Shown one piece after another: positions 1-64,000 of a stretch of DNA of 64,000 bases. The translations under genes and the position numbers were made by a program. Source of the DNA: Candidatus Latescibacterota bacterium (lineage in GTDB: Bacteria; Latescibacterota; UBA2968; UBA8231); NCBI GenBank assembly GCA_965221775.1, contig CBDCSU010000006.1, forward strand, positions 224,001-288,000, given 5' to 3'. Position 1 is the stretch's first letter. Every line of letters starts with the position of its first letter. Below the pieces are notes generated by a model. That model saw nothing but the letters and a program-made list of their open reading frames with translations. It was not told the DNA's origin and made no database searches.

Positions 1-292
1 CCGAGCGCGAGACCTCGGGACTGCGGATGGCCGCGCTCACATCTTCCCCCCCGAGGTGGATGCCCCCGCCCCGGCCCGCCGGGAACTCGAGGCTCAGGCC
101 CTCGAGGAACGCCCCGAGCGCGGCGGCCCCGGGCTCGACGCCGCGGCGGGTCGCGGCCAGGGCCACCGCCCGGTACATGGCGCCGGTGTCGAGATGGCGG
201 TAGCCGAGGGCGGCGGCGGCCCCCCGTGCCGCCGTGGACTTGCCGGCGCCGATGACCCCGTCGATGGCGATCGTCAACCCCTTCGCGGTCAC
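1..292 (-). CDS. cmk: Cytidylate kinase, N-terminal part (runs off the window start)
   Basis: Not in the ORF track. Manual translation from GTG at 292 gives VTAKGLTIAIDGVIGAGKSTAARGAAAALGYRHLDTGAMYRAVA; the end of the window reads VSAAIRSPEVSRS. LDTGAMYRA is the Cmk signature. GTGA overlap with the rluB stop. Confidence 0.93.
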   Translation of the reverse strand, partial: MTAKGLTIAIDGVIGAGKSTAARGAAAALGYRHLDTGAMYRAVALAATRRGVEPGAAALGAFLEGLSLEFPAGRGGGIHLGGEDVSAAIRSPEVSRS

Positions 293-1062
293 CGATCCGG
301 CCCCAGGCCCACCAGCCGGCGAAGGCGCGCCACCTCGGCAGGGCGCAGCCGGCGCCACCGGCCGGCGCGCAGGCCGCCGAGAGCCAGGCCGGCGAAGCTC
401 TGCCGCCGCAGGCTCGTCACCTGGTGGCCGACGGCCAGGCACATGCGCTTGACCTGGTGCTTGCGGCCCTCCGTGAGGACCAGCTCGATCCGGCCCCGGC
501 CTTCGGCGGTGTGGCCCAGGAGGCGGGCGCCGGCGGGGGCGGTCGGTCCGTCCTCGAGCTCCAGCCCCTGGCGCAGCCGCCGCAGGGCGCCGTCGTCCGG
601 CCTCCCCCGCAGGACGGCGACGTAGCGCTTCTCGATCCCGTAGCGCGGATGGGTCAGACGGTAGGCCAGGTCGCCGTCGTCGGTGAGCAGCAGGGCCCCC
701 GTCGTGTCGCGGTCGAGGCGCCCCACGGCCACGGTCCCGGGCCTCAGCTGGAGCCCCTCGTACACCGTGGTCCGGCCGCGCTCGTCGCGGCTCGTGACCA
801 GGGTGTCGCGGCGCTTGTGCAGCAGAACGTACTCGAAGCCTTCGGGCAGGGCCACGCGGCCCCTGCCCTCGAGCTCCACGCGGTCCCTGGCGGGGTCGAT
901 CCGGTCCCCCGGCCCCACCGCGGGTACGCCGTTGACGCGCACGGCGCCGGCGGAGACCAGGGCCGCGCACCGCCGCCGGGAGGCCACACCGGCGCGGGCG
1001 AGGAAGCGGTTGAGCTGCATGCCCTCCGTCCGGGGGCCCTCAGCTTCGGCGGTCCTCGGCAC
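289..1062 (-). CDS. rluB: 23S rRNA pseudouridine synthase, RluB/RsuA family (S4 + catalytic domain)
   Basis: LNRFLARAGVASRR S4 motif, VGRLDRDTTGALLLTDDG catalytic motif, LTEGRKHQVKRM; scpAB-rluB-cmk order. Confidence 0.9.
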   Translation of the reverse strand: MPRTAEAEGPRTEGMQLNRFLARAGVASRRRCAALVSAGAVRVNGVPAVGPGDRIDPARDRVELEGRGRVALPEGFEYVLLHKRRDTLVTSRDERGRTTVYEGLQLRPGTVAVGRLDRDTTGALLLTDDGDLAYRLTHPRYGIEKRYVAVLRGRPDDGALRRLRQGLELEDGPTAPAGARLLGHTAEGRGRIELVLTEGRKHQVKRMCLAVGHQVTSLRRQSFAGLALGGLRAGRWRRLRPAEVARLRRLVGLGPDR

Positions 1063-1840
1063 TCCCCTCCTCCGGCAGCTCTACTTCGCCCTCGATCCGG
1101 CCGCCCACCTCGGGCAGGTCCGCCTCCGGCAGTTCCTCCGCCCTCGGACCCGGCCCCCCGGCGGGGTCTCCGTCCACCGGGCCGCCCCCATGGGGCAGGC
1201 CTTCTGCCGGCGGGTCTTCCGCCTCCGGATCCTGCCCCTCGGCGGGGCCTCCGGCCTCCACCTGGCCGTTGCCGGCCCCGGCTTCGGCCTTGCGCTCGCC
1301 CTCGGCCAGCAGCTCCTCGAGTTCCTTCGGCTTGGGCAGGTCGGCCAGCGACCGCAGACCGAAGTGGGTCATGAAGTGGCGGGTGGTGCCGAACAGCATG
1401 GGGCGCCCGATGCCCTCGGAGCGGCCGACGATGCGCACGAGATCGAGCTCCAGCAGGTTGCGGACGACCCCGGCGGAATCGACGCCGCGGAGGTTGTCGA
1501 CCTCGAGGCGGGTGACGGGCTGCTTGAAGGCGACGATGGCCAGGGTCTCGAGAGCCGCCTGGGAGAGGCGCACGTGGCCGCGGTCGTGGAACTTGCGCAG
1601 CCACGGAGCGAACTCCTTGAGGGTGACCACCTGGTAACCGCCGGCGATCTCGGCGATGGTCATGGCGTGGCCGCCCTCGCGGTAGCTCTCGTTGAGCTCC
1701 TTCACCGCCCGGCGCAGCTGCGATCCCTTGACCCCTTTCACCACGGCTTCCAGGCGGCCGGGGGTGACCGGGGCGTCGGAGGTCATCAGCACCGCCTCGA
1801 CGATGCCGCGCAGCTCGCCGGGATGGGGGGCTCCACTCAC
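1040..1840 (-). CDS. scpB: SMC-Scp complex subunit ScpB with acidic low-complexity tail
   Basis: LSQAALETLAIVAFKQPVTRLEVDNLRGVDS and GRPMLFGTTRHFMTHFGLRSLADLP motifs. Start re-assigned to GTG 1840 (GTGA overlap with scpA stop). Confidence 0.93.
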   Translation of the reverse strand: MSGAPHPGELRGIVEAVLMTSDAPVTPGRLEAVVKGVKGSQLRRAVKELNESYREGGHAMTIAEIAGGYQVVTLKEFAPWLRKFHDRGHVRLSQAALETLAIVAFKQPVTRLEVDNLRGVDSAGVVRNLLELDLVRIVGRSEGIGRPMLFGTTRHFMTHFGLRSLADLPKPKELEELLAEGERKAEAGAGNGQVEAGGPAEGQDPEAEDPPAEGLPHGGGPVDGDPAGGPGPRAEELPEADLPEVGGRIEGEVELPEEGSAEDRRS

Positions 1841-2604
1841 GTTGGTCCCGCCGCAACCCCGCCCTGGCCGCCCTCGATCCAGATGTCGCCGAAGGGCCGC
1901 GCCTGCTGCACGCGCACGCGCTGGGACTTGAGCAGCTCGAGGAGACCGATGAAGGTGACCACCAGGTCGTGGCGGTTGCGGCCCTCCACCAGGTCGTGGA
2001 ACCGCAGGCGGGAGCGGCTGCTCAGGGCGCCGAGGATGAGGTCGATGCACTCCTCGACGGTGACCCGCTCCTCGACGATGCGGTGGACCAGGGAGCGGGG
2101 CACGTTGTCGATGACGTGCTTGTAGACCTTCAGCAGGTCGAAGAGGGAGACGGGATGCAGCCCGGCCTCGGACTCGTCGGCCTGACCGCTGCGGCTGTAG
2201 ACGCGGCGCTGCTCGAGGCCCGCGTCGGAGAGCCAGTGGGCGATCTCCTTGAACTGCTGGTACTCCAGCAGCCGGCGGACCAACTCCTCCCTCGGGTCCT
2301 CGCCGCTGTCGTCGTCGGTCTCGCCGCCGGCCTCCCGGGGGAGCAGCATCTGCGACTTGATCTTCATGAGGGTGGCCGCCATGAGGACGAAGTCGGCGGA
2401 GCGCTCGAGATCGAGGAGGTGCACCTCGGACCCGAGGACGACGAGGTACTGGGCGGTGATCGTCGACACGGGGATGTCGTAGATGTCCACCTCGTTCCTG
2501 CGGATGAGGTAGAGGAGCAGGTCGAGAGGCCCCTCGAAGACCTCGAGCCGGACGCCGTACGGGTCGGGGGAGCCTTCGGACTCGAGGAGGGTCGGCTCAG
2601 TCAA
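1837..2604 (-). CDS. scpA: Segregation and condensation protein A (kleisin)
   Basis: FEGPLDLLLYLIRRNEVDIYDIP, FVLMAATLMKIKSQMLLP, DPREELVRRLLEYQQFK, VVTFIGLLELLK. Confidence 0.95.
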   Translation of the reverse strand: MTEPTLLESEGSPDPYGVRLEVFEGPLDLLLYLIRRNEVDIYDIPVSTITAQYLVVLGSEVHLLDLERSADFVLMAATLMKIKSQMLLPREAGGETDDDSGEDPREELVRRLLEYQQFKEIAHWLSDAGLEQRRVYSRSGQADESEAGLHPVSLFDLLKVYKHVIDNVPRSLVHRIVEERVTVEECIDLILGALSSRSRLRFHDLVEGRNRHDLVVTFIGLLELLKSQRVRVQQARPFGDIWIEGGQGGVAAGPT

Positions 2605-3145
2605 GGAAGAGGTAGGGCTTCCACCGGTGATCGGCGACGCCCACGTAGTTGCGGATGAAGGTGACGTTGTTGGGGCGCTTCGGCTTGCGGCGCAACCGCA
2701 GGCCCGACTGCTCGGGCGGCCGGTCTCCCTTGCGGGCGTTACAGGCGGCGCAGGCGGTGACCAGGTTCTCCCAGGTCTCCGGGCCCCTGTGCTTCCTGGG
2801 GACCACGTGGTCGATCGTCATCTTGCGGTCGGCGGTCCCGCAGTACTGGCACTCGTAGTTGTCGCGCTTGAAGATGTTGCGCTTGGACAGCACGACGCGG
2901 CGCCGGGGGGCGCGGATGTAACGCTCGAGACGGACGACGCTGGGCACCGGGAAGGCGTCGGACACGGAGCGCACCTGGCGGTCGGCGGGCTCGACGCTGA
3001 TCGCCTTGCCGCCGAAGACGAGGCTCAGGGCCCTGCGGACGGAACAGACGTTGAGGGGCTCGTAGTTCTGGTTGAGCACGAGGACCGCCTCGTCGAGGAC
3101 GGCGGACTGCCTGCGTGCGGCGGTATGGTGAATGGCGCGGATCAT
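2597..3145 (-). CDS. HNH endonuclease (VLVLNxxYEPL family)
   Basis: VLVLNQNYEPLNVC, RDNYECQYCG...TIDHVVPR...WENLVTACAACNARKG. Start may be slightly downstream. Confidence 0.9.
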   Translation of the reverse strand: MIRAIHHTAARRQSAVLDEAVLVLNQNYEPLNVCSVRRALSLVFGGKAISVEPADRQVRSVSDAFPVPSVVRLERYIRAPRRRVVLSKRNIFKRDNYECQYCGTADRKMTIDHVVPRKHRGPETWENLVTACAACNARKGDRPPEQSGLRLRRKPKRPNNVTFIRNYVGVADHRWKPYLFLD

Positions 3146-3208
3146 CCCATATATCCCGGAGAATCAAGGGGAGCCCGCGCACATCGTCAACCAATGAACG
3201 ATGGGGCT

Positions 3209-3607
3209 TCAGGCGTCCTCGATGAACTCGGCGTACTCGGAAGGGCCCAGGAGGTCGGCCACTTCCTCGGGGTCGTCGAGGCGGACCTTGAGGAGCCAGC
3301 CGTCTCCGTAGGGGTCGGCGTTCACCTGCTCGGCGCTCTCCTCGAGGGTTTCGTTGACCTCCATGACCTGGCAGCTCACCGGGGAGTAGAGCTCCTCCAC
3401 GGTCTTTACCGCCTCCACCGTGCCGAAGGCCTGGCCCTTCTCCAGGGAATCCCCCACTTCGGGAAGCTCGACGAAGACGATGTCCCCGAGCTCGGACTGG
3501 GCGTAGTCGGTGATGCCGATGGTGCCGAGCTCCCCGTCGAGGGAGATCCACTCGTGCTGCTCGGTGTAGCGGAGATCGTCGGGAACCCTGGTTTCCGACT
3601 CTGCCAT
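3209..3607 (-). CDS. gcvH: Glycine cleavage system H (lipoyl carrier) protein
   Basis: LRYTEQHEW, GITDYAQSELGDIVFVELP, VEAVKTV lipoyl-Lys, VNADPYGDGWL. Start ATG 3607 after GGAGAGGAG RBS. Confidence 0.95.
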   Translation of the reverse strand: MAESETRVPDDLRYTEQHEWISLDGELGTIGITDYAQSELGDIVFVELPEVGDSLEKGQAFGTVEAVKTVEELYSPVSCQVMEVNETLEESAEQVNADPYGDGWLLKVRLDDPEEVADLLGPSEYAEFIEDA

Positions 3608-3627
3608 GCTCGCTCCTCTCCGGATGG

Positions 3628-3720
3628 CTAGACGGCGGCGGCGTGGACCCGCGTCGCCGCGAAACGCCGCCTCGCCGAGTGTTCGCTGATCGTATTCCAA
3701 CCGCCCGGCGCGGGCAACAT
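3628..3720 (-). CDS. Possible 30-aa small ORF (MLPAPGGWNTISEHSARRRFAATRVHAAAV)
   Basis: ATG at 3720 preceded by GGAGGAG at 5 nt spacing; TAG at 3628-3630; fills the efp-gcvH gap. No recognisable homology. Confidence 0.25.
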   Translation of the reverse strand: MLPAPGGWNTISEHSARRRFAATRVHAAAV

Positions 3721-3740
3721 GGCGGCTCCTCCCGCCCCCA

Positions 3741-4298
3741 TCACACCCGCTCCACGTAGTCGCCGGTGCGCGTGTCGATCTTGAGGGTGTCGCCCTGATT
3801 GACGAAGAGCGGCACCGAGACCACCGCCCCGGTCTCGAGGGTGGCCGGCTTGACGGCCCCGGTGGCGGTATCGCCCTTCACTCCGGGTTCGGTGTGGGCC
3901 ACCTTGAGGTTCACGAAGTTGGGCAACTCGACGCCGATGGGCGTGCCCTCCACGACCATGACGAAGGCGCTCTCGCTCTCCTGCAGCAGCCCCGCCGAGT
4001 CGCCGAAGAGGGCCGCCTCGAGACCGACCTGCTCGTAGGTCTCGGCGTCCATGAAGTGGTAGGTGCCGGTATCGGAGTAGAGGAACTGCATCTCCCGCCT
4101 CTCGACGCGGATCTCCTCCACCTTGTCGCCGGAACGGAAGGTGCGGTCGATGACGGCGCCCGTGCTCATGTTCTTCAGGCGGGTGCGCACGAAGGCGCCG
4201 CCCTTGCCCGGCTTGACGTGCTGGAACTCGACGATGGAGAACAGGGCGCCGTCGAGGCGCATGGTGAAGCCGTTGCGGAAACTGGTGGTGTCGGCCAT
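3741..4298 (-). CDS. efp: Elongation factor P
   Basis: FQHVKPGKGGAFVRTRLKN, PGVKGDTA, KPATLETGAVVSVPLFVNQGD, IDTRTGDYVER. Confidence 0.98.
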   Translation of the reverse strand: MADTTSFRNGFTMRLDGALFSIVEFQHVKPGKGGAFVRTRLKNMSTGAVIDRTFRSGDKVEEIRVERREMQFLYSDTGTYHFMDAETYEQVGLEAALFGDSAGLLQESESAFVMVVEGTPIGVELPNFVNLKVAHTEPGVKGDTATGAVKPATLETGAVVSVPLFVNQGDTLKIDTRTGDYVERV

Positions 4299-4308
4299 CT
4301 CTCCCTTC

Positions 4309-5052
4309 TCAAGCGGCGGTGAGCGCCTCGGCGTCGCGCCGGGCGTCCTGGTTGCCGGGGTCGGCGGACAGCACCCGCCGGTAGATCTCGAGGGCGCGGT
4401 CCGGGAATCCCTGCCTGGCGTACAGCCGCGCCAGGGTCACCGTGGGGACCGGACCCCGGTCGTCGATCCCCTCCGCATCCAGCTCTCTGCCGGCTTCGGG
4501 GGGACGGTCGATCTGCCGCAGCAGCGCCGTCAGCTCGGCATCGCCGGGCGCGCCGAAGCGGGAGACGGAGGGCGCCGGGGCGGGGGCGGGAATCGGCACC
4601 TCCGCCGGCTGCGGCGCGGAGGCCGCGGCGGGGGCGGCGGCCGGCCGGGGACGCACCTCGGCGGCCAGCGACGCCAGCTCGCGCTTCAGCCGGGGGCCCA
4701 GCGGGTCGAGGGCGGAGGCCCGCTCCAGGCACTCCAGGGCCCGCTCCCCCTCACCGAGCCGGCGGTGGACCCCGGCCAGCTGCCGGAGCCCGGCGAGGTT
4801 GCCGGGATCGAGCTGCAACCCCTGGTCTATCGCCGCCCGCGCCTGCTGCCACATGCGCCGGGCCTCGTAGCAGCGGCCGAGGACGAAGAACCCGGTGGGG
4901 TAGCCGGGAAACCGCTGGCAGCCCTCCTCGCAGAGGGCCTGGGCGCGCATGGGGCGGCCCTTGCGCAGGTACTCTTCGGCCAGGCGCGCGAACAGGGGGA
5001 TCCGGGGAAAACGCCGAAAGGCCTTCTCCACCTTGCTGGTGCGTGCGAACAC
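4309..5052 (-). CDS. Tetratricopeptide repeat protein with Pro/Ala linker
   Basis: N-terminal TPRs (FARLAEEYLRKG...ALQLDPGN-type repeats) and C-terminal TVTLARLYARQG...ALEIYRRVL TPR. Confidence 0.8.
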   Translation of the reverse strand: MFARTSKVEKAFRRFPRIPLFARLAEEYLRKGRPMRAQALCEEGCQRFPGYPTGFFVLGRCYEARRMWQQARAAIDQGLQLDPGNLAGLRQLAGVHRRLGEGERALECLERASALDPLGPRLKRELASLAAEVRPRPAAAPAAASAPQPAEVPIPAPAPAPSVSRFGAPGDAELTALLRQIDRPPEAGRELDAEGIDDRGPVPTVTLARLYARQGFPDRALEIYRRVLSADPGNQDARRDAEALTAA

Positions 5053-5137
5053 CAGATCTCAGCAGCCTGTGGACGAGCGGACTGGCACCGAAGGAACCTT
5101 GCCTCAACAGCTGTCACGGGGGTTTGAACAGCCTTCC

Positions 5138-5166
5138 ATCCTAAACCCGAACCGGCGTACTGTCAA
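5138..5166 (-). promoter_or_regulatory. Sigma70-type promoter for the TPR-efp-gcvH-scpAB operon
   Basis: Minus strand TTGACA (5166-5161), 17 nt, TAGGAT (5143-5138). Confidence 0.7.
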
Positions 5167-5244
5167 CTCGCCCCGGGGGCCCGCGGGACACGCATATCGT
5201 CAGGCAGGACAACCACTTGCAGATTCGCGCAGGCGCCGGAACGG

Positions 5245-5273
5245 TTGACGGAATGTCACCCGGCCGCTATACT
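5245..5273 (+). promoter_or_regulatory. Sigma70-type promoter of tRNA-Lys
   Basis: TTGACG (5245-5250), 17 nt, TATACT (5268-5273), followed by a GC-rich discriminator, 17 nt before the tRNA. Confidence 0.8.
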
Positions 5274-5290
5274 CGGCGCCCCTTCGATCT

Positions 5291-5366
5291 GCGCCCATAG
5301 CTCAGTTGGTAGAGCGGCTGACTCTTAATCAGTTGGTCCGGGGTTCGAGTCCCTGTGGGCGCACCA
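5291..5366 (+). tRNA. tRNA-Lys (anticodon CTT)
   Basis: 76 nt cloverleaf: GCGCCCA/TGGGCGC acceptor stem, D-arm AGCTCAGTTGGTAGAGC, anticodon loop CT-CTT-AA, GGTTCGAGTCC T-arm, encoded CCA. Confidence 0.97.
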
Positions 5367-5378
5367 CTTCCGGCTCTT

Positions 5379-5410
5379 CGGGGAGCTGCGCGGCCCTTCG
5401 CAGCTCCCCG
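5379..5410. terminator. Hairpin between convergent tRNA-Lys and membrane-protein operon
   Basis: Perfect 12-bp inverted repeat CGGGGAGCTGCG / CGCAGCTCCCCG with 8-nt loop; no clear U-tract. Confidence 0.6.
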
Positions 5411-5457
5411 TAAGTCCATGTGTGGCATCCTGTTGACATAGCTCTCCGGCGCGCCCC

Positions 5458-7602
5458 TCACCCCCAGGCGAACAGGAAGTTGCCGGTGTGGCCGGTGAAG
5501 TAGTCGACGATCAGCCAGAGGCCGATGGTCAGCATCTGGCCGGCGATCATCCCCAGGAACAGCCCCTGAGTGCAGCGGTAGGTGGTGACGCTCCCGAACC
5601 GCAGGACGAGGACCTTGATGCACCAGGCGACGAAGACGCTGGTGATGGTGAAGGTCATCAGGTTCACCGCCGATACCGGGAAGGCGACCGGGTGGAGTGG
5701 CCACCAGATCAGGCGGTGGCGGGCCCAGTAGAGCAGGGACATGATGCCGCCGCCGCCGAGGAGGAAGCCCATGCCCGGCCAGTAGACGCCGGCGGGCTCC
5801 ATGTTGCGCGCGGCGCTGTCGTAGGCCACCGCCGGCCCGGCCTTGAAGAACCAGCCATCGAGGTTGACGCCGCCGTAGCGGTAGGCGACGTGGAAGATCA
5901 TCCAGAACGAGCCCAGGGTCCCGATCAGCAGGGCCAGGACGAGGGCCAGGAAGACCAGCCGCCGGCTGCGGGCGTCCATGTCCTCGATCAGCTTGAGGGA
6001 ATTGGTGCAGGTGGCCATGGCGAAGGCGCGGACCTCGCTGGCCCAGATGTAGGCCATGGCCATGTTGAAGACGCCCGTGGGGCCCACGAGAGACGAGCCG
6101 AGGCCCATGACGACGAAGTCCGGAGCGTTGACGGGGGCCCGAAGCGTCGCCAGCCCGGCCTCGGCGATGATCCGGGTGATGCCGATGAAGATCACCATGG
6201 CCAGGACGACGAAGAACGAGGAGACCCAGAGCGGCGTGCCCATGATCCACAGCCACAGGATCATGACCGCGGTCCCGCCGAGAGCGCCGATGACAGCCCC
6301 GCGGTAGGGGAGGATCTCGTCGCGGTCGTCGACGCGGGGCGCCCGGCCCAGGGCCTTGAGCCAGACCTCCTTCAGGTGCTCGCGCCCCGTCCACAGCACC
6401 ATGGCGACGAGCACCAGCAGGGCCCCCAGCCCCTGGTAGCCGACAAGGGGTGCGTCGTACACCCCGTGGAAGTGCACCTGCTCCGACTTGATCCCGGCGG
6501 TGGCCAACAGGCTCTTCTGCACCTTGCCGAAGAGGTAGAAGACCCAGACGCTGCCCGATATCCGCGTGTCGATGAAGTAGGTGAAGCCCGCCAGGGCGAA
6601 GTTGAACTTGCCCCCCAGGTACGGTATCGGCAGGTCCAGGGAGACCAGGGGGATGGAGGGGTAGTAGCTCCACAGGGCCCTCATGCTGCCGGCGGCGATG
6701 GGGATGGACATCCCCACCAGCACCGACCAGCGCTTGAAGAAGCCGTTCACCAGGCCTTTCTCGTCCTCGCCGCGGACCATGGCCAGACCGACCTGGGCGA
6801 TGGGATAGCTCAGGCGCTCCCGGTCCATCCACTGGCGCCGCAGGATCACGGCGATGGAGATCATGCAGACGTACAGGGCCAGCAGGAAGACCGCCCACCA
6901 CATGAGCGGCTCGACCCAGGCGCCGTAGGGGATGCTCTGGCCGGGCCGGGAGATCCCCTCGTAGAACAGGGCGTTCCCGGCGCCGTCGTCCACAAGGATG
7001 CCGCGCTCGGGGAAGTGGGGGAAGAGCTTCTCCCGCCACATGTTCTCGGGCGAGGCGTAGTAGAAGACGGCGGTGAGAGAGGGCAGGATGAGCTCGGACA
7101 GACCCATGGTGCACACGGCCGAGACCATGGCCAGCATGGCATAGACCATGATCAGCTCGGCCCGGTTGAGGGCCAGGCTGCGGCCGGACCACGCCAGGGG
7201 CACGTTGCCGAGGGCGCATGTCACGGCGAAGGTGGAGAAGATCAGCCCCGGCGAATGGACATCGACATCGCTCAGGGGCCAGTAGACGTGGAGCCACGCC
7301 CCCGCAAGGGCGATGGCAAGGGCGAGGGCCGCTCTCTTGCCGCGCGCCGCCAGCTTGAAGGCGAGGTTGAGGAACCCGATGAGCACGACGAAGACGAAGA
7401 TCGCCCCCGGGGTGCTGATGTCGGCGGCCACGTAGGCGCCCTTGATGACCATGTTGCTGTAGGGAGCGCTGACGGCCAGGAAGAAGCTCAGGAAGCTCCC
7501 CACGAAGAACCCCCGCCACGTCAGGCGGTGCCGGGACTCCAGCAGGGGCTCCGAGCGCGACTTCAGGTACTGGCGGTAGCTCGGCGCGATTTCCCTGTTC
7601 AC
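5458..7602 (-). CDS. Polytopic membrane protein, DUF6785/DUF6784-like (OPT-related), copy A
   Basis: 714 aa, many hydrophobic segments; YYASPEN.W, LRRQWMDRERLSYPIAQ, WWPLHPV motifs. Close paralog at 19541-21673. Confidence 0.75.
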   Translation of the reverse strand: MNREIAPSYRQYLKSRSEPLLESRHRLTWRGFFVGSFLSFFLAVSAPYSNMVIKGAYVAADISTPGAIFVFVVLIGFLNLAFKLAARGKRAALALAIALAGAWLHVYWPLSDVDVHSPGLIFSTFAVTCALGNVPLAWSGRSLALNRAELIMVYAMLAMVSAVCTMGLSELILPSLTAVFYYASPENMWREKLFPHFPERGILVDDGAGNALFYEGISRPGQSIPYGAWVEPLMWWAVFLLALYVCMISIAVILRRQWMDRERLSYPIAQVGLAMVRGEDEKGLVNGFFKRWSVLVGMSIPIAAGSMRALWSYYPSIPLVSLDLPIPYLGGKFNFALAGFTYFIDTRISGSVWVFYLFGKVQKSLLATAGIKSEQVHFHGVYDAPLVGYQGLGALLVLVAMVLWTGREHLKEVWLKALGRAPRVDDRDEILPYRGAVIGALGGTAVMILWLWIMGTPLWVSSFFVVLAMVIFIGITRIIAEAGLATLRAPVNAPDFVVMGLGSSLVGPTGVFNMAMAYIWASEVRAFAMATCTNSLKLIEDMDARSRRLVFLALVLALLIGTLGSFWMIFHVAYRYGGVNLDGWFFKAGPAVAYDSAARNMEPAGVYWPGMGFLLGGGGIMSLLYWARHRLIWWPLHPVAFPVSAVNLMTFTITSVFVAWCIKVLVLRFGSVTTYRCTQGLFLGMIAGQMLTIGLWLIVDYFTGHTGNFLFAWG
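6824..6954. repeat. 131-bp perfect direct repeat shared by the two DUF6785-like paralogs (second copy 20907-21037)
   Basis: Base-by-base comparison from TCCATCCACTGGCG to GGCCGGGAGAT is identical in both genes. Confidence 0.85.
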
Positions 7603-7612
7603 GGGAGGCGCG

Positions 7613-10315
7613 TCAGCGGGTCAGGGTGGAGACGGCCTTGCTGATCATCGCCAGGGCGGCGCAGAACATGCCGACCAGGGCCATGCCGACGCCGAAGCCG
7701 ACGCTGAGCACCATGGCGTAGCGCCGCCACTGCTGCTTGCCGTAGCGTTTCCAGAAGTAGTAGCGGCCCAGCAGGGCGCCGATGATCTGCGGCAGCAGCG
7801 CGTGGGGGATCCCGTTGACGCTCTGCACGTACCCCCAGATCAGGAAGATGGGAACGCCGAAGGCGGCCAGCGTGAAGTAGGCCGTCAGCCCGAAGCCGGC
7901 GCCGAGGAGGATGATCTTCCACTTCTTGCCGCCCAGGGGATGGTGGATGTCCTCGTCCACCAGCCCGTCGCCGTCGTCATCGCTCCCGTTCCTGACCTCC
8001 TCGTCGATGAGGCCGTCGCCGTCGTCGTCCTTGCCGTCCCCCGTGTACTTCACGTCCTCCCACAGCACCTCGTACAGCATGGGAACGTCCGACGACCTCT
8101 GCAGGAAGGTGCCGTCGAAGGTGGGCCGCAGGTCGATCTCGAGGTAGAACTCGACCGAGTCCGCCGGCGCCAGCGCCAGCTGGGCGCGCAGGTTCGGGTT
8201 CATCGCCTCGCGGCCCTGGAGCACGGCCCCGTGGGGCGGCCACACCAGCCCCGGCGCCGGGGGCGGCTCGAGCCCCGGGGAGGGCCGCCCGGGGCCGGCG
8301 GCGGTGTCGGGGGCCGGCGGCGGCCGCGTCCCTTCGAAAGCCTGCGGGTCCGGGCCGGCGCGCGGCGGGTTGCCGCCCTTGAAGTCGGTGTAGAAGCAGC
8401 GGGTCTCCGACCACGGGCCGTACTCCCGCTTGAGCTCGTCGGGGATGTGGTGCTCCCGGGTGGCGCGCACCCGCCAGTACCACCAGTGGCCGTCCTGCAG
8501 ATTGCTCGGGCTCCAGGCGACCTGGCCGTGGCCCAGGAGTTCGTCCTCGAGGCGCTCACCGGCCCGCCACGTCTTGCTGTACATGGTGCTCGAGTAGAAC
8601 AGGGCCTGATCGAAGGCCCGCAGCGGCCACATGCGCTGGGCGTAGGGGTAGCTCTCCGAGGGAATCGGCGCCAGCCGCCACAGGAAGGTCCAGTACATCA
8701 GGCTGACGCCGAGGACGATGGGCAGCATGAACAGCTCGGCCTTGAGGAGGCTGGTGAAGCGCATGCCCACCAGCTCGACGACGCGGAAGCCCTCGGCGTG
8801 GCCGCCGAAGTTGCGGGCCGGGAAGGGCACGAACCAGACGTCGACGCCCCGGTACCCGGTGAGAAAGATGATCGCCTCGTTGATGTACGGGATCGACACC
8901 TCGCGCCCGATGAGGCCGTCGAGGCGGGCGCTGACGAAGGACATGATCGGCGCGTATACGAAGGCGATGAGGCAGAAGGTGACCAGCAGGCCGACGCCGA
9001 CGAGGGTGGGGAACAGGGTCTTGGCGAGGACGATGGGGTAGACGGCGGAGAGGCTGAAGAGGGCGATGCAGGCCCAGATGTGGAAGTCGCCCCGGCCCAG
9101 GTGCCGGATGCAGTACCCCCGCACCTCCGACGGCCGGTTGCAGCCTTCGTGCCGGCACGTGGACGGAGCGGGAGGGCCGCCGTCGCCGAAGTACCGCTGG
9201 ATCTGGTCCTTCTGGCGGCCCAGGGTGGACCACAGCTGGTAGAAGCTGATGAGGGTGACGGCCAGGGTGATGCCGATCCCGAAGGCCCGCCAGAAGTCGA
9301 TGCCGGTGGCGATCTGGGTGCTGATCGTGTCCATGCCCAGGGCCCACCGCGGCAGCAGGCCCAGCTGGTGGAGGACCGGGCTCACGGCGGTGTGCACGAC
9401 GACGCCGGCGAAGGAGCCGATGACCGACCAGAACGGCATCAGCAGGCCGGCGAAGATGGGGCCCAGATGGAGGGTGACGCCCAGGGGCGCGGCGGGCAGG
9501 AAGTTGCCGAAGTAGGGGGTGAGGTCGGCGAAGGGGATGGGGATCAGCTCCTGCCTCTGGCCGAGGACCTCCGTCAGCGTCGGGATGCCGACGTAGAGGA
9601 AGCCGAAGGCGACGCCGATGACGGCCCCGACGCTGAAGATCGGCCACTTCCAGGTCTCTTTCTCATGGCCGCTCTCCTCGGCCAGGGCCATCGACCCCAG
9701 GGCCGACATGGGCGCCGTCGGGAAGGGCAGCTGCTCGCGGTCGGAGGTGAGGCGGAAGAGGACGTACCCGGAGGTGAACCACGAGACCCGCCCGACGATG
9801 GTGCCGAGGACGAGGAGGCCGATGGGCCAGGCCCAGTCCGGGTGGAGGAAGGTGCGCAGCCCGTGGGCTTCCGACCCCGGCCCCGGGGCCCACCAGAACG
9901 GGAGGACCTCGGAGACGCCGAACTGCTCGGCCTCGGGCGAGCGCACGAAGTACTGCCGCCACAGCAGGTCGAGGAAGGCGCCCTCCTCGCGCACCACCAG
10001 CGCGCCGGCCACGTAGACGAGCAGGTAGATCTCCTGGCGCGTGAGGGAGGTGAAGGAGCGCTTGGCCACCTCCAGGAAGAGGATCACCGTCACCCACTGG
10101 GCGGCGGCGCCGATGCCCCCGCCGGTGACCAGGCCCAGGTACATCTCTCCCGGCGTCATGATCAGCGAGATGAAGAGCACCCCGATGATCGTGCGCATGG
10201 TGAAGCCCTCGTCGAAGCGGTCGGGCGGCTGCAGCAGGTCGCGGTACTCCTTGACCTCCTCCCACTCCCGCTCGAGCCGGGCCTGTTGCCTGCTCGTCAG
10301 CCCCTGGTCAGCCAA
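7613..10315 (-). CDS. OPT-like 'peptide transporter' membrane protein with zinc-finger-like and Ca-loop insertions
   Basis: 900 aa, polytopic; EGFTMRTIIGVLF, AAQWVTVILFLEVAKRSF, LTSDREQLPFPTAP, IPSESYPYAQRMW. TTG start with GAGG RBS. Confidence 0.7.
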   Translation of the reverse strand: MADQGLTSRQQARLEREWEEVKEYRDLLQPPDRFDEGFTMRTIIGVLFISLIMTPGEMYLGLVTGGGIGAAAQWVTVILFLEVAKRSFTSLTRQEIYLLVYVAGALVVREEGAFLDLLWRQYFVRSPEAEQFGVSEVLPFWWAPGPGSEAHGLRTFLHPDWAWPIGLLVLGTIVGRVSWFTSGYVLFRLTSDREQLPFPTAPMSALGSMALAEESGHEKETWKWPIFSVGAVIGVAFGFLYVGIPTLTEVLGQRQELIPIPFADLTPYFGNFLPAAPLGVTLHLGPIFAGLLMPFWSVIGSFAGVVVHTAVSPVLHQLGLLPRWALGMDTISTQIATGIDFWRAFGIGITLAVTLISFYQLWSTLGRQKDQIQRYFGDGGPPAPSTCRHEGCNRPSEVRGYCIRHLGRGDFHIWACIALFSLSAVYPIVLAKTLFPTLVGVGLLVTFCLIAFVYAPIMSFVSARLDGLIGREVSIPYINEAIIFLTGYRGVDVWFVPFPARNFGGHAEGFRVVELVGMRFTSLLKAELFMLPIVLGVSLMYWTFLWRLAPIPSESYPYAQRMWPLRAFDQALFYSSTMYSKTWRAGERLEDELLGHGQVAWSPSNLQDGHWWYWRVRATREHHIPDELKREYGPWSETRCFYTDFKGGNPPRAGPDPQAFEGTRPPPAPDTAAGPGRPSPGLEPPPAPGLVWPPHGAVLQGREAMNPNLRAQLALAPADSVEFYLEIDLRPTFDGTFLQRSSDVPMLYEVLWEDVKYTGDGKDDDGDGLIDEEVRNGSDDDGDGLVDEDIHHPLGGKKWKIILLGAGFGLTAYFTLAAFGVPIFLIWGYVQSVNGIPHALLPQIIGALLGRYYFWKRYGKQQWRRYAMVLSVGFGVGMALVGMFCAALAMISKAVSTLTR

Positions 10316-10342
10316 TCGACCTCGGCATCCGGACCGCGGCCT

Positions 10343-13054
10343 CTACATCCCGGTCCATATCCCCTCCCCTTCGCGGATGAAGATCCTGCGGTCGACGGGA
10401 AGGTCCGTGAAGATCTCGGGATCGCTCCCGGGCCAGCGGACCTCGATCCGGTCGATCTTCGCCGCCTTGCCGAGGCCGAACTCGACCGGCGGCGAGTTGG
10501 AGCTGCCGAATCCCTCCCCGTTGTGCTTCTCCCGCATGAGGGTCCGTCCCCCCGCGGTGACGTAGATCCGGGTGTCGAGGGCGTCCCGGTTGCTCTTCGT
10601 GCCCTCGAGGTCGATGTGGATCCAGTGGTTGCCCGACTCCTGGAGGTTCAGGTAGAAGGCGTTCGGGAACTGGTCTCCGTGGACGAACCCGCCCTCGGGG
10701 GCGTAGATCTCGAGATCGCCGTCGAGATCGATGTCGACGAAGGTCTCGCCGTGCCCCTTGCCCACGTTGGCGACGCCGGCGGCGAAGGTGAGGTCGGTGA
10801 AGGTCCCGTCCCCGTTGTTGCGGTAGAGGCGGTCCGGCTCCATCCGCTCGATCGCCGGATCACCCGTCCCGAAGTAGATGTCGAGGTAGCCGTCGTTGTC
10901 CAGATCGGCCACCCCCGTTCCCATGGCCCCGTTCGGGTGGAGGAACCCGGCCTCCACCGACACATCGGTGAACGTCCCGTCTCCGTTGTTGCGGTAGAGC
11001 CTCGTGCAGTGCCGGAGCATCGCCTTCTTCTTCTGCGCCGGCAGGTCGTCGTAACGGTCCGAGAGTCCCAGCAGCACGTCGTTCCACGGGGCCAGCGCCG
11101 GGCGCAGGATGTCGAGATCGAGATCGTTGTCGTAGTCGAAGAAGAAGCAGGTGTAGCCGGTGGTGAGCAGCTCGTCGTCGAGGAGGCCGGCCTCGGCGGC
11201 GCGGTCCGTGAAGGTGCCGTCGCCGTTGTTCCGGTAGAGCCGGTTCGCCGTCTCGTACCCGCTCACGAAGAGATCGGGCCAGCCGTCGTCGTCGCAGTCG
11301 CCCCAGCAGTTCCCGATCGTCCGGGTCCCGGGGTCCTCCCGGAGCCCCGCCGCCGCGGTCACGTCGGTGAAGGTGCCGTCGAGATTGTTCCGGTACAGGG
11401 TGTTGGTATCGCCGCCCCCGGTGATGCCGTTGGCGACGTAGAGGTCGACGCCGCCGTCCCGGTCGTAGTCCGACCACTGGCACACGAAGGTCGAGCCCGG
11501 GTCCCCCAGTCCGGCGGCGTCCGTCGTCTCGGTGAAGGTCCCGTCCCCGTTGTTCGTGAAGAGCGAGTTGGCAATGGGGCCGTGCCAACCGTCGCGGCCG
11601 ACGTGCAGATCGATCCAGCCGTCGTTGTCGTAGTCCGACCAGGTGGCGCTGAAGCCGGACTGCACGTGAAACAGGTTCGCCTCCCGGGAGACGTCGGTGA
11701 AGCGCTCGCCGTCGTTCCGGTACAGGGCCCCGTAGCTGTCGCTGCCGGTGACGAACAGATCGTAGTCGCCGTCCCGGTCGTAGTCGCCCCAGGCGCTCGG
11801 CCCCAGGCCGTCGTACTTGTCGATGCCGTACGCCGCCGCCGCGTCCTCGAAGAGAAGGGGGGTCGGATCCCCCGGCAGGGCCAGGTCCCTGCGGAACCGG
11901 AACGCCGTCCGCTCGTCCGGCGGGGTCCCCAGCCCCTCGTGGGCCAGGTGAAGGAGCCAGAGATGGCCCAGCTCCCGCCGGGAGTTCCTTGGCGCTCCGG
12001 CCAGGGATTCCTCGAGCAGCGCGACGGCCTCGGCGTAGCGCTCCTGCTTGAGGCGCGCCAGTCCCTTGCGCCCGATCTGGAACTGCCGGAAGTCCCCCGC
12101 CACACGCGGGTCCCCCAGGAGCAGATCGGCCAGCGCGATCGACTCGTCGTAGTCCGCCATGAGCATCGCCACGCGGCTCAGCATGTGGATGATGTCCCGG
12201 GCCATGGGCGATCCGGGGTGGACCTGGTCGTACACCTTCTCGAGCTCGGTCCGGGCGATGTCGAAGATGAGGGCCGAAGCCATGGGCCGCAGCCCGGGAC
12301 GATCGCTGTAGTCGACCCGGATCTGCCCGAGGACGAGCATCTTCGCGAAATAGAGGCGCACCGCCGCGAGATCGGGGTACTTCGCCAGGATCTCCTCGAT
12401 CACCGGGACCGCCCTGCTCGGGGCGTACTGCCCTTCTCTGTAGAGGCCCTGCACCGCTTGGCGGAACCGGCGCAGGTCGGCGGCGTTCTTCGACCCCTCC
12501 CTCACCTCCACGAGCCGGAGATTCGGCCCGCTTCCGCCTTCGTAGTAGCGCCCGAAGGAGGCGATCTCCAGCTCGCCCATCTGGCCGTACGCCGCCAGCA
12601 CCGCGTCCCGGTGAGCGCGGGCGGCCGCCTCGTTGCGGCGGCGCCTTTCGAGCTCGTACAGCAGGCGATGGGCCTTCACGCTCTGCGGCCGCAGGGCGAG
12701 CACCTTCCGCAACAACCCGATCCCCGCCTCGATGTCGGCCGGCCTCGCCGACGTCGCCATGAGGAGCCGGGCCTGCTGAAAGAGCAGCTCCGGATCATCG
12801 GGCCGCAGCCGCGCGCAGGCTTCGAACTCGGCGCGGGCGGATTCCGGCAGGTTTCGGCGGAGCTGCTCGATGCCGAGGCGCAGGCGCCGCTTGAACTCCA
12901 TGCCGGCCTGCGGTTGCGGCTCCCTTCCCGGCTCCGAGCCGCCGCCTCCTCCCCCGCTGCAGGCGGGAACGAGGGGAACCGCCAGCACGAGGCCGGTCCA
13001 CGCGGCCCGACGGAGGATCGTCCTACCGATGCTCATCCGACGCGATTCTGCCAT
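10343..13054 (-). CDS. CRTAC1/ASPIC-UnbV family lipoprotein (TPR + FG-GAP repeats + UnbV)
   Basis: Lipobox-like VPAC, TPR region, repeated DYDNDGxxDL / LYRNNGDGTFTD motifs, C-terminal GEGFGSSNSPPVEFGLG...IEVRWP. Confidence 0.88.
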   Translation of the reverse strand: MAESRRMSIGRTILRRAAWTGLVLAVPLVPACSGGGGGGSEPGREPQPQAGMEFKRRLRLGIEQLRRNLPESARAEFEACARLRPDDPELLFQQARLLMATSARPADIEAGIGLLRKVLALRPQSVKAHRLLYELERRRRNEAAARAHRDAVLAAYGQMGELEIASFGRYYEGGSGPNLRLVEVREGSKNAADLRRFRQAVQGLYREGQYAPSRAVPVIEEILAKYPDLAAVRLYFAKMLVLGQIRVDYSDRPGLRPMASALIFDIARTELEKVYDQVHPGSPMARDIIHMLSRVAMLMADYDESIALADLLLGDPRVAGDFRQFQIGRKGLARLKQERYAEAVALLEESLAGAPRNSRRELGHLWLLHLAHEGLGTPPDERTAFRFRRDLALPGDPTPLLFEDAAAAYGIDKYDGLGPSAWGDYDRDGDYDLFVTGSDSYGALYRNDGERFTDVSREANLFHVQSGFSATWSDYDNDGWIDLHVGRDGWHGPIANSLFTNNGDGTFTETTDAAGLGDPGSTFVCQWSDYDRDGGVDLYVANGITGGGDTNTLYRNNLDGTFTDVTAAAGLREDPGTRTIGNCWGDCDDDGWPDLFVSGYETANRLYRNNGDGTFTDRAAEAGLLDDELLTTGYTCFFFDYDNDLDLDILRPALAPWNDVLLGLSDRYDDLPAQKKKAMLRHCTRLYRNNGDGTFTDVSVEAGFLHPNGAMGTGVADLDNDGYLDIYFGTGDPAIERMEPDRLYRNNGDGTFTDLTFAAGVANVGKGHGETFVDIDLDGDLEIYAPEGGFVHGDQFPNAFYLNLQESGNHWIHIDLEGTKSNRDALDTRIYVTAGGRTLMREKHNGEGFGSSNSPPVEFGLGKAAKIDRIEVRWPGSDPEIFTDLPVDRRIFIREGEGIWTGM

Positions 13055-13700
13055 CGTCGAGCCGGACGATCCGTCTCCCCTCCGGGATCACCTCGACGTC
13101 GTGGGCGGCCGCCACCACCGTCAGTCCGCCGCGGTGGAGATCCGCGATCAGCTTCCAGAGGATCCCGGCGTTGCGCCGGTCCAGGTTCGCCGTGGGCTCG
13201 TCGGCGAAGAGCACGTCCGGCCGGTTCGCCAGCGCCCGCGCCAGGGCGGCGCGCTGCATCTCCCCGCGGGACAGGGCGTCCGGCCGGTGGCGCGCCCGGT
13301 GGGCGATGTTCACCCCCTCCAGGAGGCGCTCCGCCTCGTCCGCGTCCCCGCCGCGACCGCCGAACAACAGCGGCAGCCGGACGTTTCCCAGCACCGTGAG
13401 ATGGCGCACGAGCCGGAAGTCCTGGAAGACGAACCCCATGCGCTCCCGGCGAATCCGGGCGAGCCGCCCCGGCGCCGCCGACTCGAGGGCCTCGTCGTCG
13501 AACCTCACGGCCCCGCGCGTCGGCCGGTCCATCCCCGCCAGGAGCGACAGCAGCGTCGACTTCCCCGACCCGGACTCCCCCGTCACCACGACGAACTCTC
13601 CCCGACCGATGGCCAGGGTCACGTCGGCGAGGGCCGTCACGCTGGTTCCCGGCTGGGGGAACTCCTTCCAGACCCCGCTCGCCGACAGCAGCGCCGTCAC
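13023..13700 (-). CDS. ABC transporter ATP-binding protein (LolD/MacB/FtsE-like)
   Basis: Walker A GESGSGKST, GFVFQ Q-loop, LSRGEMQR signature variant, Walker B LFADEPTANLD, H-loop. Start GTG 13700 overlapping the permease stop. Confidence 0.92.
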   Translation of the reverse strand: MTALLSASGVWKEFPQPGTSVTALADVTLAIGRGEFVVVTGESGSGKSTLLSLLAGMDRPTRGAVRFDDEALESAAPGRLARIRRERMGFVFQDFRLVRHLTVLGNVRLPLLFGGRGGDADEAERLLEGVNIAHRARHRPDALSRGEMQRAALARALANRPDVLFADEPTANLDRRNAGILWKLIADLHRGGLTVVAAAHDVEVIPEGRRIVRLDDGRIASDEHR

Positions 13701-14860
13701 GCGGCCCCGCGGGAGGACTTGAGCGCCGGATAGACCCCCGCGAGAAGGCAGAGAACCACGACCGCGGCGGCGCTGCCGAGGAGGGTTTCCGGGGTCACGG
13801 CCACCACCGGTCCCGCCGGAACGAAGGTGAGGGTGGAACGCACGACCCACTCGGCGGCCCCCCGCAGCGCCAGGGTGAGCCCCGCTCCGACGACGGCGCC
13901 GGCCAGGCTGAGCAGCAGGGACTCGGCCCAGACGAGCTGGAAGAGGGTCCAGCCCGGGCATCCCAGGGCCCGCAGCACCCCCATTTCCGGAGTCCGCTCG
14001 TTCACCGTGATCAGGGCGACGCTGAACACCCCCATGAGGGCGGCGACGAGGCAGACCGCCCCGAAGGCCAGCAGCAGGGCCCGCACCCCCCTCAGGATGT
14101 TGAGGATCGCACCCTGCACCTGGGACATGCGCACCACCTGCAGCGACGGAATGTCGTACAGGCGATCGATGAAGGGGCCGGCATCGCCCATGTCGTGCAG
14201 GCGGATTCCGATCCCGGTGAGGCGGTCCCGCCGCTCGAACAGGTCCTGGCTCACCTCGAGGGGCAGGAAGACGGTTCCGTCGTCCTGGGTTCCCAGCTTG
14301 TCGAGGATCCCCTGGACGCGGAAGGTCCGGTCCCTCACGCCGATGGTATCCCCGATTCCGAGGCGGCGGTACTCGGCGACGTTGAATCCGAGGATGGCCT
14401 CGTCGGCCAGGGCGCCGCTGAACCACTCCCCCCGCTGGAACCCGACGCCGGGTTTCAGCGCCAGAAAGCTCTCGTCGATTCCGACATGGAGCTGGTGGGA
14501 GCTGCCGCCGCGGTCGGGAACGGCCTGCATGAAGAACCGCGTCGCGTCCTTCACCTCGGGCTGCTCCACGATGTGGCGGTACACCTCCTCGCGGATGTAC
14601 ATCGGAATCGACCCTCCGCGCAGGATCAGGGTCGCCGCCTCGTGAGGGCATCCCTTCCCCGTCACGAGGATCTGGTAGCCCATGGAGTCGATGTTGTGGT
14701 CGAGGGATTGCCGGTAGCCGGCCTGGAAGCCGAGAATGCCGGCCACCAGCGCGGTGGCGAGCCCCACCGCGGCGATGGTGAGGAGGGTCCGGGTCTTGTG
14801 AAAGGCCAGGCCCTGCAAGGCCCAGGAGGCGGTCATCCGCAACCGTCGGGCGGAACCCAT
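13697..14860 (-). CDS. ABC transporter permease, MacB/FtsX (type VII) family
   Basis: RTLLTIAAVGLA TM1, periplasmic domain with GKGCPHE, VNERTPEMGVLRALG, three C-terminal TMs ending AGVYPA. Confidence 0.9.
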   Translation of the reverse strand: MGSARRLRMTASWALQGLAFHKTRTLLTIAAVGLATALVAGILGFQAGYRQSLDHNIDSMGYQILVTGKGCPHEAATLILRGGSIPMYIREEVYRHIVEQPEVKDATRFFMQAVPDRGGSSHQLHVGIDESFLALKPGVGFQRGEWFSGALADEAILGFNVAEYRRLGIGDTIGVRDRTFRVQGILDKLGTQDDGTVFLPLEVSQDLFERRDRLTGIGIRLHDMGDAGPFIDRLYDIPSLQVVRMSQVQGAILNILRGVRALLLAFGAVCLVAALMGVFSVALITVNERTPEMGVLRALGCPGWTLFQLVWAESLLLSLAGAVVGAGLTLALRGAAEWVVRSTLTFVPAGPVVAVTPETLLGSAAAVVVLCLLAGVYPALKSSRGAA

Positions 14861-14869
14861 GCTCCTCCC

Positions 14870-15286
14870 CTACTTCACCACGAGTCCCACGGCGCGGATG
14901 GCGAGGTCCGGCCGCTCTCCCACGAGCCGGCCCGCGAGGATCGCCCTCTTCCCCTCGATTCCCGCCGCTACGGTGAACTCCGCTCCCCCCCTCAGATCGA
15001 CAAAGATCTCCACCGGCTCCTCCCCCGTGAGATCGCGCAGGGTGAACCAGCAGCCATCCGACCGGCAGACCGTGCCGATGGTGCCCGAGACGGTGATGGG
15101 CTCCTCGCGCTTGGCGGGGAGATCCACCATGAGGTCCTTCAGGGGGATGGCAGAGGACTCGTCCACCGCCTCGCCGTACGCCCTTGATCCTCCATCACCG
15201 CAACCGCATGCGATGGCGGCGAGAGCCGCCGCGACGGCGGTGGTCCGGAGGGTCCTGCAGCCGTGACGGGCCGCGCCGGTCGGCAT
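14870..15286 (-). CDS. Small lipoprotein, DUF4920-like (OB-fold-like)
   Basis: Lipobox-like IACGC, YGEAV, ITVSGTIGTVCRSDGCWFTL motif. Start re-assigned to ATG 15286. Confidence 0.6.
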   Translation of the reverse strand: MPTGAARHGCRTLRTTAVAAALAAIACGCGDGGSRAYGEAVDESSAIPLKDLMVDLPAKREEPITVSGTIGTVCRSDGCWFTLRDLTGEEPVEIFVDLRGGAEFTVAAGIEGKRAILAGRLVGERPDLAIRAVGLVVK

Positions 15287-15519
15287 GGTCGACTCCCGTC
15301 GGGAGAGCCCCGCCATGCCTTGGCCCGACTCGAAGGTGTGAATACCGCGCGTCCTCTCGCAGGTGGGGCCGCTTGGCGGCGAAACGGACAGCGCCACGGG
15401 CGGCATGGTCAGCAGTCGGTCAAAGATAGGGCAATGGGCCACTTGGCGGCGCCGGGCAACGCATGCCCCCCGTATCCCTATCATTGCGAGTCACCTCCCG
15501 GAGATGTGCCGAGATTCCG

Positions 15520-16959
15520 ATGCGGGCAACGCTGCGCCGAACCAGCTGGTTTGCGGCACCGCTGATGGCGGTGATCGCCGCGTCGTGGGCCTTCGACCTC
15601 TTCGTCGGCCCGCCGGTGCCCGAGCCGGCCGCTCTCGACCGGATGGACCCCATCGTCGCCGAAGCCGTCCGCGAGGCCCTCGAATCCGCCCGCCGCCAGC
15701 GCGGTGACGAGAGCCGCCGAATGAGACTCGGCATGGTGTACGAAGCGAACGGCATGCTCGGCCTCGCCATGGCGTGCTACGGCGAGGTGGCAGAGGCCCG
15801 CCCCCACGATGCCCGGGTCCGGTACCGGATCGCCCACGTAGAGGAACGTAGTGGAGACCTGGGGGCAGCGATCGAGTCGGCCCGGGAGGCCGTCGAGCTC
15901 GATCCCTCCTACCCGCCGGCCCGCGCCCAGCTCGGTCTCTGGCTCCTCGATGACGGCAGGATGGATGAAGCGGCGGCACACTTTCGCGAGGTAGTCGAGA
16001 AAGAGCGCAACGAGGCGGCGCTCTTCGGAATGGTGCTTCACGCGATGCGCGCGCGCGCGCCCGAGCGGGCCTCGAAGCTGCTCCTGGAGCACGATCTTCT
16101 CAACGGTTCGAACTCCGGCTACGCGAGACACCTCGACCTGAACATCCGCCGGCAACTGGGAGAGCGGGTGAGCGCTTCCGAGGCGGGGCCGGGAGGCGAG
16201 GTTCGCCCCCAGTGGCGCGACCCCTGGAACGATGCGGTCAGGGCGCATCAGACGGGGGTGAGGCTGCTCAGGAGGGCGGCCCGCGGGCACATGAGTCGAG
16301 GCGAGTATGCGCACGCGGCGAGTCTCCTCGAGCGCGCTCTCCGCGCCGAGCCCGGGAACACGCGGATCCTGATCGCCCTGGCCACCTGTTACCGGCAGCA
16401 GGGGCGGACCGGGGAGTCCGCCGCGGCTCTCGACGAAGCGTTGCGGCTCGCCCCGGATGACTACTGGACGAACCTGAATCGCGCCGACATGCTCCTCGCC
16501 GAGGGGCACGCCGGCGCCGAGGCCCTGCGTTCCGCCTACGGGCATGCCCGGGCCGCCGCACGGGCCCGGCCGGAGTCCGGGGACGCGTGGGCCCTCGTGG
16601 GACGAGCCTTTCAGGCCATGCGCCGCTTCGACGAGGCGATCGACGCCTTCCTGCACGCCTATGAAGTGGACAGCCGGGACTCCTCGGTTCTCACCCAGGC
16701 CGGGTTCCTGCTCTACCAGCAGGGGCGCGGGGACGAGGCGCAACAGCTCTTCCGCCGGGTGTGCGAGCTGGATCGGCAGGCCGGATCCCCGCGCGTCGGA
16801 CTGGCGATGATCGCCATGGACCGGAAGGACGTGAAGGAAGCCGGCGCGTTGCTGGAGGAAGCGCTCCACCTGCGCCACGACCATGGCAGACTCTGGGAGC
16901 ACGCCGCCGGGCGGCTCCGGGGCTTGCGTGTCGAGATGGGCGGGAACGGGAATGACTGA
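15520..16959 (+). CDS. Tetratricopeptide repeat protein with N-terminal signal/TM
   Basis: Multiple TPR units (AVELDPSYPPA, ALRAEPGN, ALRLAPDD); overlaps the start of the downstream CRTAC1 gene. Confidence 0.8.
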   Translation: MRATLRRTSWFAAPLMAVIAASWAFDLFVGPPVPEPAALDRMDPIVAEAVREALESARRQRGDESRRMRLGMVYEANGMLGLAMACYGEVAEARPHDARVRYRIAHVEERSGDLGAAIESAREAVELDPSYPPARAQLGLWLLDDGRMDEAAAHFREVVEKERNEAALFGMVLHAMRARAPERASKLLLEHDLLNGSNSGYARHLDLNIRRQLGERVSASEAGPGGEVRPQWRDPWNDAVRAHQTGVRLLRRAARGHMSRGEYAHAASLLERALRAEPGNTRILIALATCYRQQGRTGESAAALDEALRLAPDDYWTNLNRADMLLAEGHAGAEALRSAYGHARAAARARPESGDAWALVGRAFQAMRRFDEAIDAFLHAYEVDSRDSSVLTQAGFLLYQQGRGDEAQQLFRRVCELDRQAGSPRVGLAMIAMDRKDVKEAGALLEEALHLRHDHGRLWEHAAGRLRGLRVEMGGNGND

Positions 16960-18655
16960 CTCGCGCCGAGTGCAGTCGCGGCGCGCCCTCCGGTACGTAT
17001 TCGTGCTGCCCTTGCTCTGCGCGGGATGTGACGGCTCGACGCGAGCGCCGGCCCCGGATGAGTCCGTGGAAACCGTCGGGGATGCGTGGTTCAGGGACGT
17101 TGCCGAGGAGCGGGGCGTGTCATTCACGCATGTGAGCGGCGCCTCCGACGCGATGTACTTCCCCGAGATCATGGGAGGCGGGGCGGCGGTCTTCGATCTC
17201 GAGAACGACGGGGACCTCGACATCTATCTCGTGCAGAGCGGCCGGATCGGCGGCGGCGATCCGGATCAGCCGGGCAATCGGTTGTTTCGGAACGACGCGG
17301 CCGGCGAGTTCGAGGACGTGACCGAAGGCAGCGGCGCCGGCGATGGCGGCTATGGAATGGGGGTGACCACCGGCGACTACGACAACGACGGTCTCACCGA
17401 TCTGTACGTCACGAACGTCGGGCCCAACGCCCTCCTGGGCAATCGCGGCGGCCTCGCCTTCGAGGATGTGAGCCGCCGCGCCAATGTCGCCCACCACGGG
17501 TGGGGGACGAGCTGCGCCTTCGTCGATACCGATCACGACGGCGATCTCGACCTCTACGTCGCCAACTACATCGTCTGGTCGCCCGAGGACGAACTGCAGT
17601 GCAGGGAGAGCGGCCTGCCGGACTACTGCAGTCCGAACAGCTACCAGGCGCCCGCGGCGGATGTGCTCTACGAGAACCAGGGGGACGGGCGATTCCTCGA
17701 CATCTCCGCGAGAGCGGGGATGCGCACCGCTTTCGGGAATGGCCTCGGGGTGGTCTGCGACGACTACGACAACGACGGATCGATCGACATCTTCGTCGCC
17801 AACGATCAGCTGCCCAACCAGCTCTGGCGCAACAACGGCGACGGCACGTTCAGGGACGTGGCCGTGGAATCCGGTGCTGCCATCGACGCCAGCGGGCAGG
17901 CCAAGGCGGGCATGGGCGTCACCGCGGCGGACATCGATGACGACGGCGATTCCGACTTGCTCGTGGTGAATCTCGAGACCCAGTCCGATTCCTTCTACCG
18001 CAACGAAGGTGCGTATTTCCTGGACGACACCCCGCGGGTCGGCCTGGGGTTGATCACACGCAAGGCGACCCGGTTCGGCGTCGGTCTGTACGACTTCGAC
18101 AACGATGGCTGGCTGGATCTCTTCGAAGCGAACGGCCGCGTCACCCGGCCGAAGACGGGGCGAACCGGCCACGCCGATCCCTATGCCGAGGCCGACCTGC
18201 TTCTTGCGGGCGGGCCCTCCGGCCGCTTCGAGCCCTTCGGGCCACCGGGCGGGACGGTGGCGTCCCTCATCGCCACCAGTCGGGCGGCGGCCTTTGGCGA
18301 CCTCGAGAACGACGGCGGAATGGATATCGTCATCGTCAACCGCGATCACCGGCTCTGGGTGCTCCACAACATCGCGCCGCGGCAACACTGGATCATGTTC
18401 CGTGTGGAAGACGCCGATGGAGGGATCGCCCACCATGCCCGGGTGACGGTGTCCCTCGGCGATCGCATGGTGACGCGATCGGTGCGAGTCGCATCCAGTT
18501 ACTGCGCCGCCAACGATCCCCGCGTGCACTTCGGACTGGGCCGTCAGGACGAGGTCCGGCAGGTGCGCGTAACGTGGCAGGACGGCCATCGGGAACTCTT
18601 CGGCCCCTTCCGGGCCGACCAGATCGTCAGCCTGCGTCGAACCGCGCACAGGTGA
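16952..18655 (+). CDS. CRTAC1/ASPIC-UnbV family protein
   Basis: Lipobox-like CAGC, YFPEIMGGGAAVFDLENDGDLDIY, GYGMGVTTGDYDNDG, SSYCAANDPRVHFGLG. Confidence 0.9.
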   Translation: MTDSRRVQSRRALRYVFVLPLLCAGCDGSTRAPAPDESVETVGDAWFRDVAEERGVSFTHVSGASDAMYFPEIMGGGAAVFDLENDGDLDIYLVQSGRIGGGDPDQPGNRLFRNDAAGEFEDVTEGSGAGDGGYGMGVTTGDYDNDGLTDLYVTNVGPNALLGNRGGLAFEDVSRRANVAHHGWGTSCAFVDTDHDGDLDLYVANYIVWSPEDELQCRESGLPDYCSPNSYQAPAADVLYENQGDGRFLDISARAGMRTAFGNGLGVVCDDYDNDGSIDIFVANDQLPNQLWRNNGDGTFRDVAVESGAAIDASGQAKAGMGVTAADIDDDGDSDLLVVNLETQSDSFYRNEGAYFLDDTPRVGLGLITRKATRFGVGLYDFDNDGWLDLFEANGRVTRPKTGRTGHADPYAEADLLLAGGPSGRFEPFGPPGGTVASLIATSRAAAFGDLENDGGMDIVIVNRDHRLWVLHNIAPRQHWIMFRVEDADGGIAHHARVTVSLGDRMVTRSVRVASSYCAANDPRVHFGLGRQDEVRQVRVTWQDGHRELFGPFRADQIVSLRRTAHR

Positions 18656-18711
18656 CTCGTGAGGTCTCGCGGAACGCTGCCCCCCAGCTGCCGCGCCCGC
18701 GCCCGCTCGCG

Positions 18712-19470
18712 CTAACCGAGCCGGGACACCCAGGCGTCGACGACGGCGTCGACCATGGCCTGACCGTGCCCGGCGTTGGCGCTCCAGCTCGTGCGCTCCT
18801 CGCCCTCGACGCCGCAGTACCAGGGGGCGTTGCCGTCGAGGCGGTCCTGCTCGACGAGCTCGGGACGGGTGGCAATGAGGAAGGACGTCTCGTTGTAGCC
18901 GGCGTGGTCGCCGCCGGCCGGGGGCGACGCTTCCGGCAGGATCATCGGTTCCACCTGGACGCTCCCGAAGTCGCCCCACCTGTCGCGCAGCGCCGGGTCC
19001 GCCCACCAGCCACGCGGGTATACCTCGAGCACCCGCTCCCCGGACAGCTCCGAGGCGGCCTTCGAGAACGACTGGGCCAGGGGGCCCCCCATTCCCTGGT
19101 GCATGATGATGACGACGACTCGCTTGAACCCCATCTCGAGGAAGTTCCGCAGCACCGACTTGACGACGCGGTGGAAGCCTTCGTAGTCGGGGTCGATGGT
19201 GCCCTCCGCCGGCCCGCCCAGGGCGTAGCCCGTGGGCCCGTAGTCGAAGGAAGGCGCGATGACAGCGTCGACGCGCTCGGCGATGCGGGCGCAGACCTCC
19301 TCGACGATGATCGTGTCATGGCCGATGGCCATGTGCGGGCCGTGGGTCTCGATACAGCCGGCGGGCACCAGCAGGGGCTGGTCGGCGGCCACGGCCGCTC
19401 TCAACTGGTAAGGACGCATGTGCTTGAGGTACATGGGTGGTCTCCCGGATGGGTTGGTCAGGCGCGCCAC
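18712..19470 (-). CDS. Creatininase / amidohydrolase (PF02633-like) family protein
   Basis: PAGCIETHGPHMAIGHD and GGDHAGYNETS metal motifs. Confidence 0.82.
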   Translation of the reverse strand: MARLTNPSGRPPMYLKHMRPYQLRAAVAADQPLLVPAGCIETHGPHMAIGHDTIIVEEVCARIAERVDAVIAPSFDYGPTGYALGGPAEGTIDPDYEGFHRVVKSVLRNFLEMGFKRVVVIIMHQGMGGPLAQSFSKAASELSGERVLEVYPRGWWADPALRDRWGDFGSVQVEPMILPEASPPAGGDHAGYNETSFLIATRPELVEQDRLDGNAPWYCGVEGEERTSWSANAGHGQAMVDAVVDAWVSRLG

Positions 19471-19540
19471 GGCGGGCCGCCATGGCAGGTGCGAAGGCAG
19501 GTCCCTCTTTGCGGAGCCGGACGGCTGCCGGCGGCTGCCC

Positions 19541-21673
19541 TCATACCCAGGCGAAGACCCAGTTGTTGGTCTTGCCGGTGAAGTAGTCGATGATCAGCCA
19601 GAGACCCATGGTCAGCATCTGGCCGGCGATCATCCCCAGGAACACCCCCTGGGTGCGGCGGTAGAGGTTGACGCCTCCGTAACGGAGAACGATGACCTTG
19701 ATGAGCCAGGCGATGAAGACGCTGGTGATGGTGTAGTACATGAGGTCCACGGCGGCGATGGGGAAGCCGATCGGGTGCAGGGGCCACCACGGCAGGCGCT
19801 GGCGGGCCAGGTACAGCAGGGCCATGATGCCGCCGCCGCCGAAGAGGAAGCCCATGCCCGGCCAGTAGACGCCGGCGGGCTCGAGGTTGCGCACGGCGCT
19901 GTCGTAGGCCTTGGCCGGTCCCAGGTTGAAGAACCAGATGTCGAGGTTGACCCCGCCGTAGCGGTAGGCGACGTGGAAGATCATCCAGAACGAGCCCAGC
20001 GTCCCGATCAGGAGGGCCAGGATGAGAGCCAGGAAGACCAGCCGCCGGCTGCGCGCGTCCATGTCCTCGATCAGCTTGAGGGCGTTGGTGCAGGTCGCCA
20101 TGGCGAAGCAGCGGACCGCCTGGTTGGCCCAGATGTAGGCCATGGACAGGTTGAAGACGCCGGTGGGGCCGACGAGAGAGGATCCGAGACCGAGGATGAC
20201 GAAGTCGGGGGCGTTGACGGGCGTCCGCAGGGTCGCCAGCCCGGCTTCGGCGATGATCCGCGTGATGCCGATGAAGATCGCCATGGCCAGGACGATGAAG
20301 AGCAAGGAGACCCACAGCGGCGTACCCATGATCCACAGCCACGCGGTCATGACCGCGATCCCCCCGAGGGCGCCGATGACGGCGCCGCGGTAGGAGAGGA
20401 TCTCGTCCCGGTCGTCGACGCCGGGCGCCCGGCCCAGGGCCTTGAGCCAGACCGCCTTCAGGTGCTCGCGGGCGGTCCACAGCACCACCGCCACCAGCAC
20501 CAGCAGGGCCCCCAGCCCCTCGTAGCCGACCAGGGGGGCGTCGTGCACGCCCGAGATCACCTGCTCCGACTTGATCCCGGCAGTGGCCAGCAGGCTCTTC
20601 TGGACCCGGCCGAGGAGGTAGAACACCCACAGGCTGCCGGATATCCTCGTGTCGATGAGGTAGGCGAAGCCGGTGAGGGCGAAGTCGACCTTGCCGGAGG
20701 CGTAGGGCATGGGCAGGCGCAGCAACACCATCGGTATGGAGGAGTCGTAGTTCGACATCGCCCTGAAGCTGCCGGCGAACAAGGGGACGGCCATGCCGAT
20801 CCACACCGACCGGCGCTTGAAGAAGCCGTTCACCAGGCCCTGCTCGTCCTCGCCGCGGATCATGGCCAGACCGGCCTGGGCGACCGGGTAGCTCAGGCGT
20901 TCCCGCTCCATCCACTGGCGCCGCAGGATCACGGCGATGGAGATCATGCAGACGTACAGGGCCAGCAGGAAGACCGCCCACCACATGAGCGGCTCGACCC
21001 AGGCGCCGTAGGGGATGCTCTGGCCGGGCCGGGAGATGCCCTCGTAGAACAGGGCGTTCCCGGCGCCGTCGTCGACCAGGATCCTGTGCTCGGGGAAGTG
21101 GGGGAAGAGCTTCTCCCGCCACTGGTTCTCCGGCGAGGCGTAGTAGAAGACGGCGGTGAGAGAGGGCAGGATCAGCTCGGTGAGGCCCATGGTGCACACC
21201 GCCGAGACCATGGCCAGCATGGCATAGACCATGATCAGGTCGGCCCGGTTGAGGGCCAGGCTGCGGCCGCACCACGCCAGCGGCACGCTGGCGATGGCGC
21301 AGATCAGCGCGAAGGTGGAGAAGATCAGTCCGGGCGAATGCACGTCGACGCCGCTCAGGGGCCAGCAGGCCCAGAGCCAGGCGGCCCCCAGGGCGGCGGC
21401 GAAGGAGAGGGCCGACGCCTTGCTGCGCGCCGCCAGCTTGAAGGCGAGGTTGAGGAACCCGATGAGGACGACGAAGACGAAGATCGCCCCCGGGGTGCTG
21501 ATGTCGGCGGCCACGTAGGCGCCCTTGATGACCATGTTGCTGTAGGGGGCGCCGATGGCGAGGAAGAAGCTGAGGAAGCTCCCCACGAAGAACCCCCGCC
21601 ACGTCAGGCGGTGGCGCGACTCGAGGAGGGGCTCGGAGCGCGACCGCAGGTGCCGGCGGTAGACCCGGGGCAT
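19541..21673 (-). CDS. Polytopic membrane protein, DUF6785/DUF6784-like (OPT-related), copy B
   Basis: C-terminal ~710 aa of ORF 19541..26167, aligning end to end with 5458-7602. Start ATG 21673 (or GTG 21682). Confidence 0.78.
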   Translation of the reverse strand: MPRVYRRHLRSRSEPLLESRHRLTWRGFFVGSFLSFFLAIGAPYSNMVIKGAYVAADISTPGAIFVFVVLIGFLNLAFKLAARSKASALSFAAALGAAWLWACWPLSGVDVHSPGLIFSTFALICAIASVPLAWCGRSLALNRADLIMVYAMLAMVSAVCTMGLTELILPSLTAVFYYASPENQWREKLFPHFPEHRILVDDGAGNALFYEGISRPGQSIPYGAWVEPLMWWAVFLLALYVCMISIAVILRRQWMERERLSYPVAQAGLAMIRGEDEQGLVNGFFKRRSVWIGMAVPLFAGSFRAMSNYDSSIPMVLLRLPMPYASGKVDFALTGFAYLIDTRISGSLWVFYLLGRVQKSLLATAGIKSEQVISGVHDAPLVGYEGLGALLVLVAVVLWTAREHLKAVWLKALGRAPGVDDRDEILSYRGAVIGALGGIAVMTAWLWIMGTPLWVSLLFIVLAMAIFIGITRIIAEAGLATLRTPVNAPDFVILGLGSSLVGPTGVFNLSMAYIWANQAVRCFAMATCTNALKLIEDMDARSRRLVFLALILALLIGTLGSFWMIFHVAYRYGGVNLDIWFFNLGPAKAYDSAVRNLEPAGVYWPGMGFLFGGGGIMALLYLARQRLPWWPLHPIGFPIAAVDLMYYTITSVFIAWLIKVIVLRYGGVNLYRRTQGVFLGMIAGQMLTMGLWLIIDYFTGKTNNWVFAWV

Positions 21674-21744
21674 CGCCTTCACGCGAGGCACCTCGGCAGG
21701 TGGGGGGCGGAGTCGGCCGCGCCGGCCATGGCCACCAAGGGACG

Positions 21745-24700
21745 TCAACCTTCCCCGGCGGCGGCCGCGGCAGCGCTCTCCGCCAGCATCCCCTCGGCCG
21801 CCTTCCGGTGATGGGCCCTGGCCTCCTCGGTGAACGTGTGCCACAGCAGGAACTGCTTCCGCAGGGTGTTCATGAAGCCCTGGTTGAGCCGCCGCCACGA
21901 CGCCGTCTCGCCGCTGACCCGCTCGATGAAGACCTCCACCTGGTAGATGGCGGCCGCCGGGGAGGGCACGAAGTCGAGCTGCAGGTACTGGCTCACCCCC
22001 TTGTCGAAGGGGGCCAGCCAGGTCAGCATCTGCAGGGAGTACTCGCGAGCGCCGGCCTCCCCCCCGGTGACGAGGCGCACCTTCTCGGCGCAGAAGTCGC
22101 CGATGGAATCCTCGTTGGAAGACTCGAACCAGCCGGCCAGGAACCCGCTCAGCCCCCGGACCTCGCCGGTGCCCACGGCAAAGGGGAAGTCGAACTCCCA
22201 GCGGTCGCCCTCCGGCGCCGGCGGCACCCAGCGCCGCACCGTGTCCGGCACCGCCCTGGCGGCGGCGACTCGCGCCGGGTAGAGGGTCGACAGCAGGACC
22301 AGGGCCATGACCATGAGGGCCGCGGTGACCGCCGCCGTGGAGGAGTAGTTCAGGTCCATGCCCTGCACCAGCCCGAGGCCCAGCAGCAGCTTGGCCGACC
22401 CCTGGCCCAGGAGGTATCCGAGGGTGACGCCGAGAACGGCGTAGACACAGGCCTCGGCCACGAAGAGCAGGGCGATGTGCATCGGCGCCAGCCCCACGGA
22501 GGAGTAGACGCCGATCTCCCGGAGACGCTCGTACACGGCGCCCAGCATGGTGTTGAGGACGATGAGGGCGGCGATGACGATGGGCACGAGCAGCGCCGCG
22601 AGTCCTTCCACCGCCGTCAGGCCCACGGAGGTGTAGGAGGAGACCTCCAGCTCGCCCGTCCCGGGGTCGCGGAGGCTGGCGAAGAGGGTGGCCGCCACGC
22701 GCGTCAGGAAGCCCTCGAGCAGGGGCCGGCCGTCGGCAGTCTCGTCGAAGCGGACGCCGACGGAGCGCAGGGTGCCGCCGGCGACCCACACGGCGCCGTA
22801 GGGCACGATCAGGACGTTGTCGGCCGCCATGTGGAGGAAGGGCTCGATCCGGTCCGGACCCGCTTCCTCCTCGATCTCCATGGAGACCCTTTCCCGGCCC
22901 CCGGGCAGCCCCACCTCGCCGCTCTGGAAGTCGGCCGGCGTGAGCGGCTCGGCGTCGAGATCGCGGATCGCGGCCAGCCGGCCGGCGTCGACGATGCCGC
23001 CGACCACGAGGTCCCGGCCGAAGACGCGAACCGCGGCCCGGCCCACGTCGTCCACGCCGATGCCGAGGGCCGCGGCCATCCTCTCGGGAAGGAGGCACGT
23101 GCTCTCGTCGACCGTCTCGAAGAACCGGCCGGCCACCAGGGCTTCGTCGATGCCGGTGACCCGCGTCTCCTGCGGCGACAGTCCGAGCAGGCCGGCGGCG
23201 AGCGTCGCGCCCGCCGGCCCCTGGACCTCGATGTAGCTCTTCGGCTTGCCCGCCTCGGCCACCAGCCAGTTGCGCGGACTCACCACGCCATGGCCGGAGA
23301 AGTGGGAGCGGACGTAGTCCAGGGTCGGGGGCGACAGCTCCTTCCAGCCGGGGTGGCGGATCAGGACGCCCTCGTAGCGGGCCTCGTGGGCGGTGGGGAA
23401 GGCGAGGAAGGCGAGCTGTTGCCGGAAGGAGGTGAAGGAGAGGACGGTGAAGGTGAGCAGGGTCAGCGTCACCAGGGTCAGAGTCGTGCGCAGCTTGCGG
23501 CGCCGCATGTTGGAGATGCCCAGCATGAAGGCGGCGTAGGAGGCGCTGAGGCGGTTGATGTCGGCGCGGCGCACCTGGGAGGCGCGGGCCTGGAACTCCT
23601 CCACGTAGTGGTTGAAGCGCGAGAAGATCATGGCGCAGACGAAGACGGCCATGGCCATGATGGCGAAGGCCAGGAGGATGATCGCCGGGTGGGCGATGTC
23701 GAAGGCCGGATGCACCTGGGAGATGGCGGCCCAGACGATCGCCATGATCAGGGCGAAACCGGACAGCTGCCAGCGGATGTCGGCGGCGGCGAAGATCAGG
23801 CGCTCGCCGAAGAAGGCGGCCGGCAGCACCAGGGCGAGGAAGAACACGAGCCCCTTGATGACGTCGTTCAGGGTCGCCGTCACGTCCGGGTAGGCCCGCG
23901 AGGTGACTCCCCGGGCGGCCCGCACCCCGGCCATGAAGGCGTCCCACTCCCGCCTCTCGGCCGCGGCCCCGGCCTGGTCGATCAGCTCGCGGCCGTGGGC
24001 GTGCAGCGCCGCCAGCCGCGGATTCTCGATGGCGTGGTCGCGCATCGCCGCCAGGCGCTCGTCGTTGATCCGCCACATGTCCCGCACCGCCAGGTAGTCG
24101 GTGCGCTCCAGGGGATCCCGGCCGACCACGTACCCGGTGCCGCGCGGGTCGGTGCGGCTGTTGGTGAGGATCATGCTGTCCGACATGAGGTACACGAGGC
24201 TGTCGCCGGCGGCGGCGAAGGCCACCGCCACCGGCTCCAGGACGCCCTCGCCCTTCGCCACGCCGTACTCCTTGGGCGCCACGCCCGTGTGGGTCGCGAC
24301 CCGGATCGGCCCGACGGCCGTGAGGGACCGGGGGTCGACGAGGCCGTAGAAGGGCCGCGGCACGCAGGGGAAGACGACGAGGGTCTTGTGCTCGCCGGCG
24401 AAGCGGATGGCCTGGGCCAGCCTCTGGCCGTGGTGTCTCCGGGCGCGCTCGCCGCTGTCGGGGGCGTAGACGATGCCGCCGGTCTCGGGGTCGAGGACGT
24501 AGGCGCTCACCGGCACGGCCCCGAGGGGCAGGCCGGGGATCACGGCGCTGCCGTTGCCGTCGGCCAGGTGGAAGCGGAAGGCGCGCACGCCCTTGTGGGG
24601 CTTGAAGCCCAGCTCGGCCCGCCGCCCGGCGCCGGCCCCCAGGGCGACGATGGCCCCCTCGACGACCCGGTCGGGGACCTGGCTGCGGCGCGGGAAGGCG

Positions 24701-26136
24701 CGCACGTCGACCCGGAAGGTGCGCAGCTCGTCCTCGAGGACCGGGCCGAACTCCTCCAGGTCGGCCAGCAGCCGGGGATCGTCGAAGGCCCGGGTCAGGA
24801 TCTGGTTGAGGAAGGCGCTCTGCCGGGACAGGTTGTCGAAGTCGACCCGCTGCGGCCGGTCCAGGGGCGTGTCGACGACGAAGCGGCCGTCGCCGATGGT
24901 GACGAAGGAGAGGGCCACGAGCCCCGCGGCCATGGCCACCTGGCCGTCCACGGTGACTCCCCCCGGCACGTAGGTCGACCAGTCGAGGCCCTTGTGGGGA
25001 CTGATGCCGTTGACCAGGGCGCGCTCCGCCCGGCGCCCCAGTCGCGGCGCCGCCTCCTCGGCGTAGGCGGTGAAGGCGCGGCCGAAGGGAACGTAGAACC
25101 GCTTGATGTCGTAGCGGTCGGTGTTGTTCCAGAGGCCGATGCGGTCGCTGCCGCTGGTCAGGTCCAGGCCGATGAAGAGATCCGGATTCAGGGGCTTCTC
25201 CATGAGCCCGGCGTAGTCCGGGTGGGTGCGGGCATGGCGGTCGAGGAAGTCGACGATCCCCCGCTGGGCCAGGAAGTGGGCGCCGGCGGCCACCAGGACG
25301 ACGGTCCGCGCCGGCGGGCGGCGCTGGAGATGCCGGGCCAGCTCCAGCAGCGCGGCGATGCCGCCGGCGGTCTCGGCCGAGGGCGCCAGGGCCGGCACGA
25401 TGGAGATGCCGTCGTAGTAGGCCTGGACGACGATCGTCTCCCCGCCGAGCTCGGGGTGGTGACCGGGGATCACGCCCCAGACGTTGCGGCCCTTGCGCGA
25501 GACCCAGTCCATGCGGCTCCCCAGGCGCGCGTCGAGGGGTCCGTCCTCGGCCAGCGCCCTCAGGCGGGCGCCGGCGGCGGCGCCGATCCAGAGCCTGGGT
25601 ATGTCGAGGGGGACGGAGACGAACTTGGCGCCCGCCTCGCGCCCGGAGGTGGCCTGCGGCTCGATGAAGACAATGGCGCGGGCGCCGAGGGAGGCGGCCT
25701 CCAGCCAGCGGTGGCCCGTGTTGAACTCGAGGAGGACGATGCTGCCGGCCAGGTCGAGGCCGGCGTACTCGGACAGGTGCCCTGCCCCGCCGTAGATCAG
25801 GTGCCCGGAGAGCCCGGCCGCCGGCACCGTGGGGGTCCGCACGTGGTTGGGCCACAGGCCGTGGAGGCGGAAGCGCTCGCCCGTGGCGGTGAGGGTGAGG
25901 TCGCCGCCGCGGTCGAGGGGCACGGTGACCGGGTACTCCTCGACGGTGACCTCGCGGACGCCGGCGGCGGCCAAGGCGTCGGCCACGTAGTCGGCGGCCC
26001 GGTCGCTGCCCGGGTAGCCGCTGACCCGGGAGCCGACGGAGGCCATGAACTCCACGGTGGCGCGGATGCCGTCCGCCTCCGCCCGGGCGGCGGCGCACAG
26101 CGCCGGCAGCGTCAGCCAGAGGATCAGCCGTCGCAT
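21745..26136 (-). CDS. 1463-aa fusion: signal peptide + PA domain + degenerate M28 peptidase fold + TM bundle + FtsX/MacB-like permease
   Basis: GSRVSGYPG, LIYGGAG...AGSIVLLEF (PA), NVWGVIPG...IVVQAYYD...AALLELAR (M28 fold), RRKLRTTLTL and VYERLREIGVYSSVGL...LYPARVAA (FtsX). Confidence 0.8.
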   Translation of the reverse strand: MRRLILWLTLPALCAAARAEADGIRATVEFMASVGSRVSGYPGSDRAADYVADALAAAGVREVTVEEYPVTVPLDRGGDLTLTATGERFRLHGLWPNHVRTPTVPAAGLSGHLIYGGAGHLSEYAGLDLAGSIVLLEFNTGHRWLEAASLGARAIVFIEPQATSGREAGAKFVSVPLDIPRLWIGAAAGARLRALAEDGPLDARLGSRMDWVSRKGRNVWGVIPGHHPELGGETIVVQAYYDGISIVPALAPSAETAGGIAALLELARHLQRRPPARTVVLVAAGAHFLAQRGIVDFLDRHARTHPDYAGLMEKPLNPDLFIGLDLTSGSDRIGLWNNTDRYDIKRFYVPFGRAFTAYAEEAAPRLGRRAERALVNGISPHKGLDWSTYVPGGVTVDGQVAMAAGLVALSFVTIGDGRFVVDTPLDRPQRVDFDNLSRQSAFLNQILTRAFDDPRLLADLEEFGPVLEDELRTFRVDVRAFPRRSQVPDRVVEGAIVALGAGAGRRAELGFKPHKGVRAFRFHLADGNGSAVIPGLPLGAVPVSAYVLDPETGGIVYAPDSGERARRHHGQRLAQAIRFAGEHKTLVVFPCVPRPFYGLVDPRSLTAVGPIRVATHTGVAPKEYGVAKGEGVLEPVAVAFAAAGDSLVYLMSDSMILTNSRTDPRGTGYVVGRDPLERTDYLAVRDMWRINDERLAAMRDHAIENPRLAALHAHGRELIDQAGAAAERREWDAFMAGVRAARGVTSRAYPDVTATLNDVIKGLVFFLALVLPAAFFGERLIFAAADIRWQLSGFALIMAIVWAAISQVHPAFDIAHPAIILLAFAIMAMAVFVCAMIFSRFNHYVEEFQARASQVRRADINRLSASYAAFMLGISNMRRRKLRTTLTLVTLTLLTFTVLSFTSFRQQLAFLAFPTAHEARYEGVLIRHPGWKELSPPTLDYVRSHFSGHGVVSPRNWLVAEAGKPKSYIEVQGPAGATLAAGLLGLSPQETRVTGIDEALVAGRFFETVDESTCLLPERMAAALGIGVDDVGRAAVRVFGRDLVVGGIVDAGRLAAIRDLDAEPLTPADFQSGEVGLPGGRERVSMEIEEEAGPDRIEPFLHMAADNVLIVPYGAVWVAGGTLRSVGVRFDETADGRPLLEGFLTRVAATLFASLRDPGTGELEVSSYTSVGLTAVEGLAALLVPIVIAALIVLNTMLGAVYERLREIGVYSSVGLAPMHIALLFVAEACVYAVLGVTLGYLLGQGSAKLLLGLGLVQGMDLNYSSTAAVTAALMVMALVLLSTLYPARVAAARAVPDTVRRWVPPAPEGDRWEFDFPFAVGTGEVRGLSGFLAGWFESSNEDSIGDFCAEKVRLVTGGEAGAREYSLQMLTWLAPFDKGVSQYLQLDFVPSPAAAIYQVEVFIERVSGETASWRRLNQGFMNTLRKQFLLWHTFTEEARAHHRKAAEGMLAESAAAAAAGEG

Positions 26137-27863
26137 CAGCCCCCGGGCCGCACGGCGCTGCCGCCACCCTCCTGCTGTACCAGCGCTTTCAGGCTCTCTT
26201 CGTGGATCCTGACCCGGGGCTCGTACCGTTTCCGCAGCTGGCCCAGAAACCGGTGGAAGGCCGCATCGCGCTTGCGGCGCAGGACCAGCGCCCGGGCGCG
26301 GGTCTCGACCTCGGCGAAGGGCCGGGGGCCGGCTCCGAGGTTCGACTCGACGACCCTGAACACCGAGTGGCAGCGGTCTCCCGCCGCCCCGGGGGGGGAC
26401 GCCAACCGGGGGGCCGGCACCGCCACTTCGACGGGGCCCAGGAGGTCGCCCGGCGCGGCTCCCTGCGCGGCTTCGAAGAGGGCCTCGTGCGCTGCTCTCT
26501 CGTAGCCATGGAGGTGGAACCTGCCGCTGTCCGGGATGGCCCGGCGCCGCAGGGTGTGCTCCAAAGCCAGGAGCCGCAGATCCTCACCGCCCTCGATCCG
26601 GCGGCGCAGCGCTACCGCCTCCTCGCGTGTGGCCACCAGGACCTCGTCCAGCGTCAGGCTCTCCTGGGGGACGAAGAGCCGCGAGTTCTCGTGGTGGAAG
26701 CGCCGGGCCTCGGCCTCGTCCACGGCGACGTCGCGGGTCACCTCCTTCCGGATGACCCCGATCAGGCGTTCCTGTTCTCTGGCCTGGCGCCAGGCGGCCA
26801 TCTTCGGCTCGCGGTCGATGCCGGCCTCGCGGGCGGCCCTCACCGCCAGCGCGCGGGGAACCAGGACGGACTCGGCGAACCCCCGCAGCTGCCCGCGCAC
26901 ATCTCCGGAGAACCCCCGGTAGTTCTCGCGGGCCGAGTCGACGAACTCCCCCACCGTGATGGCGCCGCCGTCGAACTCGTAGAGCACCGTGGCGCGCTCC
27001 GCCCCGGAGAGCGCTCCGCCGCTCTCCAGACGCGCGGCGAGAAGCTCGAAACCGTCTTCCCGGGGACGCGCGTCCAGGGCCTCCCGCAGTTCCCGGCCCA
27101 GCTCCGTGGACCGGACGCGGGCCTTCTCCCGGTGGAGCCCGGCTTCCACCAGACGCCGCACCCGCTCGAGGGGGACCGTCACCTCCTCCACGACCTGGAA
27201 GACGCCGTAGGAGCCGCCCGGCAGGGGCAGCGGCTCGGAGATCTCACCCTCCCCGAGGGGATAGACCTTTTCCCGCATGACGGGCAGGGGCATCTGGTCC
27301 CTGGTGACGTACCCGGTGTACAGACCCCCCTGGGCCGCCGTCGGACCGTGGACGGAGCGCTGCCTCGCCAGCTCCTCGAAATCGGCGCCGCCCTCGAGGA
27401 GGCGCACGATCTCCTCGGCCTCTTCCCTGCTCCCCACATCGATCCGGCCGCACCTGACGGCGCGGTCTCGTCCGGTCTTCAGGTAGTGGTCGCGGACCTC
27501 CTGCTCCTCGAGGGTGATCTTCGCGTCCACCTCCCGGGCCAGGAACTCCTGCACCAGCCGCCGGGTCCATTCGCGCTCCAGCCCGCGGCGCATGTCGGGG
27601 TCGCGGTCCCATCCCCGCGCCGCCGCCTCCCGCAGGAGGATCTCCTTGTCGATCAGGGCCTGCAGATGCTGCCGCCGGCCTTCGATGCCCGCCTCCCTGG
27701 ACCTCAGGCTCTCGGCCAGGCGCTCCTCGTAGCGGCGCAGGTCGGATGCGTGGATGCGGGAGTCCCCCACCTCGGCCAGCACCGGGCCGCGGGGGTCTGC
27801 CCCGCAACCGGTCAGGACCGCCCCCGCGGCCAGGATCAGCGCCGGTCCGGCAGGTCTCATCAA
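26136..27863 (-). CDS. Parvulin/PpiC-type peptidyl-prolyl isomerase lipoprotein (SurA/PrsA-like, two rotamase regions)
   Basis: Lipobox LTGC, LQALIDKEILLREA, GADFEELARQRS...AAQGGL, GEISEPL; second EVLVATREEA...GEDLRLLA region. Confidence 0.85.
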   Translation of the reverse strand: MMRPAGPALILAAGAVLTGCGADPRGPVLAEVGDSRIHASDLRRYEERLAESLRSREAGIEGRRQHLQALIDKEILLREAAARGWDRDPDMRRGLEREWTRRLVQEFLAREVDAKITLEEQEVRDHYLKTGRDRAVRCGRIDVGSREEAEEIVRLLEGGADFEELARQRSVHGPTAAQGGLYTGYVTRDQMPLPVMREKVYPLGEGEISEPLPLPGGSYGVFQVVEEVTVPLERVRRLVEAGLHREKARVRSTELGRELREALDARPREDGFELLAARLESGGALSGAERATVLYEFDGGAITVGEFVDSARENYRGFSGDVRGQLRGFAESVLVPRALAVRAAREAGIDREPKMAAWRQAREQERLIGVIRKEVTRDVAVDEAEARRFHHENSRLFVPQESLTLDEVLVATREEAVALRRRIEGGEDLRLLALEHTLRRRAIPDSGRFHLHGYERAAHEALFEAAQGAAPGDLLGPVEVAVPAPRLASPPGAAGDRCHSVFRVVESNLGAGPRPFAEVETRARALVLRRKRDAAFHRFLGQLRKRYEPRVRIHEESLKALVQQEGGGSAVRPGG

Positions 27864-30763
27864 TCCCTCAATCCTGTGTAGACGGTGAAAAAGGACAGGG
27901 CGCTGGTATCCGAACGGTCCTTGCCGGCGAAGGTGTCGATCTTCCGTCTGTCCACGCGAATCCCCAGGGTGGCCATCAGTCTGTATCCCAGGTAGGTGCT
28001 CGCATTGGCCAGCTGCAAGGCGAGGGACAGCTCATCGAAGTCCCCCGTGGCATCGCCCGGATTCAGGCCCGCCACGGGATCCTCGTCGAAGGCGACCTCC
28101 CGCTGGGCGAAGTCGCGGAACACGACCTGTTCCAGGCCGACGATCACCGTGCTGTGGCTCAGCACCGGGATGTCCAGCCGCAGGGAGGCGATGCCGGCCC
28201 ACTCCCGGCGCTCGAAGACCCGGTCGTTCAGGAGCCACTCCGTGTTGAAGGGGGTATCGTCGACGAACAGCTCGTGCTTGAAGCGCGGACGCAGCTGGAT
28301 GCCGCGGCCCAGGGGATGGAGCCAGTCGAGCTTGTTGATCAGACCGAGGCGCCGGGTGTGCCTCGGGATCTTCCGCCCCCCCCGGTCCACGGTGACTTCC
28401 TGCCGCTGCCGCAGCACCTCGTGGATCAGCCGGCTCTCGGAGTTGATGCCGCTGTCGCCGAGGCGCTCGAAGCCGAGGGACAGCTTGTTGACCCAGGTGT
28501 CCGGCAGGCCCAGCGGGTCCGGGACCGGGGTCATGCCCGCGGCCCGGAACCGCCCGTGGAGCCACTGGACCAGGTCGTCCGGGATGTCGTCCTCGACCCG
28601 CTTCAGCATGTCGTACACCGTCACCTCGCCGACGCCGGGCCAGCTGCGCTCGAAGGCGAGCAGGGCATAGCTGGTGACGTTCGTCTCGCCCGTGGAGGGG
28701 CGGCGCTGCCGCTGGTGGCCCGCGGTGATCCTGGCGCCCGGCAGGATCCACGCTCCGCCGTAGACGTTGTATCCGCGGCGGTCCCGCGGGTACGGGTAGT
28801 CGGGTTCGTCGTCGTTCTCGAAACGGTCCCCCCAGCCGTTGTTGTTCATGTCCAGGCCGAAGAGATACTCGGGCCGGTCGACGCCGTAGCGCAGGAAGGG
28901 CTCGGCGTAGTCGGGGATGTCGTTGGGCCGCTCGCGGGTGTCGTTCTGGTTGAAATCGGAGATGAAGTCGTTGTTCTCGTCGAGGCCGGGAAAGACCGCC
29001 TCGTCGGCGTAGCCCTCGAACCCGCGCACCACGCCCAGGCCCCGCTCCCCTGCCGTGCGGCCGTCGTCGAAGATGCGCTTCTGGTCGTTCTTGCGGTCGT
29101 TGTCGTCGTTGTCGTCCACCAGGTCGTAGAGGTAGCGGGAATGGGCCCGGGGCGTGTCCGAGTAGTCGACGCGCCCCGCCGTGTCCAGGAACCGCATGGA
29201 GGTCGAGTACTCGGCGTCCATGCCGAAGGCCTCGCCGAAGAGGTAGTACGGGTAGAAGTCCCTGGCCACGTTGACCATCCACCCTTCGGCGTAGGGATCG
29301 CCCCCGATGCCGGACGAGGTGGTGTGGCTGGCGCGGCTCACGTCGGGGTACTTGCGGTAGCGGTGGTTCACGTTGAACTCGCCGTAGAGCCGGAACCCGG
29401 CCAGGTCGTCGGCCTCCACCGTGAAGCCGAGGACCTGGGTGGCCGTGGGCAGTCCGTAGTCGAAGACCACGGAGCCCAGGTTGGAATGGTCCTGCACGTT
29501 CCCCGGCGCCCGCGCCAGGGTGCGGAAGACCGGACGCGGGTCGAAGAGGGCGTTGTCGGTCTGCTGGTCGGAGGTGACCTCGACCTTGTAGTCGTTGCTC
29601 AGGACCATCCGGAAGCGGACCCTGCGGATGTTGTTCACCACGTCGGCCAGGGGCACCACCGTCTCCAGATCGTCGAGGACGGCCGGGTCCGGATCGGCGA
29701 GGACGTATTCCAGCCGGATCCGCCCCGGGTCGCCGGCGCCTTCGGCTGCCAGGAAGCCGTCCCGGGCGACACCTCCCGAAACCCTCGGGTGGAAGCCGAT
29801 CCGGCTGCCCACCAGCACCGTGTCCAGCTCCCCGATCCGGGTGGTGATCTCGATGTCGTGGGCGAAGAGGGCGGGACCCGCCTCGCCGTCGGCCGGGGAG
29901 TCGTCGGTGATCTGCACCGTGATCCGGTTGATGCGCGCCCCCGCCTGGTGGGAGCTCAGCCTCCCGGTGTAGGGACTGCCGTCGAAAGGCCGGGTCGAGC
30001 TGCGCCCGTTGTGGGCGTTCACGAAGGTCCCCCCCAGGCGCACGAAGTCGGTTGCGTTCCACACCGCCCGGAGACCGGCGAGGGTGGTGAACTCGTCGAC
30101 GAAACTGGCCCTCGGCTCCACCAGCGGGACGTTGACCCGGGAGATGAGGGCCGTGGCCGAGCCGACATCGGACATGTAGTCGAACTGGACCCCGTTGAAG
30201 GCCGTCTTGCGGAAGGTCATGGGCGTCAGGGTCGTGCGGATCTCGTCGCCCACGGTGACCCGGAAGTAGTGCTGCCCCTTGGTGTCGGAAGAGACCACGA
30301 GGGAGCCGAGGAGGTCCTTGTACTCACCCGTCTTGTGGAGCAGGTTCCCTTCGGACGTCCGCGGCCGGCTCTGCTGCCAGTCGTAGATCAGCCAGCCGCG
30401 GGTGAGGAGCCTGCCGTAGAGATCGTACTGATGGTCGCCCTCCTGATCGGTGGCCAGGTACCGCAGGTAGCGCTGGCGGGCGTAGTTGGTCTCCTCCCAG
30501 CGCCAGCGGTACTGGTTGGCGGTCGGCCGCGGCCTGTACCACTTCTTCAGAGAGGGATCGAAGATCGACCCGTCGACGCTGGGAGCCGCCGGGTAGTAGC
30601 TCACCCGGCCGCCCTCGCGGAGGCCGAGGCGGTTCCCGTAGTCCCAGCGGGCGGCGGCGGGGCCGGCGCCCAGAATCACCGCGAGGGCGGCGACGACGAG
30701 GATCGGCCAGCGGCCGGCGGCCGGGCCGGGCCGCACCGTGCGCGCTCCGGGAACCTCGGACAT
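27860..30763 (-). CDS. Large secreted protein of unknown function (~967 aa), Asp-rich loops, beta-strand-rich; paralog 2
   Basis: Signal peptide ending GPAAA; paralogous to 30763-33561 (YDLYG..LTRGWL..DW, TLTP.TF.K..FNG.Q.D, FPG.DENNDF.SDFNQND). Start re-assigned to ATG 30763. Confidence 0.75.
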   Translation of the reverse strand: MSEVPGARTVRPGPAAGRWPILVVAALAVILGAGPAAARWDYGNRLGLREGGRVSYYPAAPSVDGSIFDPSLKKWYRPRPTANQYRWRWEETNYARQRYLRYLATDQEGDHQYDLYGRLLTRGWLIYDWQQSRPRTSEGNLLHKTGEYKDLLGSLVVSSDTKGQHYFRVTVGDEIRTTLTPMTFRKTAFNGVQFDYMSDVGSATALISRVNVPLVEPRASFVDEFTTLAGLRAVWNATDFVRLGGTFVNAHNGRSSTRPFDGSPYTGRLSSHQAGARINRITVQITDDSPADGEAGPALFAHDIEITTRIGELDTVLVGSRIGFHPRVSGGVARDGFLAAEGAGDPGRIRLEYVLADPDPAVLDDLETVVPLADVVNNIRRVRFRMVLSNDYKVEVTSDQQTDNALFDPRPVFRTLARAPGNVQDHSNLGSVVFDYGLPTATQVLGFTVEADDLAGFRLYGEFNVNHRYRKYPDVSRASHTTSSGIGGDPYAEGWMVNVARDFYPYYLFGEAFGMDAEYSTSMRFLDTAGRVDYSDTPRAHSRYLYDLVDDNDDNDRKNDQKRIFDDGRTAGERGLGVVRGFEGYADEAVFPGLDENNDFISDFNQNDTRERPNDIPDYAEPFLRYGVDRPEYLFGLDMNNNGWGDRFENDDEPDYPYPRDRRGYNVYGGAWILPGARITAGHQRQRRPSTGETNVTSYALLAFERSWPGVGEVTVYDMLKRVEDDIPDDLVQWLHGRFRAAGMTPVPDPLGLPDTWVNKLSLGFERLGDSGINSESRLIHEVLRQRQEVTVDRGGRKIPRHTRRLGLINKLDWLHPLGRGIQLRPRFKHELFVDDTPFNTEWLLNDRVFERREWAGIASLRLDIPVLSHSTVIVGLEQVVFRDFAQREVAFDEDPVAGLNPGDATGDFDELSLALQLANASTYLGYRLMATLGIRVDRRKIDTFAGKDRSDTSALSFFTVYTGLRD

Positions 30764-33561
30764 CAGAGTCCGGCGTTTATGGTGATGAAGGTGGTGCTCA
30801 GCTCGCGCCCCCGGTCTTCCTTCACCGAGGCTCCCTGGCCGCCGGCGGTGATGAACTCGTCCCAGGCCCGGGTGTACATGATGCCGAACCGGGTGATCAG
30901 CGTGTATCCCTGGTAATCGCCGACGGTGGACCACTGGGCGGCCAGCACCAGGCTGCGGGAGTCGCCCGTGGCCCCCACCCGGTTGGCGGCGAGGGCCCCC
31001 TTCTCGTCGAGCATCAGGTCGGCAACGCGGTGGTACTCCAGCCCCGCCTCCAGGGAGGAGGCGCCCAACATGGGATGCCGCAGCAGCAGGATGCCCGTTC
31101 CCGTCCACTCCCGGCGCCCGTCTCCGTCGAGAATGAAGGGCGTCTGGTTCAGGTACTCGCTCTTGATCCGGGGCTGCACCTCCAGGCTGCCGGCGCGCCA
31201 GGTGCCATCCGCCTTGTTGATGAACCCGAAGAAATGGGTGCGGTCCTCCAGCAAGGGGCCGACCCCGCGTTCGTGAGCGTCTCCCTGCCGGGCGTACAGG
31301 TCGTACTTCAGTTTGGCCGTCGTCTTCAGCTCACCCGGAAGGCGGTAGTTCAGCTCCAGGTAGGTCGAGTTCACCCAGGCATCGCGCGCCGGGAGCAGGT
31401 CCTCGACTCTGGCCAGGTTGCCGGGGGCGAGACCGAGGTAGGGAGTCATCTCCCGGCGGTCGTCGGGGATGGTGTCCCGGGCCCGCTTGAGCATGTCGTA
31501 GACCCGGACCCTGCCGAAGCGCGGGTCGTCGTGGGTGAAGGTGACCAGTCCGTACGTCGTGTGGTTTCTCCGGTCCGAGGAGAGGGAGTTGACCCGCATG
31601 CGCCCCAAGGTGGCCTTGATGCCGGGGGTCAGGAAGAGGCCGCCGTAGACGTTGTACCCCCGCTGGTCCCTCTTGTAGGGGTAGTCGGCGAGATCGTCGT
31701 TCTCGAAGCGGTCTACCCAGTCGTTGTTGTTCAGGTCGATGCCGAAGAGGAACTCGGGCCGGTCCGAGTGGTAGCGGAAGAACGGCTCCTCGTAGTCGGG
31801 GATGCGGTTGGCCAGGATGTTGCTGTCGTTCTGATTGAAGTCCGACACGAAATCGTTGTTTTCGTCCCATCCCGGGAAGACGTTGGCATCGCCGGAGCCC
31901 TGCTGCCACCGGCTCCAGTCGGGGAAGCGGTCCTGGTCGTCATTGTCCTCGACGAACTCGTAGAGGTGCCGCGTCGTATGGTCGTAGAGGACGTCCCCTT
32001 CGCCGTCCACGAGGTACGCCGTGGTGGAGTAGTCGGGATCGAGGCTGAAGGCTTCTCCGAAGGCGAAGAACGGCCAGGCCACCTTCGACACGTTGACCAT
32101 CCATGCCTCCGCATCCCTGGAGTGGCCCGACAGGGCGCGGTCCGCCTGGGCCAGGCCGGGGCTGGGGAACTGGTGCCAGGACCGGCTCATGGCCAGCTCG
32201 GCATAGGCGTCGAAGCCCATCACCTCCTTCACGTCGACGGTGAACCCGTAGACCATGTTCGCCGTGGGCAGGCCGTACTCGAAGACCAGCCGGGTCTGGT
32301 TCGAGTTGTCCGACACGTTGCCCTCGGCCCGTGCCACTTCGAAGAGCGCCGGCGCGAGGTCGTCGATATCCTCGCCGCTGAGGGGCAGGCCGGGCGTGGG
32401 GCGCAGTCCGGTCTGACGGTCGGACCAGACCTGGATGCGGTAGTCGTTGGCCACCACCAGCTCGAAGGTGATCTTGGTGATCGCGCCCGGCCGCGGCCCG
32501 GTGTAGGAGATGTCGTTGAGGTCGTAGCTGATGACGATCTTCTCGTCCCCGTCGGCGCTCTGGAAACCCTCGTGGTGGAACCCGCCGCTGACCACGGGCC
32601 ACCTGGCCGGATCGGTCACCATCGCCCGCTGGCGGATCTCCTCCCGCCTCCCGGTGGCCGGGTCCTCCGTGGTGACGATGATCTCGTGCGAGAACAGGGC
32701 GGCGCCGGCGACGCCGTCTTCCGGTGAATCGTCGCTCAGGACAAGGGCCAGGCCGCGCACCGGGACCGCCCCCTGGTTGGCAGCCAGCGCGCCTTTGAGG
32801 GGGTTGCGCTCGAAAGCGTCCTCGAAGGTCTGGGAGTTGTGGGCGTTGACCAGGGTCGCTCCCACCTGCACGAAGTCCCCGACCTCGGCCACCACCCGCC
32901 CCCCCATCAGGTTGGTGGCGTTGGTCACCGTCGTCGGCTCCCTCGAGGACGTGGTGCTCGCCACGGGGGAGCTGATCCGCGAGAACAGCAGGGTGCCGCG
33001 GTACTTGTCCGTGGCCAGGTCCATCTGTATGCCGTTGAAGATCGGCTTGGAGAAGGTGAGCGGCGTCAACGCCGTGCGGATCTGGTTGCCGGCGGTGATG
33101 GCGTAGTGGAACTGGCCCCTGGAGTCGGAACTCACGAGAACGCTGCTGAACCAGCCGGCGAACCTGGGATCCTTGTAGAGGGAGGAACCGAACTGGCCGG
33201 GCTGGCTCTGGTTCCAGTCCCAGACCAGCCAGCCCCGGGTCAGGTAGTTGCCGTAGAGATCGTAGAACGGGTCGCCCTCGCGGTCGGTGGCCACGTACCC
33301 CTGGTAATGGGAGCGGGCATAGTTGGAATACTCCCACTGCTTCCAGCCGTACAGCTCGTACAGCTCCTGCGGCACGTACCACTTCTTGAGGGCCGGGTCC
33401 AGGGCGTCGAAGATGACCCCGGGGCCCCTGGGTTCATAGGTGATCTCCCCGCCTCGCCGCACTCCGAGACGCCGGCCGGTCTGACCGAACAGATCGGATG
33501 CCTGCATCGTGGCGAGGAGCACCACGAGACTCAGCGCCGCCGCCGTCCTGCCGGTCGTCAA
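30763..33561 (-). CDS. Large secreted protein of unknown function (932 aa), Asp-rich loops, beta-strand-rich; paralog 1
   Basis: Signal peptide; same conserved blocks as 27860-30763; TGATG coupling with the next gene. Confidence 0.75.
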   Translation of the reverse strand: MTTGRTAAALSLVVLLATMQASDLFGQTGRRLGVRRGGEITYEPRGPGVIFDALDPALKKWYVPQELYELYGWKQWEYSNYARSHYQGYVATDREGDPFYDLYGNYLTRGWLVWDWNQSQPGQFGSSLYKDPRFAGWFSSVLVSSDSRGQFHYAITAGNQIRTALTPLTFSKPIFNGIQMDLATDKYRGTLLFSRISSPVASTTSSREPTTVTNATNLMGGRVVAEVGDFVQVGATLVNAHNSQTFEDAFERNPLKGALAANQGAVPVRGLALVLSDDSPEDGVAGAALFSHEIIVTTEDPATGRREEIRQRAMVTDPARWPVVSGGFHHEGFQSADGDEKIVISYDLNDISYTGPRPGAITKITFELVVANDYRIQVWSDRQTGLRPTPGLPLSGEDIDDLAPALFEVARAEGNVSDNSNQTRLVFEYGLPTANMVYGFTVDVKEVMGFDAYAELAMSRSWHQFPSPGLAQADRALSGHSRDAEAWMVNVSKVAWPFFAFGEAFSLDPDYSTTAYLVDGEGDVLYDHTTRHLYEFVEDNDDQDRFPDWSRWQQGSGDANVFPGWDENNDFVSDFNQNDSNILANRIPDYEEPFFRYHSDRPEFLFGIDLNNNDWVDRFENDDLADYPYKRDQRGYNVYGGLFLTPGIKATLGRMRVNSLSSDRRNHTTYGLVTFTHDDPRFGRVRVYDMLKRARDTIPDDRREMTPYLGLAPGNLARVEDLLPARDAWVNSTYLELNYRLPGELKTTAKLKYDLYARQGDAHERGVGPLLEDRTHFFGFINKADGTWRAGSLEVQPRIKSEYLNQTPFILDGDGRREWTGTGILLLRHPMLGASSLEAGLEYHRVADLMLDEKGALAANRVGATGDSRSLVLAAQWSTVGDYQGYTLITRFGIMYTRAWDEFITAGGQGASVKEDRGRELSTTFITINAGL

Positions 33562-33576
33562 CGTCGACCCCCTCTC

Positions 33577-35754
33577 TCAGTATGCCACTTCGACGGCGGC
33601 GGCCGCCGTCTCGACGCTGGCGGCGCTGTTCACCGCCACGTGAGCCAGGTAGATCCCGGGCGGCACCTGGGCGCCGCCGCCGTCGGTTCCGTCCCAGGGG
33701 ATCGACCAGTGTCCGCCCGGCTGGTCGCCGCTGAAGAGGCGGCGGACGACGCGCCCCGTCAGGTCGAGGATCCTCACCTCCACGGCCACCGGACCGATGA
33801 CGCGGGACAGGTCGTAGGAGATGCGGGTCCCGTCGTTGACCCCGTCGCCGTTGGGGCTGAAGGGCCGCGGCCACACCCGGGCGTTGATCAGGACGCCGCC
33901 GCCGGCGAGGGGAACGTCGACCGAGAGGATCCGCGGGTCCGCCGTGCCCAGGGGAGGAAAGGCGGGGTCCCCGGGGCCGAGGTGGGCGGCGTTTCCGGCG
34001 ACGACCTTCTGGCCGGCCCCCCCGGCCCCGGCGCGGCCGGCCCACCCGGGGAAGGTCGTCCCGTAGCGGAGGACGCGGCAGCGGAAGCGGATCGTCAGGA
34101 CGGCGGTCTCGCCGGCCTCCAGGTCGCTGGCCGTGATCGCCGGGAAGCGCACCCGGAAGCGCCGTTCCTCCACCGCCTCGATGCCGAAGTCGGCGGCCGG
34201 ATCGGTGGGCAGGGCCGTCGAGGCCAGGTCCCGGCCGGAGAAGTCCGCCGACTCGGTGCGGCCGTCGTGGAACAGGACCTGCACCGTCTCGATCGCTTCG
34301 ACGCGGACCGGCGTGGCGATCTCGAAGGTGTCGAAGCCGCTGTCCCGGCCCGGCCGTATGCGGGTGGGCATGACCGCGTAGGTGAAGGTCTCGGCCACGG
34401 CCAGCCCGGCCTGACGGGGGTAGATCTCGCCGACGATCCGCTCCGCCGCCGGGGGATGGACCGTGAACGCCAGCTGCCCGATGCCGGTGGCTGCCTCCAG
34501 GTCCCGGCTCATCAGCTCGACCCGGACCTGGAAATAGCGCCGCGGGCCCGGAGTGGTGATCGGCGCCCCGAGCCGCTCGTCATCGATGTTCCCGGCGGTG
34601 ATGCCGCGGGTGCCTTCCGGCCCGTAGGGAGCCGACCACGGGGTCCAGGCGTCCGGATCGGCGCGGATCTCTCCCCGGGGGTTCAGTCCGAGATAGTCCT
34701 CCAGGGTCAGGGCCCACCGGTTCTTCTCCGCCAACGGCAGGGCCCGGTAGGCGCGCAGCGCCTCGAGGGGGTCGAGATCGTCCAGGGCGATCTCCTCTCC
34801 CCCGGCCGTGGCGGCGACCGCGCCCTGCTTCCAAGGGAGGTTCACCGAACCATCGGGACTCGGGCGGGTGAACTCCAGGGGCGTGTCGTCGTGCCCGGCG
34901 CGGGTGGTGATGCGGGCCTGCGACAGCCCCTCGGGGCCCAGGGTTTCCTCGATCCACCGGATCCTGCCCCACACCCCCCAGCGGGTCCCCAAGTCGAATA
35001 CGTTGGAGATGTACCGGGCCTCGGGCACGAACCCCGCCCCATAGACCTGGAACTCGGCGATTTCGTAGCCGACGACCGTCTGCGACTTCAGCCGCAGGAA
35101 GCGCAGGTACTGAGGCGGGATCCGCAGGTCGACCACGGGCCGGTCGTTCTGCAGCTCCAGCTTGAAGGTGGTCAGCACCGGCCGGCCGGACTCGTCCCTG
35201 GAACTCTCGCTGCCGTCGTTGACCAGAAGCTCGTAGGCGCGCAGATAGTCATTCTGGAAGGGAAAGCCGGGGGCCTCGAATCCCGGGGCGTTCCTCGGAA
35301 AGAACCGGACCCGGTTCACCCCGAAGCGCGCCCCCAGGTCGACGTCGAACATGGCCCCGAAGGCGAGGACCTGCGGCCCCCCGGGTTCGCCCTTCTGGCT
35401 GAAAGCGGTCTCGACATCCCCGTCCACCATCAGGAGCAGTTCCTCGTCGATGCCCTCCGTGAGGATGTTCGGCGAGGTCAGGGCGGCTTCGGCGGCGATA
35501 TTCCTCGTGGAGTCGGCTTTCTGCGGGAAGATCCAGCCCGGCCGGCCGGGAAAGTCGAAGTCCACCACGTCGCCCGGAGTGGTGGTGACCGCCGCCCCGT
35601 CGACGCCGGTCTCCACCGCCGCCGGGATCTCTCCGCCGCCGCCGCTCCAGGGGCGGTCGCCGGCGCCGCCCACGGTCCGGCTCTCGGCCGCCAGGTTCGG
35701 GGCCACCAGGCAGCATGCCGCGGCCGTGGCCAGGCCGAGGCTGATCTTCCGCAC
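33577..35754 (-). CDS. Secreted protein with discoidin-like region and C-terminal FlgD-Ig/CHU_C-like domain (paralog 3)
   Basis: Signal peptide from GTG 35754; PRPFSPNGDGVND...ILDLTGRVVR...WDGTD...VPPGIYL...VEVAY. Confidence 0.78.
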   Translation of the reverse strand: MRKISLGLATAAACCLVAPNLAAESRTVGGAGDRPWSGGGGEIPAAVETGVDGAAVTTTPGDVVDFDFPGRPGWIFPQKADSTRNIAAEAALTSPNILTEGIDEELLLMVDGDVETAFSQKGEPGGPQVLAFGAMFDVDLGARFGVNRVRFFPRNAPGFEAPGFPFQNDYLRAYELLVNDGSESSRDESGRPVLTTFKLELQNDRPVVDLRIPPQYLRFLRLKSQTVVGYEIAEFQVYGAGFVPEARYISNVFDLGTRWGVWGRIRWIEETLGPEGLSQARITTRAGHDDTPLEFTRPSPDGSVNLPWKQGAVAATAGGEEIALDDLDPLEALRAYRALPLAEKNRWALTLEDYLGLNPRGEIRADPDAWTPWSAPYGPEGTRGITAGNIDDERLGAPITTPGPRRYFQVRVELMSRDLEAATGIGQLAFTVHPPAAERIVGEIYPRQAGLAVAETFTYAVMPTRIRPGRDSGFDTFEIATPVRVEAIETVQVLFHDGRTESADFSGRDLASTALPTDPAADFGIEAVEERRFRVRFPAITASDLEAGETAVLTIRFRCRVLRYGTTFPGWAGRAGAGGAGQKVVAGNAAHLGPGDPAFPPLGTADPRILSVDVPLAGGGVLINARVWPRPFSPNGDGVNDGTRISYDLSRVIGPVAVEVRILDLTGRVVRRLFSGDQPGGHWSIPWDGTDGGGAQVPPGIYLAHVAVNSAASVETAAAAVEVAY

Positions 35755-35768
35755 TCCCCCTCGACGGC

Positions 35769-44357: not shown

Positions 44358-46244
44358 TCACCACGGCGGGGCCAGGCCCGGGTCGTGGACGAAGCGCTTC
44401 ATGCCCAGCCCGAGCCGGACGCAGGTACTCGGCGGCAGGGCCAGGGCGAGGGTCTTGCCGTTCACCGGGACGCGCCGCGATCCCCCGTCGACCTCGACCT
44501 CGGTGAACTCGTGCTCGCCCATGCCTCCCGCCTGGATCAGCATCTCCCGGTGTTCCGCCGCGCTTGTGTTCACCACCGTCAGCTCGGCCCGGTCGCCGCT
44601 CAGTCCCGACACCAGGGCGGCCACGTCGGGCGGCAGCCCCGGCCGGCGCCGCTGGATGTCGAAGTGGCGCAGTCTCGTGACCAGCAGACCGCCGTTGTAG
44701 TGCGGCAGAGGGGCGCCCATGGTGAGCTGCACCAGGCCTTCGCAGGTGACCGGGTTGCGCTGCTGGAAGTAGGCGTCGTTGTAGGTGGCGGGGTCCTGCT
44801 CGTCCTGGGCCATGAAGTCGAGGCGCGCCTGCACCTGGTCCAGATTGTGCTCGAGGATCCGCTCGGGATACTCGGGGAACTCGCCGTGGAGGAAGGCCAT
44901 CCAGCCCCAGTCGTGGCCGCCCTGGTCCTTGGTGTGGTGCCACGAGTTGACGGCGAAGGGATCGCCCGACCGCTTGCGGGTCCCCTCGAACCGCCGCGAG
45001 TCGCCCCGGTCCATCGACATGCACCACAGGTGGGCGATGTCGGAGGGGTACATGGGCATGAACTCGAACCAGCCGTCCTGCTGCAGGGCGGTGCCGTCCT
45101 CCTTGCGGACCACGTACCACATCCACTCCCCCGGCTTGAAGTCGACCCGCCCGGGATCGTCGTACTTGTGGGGCACGTAGAGCTGATCGTCGCGCTCGAT
45201 CCCGCGGGAGACGAGGGCGTCGATCTGCGACCTCGGAAACTCCATGTACTCAAGCCGCCGCGTCAGCAGGGCGCAGTTCTGGGCCGCCACCCCCACCGCC
45301 TGGCCGACGCTGTGCCAGCCGTGGGGCCAGGCCCAGCCATACATCGACCCGTACCACTTGCCGCCGGTGTGCTCCCCCACCACTCCGGAGAGGCCGACGT
45401 TGTCGGGCACGATGCCGCCGTTGGCGGCGGCGCGCTCCATCCAGGCCTCGGTGTACTCCACGGCCCAGTCGCGGTACTTCCCGTCCCCCGTCAGCAGCCA
45501 GGCGTTGGCCGCCAGGGTGGTGGCCAGGAGGTTGACCACCGCGTCGCCGCGGCCCATGCGGTCGCGCATGGCCTCGCCCAGCCGCTCGCCCAGTTCGGGG
45601 TTGGCTCGCACCGTGTCGTGGTCGGTGCACCCCGGCACGTCGTAGAACGGCAGGTTGTAGCCCTCGTAGGGCCAGTGCGGACCTTCGTCGAAGGCCCACC
45701 AGGCCGGCCCCTTGCTGCCGTTCCTCGCGCAGCGGATGATGCGGTGCTCCGGGTCGTAGTTGGGCGCCTCCGGGTCCTCGCCGAGGAACAGCCCGGTGAA
45801 GCGCCGGGCCCGCTCGATGTTGGCCTCGTTGGCCGGATCGGCCATGCAGAGCATGTAGAACAGGTAGTTGCCCTCGCCCTGGTGGAACCAGTCGTAGCCC
45901 GGCTGGTACTCCCCCACCACCATGGGGTAGCCGTGCCCCGTGCCGTGCCGGCTCATCTGCTCGTTGATGGCGTCGAACTCCCGCTGGCCGTCGGCCAGGA
46001 ACCGGTCGCTGCCGCCGAGCAGGTAGAAGAGGGGCCAGTTGTGAAAGCTCTCGTAGCAGTCGTCCAGGGCGTCGATGCTCTGGAAGTCGGGGCTTGGGGG
46101 CCAGAGCAGGCGCCCGTCCGGATGGGTGTACCTCTCGAGCGCCCTCGGCGCGGCGTCCTCGATGGCGTCGAAGAGCCGGCGCTGGAGCAGGGCCCACTTC
46201 GGCGGTGCGGCGGCCGACTCGCGCGCCTCCAGGGTGACTGCCAT
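44358..46244 (-). CDS. Conserved hypothetical ~628-aa protein, probable (alpha/alpha) barrel enzyme
   Basis: ATG 46244 after AGGAGG RBS; DDCYESFHNWPLFY, YDWFHQGEG, AWLLTGDGKYRDW, GIVPDNVG, GKWYGSMYGWAWPHG. Confidence 0.65.
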   Translation of the reverse strand: MAVTLEARESAAAPPKWALLQRRLFDAIEDAAPRALERYTHPDGRLLWPPSPDFQSIDALDDCYESFHNWPLFYLLGGSDRFLADGQREFDAINEQMSRHGTGHGYPMVVGEYQPGYDWFHQGEGNYLFYMLCMADPANEANIERARRFTGLFLGEDPEAPNYDPEHRIIRCARNGSKGPAWWAFDEGPHWPYEGYNLPFYDVPGCTDHDTVRANPELGERLGEAMRDRMGRGDAVVNLLATTLAANAWLLTGDGKYRDWAVEYTEAWMERAAANGGIVPDNVGLSGVVGEHTGGKWYGSMYGWAWPHGWHSVGQAVGVAAQNCALLTRRLEYMEFPRSQIDALVSRGIERDDQLYVPHKYDDPGRVDFKPGEWMWYVVRKEDGTALQQDGWFEFMPMYPSDIAHLWCMSMDRGDSRRFEGTRKRSGDPFAVNSWHHTKDQGGHDWGWMAFLHGEFPEYPERILEHNLDQVQARLDFMAQDEQDPATYNDAYFQQRNPVTCEGLVQLTMGAPLPHYNGGLLVTRLRHFDIQRRRPGLPPDVAALVSGLSGDRAELTVVNTSAAEHREMLIQAGGMGEHEFTEVEVDGGSRRVPVNGKTLALALPPSTCVRLGLGMKRFVHDPGLAPPW

Positions 46245-46267
46245 GCGTGGTTTCCTCCTGTACGGCC

Positions 46268-48022
46268 TCAGGGGCCGGGAGCCGGGGCGGGGCGTCCCAC
46301 CTCGCCCTCCACGAGCGTGATGAAGCGGTCGGGTTGCAGGCCGGCCAGGCGCTCGACGGCGCCGCCGGGCCAGTGGATCCGCAGCGAGTCGACCCGCGTC
46401 CGGGAGCCCAGCCCGAAGCTCACCCGCAGGTCCCGCTGCGACAGGTAGCTGAAGCTGCCCCGGACCTCCCGCACTTGGTGGAGGTCCCCCGCCCACACCT
46501 CGATCCGCGCGCCGATGGCGTCGCGGTTGCCGGCCCCGCCCCGGGCGGCGATGGTGAGCCAGTGGCGCGAGTTCCCCCCCTCGTTGCGCAGCAGCGCGGC
46601 CGGCTGGCCGCTGTTGCTGACGACGATATCCGTGTCGCCGTCGTCGTCGTAGTCGCCCACGGCGCAGCCGCGGCTGACCCGCGCCCGGGTCAGGGCCGCC
46701 CCCGCCCGCGACGAGATGTCCCGGAAGCGGTAGCGGCCGGCGGCGTCGGGGCCCTGGTTGCGCAGCAGCTGGTTCGGCTGGCCGTAGCTGCTGGACTCGC
46801 GGAAGGCCGAGGCGTTGTCGAGGACGTGGCCGTTGGCCACGAAGAGGTCCTGGTAGCCGTCGTTGTCGTAGTCGACGAAGGCGATGCCGAAGGAGAGCCA
46901 GCGCAGGCTGACCAGACCGACGCCCGCGGGATAGGAGGCGTGGGGGAAGAACCCGGTCCCCCGGTTCCGGTAGAGGCTGTTGGGCTCGTTCTCGAAATTG
47001 GTGACCACCAGGTCGACGCGGCCGTCGTTGTCGTAGTCGGCGGCGTCGACCCCCATTCCCGCCTCCTCCTGGCCGTCCTCGCCGAAGGCGACGCCGGCCA
47101 CGCCGCCGACCTCGGTGAAACGCCCGCCGCCCTCGTTGTGGTAGAGGAAGTTGGGCACCGCGTCATTGGCCACGTAGAGGTCGCTCCAGCCGTCGTTGTC
47201 GTAGTCGGTGGCCACCACGCCCAGACCCCGCCCGGCCGCGGCCGAGGTGTCCACCAGCCCGGCCAGCCGGGTCACGGTGAGGAAACGGCCGCCGCCCTCG
47301 TTGCGGAACAGGTGATCCTCGGCGCCGGCGAAGTTCCGCGGATGGGGGTAGGCCTCGATGCCTTCTTCCGGGGCCCGCTGTGAGACGGGCAGATAGGCTT
47401 CCAGGTCCTTCCCCGCGAAGGCGAGGTCGTAGTGGACGTAGTTGGCCACGTAGAGGTCGAGGTCGCCGTCGTTGTCGTAGTCGACGAAGGCGCTGCCCGT
47501 GCTCCAGGTGGTGTCCGCCGCCCCGGCCTGGCCGGTGACATCGCGGTACCTCCCATCGCCCTCGTTTCGGTACATCACGTTGCCGCCATAGTTGGTCAGG
47601 TAGAGATCGGCGTCGCCGTCGTTGTCGTAGTCGGCGAAGGCGCACCCCATGCCGTGGCCCGGGTCATCCACCCCGGCGTCGCCCGCCGCCTCCACGAAGC
47701 GGCTGCCCTCATTGCGGAAGAGGGCGTTGACCGGATTCGGCGGACCGGTGTAGCCCGGGAAGGCGGCGCCGTTGACGAAGTAGATGTCCAGATCCTGGTC
47801 GCCGTCGAAGTCGACGAAGCCGACCCCGGAGCCCATCGTCTCCGGGAAGTAGCGCCGGCCGCTGGCCCCGGTGACGTGCCGGAAGTCGACACCGGCCTCG
47901 GCGGCCACGTCGACGTACTCTATCGCTGGAAGGGGTGCGGGTTGAGCGGCCCTGCCCGGCGGCGGGCCCAGGCAGAGGACGACCGCCATAGCCGAGGCGC
48001 TAAGGGCGCCCAGTCGGCGCAT
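46268..48022 (-). CDS. CRTAC1/ASPIC-UnbV family protein
   Basis: Signal peptide from ATG 48022; YFPETMGSGVGFVDFDGDQDLDIY, repeated DYDNDG, SYLSQRDLRVSFGLG...IHWPGG. Confidence 0.9.
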   Translation of the reverse strand: MRRLGALSASAMAVVLCLGPPPGRAAQPAPLPAIEYVDVAAEAGVDFRHVTGASGRRYFPETMGSGVGFVDFDGDQDLDIYFVNGAAFPGYTGPPNPVNALFRNEGSRFVEAAGDAGVDDPGHGMGCAFADYDNDGDADLYLTNYGGNVMYRNEGDGRYRDVTGQAGAADTTWSTGSAFVDYDNDGDLDLYVANYVHYDLAFAGKDLEAYLPVSQRAPEEGIEAYPHPRNFAGAEDHLFRNEGGGRFLTVTRLAGLVDTSAAAGRGLGVVATDYDNDGWSDLYVANDAVPNFLYHNEGGGRFTEVGGVAGVAFGEDGQEEAGMGVDAADYDNDGRVDLVVTNFENEPNSLYRNRGTGFFPHASYPAGVGLVSLRWLSFGIAFVDYDNDGYQDLFVANGHVLDNASAFRESSSYGQPNQLLRNQGPDAAGRYRFRDISSRAGAALTRARVSRGCAVGDYDDDGDTDIVVSNSGQPAALLRNEGGNSRHWLTIAARGGAGNRDAIGARIEVWAGDLHQVREVRGSFSYLSQRDLRVSFGLGSRTRVDSLRIHWPGGAVERLAGLQPDRFITLVEGEVGRPAPAPGP

Positions 48023-48227
48023 GGGACGCGATCCTTGTGTTTGCTGGGGGGCTCTGCGGGTCCCTCGCCTTGCACACGACTCGGATGGCGTCCACCCTTC
48101 GCGGCGGAGTGGCGGCGGCAGGCCGGAACCTCCTTGATTCCGGGCCGGCCCAAGATACCACAACCCGGGGAGAGCGTGCATCCGGGCCGCAAGGCACCAT
48201 CGAATCACTTCCTGACTGGAGCTTCTC

Positions 48228-49676
48228 ATGGAACCTCTGAACTACATCGACGGCCAGTCGGTCGGCGCCTCGGACGGAAAGACCTTTGCTCAGCGCGATC
48301 CGGCCGACCTGGAGCACGTGACCGGCGAGTGGCCCCAGGGAACCTGCGCCGACGCCGAGCAGGCCATCGAAGCGGCGCACGCGGTCTTTCCGGCCTGGGC
48401 GGAAATGGGCGTGTACCAGCGGGCGGAGTACCTGTCGCGGGCGGTTGCCGTGCTGAAAGGGCGGGCCGAGGAAGTTGCCGCCATCCTCACCGCGGAGAAC
48501 GGCAAGACCCTCGACGAAGCGCGCACCGAAGTGGCGTCGGCGGTGCGCGAGATGGAGTTTCAGATCGCCCGGGGGGTCTCCATGTGCGGCCAGACGGCGC
48601 CCTCGGCGCAGGCCGGGGTCTTCGCTTACAGCGTGCGGCGGCCCCTCGGGGTGGCGTCGATCATCAGCCCCTGGAACTTTCCCTTCAACGTGCCGGGACG
48701 GAAGTGCACGCCGGCCCTGGTCAGCGGCAACACCATCGTCTTCAAGCCGGCGAGTCTGACACCCGGAGCCGGGCGGGCCTTCGTCGACATCTTTGCCGAG
48801 GCGGGGCTGCCTCCGGGAGTGCTGAACTTCGTCTGCGGCGGGGGGAGCACCGTCGGAGAAACGATGATCACCCATCCCCTGGTGCAGTCGATCTCCTTTA
48901 CGGGATCGACCGAGGTGGGCCGGGGCATTCAGCGGAGCGCCGCCCAGGGCATGACCCGCACGCAGCTGGAGATGGGGGGCAAGAACCCCGCGGTGATCCT
49001 GGCCGACGCCGACCTCGACATGGCGGCGGATGCCGTCGTCAAGGCGGCCTACGCCTGCGCCGGCCAGTGGTGCACTTCCACGAGCCGCGCCATCGTCGAG
49101 CGCGAGGTCGCCGCCGCCTTCACCGACAAGGTGCTGGAGCGCGTCAAGCGGATTCGCGTGGGAAAGGGGACAGAGGATGGGGTCGACATGGGGCCGGTAT
49201 GCGGCACCGACCAGCTCGAGACCATCGAGGGCTACATCGAGATCGGCAGGGCGGAAGGGGGCTGCCTCGCCCATGGAGGCGAGCGCCTGACCGACGAGGG
49301 CCTCGACAAAGGGTGTTTCATCGCGCCCACGGTCTTCACCGACGTCCAGCCGCAGATGCGCATCGCCCAGGAGGAGATCTTCGGCCCGGTGTTATGCCTG
49401 ATGGCAGCCGAGGATTACGAAGAGGCCCTGGAGATCGCCAATGGCGTCGAGTTCGGCCTCGCGTCATCGATCTTCACGCGGGACATCGGCCGGGCCTTCC
49501 GGTTCCTGGAAGAGACCGACGTGGGGCTGACCCACGTCAACATGATGACGGCCTACCGCGAGCCCCAGCTCTCCTTCGGCGGGGTGAAGGCGTCCGGCCA
49601 CGGGATCCCGGAAGCGGGCGACACGGGGATCGAGTTCTTCACCGAGCACAAGGTCGCCTTCATCAACTATCGCTGA
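48228..49676 (+). CDS. Aldehyde dehydrogenase (alpha-ketoglutaric semialdehyde dehydrogenase-like)
   Basis: ISPWNFP, FTGSTEVG, QLEMGGKNP, AGQWCTSTSR catalytic Cys, QEEIFGPV, FGGVKASG. Confidence 0.92.
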   Translation: MEPLNYIDGQSVGASDGKTFAQRDPADLEHVTGEWPQGTCADAEQAIEAAHAVFPAWAEMGVYQRAEYLSRAVAVLKGRAEEVAAILTAENGKTLDEARTEVASAVREMEFQIARGVSMCGQTAPSAQAGVFAYSVRRPLGVASIISPWNFPFNVPGRKCTPALVSGNTIVFKPASLTPGAGRAFVDIFAEAGLPPGVLNFVCGGGSTVGETMITHPLVQSISFTGSTEVGRGIQRSAAQGMTRTQLEMGGKNPAVILADADLDMAADAVVKAAYACAGQWCTSTSRAIVEREVAAAFTDKVLERVKRIRVGKGTEDGVDMGPVCGTDQLETIEGYIEIGRAEGGCLAHGGERLTDEGLDKGCFIAPTVFTDVQPQMRIAQEEIFGPVLCLMAAEDYEEALEIANGVEFGLASSIFTRDIGRAFRFLEETDVGLTHVNMMTAYREPQLSFGGVKASGHGIPEAGDTGIEFFTEHKVAFINYR

Positions 49677-50451
49677 TGGGCTGGTAGGCCGGGAAGACGC
49701 GGGGATAGGCGCGGCCCGTCGTCTCCTGGCGGGTCGCCGCGTCGATGTAGCAGACGCTGAAGGCGCGGCGCGGGCGATCGGTGCTGTTGGTCTCCGAGCG
49801 GTGCAAGGTCCAGTTGTGCAGGAGCACCACTTCGCCCTTCTCCATCTCCAGGTACAGCCGCTTCTCGTCCGGGGCGTGCAGCGCCCGCTCCTCCGCCGAC
49901 AGTTGATCGCCCTTCTCGGGAATCATGGTGTGGTGCGAGCCGGGGATGATCTGCAGACAGCCGTTGGCAACGCACGTGTCGTCGAGGGCCGTCCACACCG
50001 TGACCTTGGGGGGGATGCTCAGCTGCCAGCCGCCGGCGCCGTCCTGGTGCCAGTTGATCACCACGCCTTGCTCGGCGGGCTTGTTGAAGAACATGGCGCG
50101 GAAGACCGAGACCTCCGCGCCGACGATCCTGGCGGTCAGGTCGCGGAAGAGCGGCTTCTGCATGTAGTCCAGGAACAGCGGGTCCTGCTCCAGATCCTGG
50201 ATCTTGCGGTACTTGAGGGAGGAGCCCTTGAACTTCCTGGTCTGCCGCGAGAGCTCGGGATCGCCGGCCGAAGGGCACAGCTGCATGAGCATGTCATCGT
50301 AGCACACTTCGCCGAGCATGATCTGGTCGATGCGCCTGCAGAGGGCGTCGATCTCGTCCCGGGGAGCGACGTGGCCGAGGCGCACGTAGCCCTGCTCGCG
50401 AAACCGGCCGAGTTCGGCGGCGCTCAGCTTGGGGGCGTGGAGAGCGGTCAT
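49663..50451 (-). CDS. Phytanoyl-CoA dioxygenase (PhyH) family Fe(II)/2OG oxygenase
   Basis: FREQGYV, WHQD, TVWTALDD...NGCLQIIPGSH, LHRSETN...RRA. Confidence 0.9.
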   Translation of the reverse strand: MTALHAPKLSAAELGRFREQGYVRLGHVAPRDEIDALCRRIDQIMLGEVCYDDMLMQLCPSAGDPELSRQTRKFKGSSLKYRKIQDLEQDPLFLDYMQKPLFRDLTARIVGAEVSVFRAMFFNKPAEQGVVINWHQDGAGGWQLSIPPKVTVWTALDDTCVANGCLQIIPGSHHTMIPEKGDQLSAEERALHAPDEKRLYLEMEKGEVVLLHNWTLHRSETNSTDRPRRAFSVCYIDAATRQETTGRAYPRVFPAYQPISDS

Positions 50452-50464
50452 GGCAGGTTGTGCC

Positions 50465-51214
50465 TTACTCCAGCAGAATGCCGCCGTCGAGGACGATGTT
50501 CTTTCCCGTCATCGACGGAGTCCTGCACAGCATTTCGAAGACGTAGAGCAGGTGCGCGGGAGGGACTTCCTGGTTCCACACCTTCATCAGGTTCTTCACC
50601 CCGTCGATCGCTTCGCGCGGCGTGTTGGAGATCATCTGGCCGCTGACGATGACCGGGCTGATGGAGTTGACGCGGATGCCGAACTCCTTGCCCGCCTGCA
50701 CCGCATAGTTGCGGCTGAGCCCGAGGAGGGCCGCCTTGCTGCAGACATAGGGCGCTCCCACGTACAGCCCACCCACCAATGCGGCCAGGGACACGATATT
50801 GATGATTTGCCGGTCGCCGCTGCCATGCTGCATCAGGCCCACCGCGCCCTGACTCATGAAGACCGCGCCTTTGGCATTCACGTCGAGGACCCGGTCCCAG
50901 TTGTCCTCGGTCATGTCGAGGAGCTTCACCTCGCTGAGGAGGCCGGCGTTGTTGATGAGCAGATCGAGGCTGTCGTAGCGTTCGGCGATCTCGGCGTAGA
51001 ACGACTTGATCTGGCCCACATCGCTGAGGTCAACGCGATGGGCGCTGTACTCGCCGCCATGGGACGCGACGGCCTCCTCGGTCTCCTCCTGCGAGGCGAC
51101 ATCCACCAGAATGGGAGTCCCGCCGCGCGAGGCGATGTAGGATGCAAAGAGTCTGCCAATCGTCCCGCCGGAGCCGGTGATGATGCAGCGCCGGCCCTCG
51201 AGGTACTCTTCCAT
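50465..51214 (-). CDS. Short-chain dehydrogenase/reductase
   Basis: IITGSGGTIG, LINNAG, YVCSK catalytic YxxxK, GIRVNSISP, TGKNIVLDGG. Start ATG 51214 chosen (51250 possible). Confidence 0.87.
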   Translation of the reverse strand: MEEYLEGRRCIITGSGGTIGRLFASYIASRGGTPILVDVASQEETEEAVASHGGEYSAHRVDLSDVGQIKSFYAEIAERYDSLDLLINNAGLLSEVKLLDMTEDNWDRVLDVNAKGAVFMSQGAVGLMQHGSGDRQIINIVSLAALVGGLYVGAPYVCSKAALLGLSRNYAVQAGKEFGIRVNSISPVIVSGQMISNTPREAIDGVKNLMKVWNQEVPPAHLLYVFEMLCRTPSMTGKNIVLDGGILLE

Positions 51215-51423
51215 CGTTACGTACTGCTCCACCCCCGTACTGCCCTTCATGATCTTCGTGTCTCCTGGTGCTCACCCGGTGCGAGTCGCTGCGCCTCGGC
51301 GCAGGGCATGAAAGGGCCCCCTCGGAGGGCGGTCAAGGGACGGCCGCCCCGCCTTGACTGGGCGACGAGGAATCTCTTTATGCATAGGCGCGAAACACAC
51401 CCAACGAATAGGGAGCCGATCCG

Positions 51424-52500
51424 TTGACCGAATCTACTCGCCCAACCATCCAGCCGGACGACCTGAAGGCGTTCTGCACCGCCGCCATGGTCAAGGCCGG
51501 TCTCAGCCAGGAGGACGCCGAGCTCAGCGCCCATGTCTTCGTCACCACCGACACGTGGGGCACCTTCACGCACGGCACCCGGCAGATCCGCGGCCTGATG
51601 CAGAATGCGCGTCGGGGACGCCTGGTCGCCGCCGCGAGAGAGAAGGTCGTGGGCGAGGGCCCGTCCTGGGCGATCATCGACGCCTGCGACGGCATGCCCC
51701 CCGCCATCTCCTGCCGCGCCGTCGAGCTGGCCATGGCCAAGGCCCGCCAGAGCGGCATGTGCTACATCGGCATCCGGGGCAGCAGCCACTACGGCGCCGC
51801 CGGGTTCTACGCCAACATGATCGCCGAGAACGACATGATCGGTCTGTCCATGTGCAACGTGGAACCCTGCATGACCGTGCCGGGCGGCAAGAGCCGGGTT
51901 CTGGGTACCAATCCGATCGCTTACGCCGCGCCCACCGGCACCGGCCGCACCGTCATGCTCGACATCGCCACCAGCGCGGTGGCGGCGACCAAGATCTTCG
52001 CCGCCAAGAACGAGGGGCGCAGCATTCCCGACACCTGGCTGGTGGACGAGGAGGGCATCCCCACCACCGATCCCACCGAGTTCCCCGAGAAGGGGGCGCA
52101 GTTGCCCATGGCCGGCCACAAGGGGTACGGCCTGGCCGTGCTGGTGGAGCTGCTGACGGCCACCCTCAGCGGAGCGGCGATGATGAGCGGTGTCCACAGC
52201 TGGGTGGCCGACACGGACGAGCCCTCGAACCAGGGTCACGCCTTCGTCGCCATCGACGTGGGCGCCATGATGCCGCTGGAGGAGTTCCACGCCCGCATGG
52301 ACGCCATGTGCAAGGAGATCAAGAGCGCTTCTCCAGCCACGGGGGGGACGATCTTCCTGCCGGGCGAGATCGAGTGGAACCAGCGGGAGCAGGCCCTGGC
52401 CGAGGGTATCGTCATGCCCGAGGACGTCCTGATCAGCCTGCGGGGACTGGCCGAGGACAGCGGCCTCGACCCCGCGGACTTCCATCTGGACCTGGGCTGA
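51424..52500 (+). CDS. Ldh_2 family oxidoreductase (malate/L-lactate/sulfolactate/ureidoglycolate dehydrogenase type)
   Basis: GTFTHG, SSHYGAAGFY, LGTNPIAYAAP, LDIATSAVA, GHKGYGLAV, FLPGEIE. Confidence 0.9.
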   Translation: MTESTRPTIQPDDLKAFCTAAMVKAGLSQEDAELSAHVFVTTDTWGTFTHGTRQIRGLMQNARRGRLVAAAREKVVGEGPSWAIIDACDGMPPAISCRAVELAMAKARQSGMCYIGIRGSSHYGAAGFYANMIAENDMIGLSMCNVEPCMTVPGGKSRVLGTNPIAYAAPTGTGRTVMLDIATSAVAATKIFAAKNEGRSIPDTWLVDEEGIPTTDPTEFPEKGAQLPMAGHKGYGLAVLVELLTATLSGAAMMSGVHSWVADTDEPSNQGHAFVAIDVGAMMPLEEFHARMDAMCKEIKSASPATGGTIFLPGEIEWNQREQALAEGIVMPEDVLISLRGLAEDSGLDPADFHLDLG

Positions 52501-53385
52501 ATGTCCGATCGATTCTGCCCCCTCAACCTGACCCCCGACGAGCTGGTCGAGTACACGCCCGACTGGGAGGGCGAGCGCTCTGCCGACGGCCGCCCGAAGG
52601 TGCCGGACGAGATCCTCGAGCGGATGCAGGGCGTGACCATCACCCAGGCCTGGGGCGTCGTGGGCGGCGCGGGGTACCAGCACCAGTACGAGGGGGGATG
52701 GCAGCAGACGCATCCCGGCCAGACGCTGGTGGGCCGGGCCCTCACGGCGATGTACATGCCCAGGAGGCCCGCCGTGCGCGCGGTCATGGACGCCAAGGGG
52801 GCCGCCCACGGCTGCATCGGCGACCAGATCTCCTGGCCCATCGACATGCTGGTGCCGGGTGACGTGTACGTGGCCGACATGTTCGGCAAGGTCGACCAGG
52901 GCCCCATCATCGGCGACAACCTGGCGACGGCGATCTACGCCAACTCCGGCAACGGTGTGGTCTTCGACGGGTCGGTGCGCGACCTCGAAGGCATCGAGGA
53001 GATGCCCGCCTTCCCCTGCTTCGTCCGCGGGTGGCATCCCTCCTATGCGTCGCCCACCATCATGCTGACCGGCGTCAACACGGTGGTCCGCATCGGACAG
53101 GCCACGGTCATGCCGGGGGACGTGGTGCTCGGCAAGCGCGAGGGGGTCGTCTTCATCCCGCCCCACCTGGCGGAAACGGTGGTGAAGACCTCGGAGCTGG
53201 TCCGTCTCCGGGACATGTTCGGGCAGCAGCGGCTGCGGGAAGGGAAGTACACCCCCGGCCAGGTCGACGACCGCTGGACCGAGGCGATGGAAGCGGACTT
53301 CTCCGAGTGGCTGGAGGACCACATGGACCAGCTGCCGGTCCCGAGGGAGGCGATCCAGGACCTGCTGAAGGAGAGGACCTGGTAG
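52501..53385 (+). CDS. RraA / HMG-aldolase family protein
   Basis: LVGRALTA, IIGDNLAT, VVFDGSVRD, VMPGDVVLG...GVVFIP. Confidence 0.85.
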   Translation: MSDRFCPLNLTPDELVEYTPDWEGERSADGRPKVPDEILERMQGVTITQAWGVVGGAGYQHQYEGGWQQTHPGQTLVGRALTAMYMPRRPAVRAVMDAKGAAHGCIGDQISWPIDMLVPGDVYVADMFGKVDQGPIIGDNLATAIYANSGNGVVFDGSVRDLEGIEEMPAFPCFVRGWHPSYASPTIMLTGVNTVVRIGQATVMPGDVVLGKREGVVFIPPHLAETVVKTSELVRLRDMFGQQRLREGKYTPGQVDDRWTEAMEADFSEWLEDHMDQLPVPREAIQDLLKERTW

Positions 53386-53386
53386 C

Positions 53387-54532
53387 CTACCCGGCGCCGT
53401 CCCCGTCGAAGAACCCCAGGTCCTCGCGCGCGGCTCTGCGCGCCGCCTCCTCGTCGAGGGTGACGCCGAGACCGGGCCCGCGCGGCAAGGGGATGTGCCC
53501 GTCCACGATCAGGTTCCGCTCCACCGTCAGGCTGCTCCAGACCTCGTTGTCGAGGTGGTGGAACTCGAGTACCTGGAAGTTGGGGGAAGCGGCGCAGACG
53601 TGGGCCATCGCCATCGTGCCGATCGGTCCGCAGATGTTGTGGGGTGAGATCGGCATGTAGTAGATGTCGGCGAGATCGGCGATCCGCCGCCCTTCCGACA
53701 GACCTCCCGCCTTGGCGAGATCCGGCGAGATGATGTCCGTCGCCTGGGTCTCCACCAGCTCCCGGAACCCGTGCCGCGTGTACAGGTTCTCCCCCGTGCA
53801 GATCGGCACCCGCGTCGCCGCCTTCACCTCTTTGAGGGCGGCCACGTTCTCCGCGGGGACCGGGTCTTCCAGCCACATCAGGTCCAGCTCTTCGAAGGCG
53901 TAGGCGACCTTGAGGATGTCGTGGGGCGCGTAGGCCCAGTGGGCGTCGATGAGCAGGTCCGTGTTCGGATGCAGAGTCTCGCGGACCGCGGTGACCACCT
54001 CGACGTGGAAGGTGATGTCGCGATTGCTCATGGTGCGGTTGTAGCGGTCGCGCCGGTCCGGGCGCGGATCGATGTCGAACTTTATGGCGTCGAAGCCGCG
54101 GGCCTCCACCGCCTTGGCCTTGGCCGCCCACGACCCGGGATCGTCGTCCTCGTCGCCGGCGTGGCAGTCGTTGTAGACGCGGATCGAGTCGCGCCAGGCG
54201 CCCCCGAGCAGTTGCCAGATCGGCACCCCGAGGGCCTGACCGGTGATGTCCCACAGGGCCATCTCGATGCCGCTGATGGCGCTCATCACCGCCCCCTGGT
54301 AGTACCCCGACGCCGACATGGAGTCCTTCATGTCGCGGAAGAGCCGGTCCACGTTGCGCGGGTCCTGGCCGATGAGGGCGCGCCGGGTGAGGCGCTCGTC
54401 CACGGCGATGTGGTGAACGCCGGCTCCGTGGTAGGCCTCGCCGAGGCCGGTGATCCCCTCGTCGGTGCGCACCTTCACCAGCACCCACGGCATCGGCTGC
54501 AGCAGGACCGCCCCGACGTCGACGATCTTCAT
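53387..54532 (-). CDS. Mandelate racemase / muconate lactonizing (enolase superfamily) enzyme, probable acid-sugar dehydratase
   Basis: VKVRTDEGITGLGE, SGIEMALWDI, KFD, IDAH, WLEDP, TGENL, PHNI, PGLGV. Start ATG 54532. Confidence 0.9.
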   Translation of the reverse strand: MKIVDVGAVLLQPMPWVLVKVRTDEGITGLGEAYHGAGVHHIAVDERLTRRALIGQDPRNVDRLFRDMKDSMSASGYYQGAVMSAISGIEMALWDITGQALGVPIWQLLGGAWRDSIRVYNDCHAGDEDDDPGSWAAKAKAVEARGFDAIKFDIDPRPDRRDRYNRTMSNRDITFHVEVVTAVRETLHPNTDLLIDAHWAYAPHDILKVAYAFEELDLMWLEDPVPAENVAALKEVKAATRVPICTGENLYTRHGFRELVETQATDIISPDLAKAGGLSEGRRIADLADIYYMPISPHNICGPIGTMAMAHVCAASPNFQVLEFHHLDNEVWSSLTVERNLIVDGHIPLPRGPGLGVTLDEEAARRAAREDLGFFDGDGAG

Positions 54533-55830
54533 CCCGCCATCGCCTTGCGGATCGCCGCGCGCGTGCCCTCCAGGTCGAAGCAGGCGCGCTGGTTCTCCTG
54601 CATGAGGCGGGTCGCCGCCCCCATGGCCTGGGCTTCCGTCAACAGGCCGTCCCGCACCTCCGCCTCCAGGGCCCGCGTCAGCCAGCGCCGCGCCTGCATC
54701 GCGTACGCCGCGGCGCTCGTCGGCCAGCCGGTGTCGCCGCCGAAGCCGAAGAGCTTGTTCGCCGGCGCCGTGTGCAGGAAGCGGCGCACGAAATCGCAGG
54801 AGCTGTAAGGATCGATCGCCCAGGCCCAGCACAGGTCGACCCAGACGTTGCGGTAGTGCTTGGCCAGGGCCACCAACTCGTCGCAGTACGGATAGGCGAT
54901 GTGCATCAGCACGAAGCGGGCGTCCGGGTACTTCGCCAGCAGGCGGCACAGGTTGCCCGCCGGGATCCGGTCCACCGGCATCCGGTCGTTGCCCGCGTAG
55001 TAGCCGGTGTGCAGCTTGAAGGGCAGGTCGTGCTCGGTGGCCAGCTCCACGCCCCGGGCCCAGCACCAGTCGCCCAGACAGAGGCGGGCACCCTCGTCCA
55101 GCCCGCTCTCCGGGTCCGGCTTCAGCGCCGCCTCCAGGGCGCGGGCGGCGTCGGCGTCGCTGCGCTCCTCCCACAGCAGGGTCCGGTTGTAGGCGTGCTG
55201 GGCCTTCACCGCGATGGCGCAGGGCCCGTGCTTCTCGAACAAACCCTCCATCGCCCGCCGCAGGGACGCCAGGTCCGTCACCGTCACCCCCACCTCGGCC
55301 GCCACGGCCCCGAAGTCGATCGTCCCCGAGCAGAAGTTCGCCCAAGAGAGGTCGTACAGGAAGAAGTCCGGCCCCGACGCATCCGGCTCGCAGAGCCAGC
55401 GGAAGTCGTCCACCTGCACGTGGTCGAGGTTGGCCACATCTCGCAGCAGGCGAAGGCGCTGACCCGGCTGGCGCAGGCCGTTCAGGGTCTCCTGGGCCCC
55501 GGCCAGACCGCCGGCGGTCAACTCCGGCAGGCCGTAGATCTCGCTGGCGATGAGTCGCACGGCCTCGCCGTACCCGGTGAACTGCGCCGCCTCCCAGGCC
55601 GGCCGGATGCCCTCGAAGCGGCCTTCCACGTCCGGGTCCGCCGCGTCCATCAGCCGCGCCACCGCCTCCTCCGGGGCCCCGGCGCTGCGCAGATCGGCGG
55701 GCACGTAGTTCTCGAACAGATCGCGGAGGATGTCCGGGCCGTCGTCGACCCAGTCGGGTTCCCTGCGCAGGTGCTCGTGGGTGTCGCACAGGGGCGTCTC
55801 TTCGATGTGTTGCGCCAGGTCCGTGGGCAT
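54529..55830 (-). CDS. Amidohydrolase-superfamily protein (uronate isomerase/lactonase-like)
   Basis: DTHEH HxH motif, KLHTG, FVLMHIAYP, KLFGFGGD. Confidence 0.8.
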   Translation of the reverse strand: MPTDLAQHIEETPLCDTHEHLRREPDWVDDGPDILRDLFENYVPADLRSAGAPEEAVARLMDAADPDVEGRFEGIRPAWEAAQFTGYGEAVRLIASEIYGLPELTAGGLAGAQETLNGLRQPGQRLRLLRDVANLDHVQVDDFRWLCEPDASGPDFFLYDLSWANFCSGTIDFGAVAAEVGVTVTDLASLRRAMEGLFEKHGPCAIAVKAQHAYNRTLLWEERSDADAARALEAALKPDPESGLDEGARLCLGDWCWARGVELATEHDLPFKLHTGYYAGNDRMPVDRIPAGNLCRLLAKYPDARFVLMHIAYPYCDELVALAKHYRNVWVDLCWAWAIDPYSSCDFVRRFLHTAPANKLFGFGGDTGWPTSAAAYAMQARRWLTRALEAEVRDGLLTEAQAMGAATRLMQENQRACFDLEGTRAAIRKAMAG

Positions 55831-55861
55831 GCTCGTCCTCCAGGGAGAGATCAGTGATGGC

Positions 55862-58800
55862 TCAGCTTCTCACGCGAAACAGGATCTTGTAAAGCACCGG
55901 CACGAACAACAATGTGATCACCGTGGCGAAGAGCAGGCCCATCATGATGGCCACCGCCATGGGCTCCCACATCAGCCCGCCGCCGAGGTAGAGGGGCACC
56001 AGCCCCAGGGTCGTCGTGCAGGTGGTCAGCAGGATGGGGCGGAAACGCTGCCGGGCCGCGGCGACGATGGCATCGATGGAAGCCCTCCCGGAACGGTCCT
56101 GTTCGATCTGTATGCGGTCGAGGAGAACGATGGCGTTGTTGATGACGATGCCCGCCAGGGAGATCAGCCCGAGAAAGGCGAAGAAACCGAAGAAGGAACG
56201 GAAGACCAGCAACCCGGCGACCACCCCGATCAGGCCGAGGGGAATGGTGCTCAGCACGATGAAGGTCTTGCGGATGGAGTTGAACTGCAGGACCAGCAGC
56301 CCCAGGATGATGAAGGCCGACAGGGGCAGCTTCGAGATGACCGCGCCCATGGCATCGCCGCTTTCCTCCGACTCGCCGCCCAGCTCGTATCGGTAGCCCT
56401 GCTTCCAGGACCTGCTGTCCTCCTCGAGCCAGGGGACGAGGGCGTCGGTGACATCTCTCGCGGTGAATCCCCTCGCCGCATCGCAGGTCACCGTCATGGT
56501 GCGGTTCAGGTCGCGCCGTTTGATCCTGGGCAGCTGCCACTGCGTAACGACCTGCGCCACCTGTCCGAGGGGTACGTTTATCCCCGATCCCTGGGCGAAG
56601 ATGCTCAGGCTCTCCAGCTGGCGCACGTCGACCTCCTGGCTGCCCTCGTGGCGCAGCACGATGGGAATGCTCCGGTCCCCTTCGCGGAAGGCACCCACAT
56701 CGAACCCGGTGAGGGCTGCCTGCAGCGAAAGGGCGATGTCCTGGTTGGTCAGGCCCGCCTTCCGGGTCCTGGCCGGGTCGATGTCGACGACGACCTTCTT
56801 GATCTTCCGCCCCCAGTCGTCGCCGATGTTCTTCGTTCCCGCCATCGCGTTGAGTTGTCGCTTGATGCGCCCGGCGATGGCGAACAGTCCGTCGGGATCC
56901 GGCCCGGTTATGCGCACGGCCACGTCGCTTCCGCCGCCTCCGCCCCCGGACAGCCTGGAAACCCTTGCCTCGGCATCGGGAAAGGTGCGGAAGCAGAAGC
57001 CGTCCAGGCGGTCGATGATCGACTGGTTGTCCTCGCCCGAGCTGGTGTTCAGCAACAGATGGGCGGAACTCGGATTGCCCTCCCCCGGCTGGTACCCCAG
57101 ATCGTAGGAGGGAGGCCCCTCGCCGATGAAGGCGGCCCAGTCGGTTACCCCGCGCAGCCGTTGCGGGCTCACCAGGAGACTGTCGGCGATATACCCCTCG
57201 ATCTTCTGCACGCGGGCGGCCGTGGTCTCGATCCGGGTGCCCAGGGGCAGGCTCAGATTCAACGTCAACAGGTTGCGCTGGCTGTCGGGAAAGAAGATGA
57301 AGGGCAGGAAACCGAACCCCAGGAGGGACAACAGGAACAGCCCGGCGATGATTCCGGAGAACGACCAGGGGCGCCGAAGGGCCTTGAGCAGCAGTTCATT
57401 GTACAGGCCGTTCAAGCGCTCGATGAGGCTGCTCTTGCCGGACTCCGCCGTTTGCCGTCTCACCCGCAGGAAGAACTGGGCCAGCAGCGTGATCATGGTC
57501 AGGGAGAGCAGCCAGGACGAGAGCAGGGCGATGGAGATCACGCTGAAGAGGGGCGCCATCATTTCGCCCATGATCGACGGGGCCAGGAAGAAGGAGAGGA
57601 AGGCGGCCGAGGTGGTCAGCGAGGAGACCAGGAGCGGCACCGCCAGCTCGCCGGCCGATTCGATAGCCGCCTCCCTGGCGCCGGTGCCCCCTTCCATCTT
57701 CACCACGATCGCTTCGGAGACCACGATGGCATTGTCCACCAGCATGCCCAGCGCCATGATCAGCGCCGCCAGCGACACCTGGTTGAGACCGATATCGAAC
57801 AGACCCATGGAGAAGAAGGTGGCGACGATGGTCATCGGTATGAGACTGGCCACCACCAGGCCGGTGCGCAGCCCCAGGAAGAGCAGCATGGCGACAAGCA
57901 CCACGGCGACGCTCTGCAGGAGGTTGCTGGTGAAGTCGGCCACCGACTTCTCCACCTCGAAGTCCTGGGAAGCCACCCGGTTCAAGGTGATCCCCAGGGG
58001 AGCCCGCGCCTGGTGGAAGGCTGTCAGCCGGTCGACCTCCCTTCCCAACTCGATGATGTTGGCCCCTTCGGCCAGGGCCACCGAGAGCGACAGCCCCGGC
58101 TGACCGTTGATCCTGACCCGGCGCCGCCTCGGGGTCTCGTACTCCCGGACGATGCGGGTAATGTCCCCGAGGTACACCCGCCCGCCCTGGCCCACCGGGA
58201 TCAGCGTCCCCGCCAGGTCATCCAGATCGGCGTAGCTGCCGGTCGGCTCGAGCACCAGGCGTTCATCCTCCAGGCCGACCTCGCCGCCGGGGAAGACGAT
58301 GTTCGTCGTCGCGATGTCGTTCCGGATCTTCTGCGCCGAAAGGCCCAGCTCCGCCATGCGGGCGTCGTTGAACTCCAGGTAGATCCGCTCCTCCTGGATT
58401 CCGCTGATCCTCACCTCGGAGGCGCCGGGCAGCTTGATCAGGTCGTCCCGCAGTGCCTCGGCGAACTCTTCCAGTTCGGCAAAGGTGAACCCGTCTCCTG
58501 TAAGGCCGATCACGATGCCGTACACCACCCCGAGACCATCGTCCTTCACCTCGGGGCCATAGATGCCCTCGGGCAGATCCGGGCGGATGTTGTCGATCTT
58601 GCGCCGCAACCGGTCCCACACGGCCTGGAGTTCCCTCTGCGATATTTCCGGTTCGAGCCCCACCACCACGACCGACAGGCCGGTCACGGACTCGCTGGTG
58701 ACGGTCTCCAGCTCGGGCAGCTCCTGGGCGACCTCCTCGATCCTGCTGGTGATCAATGACTCGACGCGCTCGGGGCCGGCCCCGGGAAAGGCGGTCACTA

Positions 58801-58939
58801 CCGAGGCGGCGCGGATCGTGAAGGGAGGCATGCTGTCGCGCGGCATCGACCGGTACCCTGCCAGGCCGAGTACTCCGACGACGAGCAGGGCCACGATGGT
58901 GACCCGGCTGTTGTCCAGGGCGATCCGGGTGAGATTCAT
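55862..58939 (-). CDS. RND efflux permease (AcrB/AcrD/AcrF family)
   Basis: 1025 aa; FPGAGPERVESLIT, GMLVDNAIVV, RFRPILLTT, WEPMAVAIMMGLLFAT...LFVPVLY. Confidence 0.95.
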   Translation of the reverse strand: MNLTRIALDNSRVTIVALLVVGVLGLAGYRSMPRDSMPPFTIRAASVVTAFPGAGPERVESLITSRIEEVAQELPELETVTSESVTGLSVVVVGLEPEISQRELQAVWDRLRRKIDNIRPDLPEGIYGPEVKDDGLGVVYGIVIGLTGDGFTFAELEEFAEALRDDLIKLPGASEVRISGIQEERIYLEFNDARMAELGLSAQKIRNDIATTNIVFPGGEVGLEDERLVLEPTGSYADLDDLAGTLIPVGQGGRVYLGDITRIVREYETPRRRRVRINGQPGLSLSVALAEGANIIELGREVDRLTAFHQARAPLGITLNRVASQDFEVEKSVADFTSNLLQSVAVVLVAMLLFLGLRTGLVVASLIPMTIVATFFSMGLFDIGLNQVSLAALIMALGMLVDNAIVVSEAIVVKMEGGTGAREAAIESAGELAVPLLVSSLTTSAAFLSFFLAPSIMGEMMAPLFSVISIALLSSWLLSLTMITLLAQFFLRVRRQTAESGKSSLIERLNGLYNELLLKALRRPWSFSGIIAGLFLLSLLGFGFLPFIFFPDSQRNLLTLNLSLPLGTRIETTAARVQKIEGYIADSLLVSPQRLRGVTDWAAFIGEGPPSYDLGYQPGEGNPSSAHLLLNTSSGEDNQSIIDRLDGFCFRTFPDAEARVSRLSGGGGGGSDVAVRITGPDPDGLFAIAGRIKRQLNAMAGTKNIGDDWGRKIKKVVVDIDPARTRKAGLTNQDIALSLQAALTGFDVGAFREGDRSIPIVLRHEGSQEVDVRQLESLSIFAQGSGINVPLGQVAQVVTQWQLPRIKRRDLNRTMTVTCDAARGFTARDVTDALVPWLEEDSRSWKQGYRYELGGESEESGDAMGAVISKLPLSAFIILGLLVLQFNSIRKTFIVLSTIPLGLIGVVAGLLVFRSFFGFFAFLGLISLAGIVINNAIVLLDRIQIEQDRSGRASIDAIVAAARQRFRPILLTTCTTTLGLVPLYLGGGLMWEPMAVAIMMGLLFATVITLLFVPVLYKILFRVRS

Positions 58940-60015
58940 GGCGATTCGAGGAGCCGCACCTTCATCCCGTCCATCAGGGACCCGAGGCCCGCGGTCGCCA
59001 CCAGTTCCCCTTCGGCGAGCCCCTCTTCGACGACGAAACCGTCCGCCAGCAGGCTGCCGATGCGGACCGGCCGCCGCTGGACGGTCCCCACACCGTTGTC
59101 GACTCCGTCAATGACGAAGACATACCTGCCACTGGCGTCTTCCCCCACGGCCTTGACCGGGACCACGAGCGGGTCCGCCGGCCCGCCGGTGCCGAAGCGG
59201 AACTCCGCATCCCCTGCCATGCCGGGCCGGATGGAGGGTGAGGGGGCGTCGAGCCGCACCCTGACCGGATAGGTGCTGGAAGCGTCGAGGGCCCAGGATA
59301 TCTCCCGCACGCGGGCGGCGAACTCCACCCCGGGAAGGGCGGAGAAACGCACCCGCACCGGGTCGCCGTTCCGGATGCGGGCGATATGGCCCTCGGGAAC
59401 CCCCACCTCCATCTCGACATCCTCGCCCGCGCTCAACTCCACCAGGGGCGCTCCGGCCTGGATCACCTCGTTGACCTCGAAGCGGACCGCGGTGACGATG
59501 CCGTCGACAGGAGCGCGGATCTCGTTGAACCTCAGCTGGCGCTCCTGCAGATCCAGACTCTTTTCGGCGGACTCAAAGCTGGACGTGGCCGCCGCATAGC
59601 CGGCCTTGGCCTGTTCGTACTCGGCGAGGGAGACGTTGTCGGCCTGGTAGAGCTGCCGGACCCGGGTGAGACTGGACTGGGCGTTGGCCTTCTGCACCCG
59701 GGCGTTCTCCAGGGCCGCCCTCGCCCTTTCGCAAGCGAGGACCGCATCCCGGCTGTCGAGGGCGGCGATGCGCTGGCCGGCTTTGACCCGGTCCCCTGCC
59801 TTCACCTCGATCGATTCGATGAGCCCTCCGGTCCGGAAGCTGAGCCTCGCTTCGGTGCCGGCCCTGGCCGTGCCGGCGAACCGCTGGCTCCGGACCGCGC
59901 TCGCGGGACGAACCTCGGCGTACTTCACCGGGCGGACCGGTTCGGGGACCGGCGGTTCCCCTCCGCAGCCAACCCACATACCCAGCGCCAGGGCAGGAAT
60001 CACAACTCGCTTCAT
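58936..60015 (-). CDS. RND periplasmic adaptor (membrane fusion) lipoprotein
   Basis: Lipobox VGC, VRPVK, LSFRTGG...VKAGDRVKAGQ, IRAPVDG, IRPGMAG. Confidence 0.93.
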   Translation of the reverse strand: MKRVVIPALALGMWVGCGGEPPVPEPVRPVKYAEVRPASAVRSQRFAGTARAGTEARLSFRTGGLIESIEVKAGDRVKAGQRIAALDSRDAVLACERARAALENARVQKANAQSSLTRVRQLYQADNVSLAEYEQAKAGYAAATSSFESAEKSLDLQERQLRFNEIRAPVDGIVTAVRFEVNEVIQAGAPLVELSAGEDVEMEVGVPEGHIARIRNGDPVRVRFSALPGVEFAARVREISWALDASSTYPVRVRLDAPSPSIRPGMAGDAEFRFGTGGPADPLVVPVKAVGEDASGRYVFVIDGVDNGVGTVQRRPVRIGSLLADGFVVEEGLAEGELVATAGLGSLMDGMKVRLLESP

Positions 60016-62372
60016 GGGGCCCTGTTCCTTTCGGAGAAGAACGCCGTCAGGCGCCCGACGAAGGCTTCCCGCTCATCGGGAGTCATGAACATGGTGTACC
60101 CCCCCACGCTGTTTTCCAGCTGCAGATAGCTGACCAGGTACTCGTACACCGCGCTGGCCTCCGCCTGGCTGGCGGAGAGGGAGGCCCGCTGCGCATCCAC
60201 CAGCTGGGCGATACCCGGCAGGCCCTTCTCGTAGGCATCCTGCACCAGCTCGAAGTTCTTGCGGGCGCTGGCCGCGGCCACTTGGGCGAAGTGTATGTTG
60301 GTGCCCCTCGAAACCAGGTTCGTCATGCGCACCCGGACAGCCTGGGAGAGCTGTTGCCGCAGGCTCTCCTCCTGAAGGCGGAGCTGCCGCTGCTGGATCG
60401 CCGTCTGGTCGACGGCCACCTTGCGCTGGTTTCCCTGGAACAGGGGATAGGTGAAGTGGAGGGCGAGGTTCCAGGTCCCATCGAGGGGAGCCGCCGAAGC
60501 GGGCGGCATCCCCTTGCCGTCGCGCCAGAAGGTGTGGTCGGCCTGCCCCCGCAAGGCCACCGAAGGCAGGTAGTACTGCCGGTAGGTCATCCGCTGCCGG
60601 CGCTCGGCCGCTTTCATGTTGGCCTCGAGTTGCTTCAGAGAAGGCATGTTCCCGAGGGCCTCTTCGACGAGGAAGTCGGTCAGGATCTCCACGTCTCCCG
60701 CGCGGCGGATCAGATCTCCCATACGTGTCGGGTCGAGGCCGTCGAAGAGATCGTCGGAAAGACTGGCATCCTCCACCTCGAACTCCTCGGCCATGTCCGC
60801 CCGGTTCAGCAGCCGGTTGAGCTGCACCTTGGCCAGGTACAGGTTGTTGAAAGCCTGGATGGAGGACTGGGTCGCCCGGGCGACTTCGCTCTCCCAGCGG
60901 TACACGTCGGCGACGCCGGCATAGCCGACGGCATGGCGGGTGCGGGCGATCTTCAGGTTGCGGCGCGAGGCTTCGAGGTTCTCGTCCTGGACCCGCCCCG
61001 CCGTCTTTGCCAGCAGGATGTCGAAGTAGGCGGTCGCCAGGTTCAGCACCACGTCGAGCGCCACCAGGTCGGCCCGATGGCGGGCGGCCTCGGCGAGGTA
61101 CCGCTGGATCTGTACGTTGGCCAGGGCCGGCTCGGAGAACAGCACCTGCTGCACGGTACCGGTGCCCTTTCCGGTTCGCTCCGGCTGCTGGCCGAGAGCG
61201 CGGTCCGCCGCCTCCGGGTCGATCTGCAGCAGGGTGGCCGAGGTTTCCACGGTGGGAAGCAGGGACGACCTGGCCTGGCGCATGTCCTGGGCGGCCAGAT
61301 CGATATTGCTCCTTTCGATGCGCAGGTCGAGATTGCTCCGCAACCCCTCCGCGATGACCTCCCGCAAACTCAAGCGACGGTCCGCAGCCGGTTCGTCCGC
61401 CTTGAGGAAGCGGGCGGAAAACAGTGTTTCGAAAGAGAGGTCGAGGCCGATCTTGCGGACCGTTGCCGCGTTCAGCACCCACTGGTCGTCGAGGTTGCGC
61501 TGCACGGGCATCGCCGCCAGTTCCTCCCCGAGGGCGACTCCTTCGACGATCAGGGCGAGGCTGCGGACGATCTGGTCCCGGCCGTCCTGGTCGCCCATAC
61601 AGGCCATGATCCCCGCATCCACATGAGACCGGCTCATGGCAAAGGAAGGCAGCTTGCGCCCGGCAAGGGCCGCGGCCAGGGTGGCGACCTCCTCGGGACT
61701 GCGCTCGAACACCATCGTCAGGTATGCCGCGTCGACTGAATCGGCCAGCGCCGGCAGGGGGGTTTCCGGTCCCCAGTAGACCAGCTCCACCTCGGCTCCC
61801 AGAGGGGCGGCGAGACGTTGGAAGAAACCGTCGAAATCCAGCCGGTCTCTCAGGTTCTCGCTGACGATGACGGCCAGATGGGAGAAAGGATGGATGCGGT
61901 GGAAGGCCTCCAGGTCCTCTTCGATCGGATGGGTACCGAGGACATAGGTGAAGTTGGGCACCCCGGATACGCCGGGCTCGGCCAGCGGCATCCGCTGCAG
62001 CTCCACATCGAGGACCCCCACGGCGATCGTCGGCTTGGGCAGATCGCCCAGGGCGGCGAGCATCGCCGCACTCGCCGGTCCCACGGCGATGACCAGATCG
62101 ACGGCGGGGTCGTTCGCAAGGGACAGGTAGTCCGCGCGCTCCGCCCCGAAACGCAGGTGCTCGGGCAGGAAGTGAACCGACCGGCCGGCCCCCAGCACCT
62201 TGTGGATCTCCACCCTGAGAAAGTCCAGATCGCTGCCGGAATCGGTGTCACGGGGCGCGGTATCAAGCAGCAGACCGATGTGGAGATCGCTGTCCTGACT
62301 CTGCGCGCGCGCCGGCTGCAGCGCCAGCGCCAGACCGATTGCCAGAACCGCGTATATCGCTGTTCTCAGCAT
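60012..62372 (-). CDS. TolC-family outer membrane channel with N-terminal substrate-binding-like domain
   Basis: 786 aa; C-terminal ~450 aa has two OEP repeats (LSLREVIAEGLRSNLDL, AYFDILLA, YEKG...LVDAQ); N-terminal ~320 aa resembles ABC substrate-binding domains (VDLVIAVG, VDAAYL, KLPSF, VLNAATVRKIGL). Confidence 0.85.
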   Translation of the reverse strand: MLRTAIYAVLAIGLALALQPARAQSQDSDLHIGLLLDTAPRDTDSGSDLDFLRVEIHKVLGAGRSVHFLPEHLRFGAERADYLSLANDPAVDLVIAVGPASAAMLAALGDLPKPTIAVGVLDVELQRMPLAEPGVSGVPNFTYVLGTHPIEEDLEAFHRIHPFSHLAVIVSENLRDRLDFDGFFQRLAAPLGAEVELVYWGPETPLPALADSVDAAYLTMVFERSPEEVATLAAALAGRKLPSFAMSRSHVDAGIMACMGDQDGRDQIVRSLALIVEGVALGEELAAMPVQRNLDDQWVLNAATVRKIGLDLSFETLFSARFLKADEPAADRRLSLREVIAEGLRSNLDLRIERSNIDLAAQDMRQARSSLLPTVETSATLLQIDPEAADRALGQQPERTGKGTGTVQQVLFSEPALANVQIQRYLAEAARHRADLVALDVVLNLATAYFDILLAKTAGRVQDENLEASRRNLKIARTRHAVGYAGVADVYRWESEVARATQSSIQAFNNLYLAKVQLNRLLNRADMAEEFEVEDASLSDDLFDGLDPTRMGDLIRRAGDVEILTDFLVEEALGNMPSLKQLEANMKAAERRQRMTYRQYYLPSVALRGQADHTFWRDGKGMPPASAAPLDGTWNLALHFTYPLFQGNQRKVAVDQTAIQQRQLRLQEESLRQQLSQAVRVRMTNLVSRGTNIHFAQVAAASARKNFELVQDAYEKGLPGIAQLVDAQRASLSASQAEASAVYEYLVSYLQLENSVGGYTMFMTPDEREAFVGRLTAFFSERNRAP

Positions 62373-62552
62373 CCAATCTCCAGAGACCCCGCTTCGTCGT
62401 CAGGGCGCGCGAGGCGCAGGCATTCCCACCTCTCCATCGGTGCGCGGGGTCGTGGTCCGGGTGAAGGCGCGAGAGTATAATCATGCCCGCCACCGAAATC
62501 GACACGAGCCTTGGGACCGCCGCACATTCACACGGAGGAGGGGAGAGGGAGA

Positions 62553-63545
62553 ATGGTCAGGGTAGCCATGTTGAGCCGCTGGCATGTCCATGCCGATGAG
62601 TATGCCTCGCGCGTCAACGCCGAGGAGCGGGCGCAGGTGGCCGCCGTCTGGGATGAGGAGCCCGAACGCGGCCAGGGTTGGGCCGGCGAGCTGGGGGTCG
62701 ACTTCGAGGCCGATCTGGATCGCCTGCTGGCGCGGGACGACATCGACGCGGTGGCCGTCGACGCGCCCACCAACATGCATCCCGAGGTGATGATCCAGGC
62801 CGCGCGGGCCGGCAAGCACATCTTCACCGAGAAGGTCATGGCCACCACGGTGAGCGAGTGCCGGGCCATCGCCGACGCGGTGACCCGGGCGGGCGTCAAG
62901 TTCTGCATCTCCTTCCCCCGGCGCGGGCTGCCCGAGGTCCAGCTCGCCGGGCAGCTGATTGCGGGCGGGCACCTGGGACAGATCACCCTGCTGCGCATCC
63001 GGGTCGCCCACGGCGGTGCGACGGCCGGCTGGCTGCCGCCGCACTTCTACGATCCCGTCGCCTGCGGCGGCGGCGCGATGATCGATCTGGGGGCCCACGG
63101 CATGTACATCGCGCGCGGCCTGCTGGGCGAACCACGGCAGATCACCTCCGCCTTCAACCACATCACGGGGCGCGCCGTGGAGGACAACACCCTGTCGGTG
63201 ATCACCTTCGAGAGTCAGGCGATCGCCATCAACGAGACCAGCTTCGTGCAGCACGGCGGGGTCTTCTACCTGGAGATCAACGGGACCGAGGGCACCTACG
63301 TCACCGGCGGGCCGGAGGAGAAGACGCGCGTTCAGGCCCCGAAGTGGTCCGGCCGCGACGACTGGGTGGAGCCGGAGGAGTTGCCCGAACCGCTGGTGCA
63401 TCCGGTGACCCAGTGGATCAACGCCATCGTCGAGGACAGCCCCATCGACTACGGCCTCACCGAGGGCATTCAGCTCACCGAGCTGATGGAAGGCGCCTAC
63501 CGCGCCCATCGCGAAGGGCGAACCGTCAGCTACCCGCTGGACTGA
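62553..63545 (+). CDS. Gfo/Idh/MocA family oxidoreductase
   Basis: DIDAVAVDAPTNMH, AGKHIFTEKVMA, GGGAMIDLGAH. Start ATG 62553 after purine-rich RBS; TATAAT at 62476-62481. Confidence 0.92.
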   Translation: MVRVAMLSRWHVHADEYASRVNAEERAQVAAVWDEEPERGQGWAGELGVDFEADLDRLLARDDIDAVAVDAPTNMHPEVMIQAARAGKHIFTEKVMATTVSECRAIADAVTRAGVKFCISFPRRGLPEVQLAGQLIAGGHLGQITLLRIRVAHGGATAGWLPPHFYDPVACGGGAMIDLGAHGMYIARGLLGEPRQITSAFNHITGRAVEDNTLSVITFESQAIAINETSFVQHGGVFYLEINGTEGTYVTGGPEEKTRVQAPKWSGRDDWVEPEELPEPLVHPVTQWINAIVEDSPIDYGLTEGIQLTELMEGAYRAHREGRTVSYPLD

Positions 63546-63559
63546 GGAGTCAGGCACCC

Positions 63560-64000
63560 ATGGAGATCGCGCTCAGCACGGAGGAACGCTCGGCGGAAGC
63601 CCTGTCGCCGGCGCACCTCGACCAGGCGGTGGCCGCGGTTCGCAACGACGGATTCGTGGTCCTCGAGGACATCATCGCCCACGACCTCCTGGACCAGCTT
63701 CGGGAACGGATGGACCAGGACTCCCAGCGGCTCATCGCCGCCGAACGCTGGGGCGGCGCCGGGGGGCTCCCCGGACACCTGCAGCAGGGGCCGCCGCCCT
63801 TCGCGCCCTTCGTCCACCGCGACATCGTGGCCAACCCCTTCGTGATCCAGGTGAGCCACGCCCTGCTCGGCGATGGCCTCTTCAACAACTTCTACAGTGG
63901 CAACAGCAACTGTCCCGGAAGCGGGACCCAACCGCTGCACCGGGATTCCGATCACCTCTGGCCTGGGCTCGAGCAGGCTCACCCGGCGGCGCAGGTGGTG
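63560..64000 (+). CDS. PhyH-family Fe(II)/2OG dioxygenase, N-terminal part (runs off the window end)
   Basis: Not in the ORF track. Manual translation: MEIALSTEE...VRNDGFVVLEDII...HLQQGPPPFAPF...NSNCPGSGTQPLHRDSDHLWP with HxD motif; GAGGAG RBS. Confidence 0.85.
   Translation, partial: MEIALSTEERSAEALSPAHLDQAVAAVRNDGFVVLEDIIAHDLLDQLRERMDQDSQRLIAAERWGGAGGLPGHLQQGPPPFAPFVHRDIVANPFVIQVSHALLGDGLFNNFYSGNSNCPGSGTQPLHRDSDHLWPGLEQAHPAAQVV

Follow-up and report, generated by a model that had tools for sequence, protein, structure and literature searches.

In a 64,000-nucleotide window of a Candidatus Latescibacterota genome, one gene encodes a predicted M28 aminopeptidase fold with an apparently remodeled metal site, fused to a complete type VII ABC permease module. 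Genes of this family nearly always adjoin, or are fused with, genes for remote relatives of OPT permeases. Here, we use A for P0001-type FtsX fusions, with P0001 being the protein in the window, B for proteins carrying DUF6785 and DUF6784, and C for a family of 900-aa membrane proteins. In species-representative genomes, family A is present at no fewer than 558 loci; the source genome holds five paralogues, and our literature search turned up no publication on the family.

The reading frame of gene A (21745-26136, minus strand) is stop-free, encodes 1463 aa, and has a coding-type GC3 of 0.97; it is one real gene. Two overlapping long reading frames (19541-26167 on the minus strand and 21700-26505 on the plus strand) are high-GC artefacts. 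The features of A, B, and C given below all lie on the minus strand. Translation puts the ATG and, over residues 1-20, a signal peptide at 26077..26136. That ATG shares 1 nt (TGATG) with the stop codon of an upstream gene for a parvulin/SurA-like PPIase (26136..27863, minus strand; Pfam Rotamase_2, E 1.3e-10), which is translationally coupled to A. Among 80 related loci, the PPIase gene adjoins A only in the three closest (L001 to L003) and is therefore a local operon member, not part of the core. With its signal peptide and large periplasmic head, P0001 is shown to be an inner-membrane protein.

The first part of the periplasmic ectodomain (residues 21-470; 24727..26076) is predicted to adopt the fold of PA-containing M28 aminopeptidases. 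A profile of the family matched the solved structures 2ek8 (E 1.3e-12) and 6hc6 (E 8.4e-10) and, weakly, nicalin (E 0.024) and TfR1 (E 0.043), and the single P0001 sequence fell below the Pfam M28 threshold (17.5 vs 21.3 bits), with no PA domain detected by Pfam in the same kind of single-sequence scan. The AF2 model of the ectodomain (pLDDT 93.1, pTM 0.92) gave Foldseek E values of 1e-25 to 1e-19 against 2ek8, 6hc6, PaAP, TfR1, and GCPII (best 1.8e-25). In VIA comparisons, it superposed on 1amp with Z 28.1 and rmsd 2.4 Å over 253 aligned residues, and on 6hc6 with its PA domain with Z 28.6 over 385. On these comparisons, homology to M28 peptidases is well above chance, as the original prediction had proposed from the sequence flanking the active site. 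That prediction was also right that a PA domain is present; however, it had placed the domain ahead of the M28 fold, and the PA domain is instead an insertion within it, as in the Bacillus subtilis BSAP/YwaD (6hc6), Aneurinibacillus (2ek8), Pseudomonas PaAP (8acg), and Aeromonas AAP (1amp) enzymes. Unlike these secreted aminopeptidases, A is membrane tethered and part of a permease. The remainder of the ectodomain (residues 471-755; 23872..24726) has no Pfam match; by the secondary structure and pLDDT of the model, it consists of a beta-rich domain and, after it, a stalk of three long helices.

The substituted active-site positions (Y240, D242, E255, H287, F288, D325, and W386) fall within 24979..25419 according to our alignments. 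All the motifs on which the original prediction relied are present in P0001: NVWGVIPG at 218-225, QAYYD at 238-242, PSAET at 252-256, GIAALLELARHL at 259-270, RTVVLVA at 277-283, AGAHF at 284-288, and FIGLDL at 321-326. We mapped the metal ligands by HMM alignment to 2ek8 and 6hc6 and by MAFFT alignment with two bona fide M28 peptidases from the same genome. In P0001, one ligand His is Y240, the bridging Asp is E255, the catalytic Glu is H287, the next ligand Glu is F288, the ligand Asp is retained as D325, and the fifth ligand, a His, is W386, a replacement that had gone unnoticed. The canonical site is thus absent, as predicted, but what had been read as a missing DD motif is an Asp-to-Glu exchange rather than a simple loss. 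Both Glu residues of the EE motif are indeed gone, with H287 at the catalytic position and F288 at the ligand position. Compared to M28 aminopeptidases, three of the five zinc ligands in A are aromatic (Tyr, Phe, and Trp), in addition to the changes at the bridging Asp and the catalytic Glu.

We scored conservation of these residues in 61 sequences and in 80 sequences. In the larger set, Y240, D242, and H287 are each kept in 79 sequences, E255 and F288 in 76, W386 in 77, and D325 in 77 (plus three with Glu). Because each replacement is kept in 76 to 79 of 80 relatives, we regard the arrangement as a selected new site and not as decay. In place of the canonical co-catalytic two-zinc site, these alignments show another set of residues (Y240, E255, H287, F288, D325, and W386) that is strictly conserved. 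Y240, E255, D325, and H287 could together bind a single metal or a ligand, and catalysis there is conceivable.

Hydropathy and model helices place three extra TM helices (about 759-781, 791-812, and 819-837; 23617..23871), a region with many invariant alignment columns, N-terminal to one complete MacB/FtsX-type permease module (residues 841-1294; 22255..23616). A basic cytoplasmic linker leads into TM1 (886-904); a Porter/Sabre-like periplasmic domain (~905-1175) and TM2 to TM4 complete the module, with the TM2-TM3 cytoplasmic loop at the coupling-helix position. It carries Pfam FtsX at residues 1181-1291 (E 8.6e-12) and NCBIfam LolC/MacB matches; its model matched MacB 5gko by Foldseek (E 4.8e-12) and, by VIA, 5nik_J (Z 15.0), 3ftj_A (Z 13.8, rmsd 3.4), and the FtsX chain 8tzj_C (Z 14.0). 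A MacB fold for the membrane module is confirmed at the level of the predicted structure, and the proposed joining of a PA and M28 unit to one type VII permease through additional TM helices holds.

The C-terminal cytoplasmic alpha+beta domain (residues 1295-1463; 21748..22254) is specific to the family, with many invariant columns and a model pLDDT of about 80-88. It has no P-loop motif and no Pfam match, its fold matches are only borderline (Aha1-C/START-like, Z 9.0; KA1, Z 8.5), and all 11 shorter database sequences that matched it are fragments of the P0001 family. This domain is shown not to be an ATPase. Neither the conserved domain nor the adjacency and fusion to OPT-like permeases had been noticed in the original prediction.

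Gene B (19541..21673; Pfam E 5.6e-106 for DUF6785 and 4.8e-26 for DUF6784) encodes a polytopic membrane protein and starts 71 nt downstream of the stop codon of A. The window holds a second B gene (5458..7602), 83% identical to the first, paired with a gene for the polytopic C protein P0123 (7613..10315), 11 kb from A; in most related loci, C lies directly downstream of the FtsX fusion. B and/or C occurs within 700 bp of A on the same strand in 78 of 80 related loci, in the orders B-A-C (34), A-B (22), A-C (11), B-A (10), and A-B-C (1); in the remaining two, the upstream flanks end at 404 and 202 bp. A and B form one open reading frame in 19 of the 80 loci, A and C in one, and among the 120 database homologues listed, 12 are proteins of 1800-2143 aa that carry DUF6785. 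All five paralogues of A in the source genome adjoin B and/or C. When all flanking open reading frames of the 80 loci were clustered, only A, B, and C were widely shared. The source genome contains 21 copies of DUF6785, 16 of which are not beside a fusion protein; therefore, the permeases do not need the fusion protein. As a hint of transcription, two RNA libraries contain contigs, 90-99% alike, over portions of A and B, and one contig of 1156 nt spans the A-B junction.

Pfam OPT (PF03169) describes oligopeptide and yellow-stripe-like metal-chelate symporters. Scans with this model found matches in 18 of 21 related genomes, and all 12 loci that we fetched encode homologues of C or B. These matches cover parts of the model and score 36.3 and 35.1 bits for two C homologues (L081 and L083) and 36.6 bits for a B homologue (L082), compared to a cutoff of 25.8. 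The B and C proteins encoded in the window itself have no Pfam OPT match even at E 10, so the link rests on these few above-threshold homologues. Profiles of B and C matched no solved structure, and a profile-profile comparison of B with C was weak (probability 2%, E 0.023). In the Atlas, the named clusters nearest to B carry the labels "peptide transporter" and OPT (0.77-0.79), which we treat as a lead only. Family C further differs from OPT proteins in its DxDGDG repeats, which are rich in Asp, and in a Cys/His motif that resembles a zinc finger. At the sequence level, B and C are probably very distant members of the OPT superfamily.

From these data, we tentatively propose, at somewhat less than even confidence, that A serves an OPT-type uptake system as a non-catalytic subunit for substrate capture or gating. 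A, B, and C would form one membrane complex, in which the dead-peptidase head would act as a receptor that captures substrate in the periplasm. That substrate would most likely be a peptide, held by a terminus through the former active site's carboxylates and aromatic walls, or alternatively a metal or metal-chelate. An M42/M20 aminopeptidase gene lies divergently upstream of A in 26 of 80 loci; this synteny is confined to one group of loci related to one another, so the hint of peptide use is weak. The MacB-type module and stalk may provide a mechanical link or gate that passes the substrate to the OPT-like permeases, which would then import it, driven by protons. The comparison with TfR and nicastrin, in which a PA and M28 ectodomain serves binding and not catalysis, is a fair analogy: both TfR1 and GCPII match the ectodomain strongly in structure (Z 24-25, Foldseek E 1e-22 to 1e-19). 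Compared to these eukaryotic pseudo-enzymes and their relatives (TfR1, nicastrin/nicalin, and GCPII), A has a signal peptide and C-terminal TM helices instead of a type II anchor, and hence the opposite anchoring, along with a different set of substitutions and a fused transporter module. We found no evidence of common descent of A with TfR1, nicastrin, or GCPII beyond M28 family membership. We know of no characterized OPT protein with a receptor subunit.

The MacB module might work without ATP or borrow a distantly encoded ATPase, and the main competing explanation, which we consider less likely, is that A belongs to a conventional type VII ABC machine driven by ATP, with an ATPase that all paralogues share and whose gene lies elsewhere; the head and OPT-like proteins would then belong to an extractor, exporter, or importer powered by ATP. 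Like MacB, LolCDE, FtsEX-EnvC, YbbAP-TesA, HrtBA, and YtrEF, A has an FtsX-type module of four TM helices in which a periplasmic Porter/Sabre-like domain separates TM1 from TM2, and it retains the TM2-TM3 loop motif. In other type VII permeases, this loop is the docking place of the ATPase; its near-invariance across family A speaks for a partner that docks there, perhaps an ATPase supplied in trans. A candidate is the orphan LolD/MacB-class ATPase beside uvrB (G000:C4:611857-612633), which has no FtsX gene within about 150 kb and has homologues (E 1e-60 or better) in all 21 related genomes. However, LolD-type ATPases are universal, so this conservation says nothing specific. An array in the source genome (C6:2131823-2159266) contains 26 FtsX matches and one ATPase; since such arrays outnumber their own ATPases, sharing in trans is plausible. 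Against this explanation, no ABC ATPase, type VII or otherwise, is fused or adjacent to A at any of the 80 loci, nor is a type VII ATPase adjacent to any of the five paralogues, in agreement with the predicted lack of an adjacent ATPase gene, even though B and C are tightly linked and even fused. In addition, the family's own conserved cytoplasmic domain sits at the NBD position. A also departs from known type VII systems in its three extra TM helices, its 735-residue N-terminal ectodomain, its unique C-terminal domain, and its obligatory neighbors, which are OPT-like permeases, not adaptors, lipoprotein carriers, or hydrolases.

It is improbable, in our judgment, that the ectodomain is still an enzyme, with the old Zn2 half-site (Y240, E255, and D325) and H287 binding a single hard metal or acting as an acid/base set, such that a periplasmic substrate is hydrolyzed or modified and the product imported by the OPT-like proteins. 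The near-invariance of Y240, D242, E255, H287, and D325 is typical of functional sites, and the Aeromonas aminopeptidase tolerates a His in place of its catalytic Glu, judging by how PDB entry 2anp is titled ("Functional Glutamate 151 to Histidine mutant"). Nevertheless, the two ligands that belong only to the other zinc half-site have become Phe and Trp, which cannot bind metal, and E255 is replaced by Ser/Thr/Ala in three of 80 sequences and by Asp in one. To our knowledge, no M28-fold enzyme uses such a site.

We give still less credence to an FtsEX-EnvC-like regulator, in which movements of the MacB-type module would drive the dead peptidase domain to bind and activate another protein, a periplasmic hydrolase or an envelope enzyme. 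Type VII ABC modules are described as controlling partners through periplasmic domains, EnvC has a degenerate metallopeptidase (LytM) domain, and FtsEX-EnvC and YbbAP-TesA, like A, have a hydrolase-fold periplasmic component attached to the module; the FtsX chain is also among the good structural matches given above. However, the 80 loci share no conserved hydrolase gene, and five paralogues per genome with transporter linkage fit nutrient uptake better than cell-wall control. Least likely is the suggested pairing of A with the LolD-like ATPase at 13023-13700 (minus strand), which is of the LolD/FtsE/MacB class and the nearest ABC ATPase (8 kb, same strand), but whose start overlaps (GTGA) the stop codon of its own MacB-type permease gene (13697-14860), which recurs near A only in L001 and L002, the two closest of the 80 loci, and which has no counterpart near the other four paralogues; of the four loci with any ABC ATPase within 10 kb of A, two have MalK-type sugar-importer ATPases and two repeat this same pair.

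Overall, the observation behind the original prediction, a substituted M28 site on an FtsX-type permease, is confirmed, and its interpretation as a ligand-binding module is partly supported. If A is a capture or gating subunit for OPT-type uptake, the paralogues in the source genome (five fusion proteins and 21 DUF6785 proteins) may be substrate-specific versions, as in nutrient-uptake families.

Gene A occupies positions 21745-26136 of the minus strand and translates without a stop into a protein of 1463 residues (P0001). It shows the codon-position GC pattern of a real gene, with a GC3 of 0.97 within a window of 69% GC. The remaining long ORFs across its DNA are high-GC artefacts, one of them being merely the frame of the downstream gene, free of stops across the entire region. 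The ATG of gene A shares one base (TGATG) with the stop of an upstream PPIase-like gene, and a gene for a polytopic membrane protein with DUF6785 and DUF6784 (gene B; 19541-21673, minus strand) starts 71 bases past its stop. P0001 consists of an apparent signal peptide (residues 1-20), a PA-inserted M28 aminopeptidase fold (21-470), a beta-rich domain with three long helices after it (471-755), three hydrophobic helices seen by hydropathy (about 759-837), one complete FtsX/MacB module (841-1294), and a conserved cytoplasmic domain without a Pfam match (1295-1463). The part of the ectodomain at 471-755 likewise had no Pfam match at E values up to 10. An AF2 model of residues 21-755, based on 61 aligned sequences, reached a pLDDT of 93.1 and a pTM of 0.92; the model of residues 745-1463 was weaker (pLDDT 70.6), with the periplasmic and C-terminal domains reaching about 80-94. 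The topology is coherent, positive-inside charges preceding the transmembrane helix at 886-904 in the hydropathy profile, and is consistent with a head and MacB-type periplasmic domain facing outward and a TM2-TM3 loop and C-terminal domain facing inward.

Relatives of A number at least 291 in the protein database; the 120 homologues listed share 48-98% identity, almost all with lengths of 1430-1515 aa. A scan of one genome per species confirmed at least 558 A loci. The best 80 of these come mostly from MAGs labelled Latescibacterota or Gemmatimonadota/Gemmatimonadetes, with one from Omnitrophota and one from Elusimicrobia. As queries against 10 kb of flanking sequence at each of these 80 loci, we used the neighbour genes of the window, including gene C, which encodes a 900-aa polytopic membrane protein (window copy at 7613-10315, minus strand). 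In 78 of the 80 loci, B and/or C lies within 700 bp of A on the same strand, in the orders B-A-C (34 loci), A-B (22), A-C (11), B-A (10), and A-B-C (1); in the two loci without either partner, the upstream flank ends at 404 and 202 bp. A and B are fused into one ORF (about 2090-2135 aa) in 19 loci, as are A and C in one (L017; 2342 aa). Twelve of the 120 listed homologues are similarly long and carry DUF6785. The window genome has 21 DUF6785 genes and five A paralogues, all five of which adjoin B and/or C.

All-against-all clustering of the flanking ORFs from the 80 loci revealed no further family as widely shared as A, B, and C. An M42/M20 aminopeptidase gene lies divergently upstream of A in 26 loci, and 22 loci have a PspA gene downstream, accompanied by a YbjN/CesT-like gene; a single group of related loci accounts for both sets. 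In the window, a gene for a creatininase-family amidohydrolase (18712-19470, minus strand) follows the DUF6785 gene by 70 nt on the same strand and may be where the operon ends; such a gene occurs near the A module in only two of the 80 loci. DUF6785 homologues in two related MAGs (L021:17093-19240 and L066:7767-9920) contain one in-frame stop codon each, for which a pseudogene, recoding, or an error in sequencing could account. Contigs 90-99% similar to parts of A and B occur in two RNA libraries labelled as sponge and coral metagenome; one of them, 1156 nt long, spans the end of A into B with an intergenic stretch different from that of the window. These contigs give partial cover from related strains, and gaps in it are uninformative. 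Contigs in RNA libraries prove neither transcription nor a single transcript; they suggest, if only weakly, that the A-B pair is expressed in close relatives.

The window also contains other gene groups. Three large secreted proteins with C-terminal FlgD_ig/CHU_C domains, which resemble type IX secretion sorting domains, are encoded at 33577-40270 (minus strand), upstream of and co-oriented with genes for two unannotated proteins of 932 and 1082 aa (27860-33561); one of the three also contains an F5/8 type C (galactose-binding-like) domain. Repeat proteins of the FG-GAP/ASPIC-UnbV (CRTAC1-like) kind number three, one of them with TPR repeats, and are encoded at 10343-13054 (minus strand), 16883-18655 (plus strand), and 46268-48229 (minus strand).

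Pfam identified only DUF6785/DUF6784 in B and nothing real in the window's C, and at E values up to 10 neither protein matched OPT. Across 21 related genomes, the Pfam OPT model had matches in 18. All 12 of the OPT-match loci that we fetched proved to be homologues of C (11 loci) or B (L082), and two loci match both. Scores for PF03169 were 36.3 bits (L081, a C homologue), 35.1 bits (L083, also C), and 36.6 bits (L082, B) against a cut-off of 25.8, each over partial model ranges. The single OPT match in the window genome (E = 2.9e-4) is a C paralogue that adjoins another A paralogue. The Atlas clusters closest to B bear the names peptide transporter or OPT; their scores, 0.77-0.79, serve as a lead only. 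Profile searches of the PDB with the B and C alignments returned no solved structure and nothing meaningful. Taken together, we assign B and C with moderate confidence as putative distant permeases of the OPT superfamily. An hhalign comparison of B with C was weak (probability 2%), and we do not claim that they are homologous to each other; BLASTP detected no similarity between P0001 and the 900-aa protein. A second OPT-like pair lies at 5458-10315 (minus strand), where the C gene is directly followed by a DUF6785/DUF6784 gene (5458-7602) whose product is 83% identical to that of the copy at 19541-21673. This pair looks like the C-B half of a module, with the A-B half 11 kb away. The C family has two features unusual in OPT transporters, at about residues 385-410 and 760-790 of the window protein: a conserved Cys/His motif (CxHxxC...C..H, with a weak Pfam match to Zf_WRKY19) and Asp-rich repeats (DxDGDG..DE) akin to calcium-binding loops.

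The membrane half of P0001 is a permease of the FtsX type. PF02687 matches residues 1181-1291 (E = 8.6e-12, 45.6 bits), NCBIfam reports LolC/MacB matches, and Foldseek and VIA place the membrane half with MacB, LolCDE, FtsX, HrtB, YtrF, and YbbP (E = 4.8e-12, the value for MacB in Foldseek; Z 15.0-11.7); the MacB-type periplasmic domain matches 3ftj_A at Z 13.8. Together with hydropathy, which gives four transmembrane helices, the first two separated by a large periplasmic domain, these matches bear out the original prediction of a type VII ABC permease. Less can be said of the C-terminal domain: its sequence has no Walker motif, Pfam at E values up to 10 found nothing, and an Atlas search with the domain as query gave no usable match. 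A word-based search for shorter proteins with this domain returned 11 matches, all fragments of the A family, and as far as such a search reaches the domain appears confined to this family. Its best fold matches are borderline ones to small alpha+beta folds (Aha1-C/START-like, Z 9.0; KA1, Z 8.5), at a level that denotes no more than a common arrangement; as modelled, the fold is not NBD-like. A search for stand-alone ectodomains gave 36 candidate matches, many of them labelled partial or on short contigs.

We found no ABC ATPase gene, fused or alongside, adjoining A in any of the 80 loci, and none of the 73 ABC matches in the window genome adjoins any of its five A paralogues, in agreement with the lack of an adjacent ATPase gene noted in the sequence. 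Four of the 80 loci have an ABC ATPase within 10 kb of A, all assigned to other transporters: a MalK-type pair of a sugar importer in L021 and L026, and in L001 and L002 the ATPase-permease pair also present in the window. The window ATPase (LolD-like; 13023-13700) had been proposed as a partner of A, which is unlikely because its overlap (GTGA) with the stop of a MacB-type permease gene ties it to that permease. The same genome has a 27-kb array with 26 FtsX-domain matches (G000:C6:2131823-2159266), comprising roughly thirteen tandem double-FtsX permeases of about 790-1150 aa, with one ABC ATPase inside (2145110-2145739) and another 8.5 kb away.

An ATPase encoded in trans could nevertheless drive A, a minority reading that we take seriously. 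The TM2-TM3 loop is nearly invariant across the A family, the window genome elsewhere shares ATPases among many FtsX permeases, and one ATPase of the LolD/MacB/FtsE class stands alone directly downstream of uvrB (G000:C4:611857-612633; L094:6855-7634, minus strand), with no FtsX-type permease within about 150 kb. Homologues of this orphan ATPase occur in all 21 related genomes at E values of 1e-60 or better and are 85-99% identical within the family. Co-folding of P0001 residues 850-1463 with it scored 0.31 against a mark of 0.32, which speaks neither for nor against binding. Another ATPase lacking an FtsX neighbour (G000:C2:28835-29470) sits just 150 bp from the end of its contig, too close for that lack to be informative.

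Structural comparison assigned the head of P0001 to the M28 alpha/beta fold. The head matches the Aeromonas aminopeptidase 1amp at VIA Z 28.1 (rmsd 2.4 A, 253 of 291 residues aligned), 6hc6_A at VIA Z 28.6 (385 aligned), and 2ek8 at Foldseek E = 1.8e-25. Overall, Foldseek (E = 1.8e-25 to 1e-19) and VIA group it with PA-containing M28 aminopeptidases, the Aeromonas aminopeptidase, glutaminyl cyclases, transferrin receptor, and GCPII. P0001 misses the gathering score of PF04389 (17.5 versus 21.3 bits) and matches profile positions 1-65 only, the genome scan gave gene A 21.6 bits "with neighbours in the frame," and by our own count 29 of the 120 listed homologues carry the domain. The family profile of A aligns to 2ek8 (E = 1.3e-12) and 6hc6 (E = 8.4e-10), and a MAFFT alignment that includes two authentic M28 peptidases from this genome (L095 and L096) agrees in register.

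In these alignments, the HxD of M28 corresponds to Y240-Y241-D242, the bridging Asp to E255, the Glu-Glu pair to H287-F288, the next Asp ligand to D325, and the Asp-His of the last ligand to D385-W386. One of the two M28 references is shifted by six positions around D325; the other reference and the strand position favour D325. The five zinc ligands (His, bridging Asp, Glu, Asp, His) are thus absent as a set, their positions holding Y240, E255, F288, D325, and W386, and the general-base Glu that precedes the ligand Glu is replaced by H287. We measured conservation in 80 family sequences, namely the related loci plus three paralogues of the window genome with a long enough match, after removing 9 of 89 HSPs that covered fewer than 200 residues. 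Y240, D242, and H287 are each conserved in 79 sequences, Y241 in 78, D325 (Glu in the other three) and W386 in 77, E255 and F288 in 76, and D385 in 63. The alignments indicate that a canonical two-zinc site cannot form, because Phe and Trp occupy the two ligand positions that belong to one half-site only, and the general base is lost. The replacement site is, by this conservation, under strong selection, and its remaining Tyr/Glu/Asp and His residues could bind a single hard metal ion or else grasp a ligand. Both the PA+M28 fold and the degenerate metal-binding and catalytic motifs noticed in the sequence thus withstood this analysis. Two paralogues (G000:C5:267684-272366 and G000:C4:761152-765636) have an insertion of about 50-120 residues in the M28-like domain, in a single open frame between the parts matching P0001 residues 308 and 315.

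Given the architecture, the rebuilt site, the linkage and fusion to partners, and the lack of an ATPase in cis, the reading that fits best is that A, B, and C would form a three-part inner-membrane complex. The dead-peptidase head would capture a periplasmic substrate, and the stalk and MacB-type module would couple this capture to the OPT-like permeases. We infer the direction of transport, the substrate, and the energy source of this system. Our first guess for the substrate is a peptide gripped at its terminus, because of the aminopeptidase scaffold and the OPT-like partners; our second is a metal or metal-chelate, because of the surviving Tyr/Glu/Asp/His set and because some OPT relatives transport metal-chelates. 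A might instead be an EnvC-like regulator: in FtsEX-EnvC, too, a degenerate metallopeptidase domain accompanies a type VII module, a likeness by analogy only, and the linkage and fusion to B and C weigh toward the three-part complex. That A is a still-active enzyme is an unlikely reading, though less so than the regulator, as the surviving residues might hold one metal ion but the two-zinc site and general base appear lost.

A is homologous to M28 peptidases yet lacks their defining catalytic features, and although it has the fold that defines type VII ABC permeases, no cognate ATPase accompanies it in cis. Transferrin receptor and nicastrin, which use the PA+M28 fold for binding, are similar by analogy only (VIA Z 24.7 for TfR1). 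TfR-like ectodomains, with their lost metal site, have a type II anchor, whereas A has a signal peptide. They also carry a C-terminal helical dimerisation domain; A has a helical stalk at 680-755. The literature, as far as it was accessible, contained no description of the A family. To our knowledge, every characterised MacB/FtsX-type module is ATPase-driven, the fold being otherwise seen solely as the ATP-driven membrane half of type VII systems, and every characterised OPT transporter acts alone.

We tentatively propose, with more doubt than conviction, that the MacB/FtsX mechanotransmission fold has been co-opted without an ATPase, with a new cytoplasmic domain replacing the nucleotide-binding partner, and tied permanently, in many cases through gene fusion, to OPT-like permeases driven by protons, with a remodelled dead-aminopeptidase head as receptor. 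This would be a new hybrid class of receptor-plus-secondary-transporter uptake system, one that has given rise to many paralogues in Latescibacterota-like bacteria. If the module is truly ATPase-free, the definition of type VII ABC systems would change; the naturally occurring A-B fusions, single chains of about 2100 aa, offer ready targets for structure determination. With at least 558 loci in species-representative genomes, the A family joins a MacB/FtsX module, OPT-like proteins, and a peptidase fold with a rebuilt metal site. Habitat is hinted at solely by the sponge and coral metagenome labels of the two RNA libraries, in which close relatives of this stretch occur. Should the complex import peptides or metal-chelates, it would represent a bacterial counterpart of pseudo-peptidase receptors in the style of transferrin receptor and nicastrin, and an unrecognised route of nutrient uptake in abundant uncultured bacteria.
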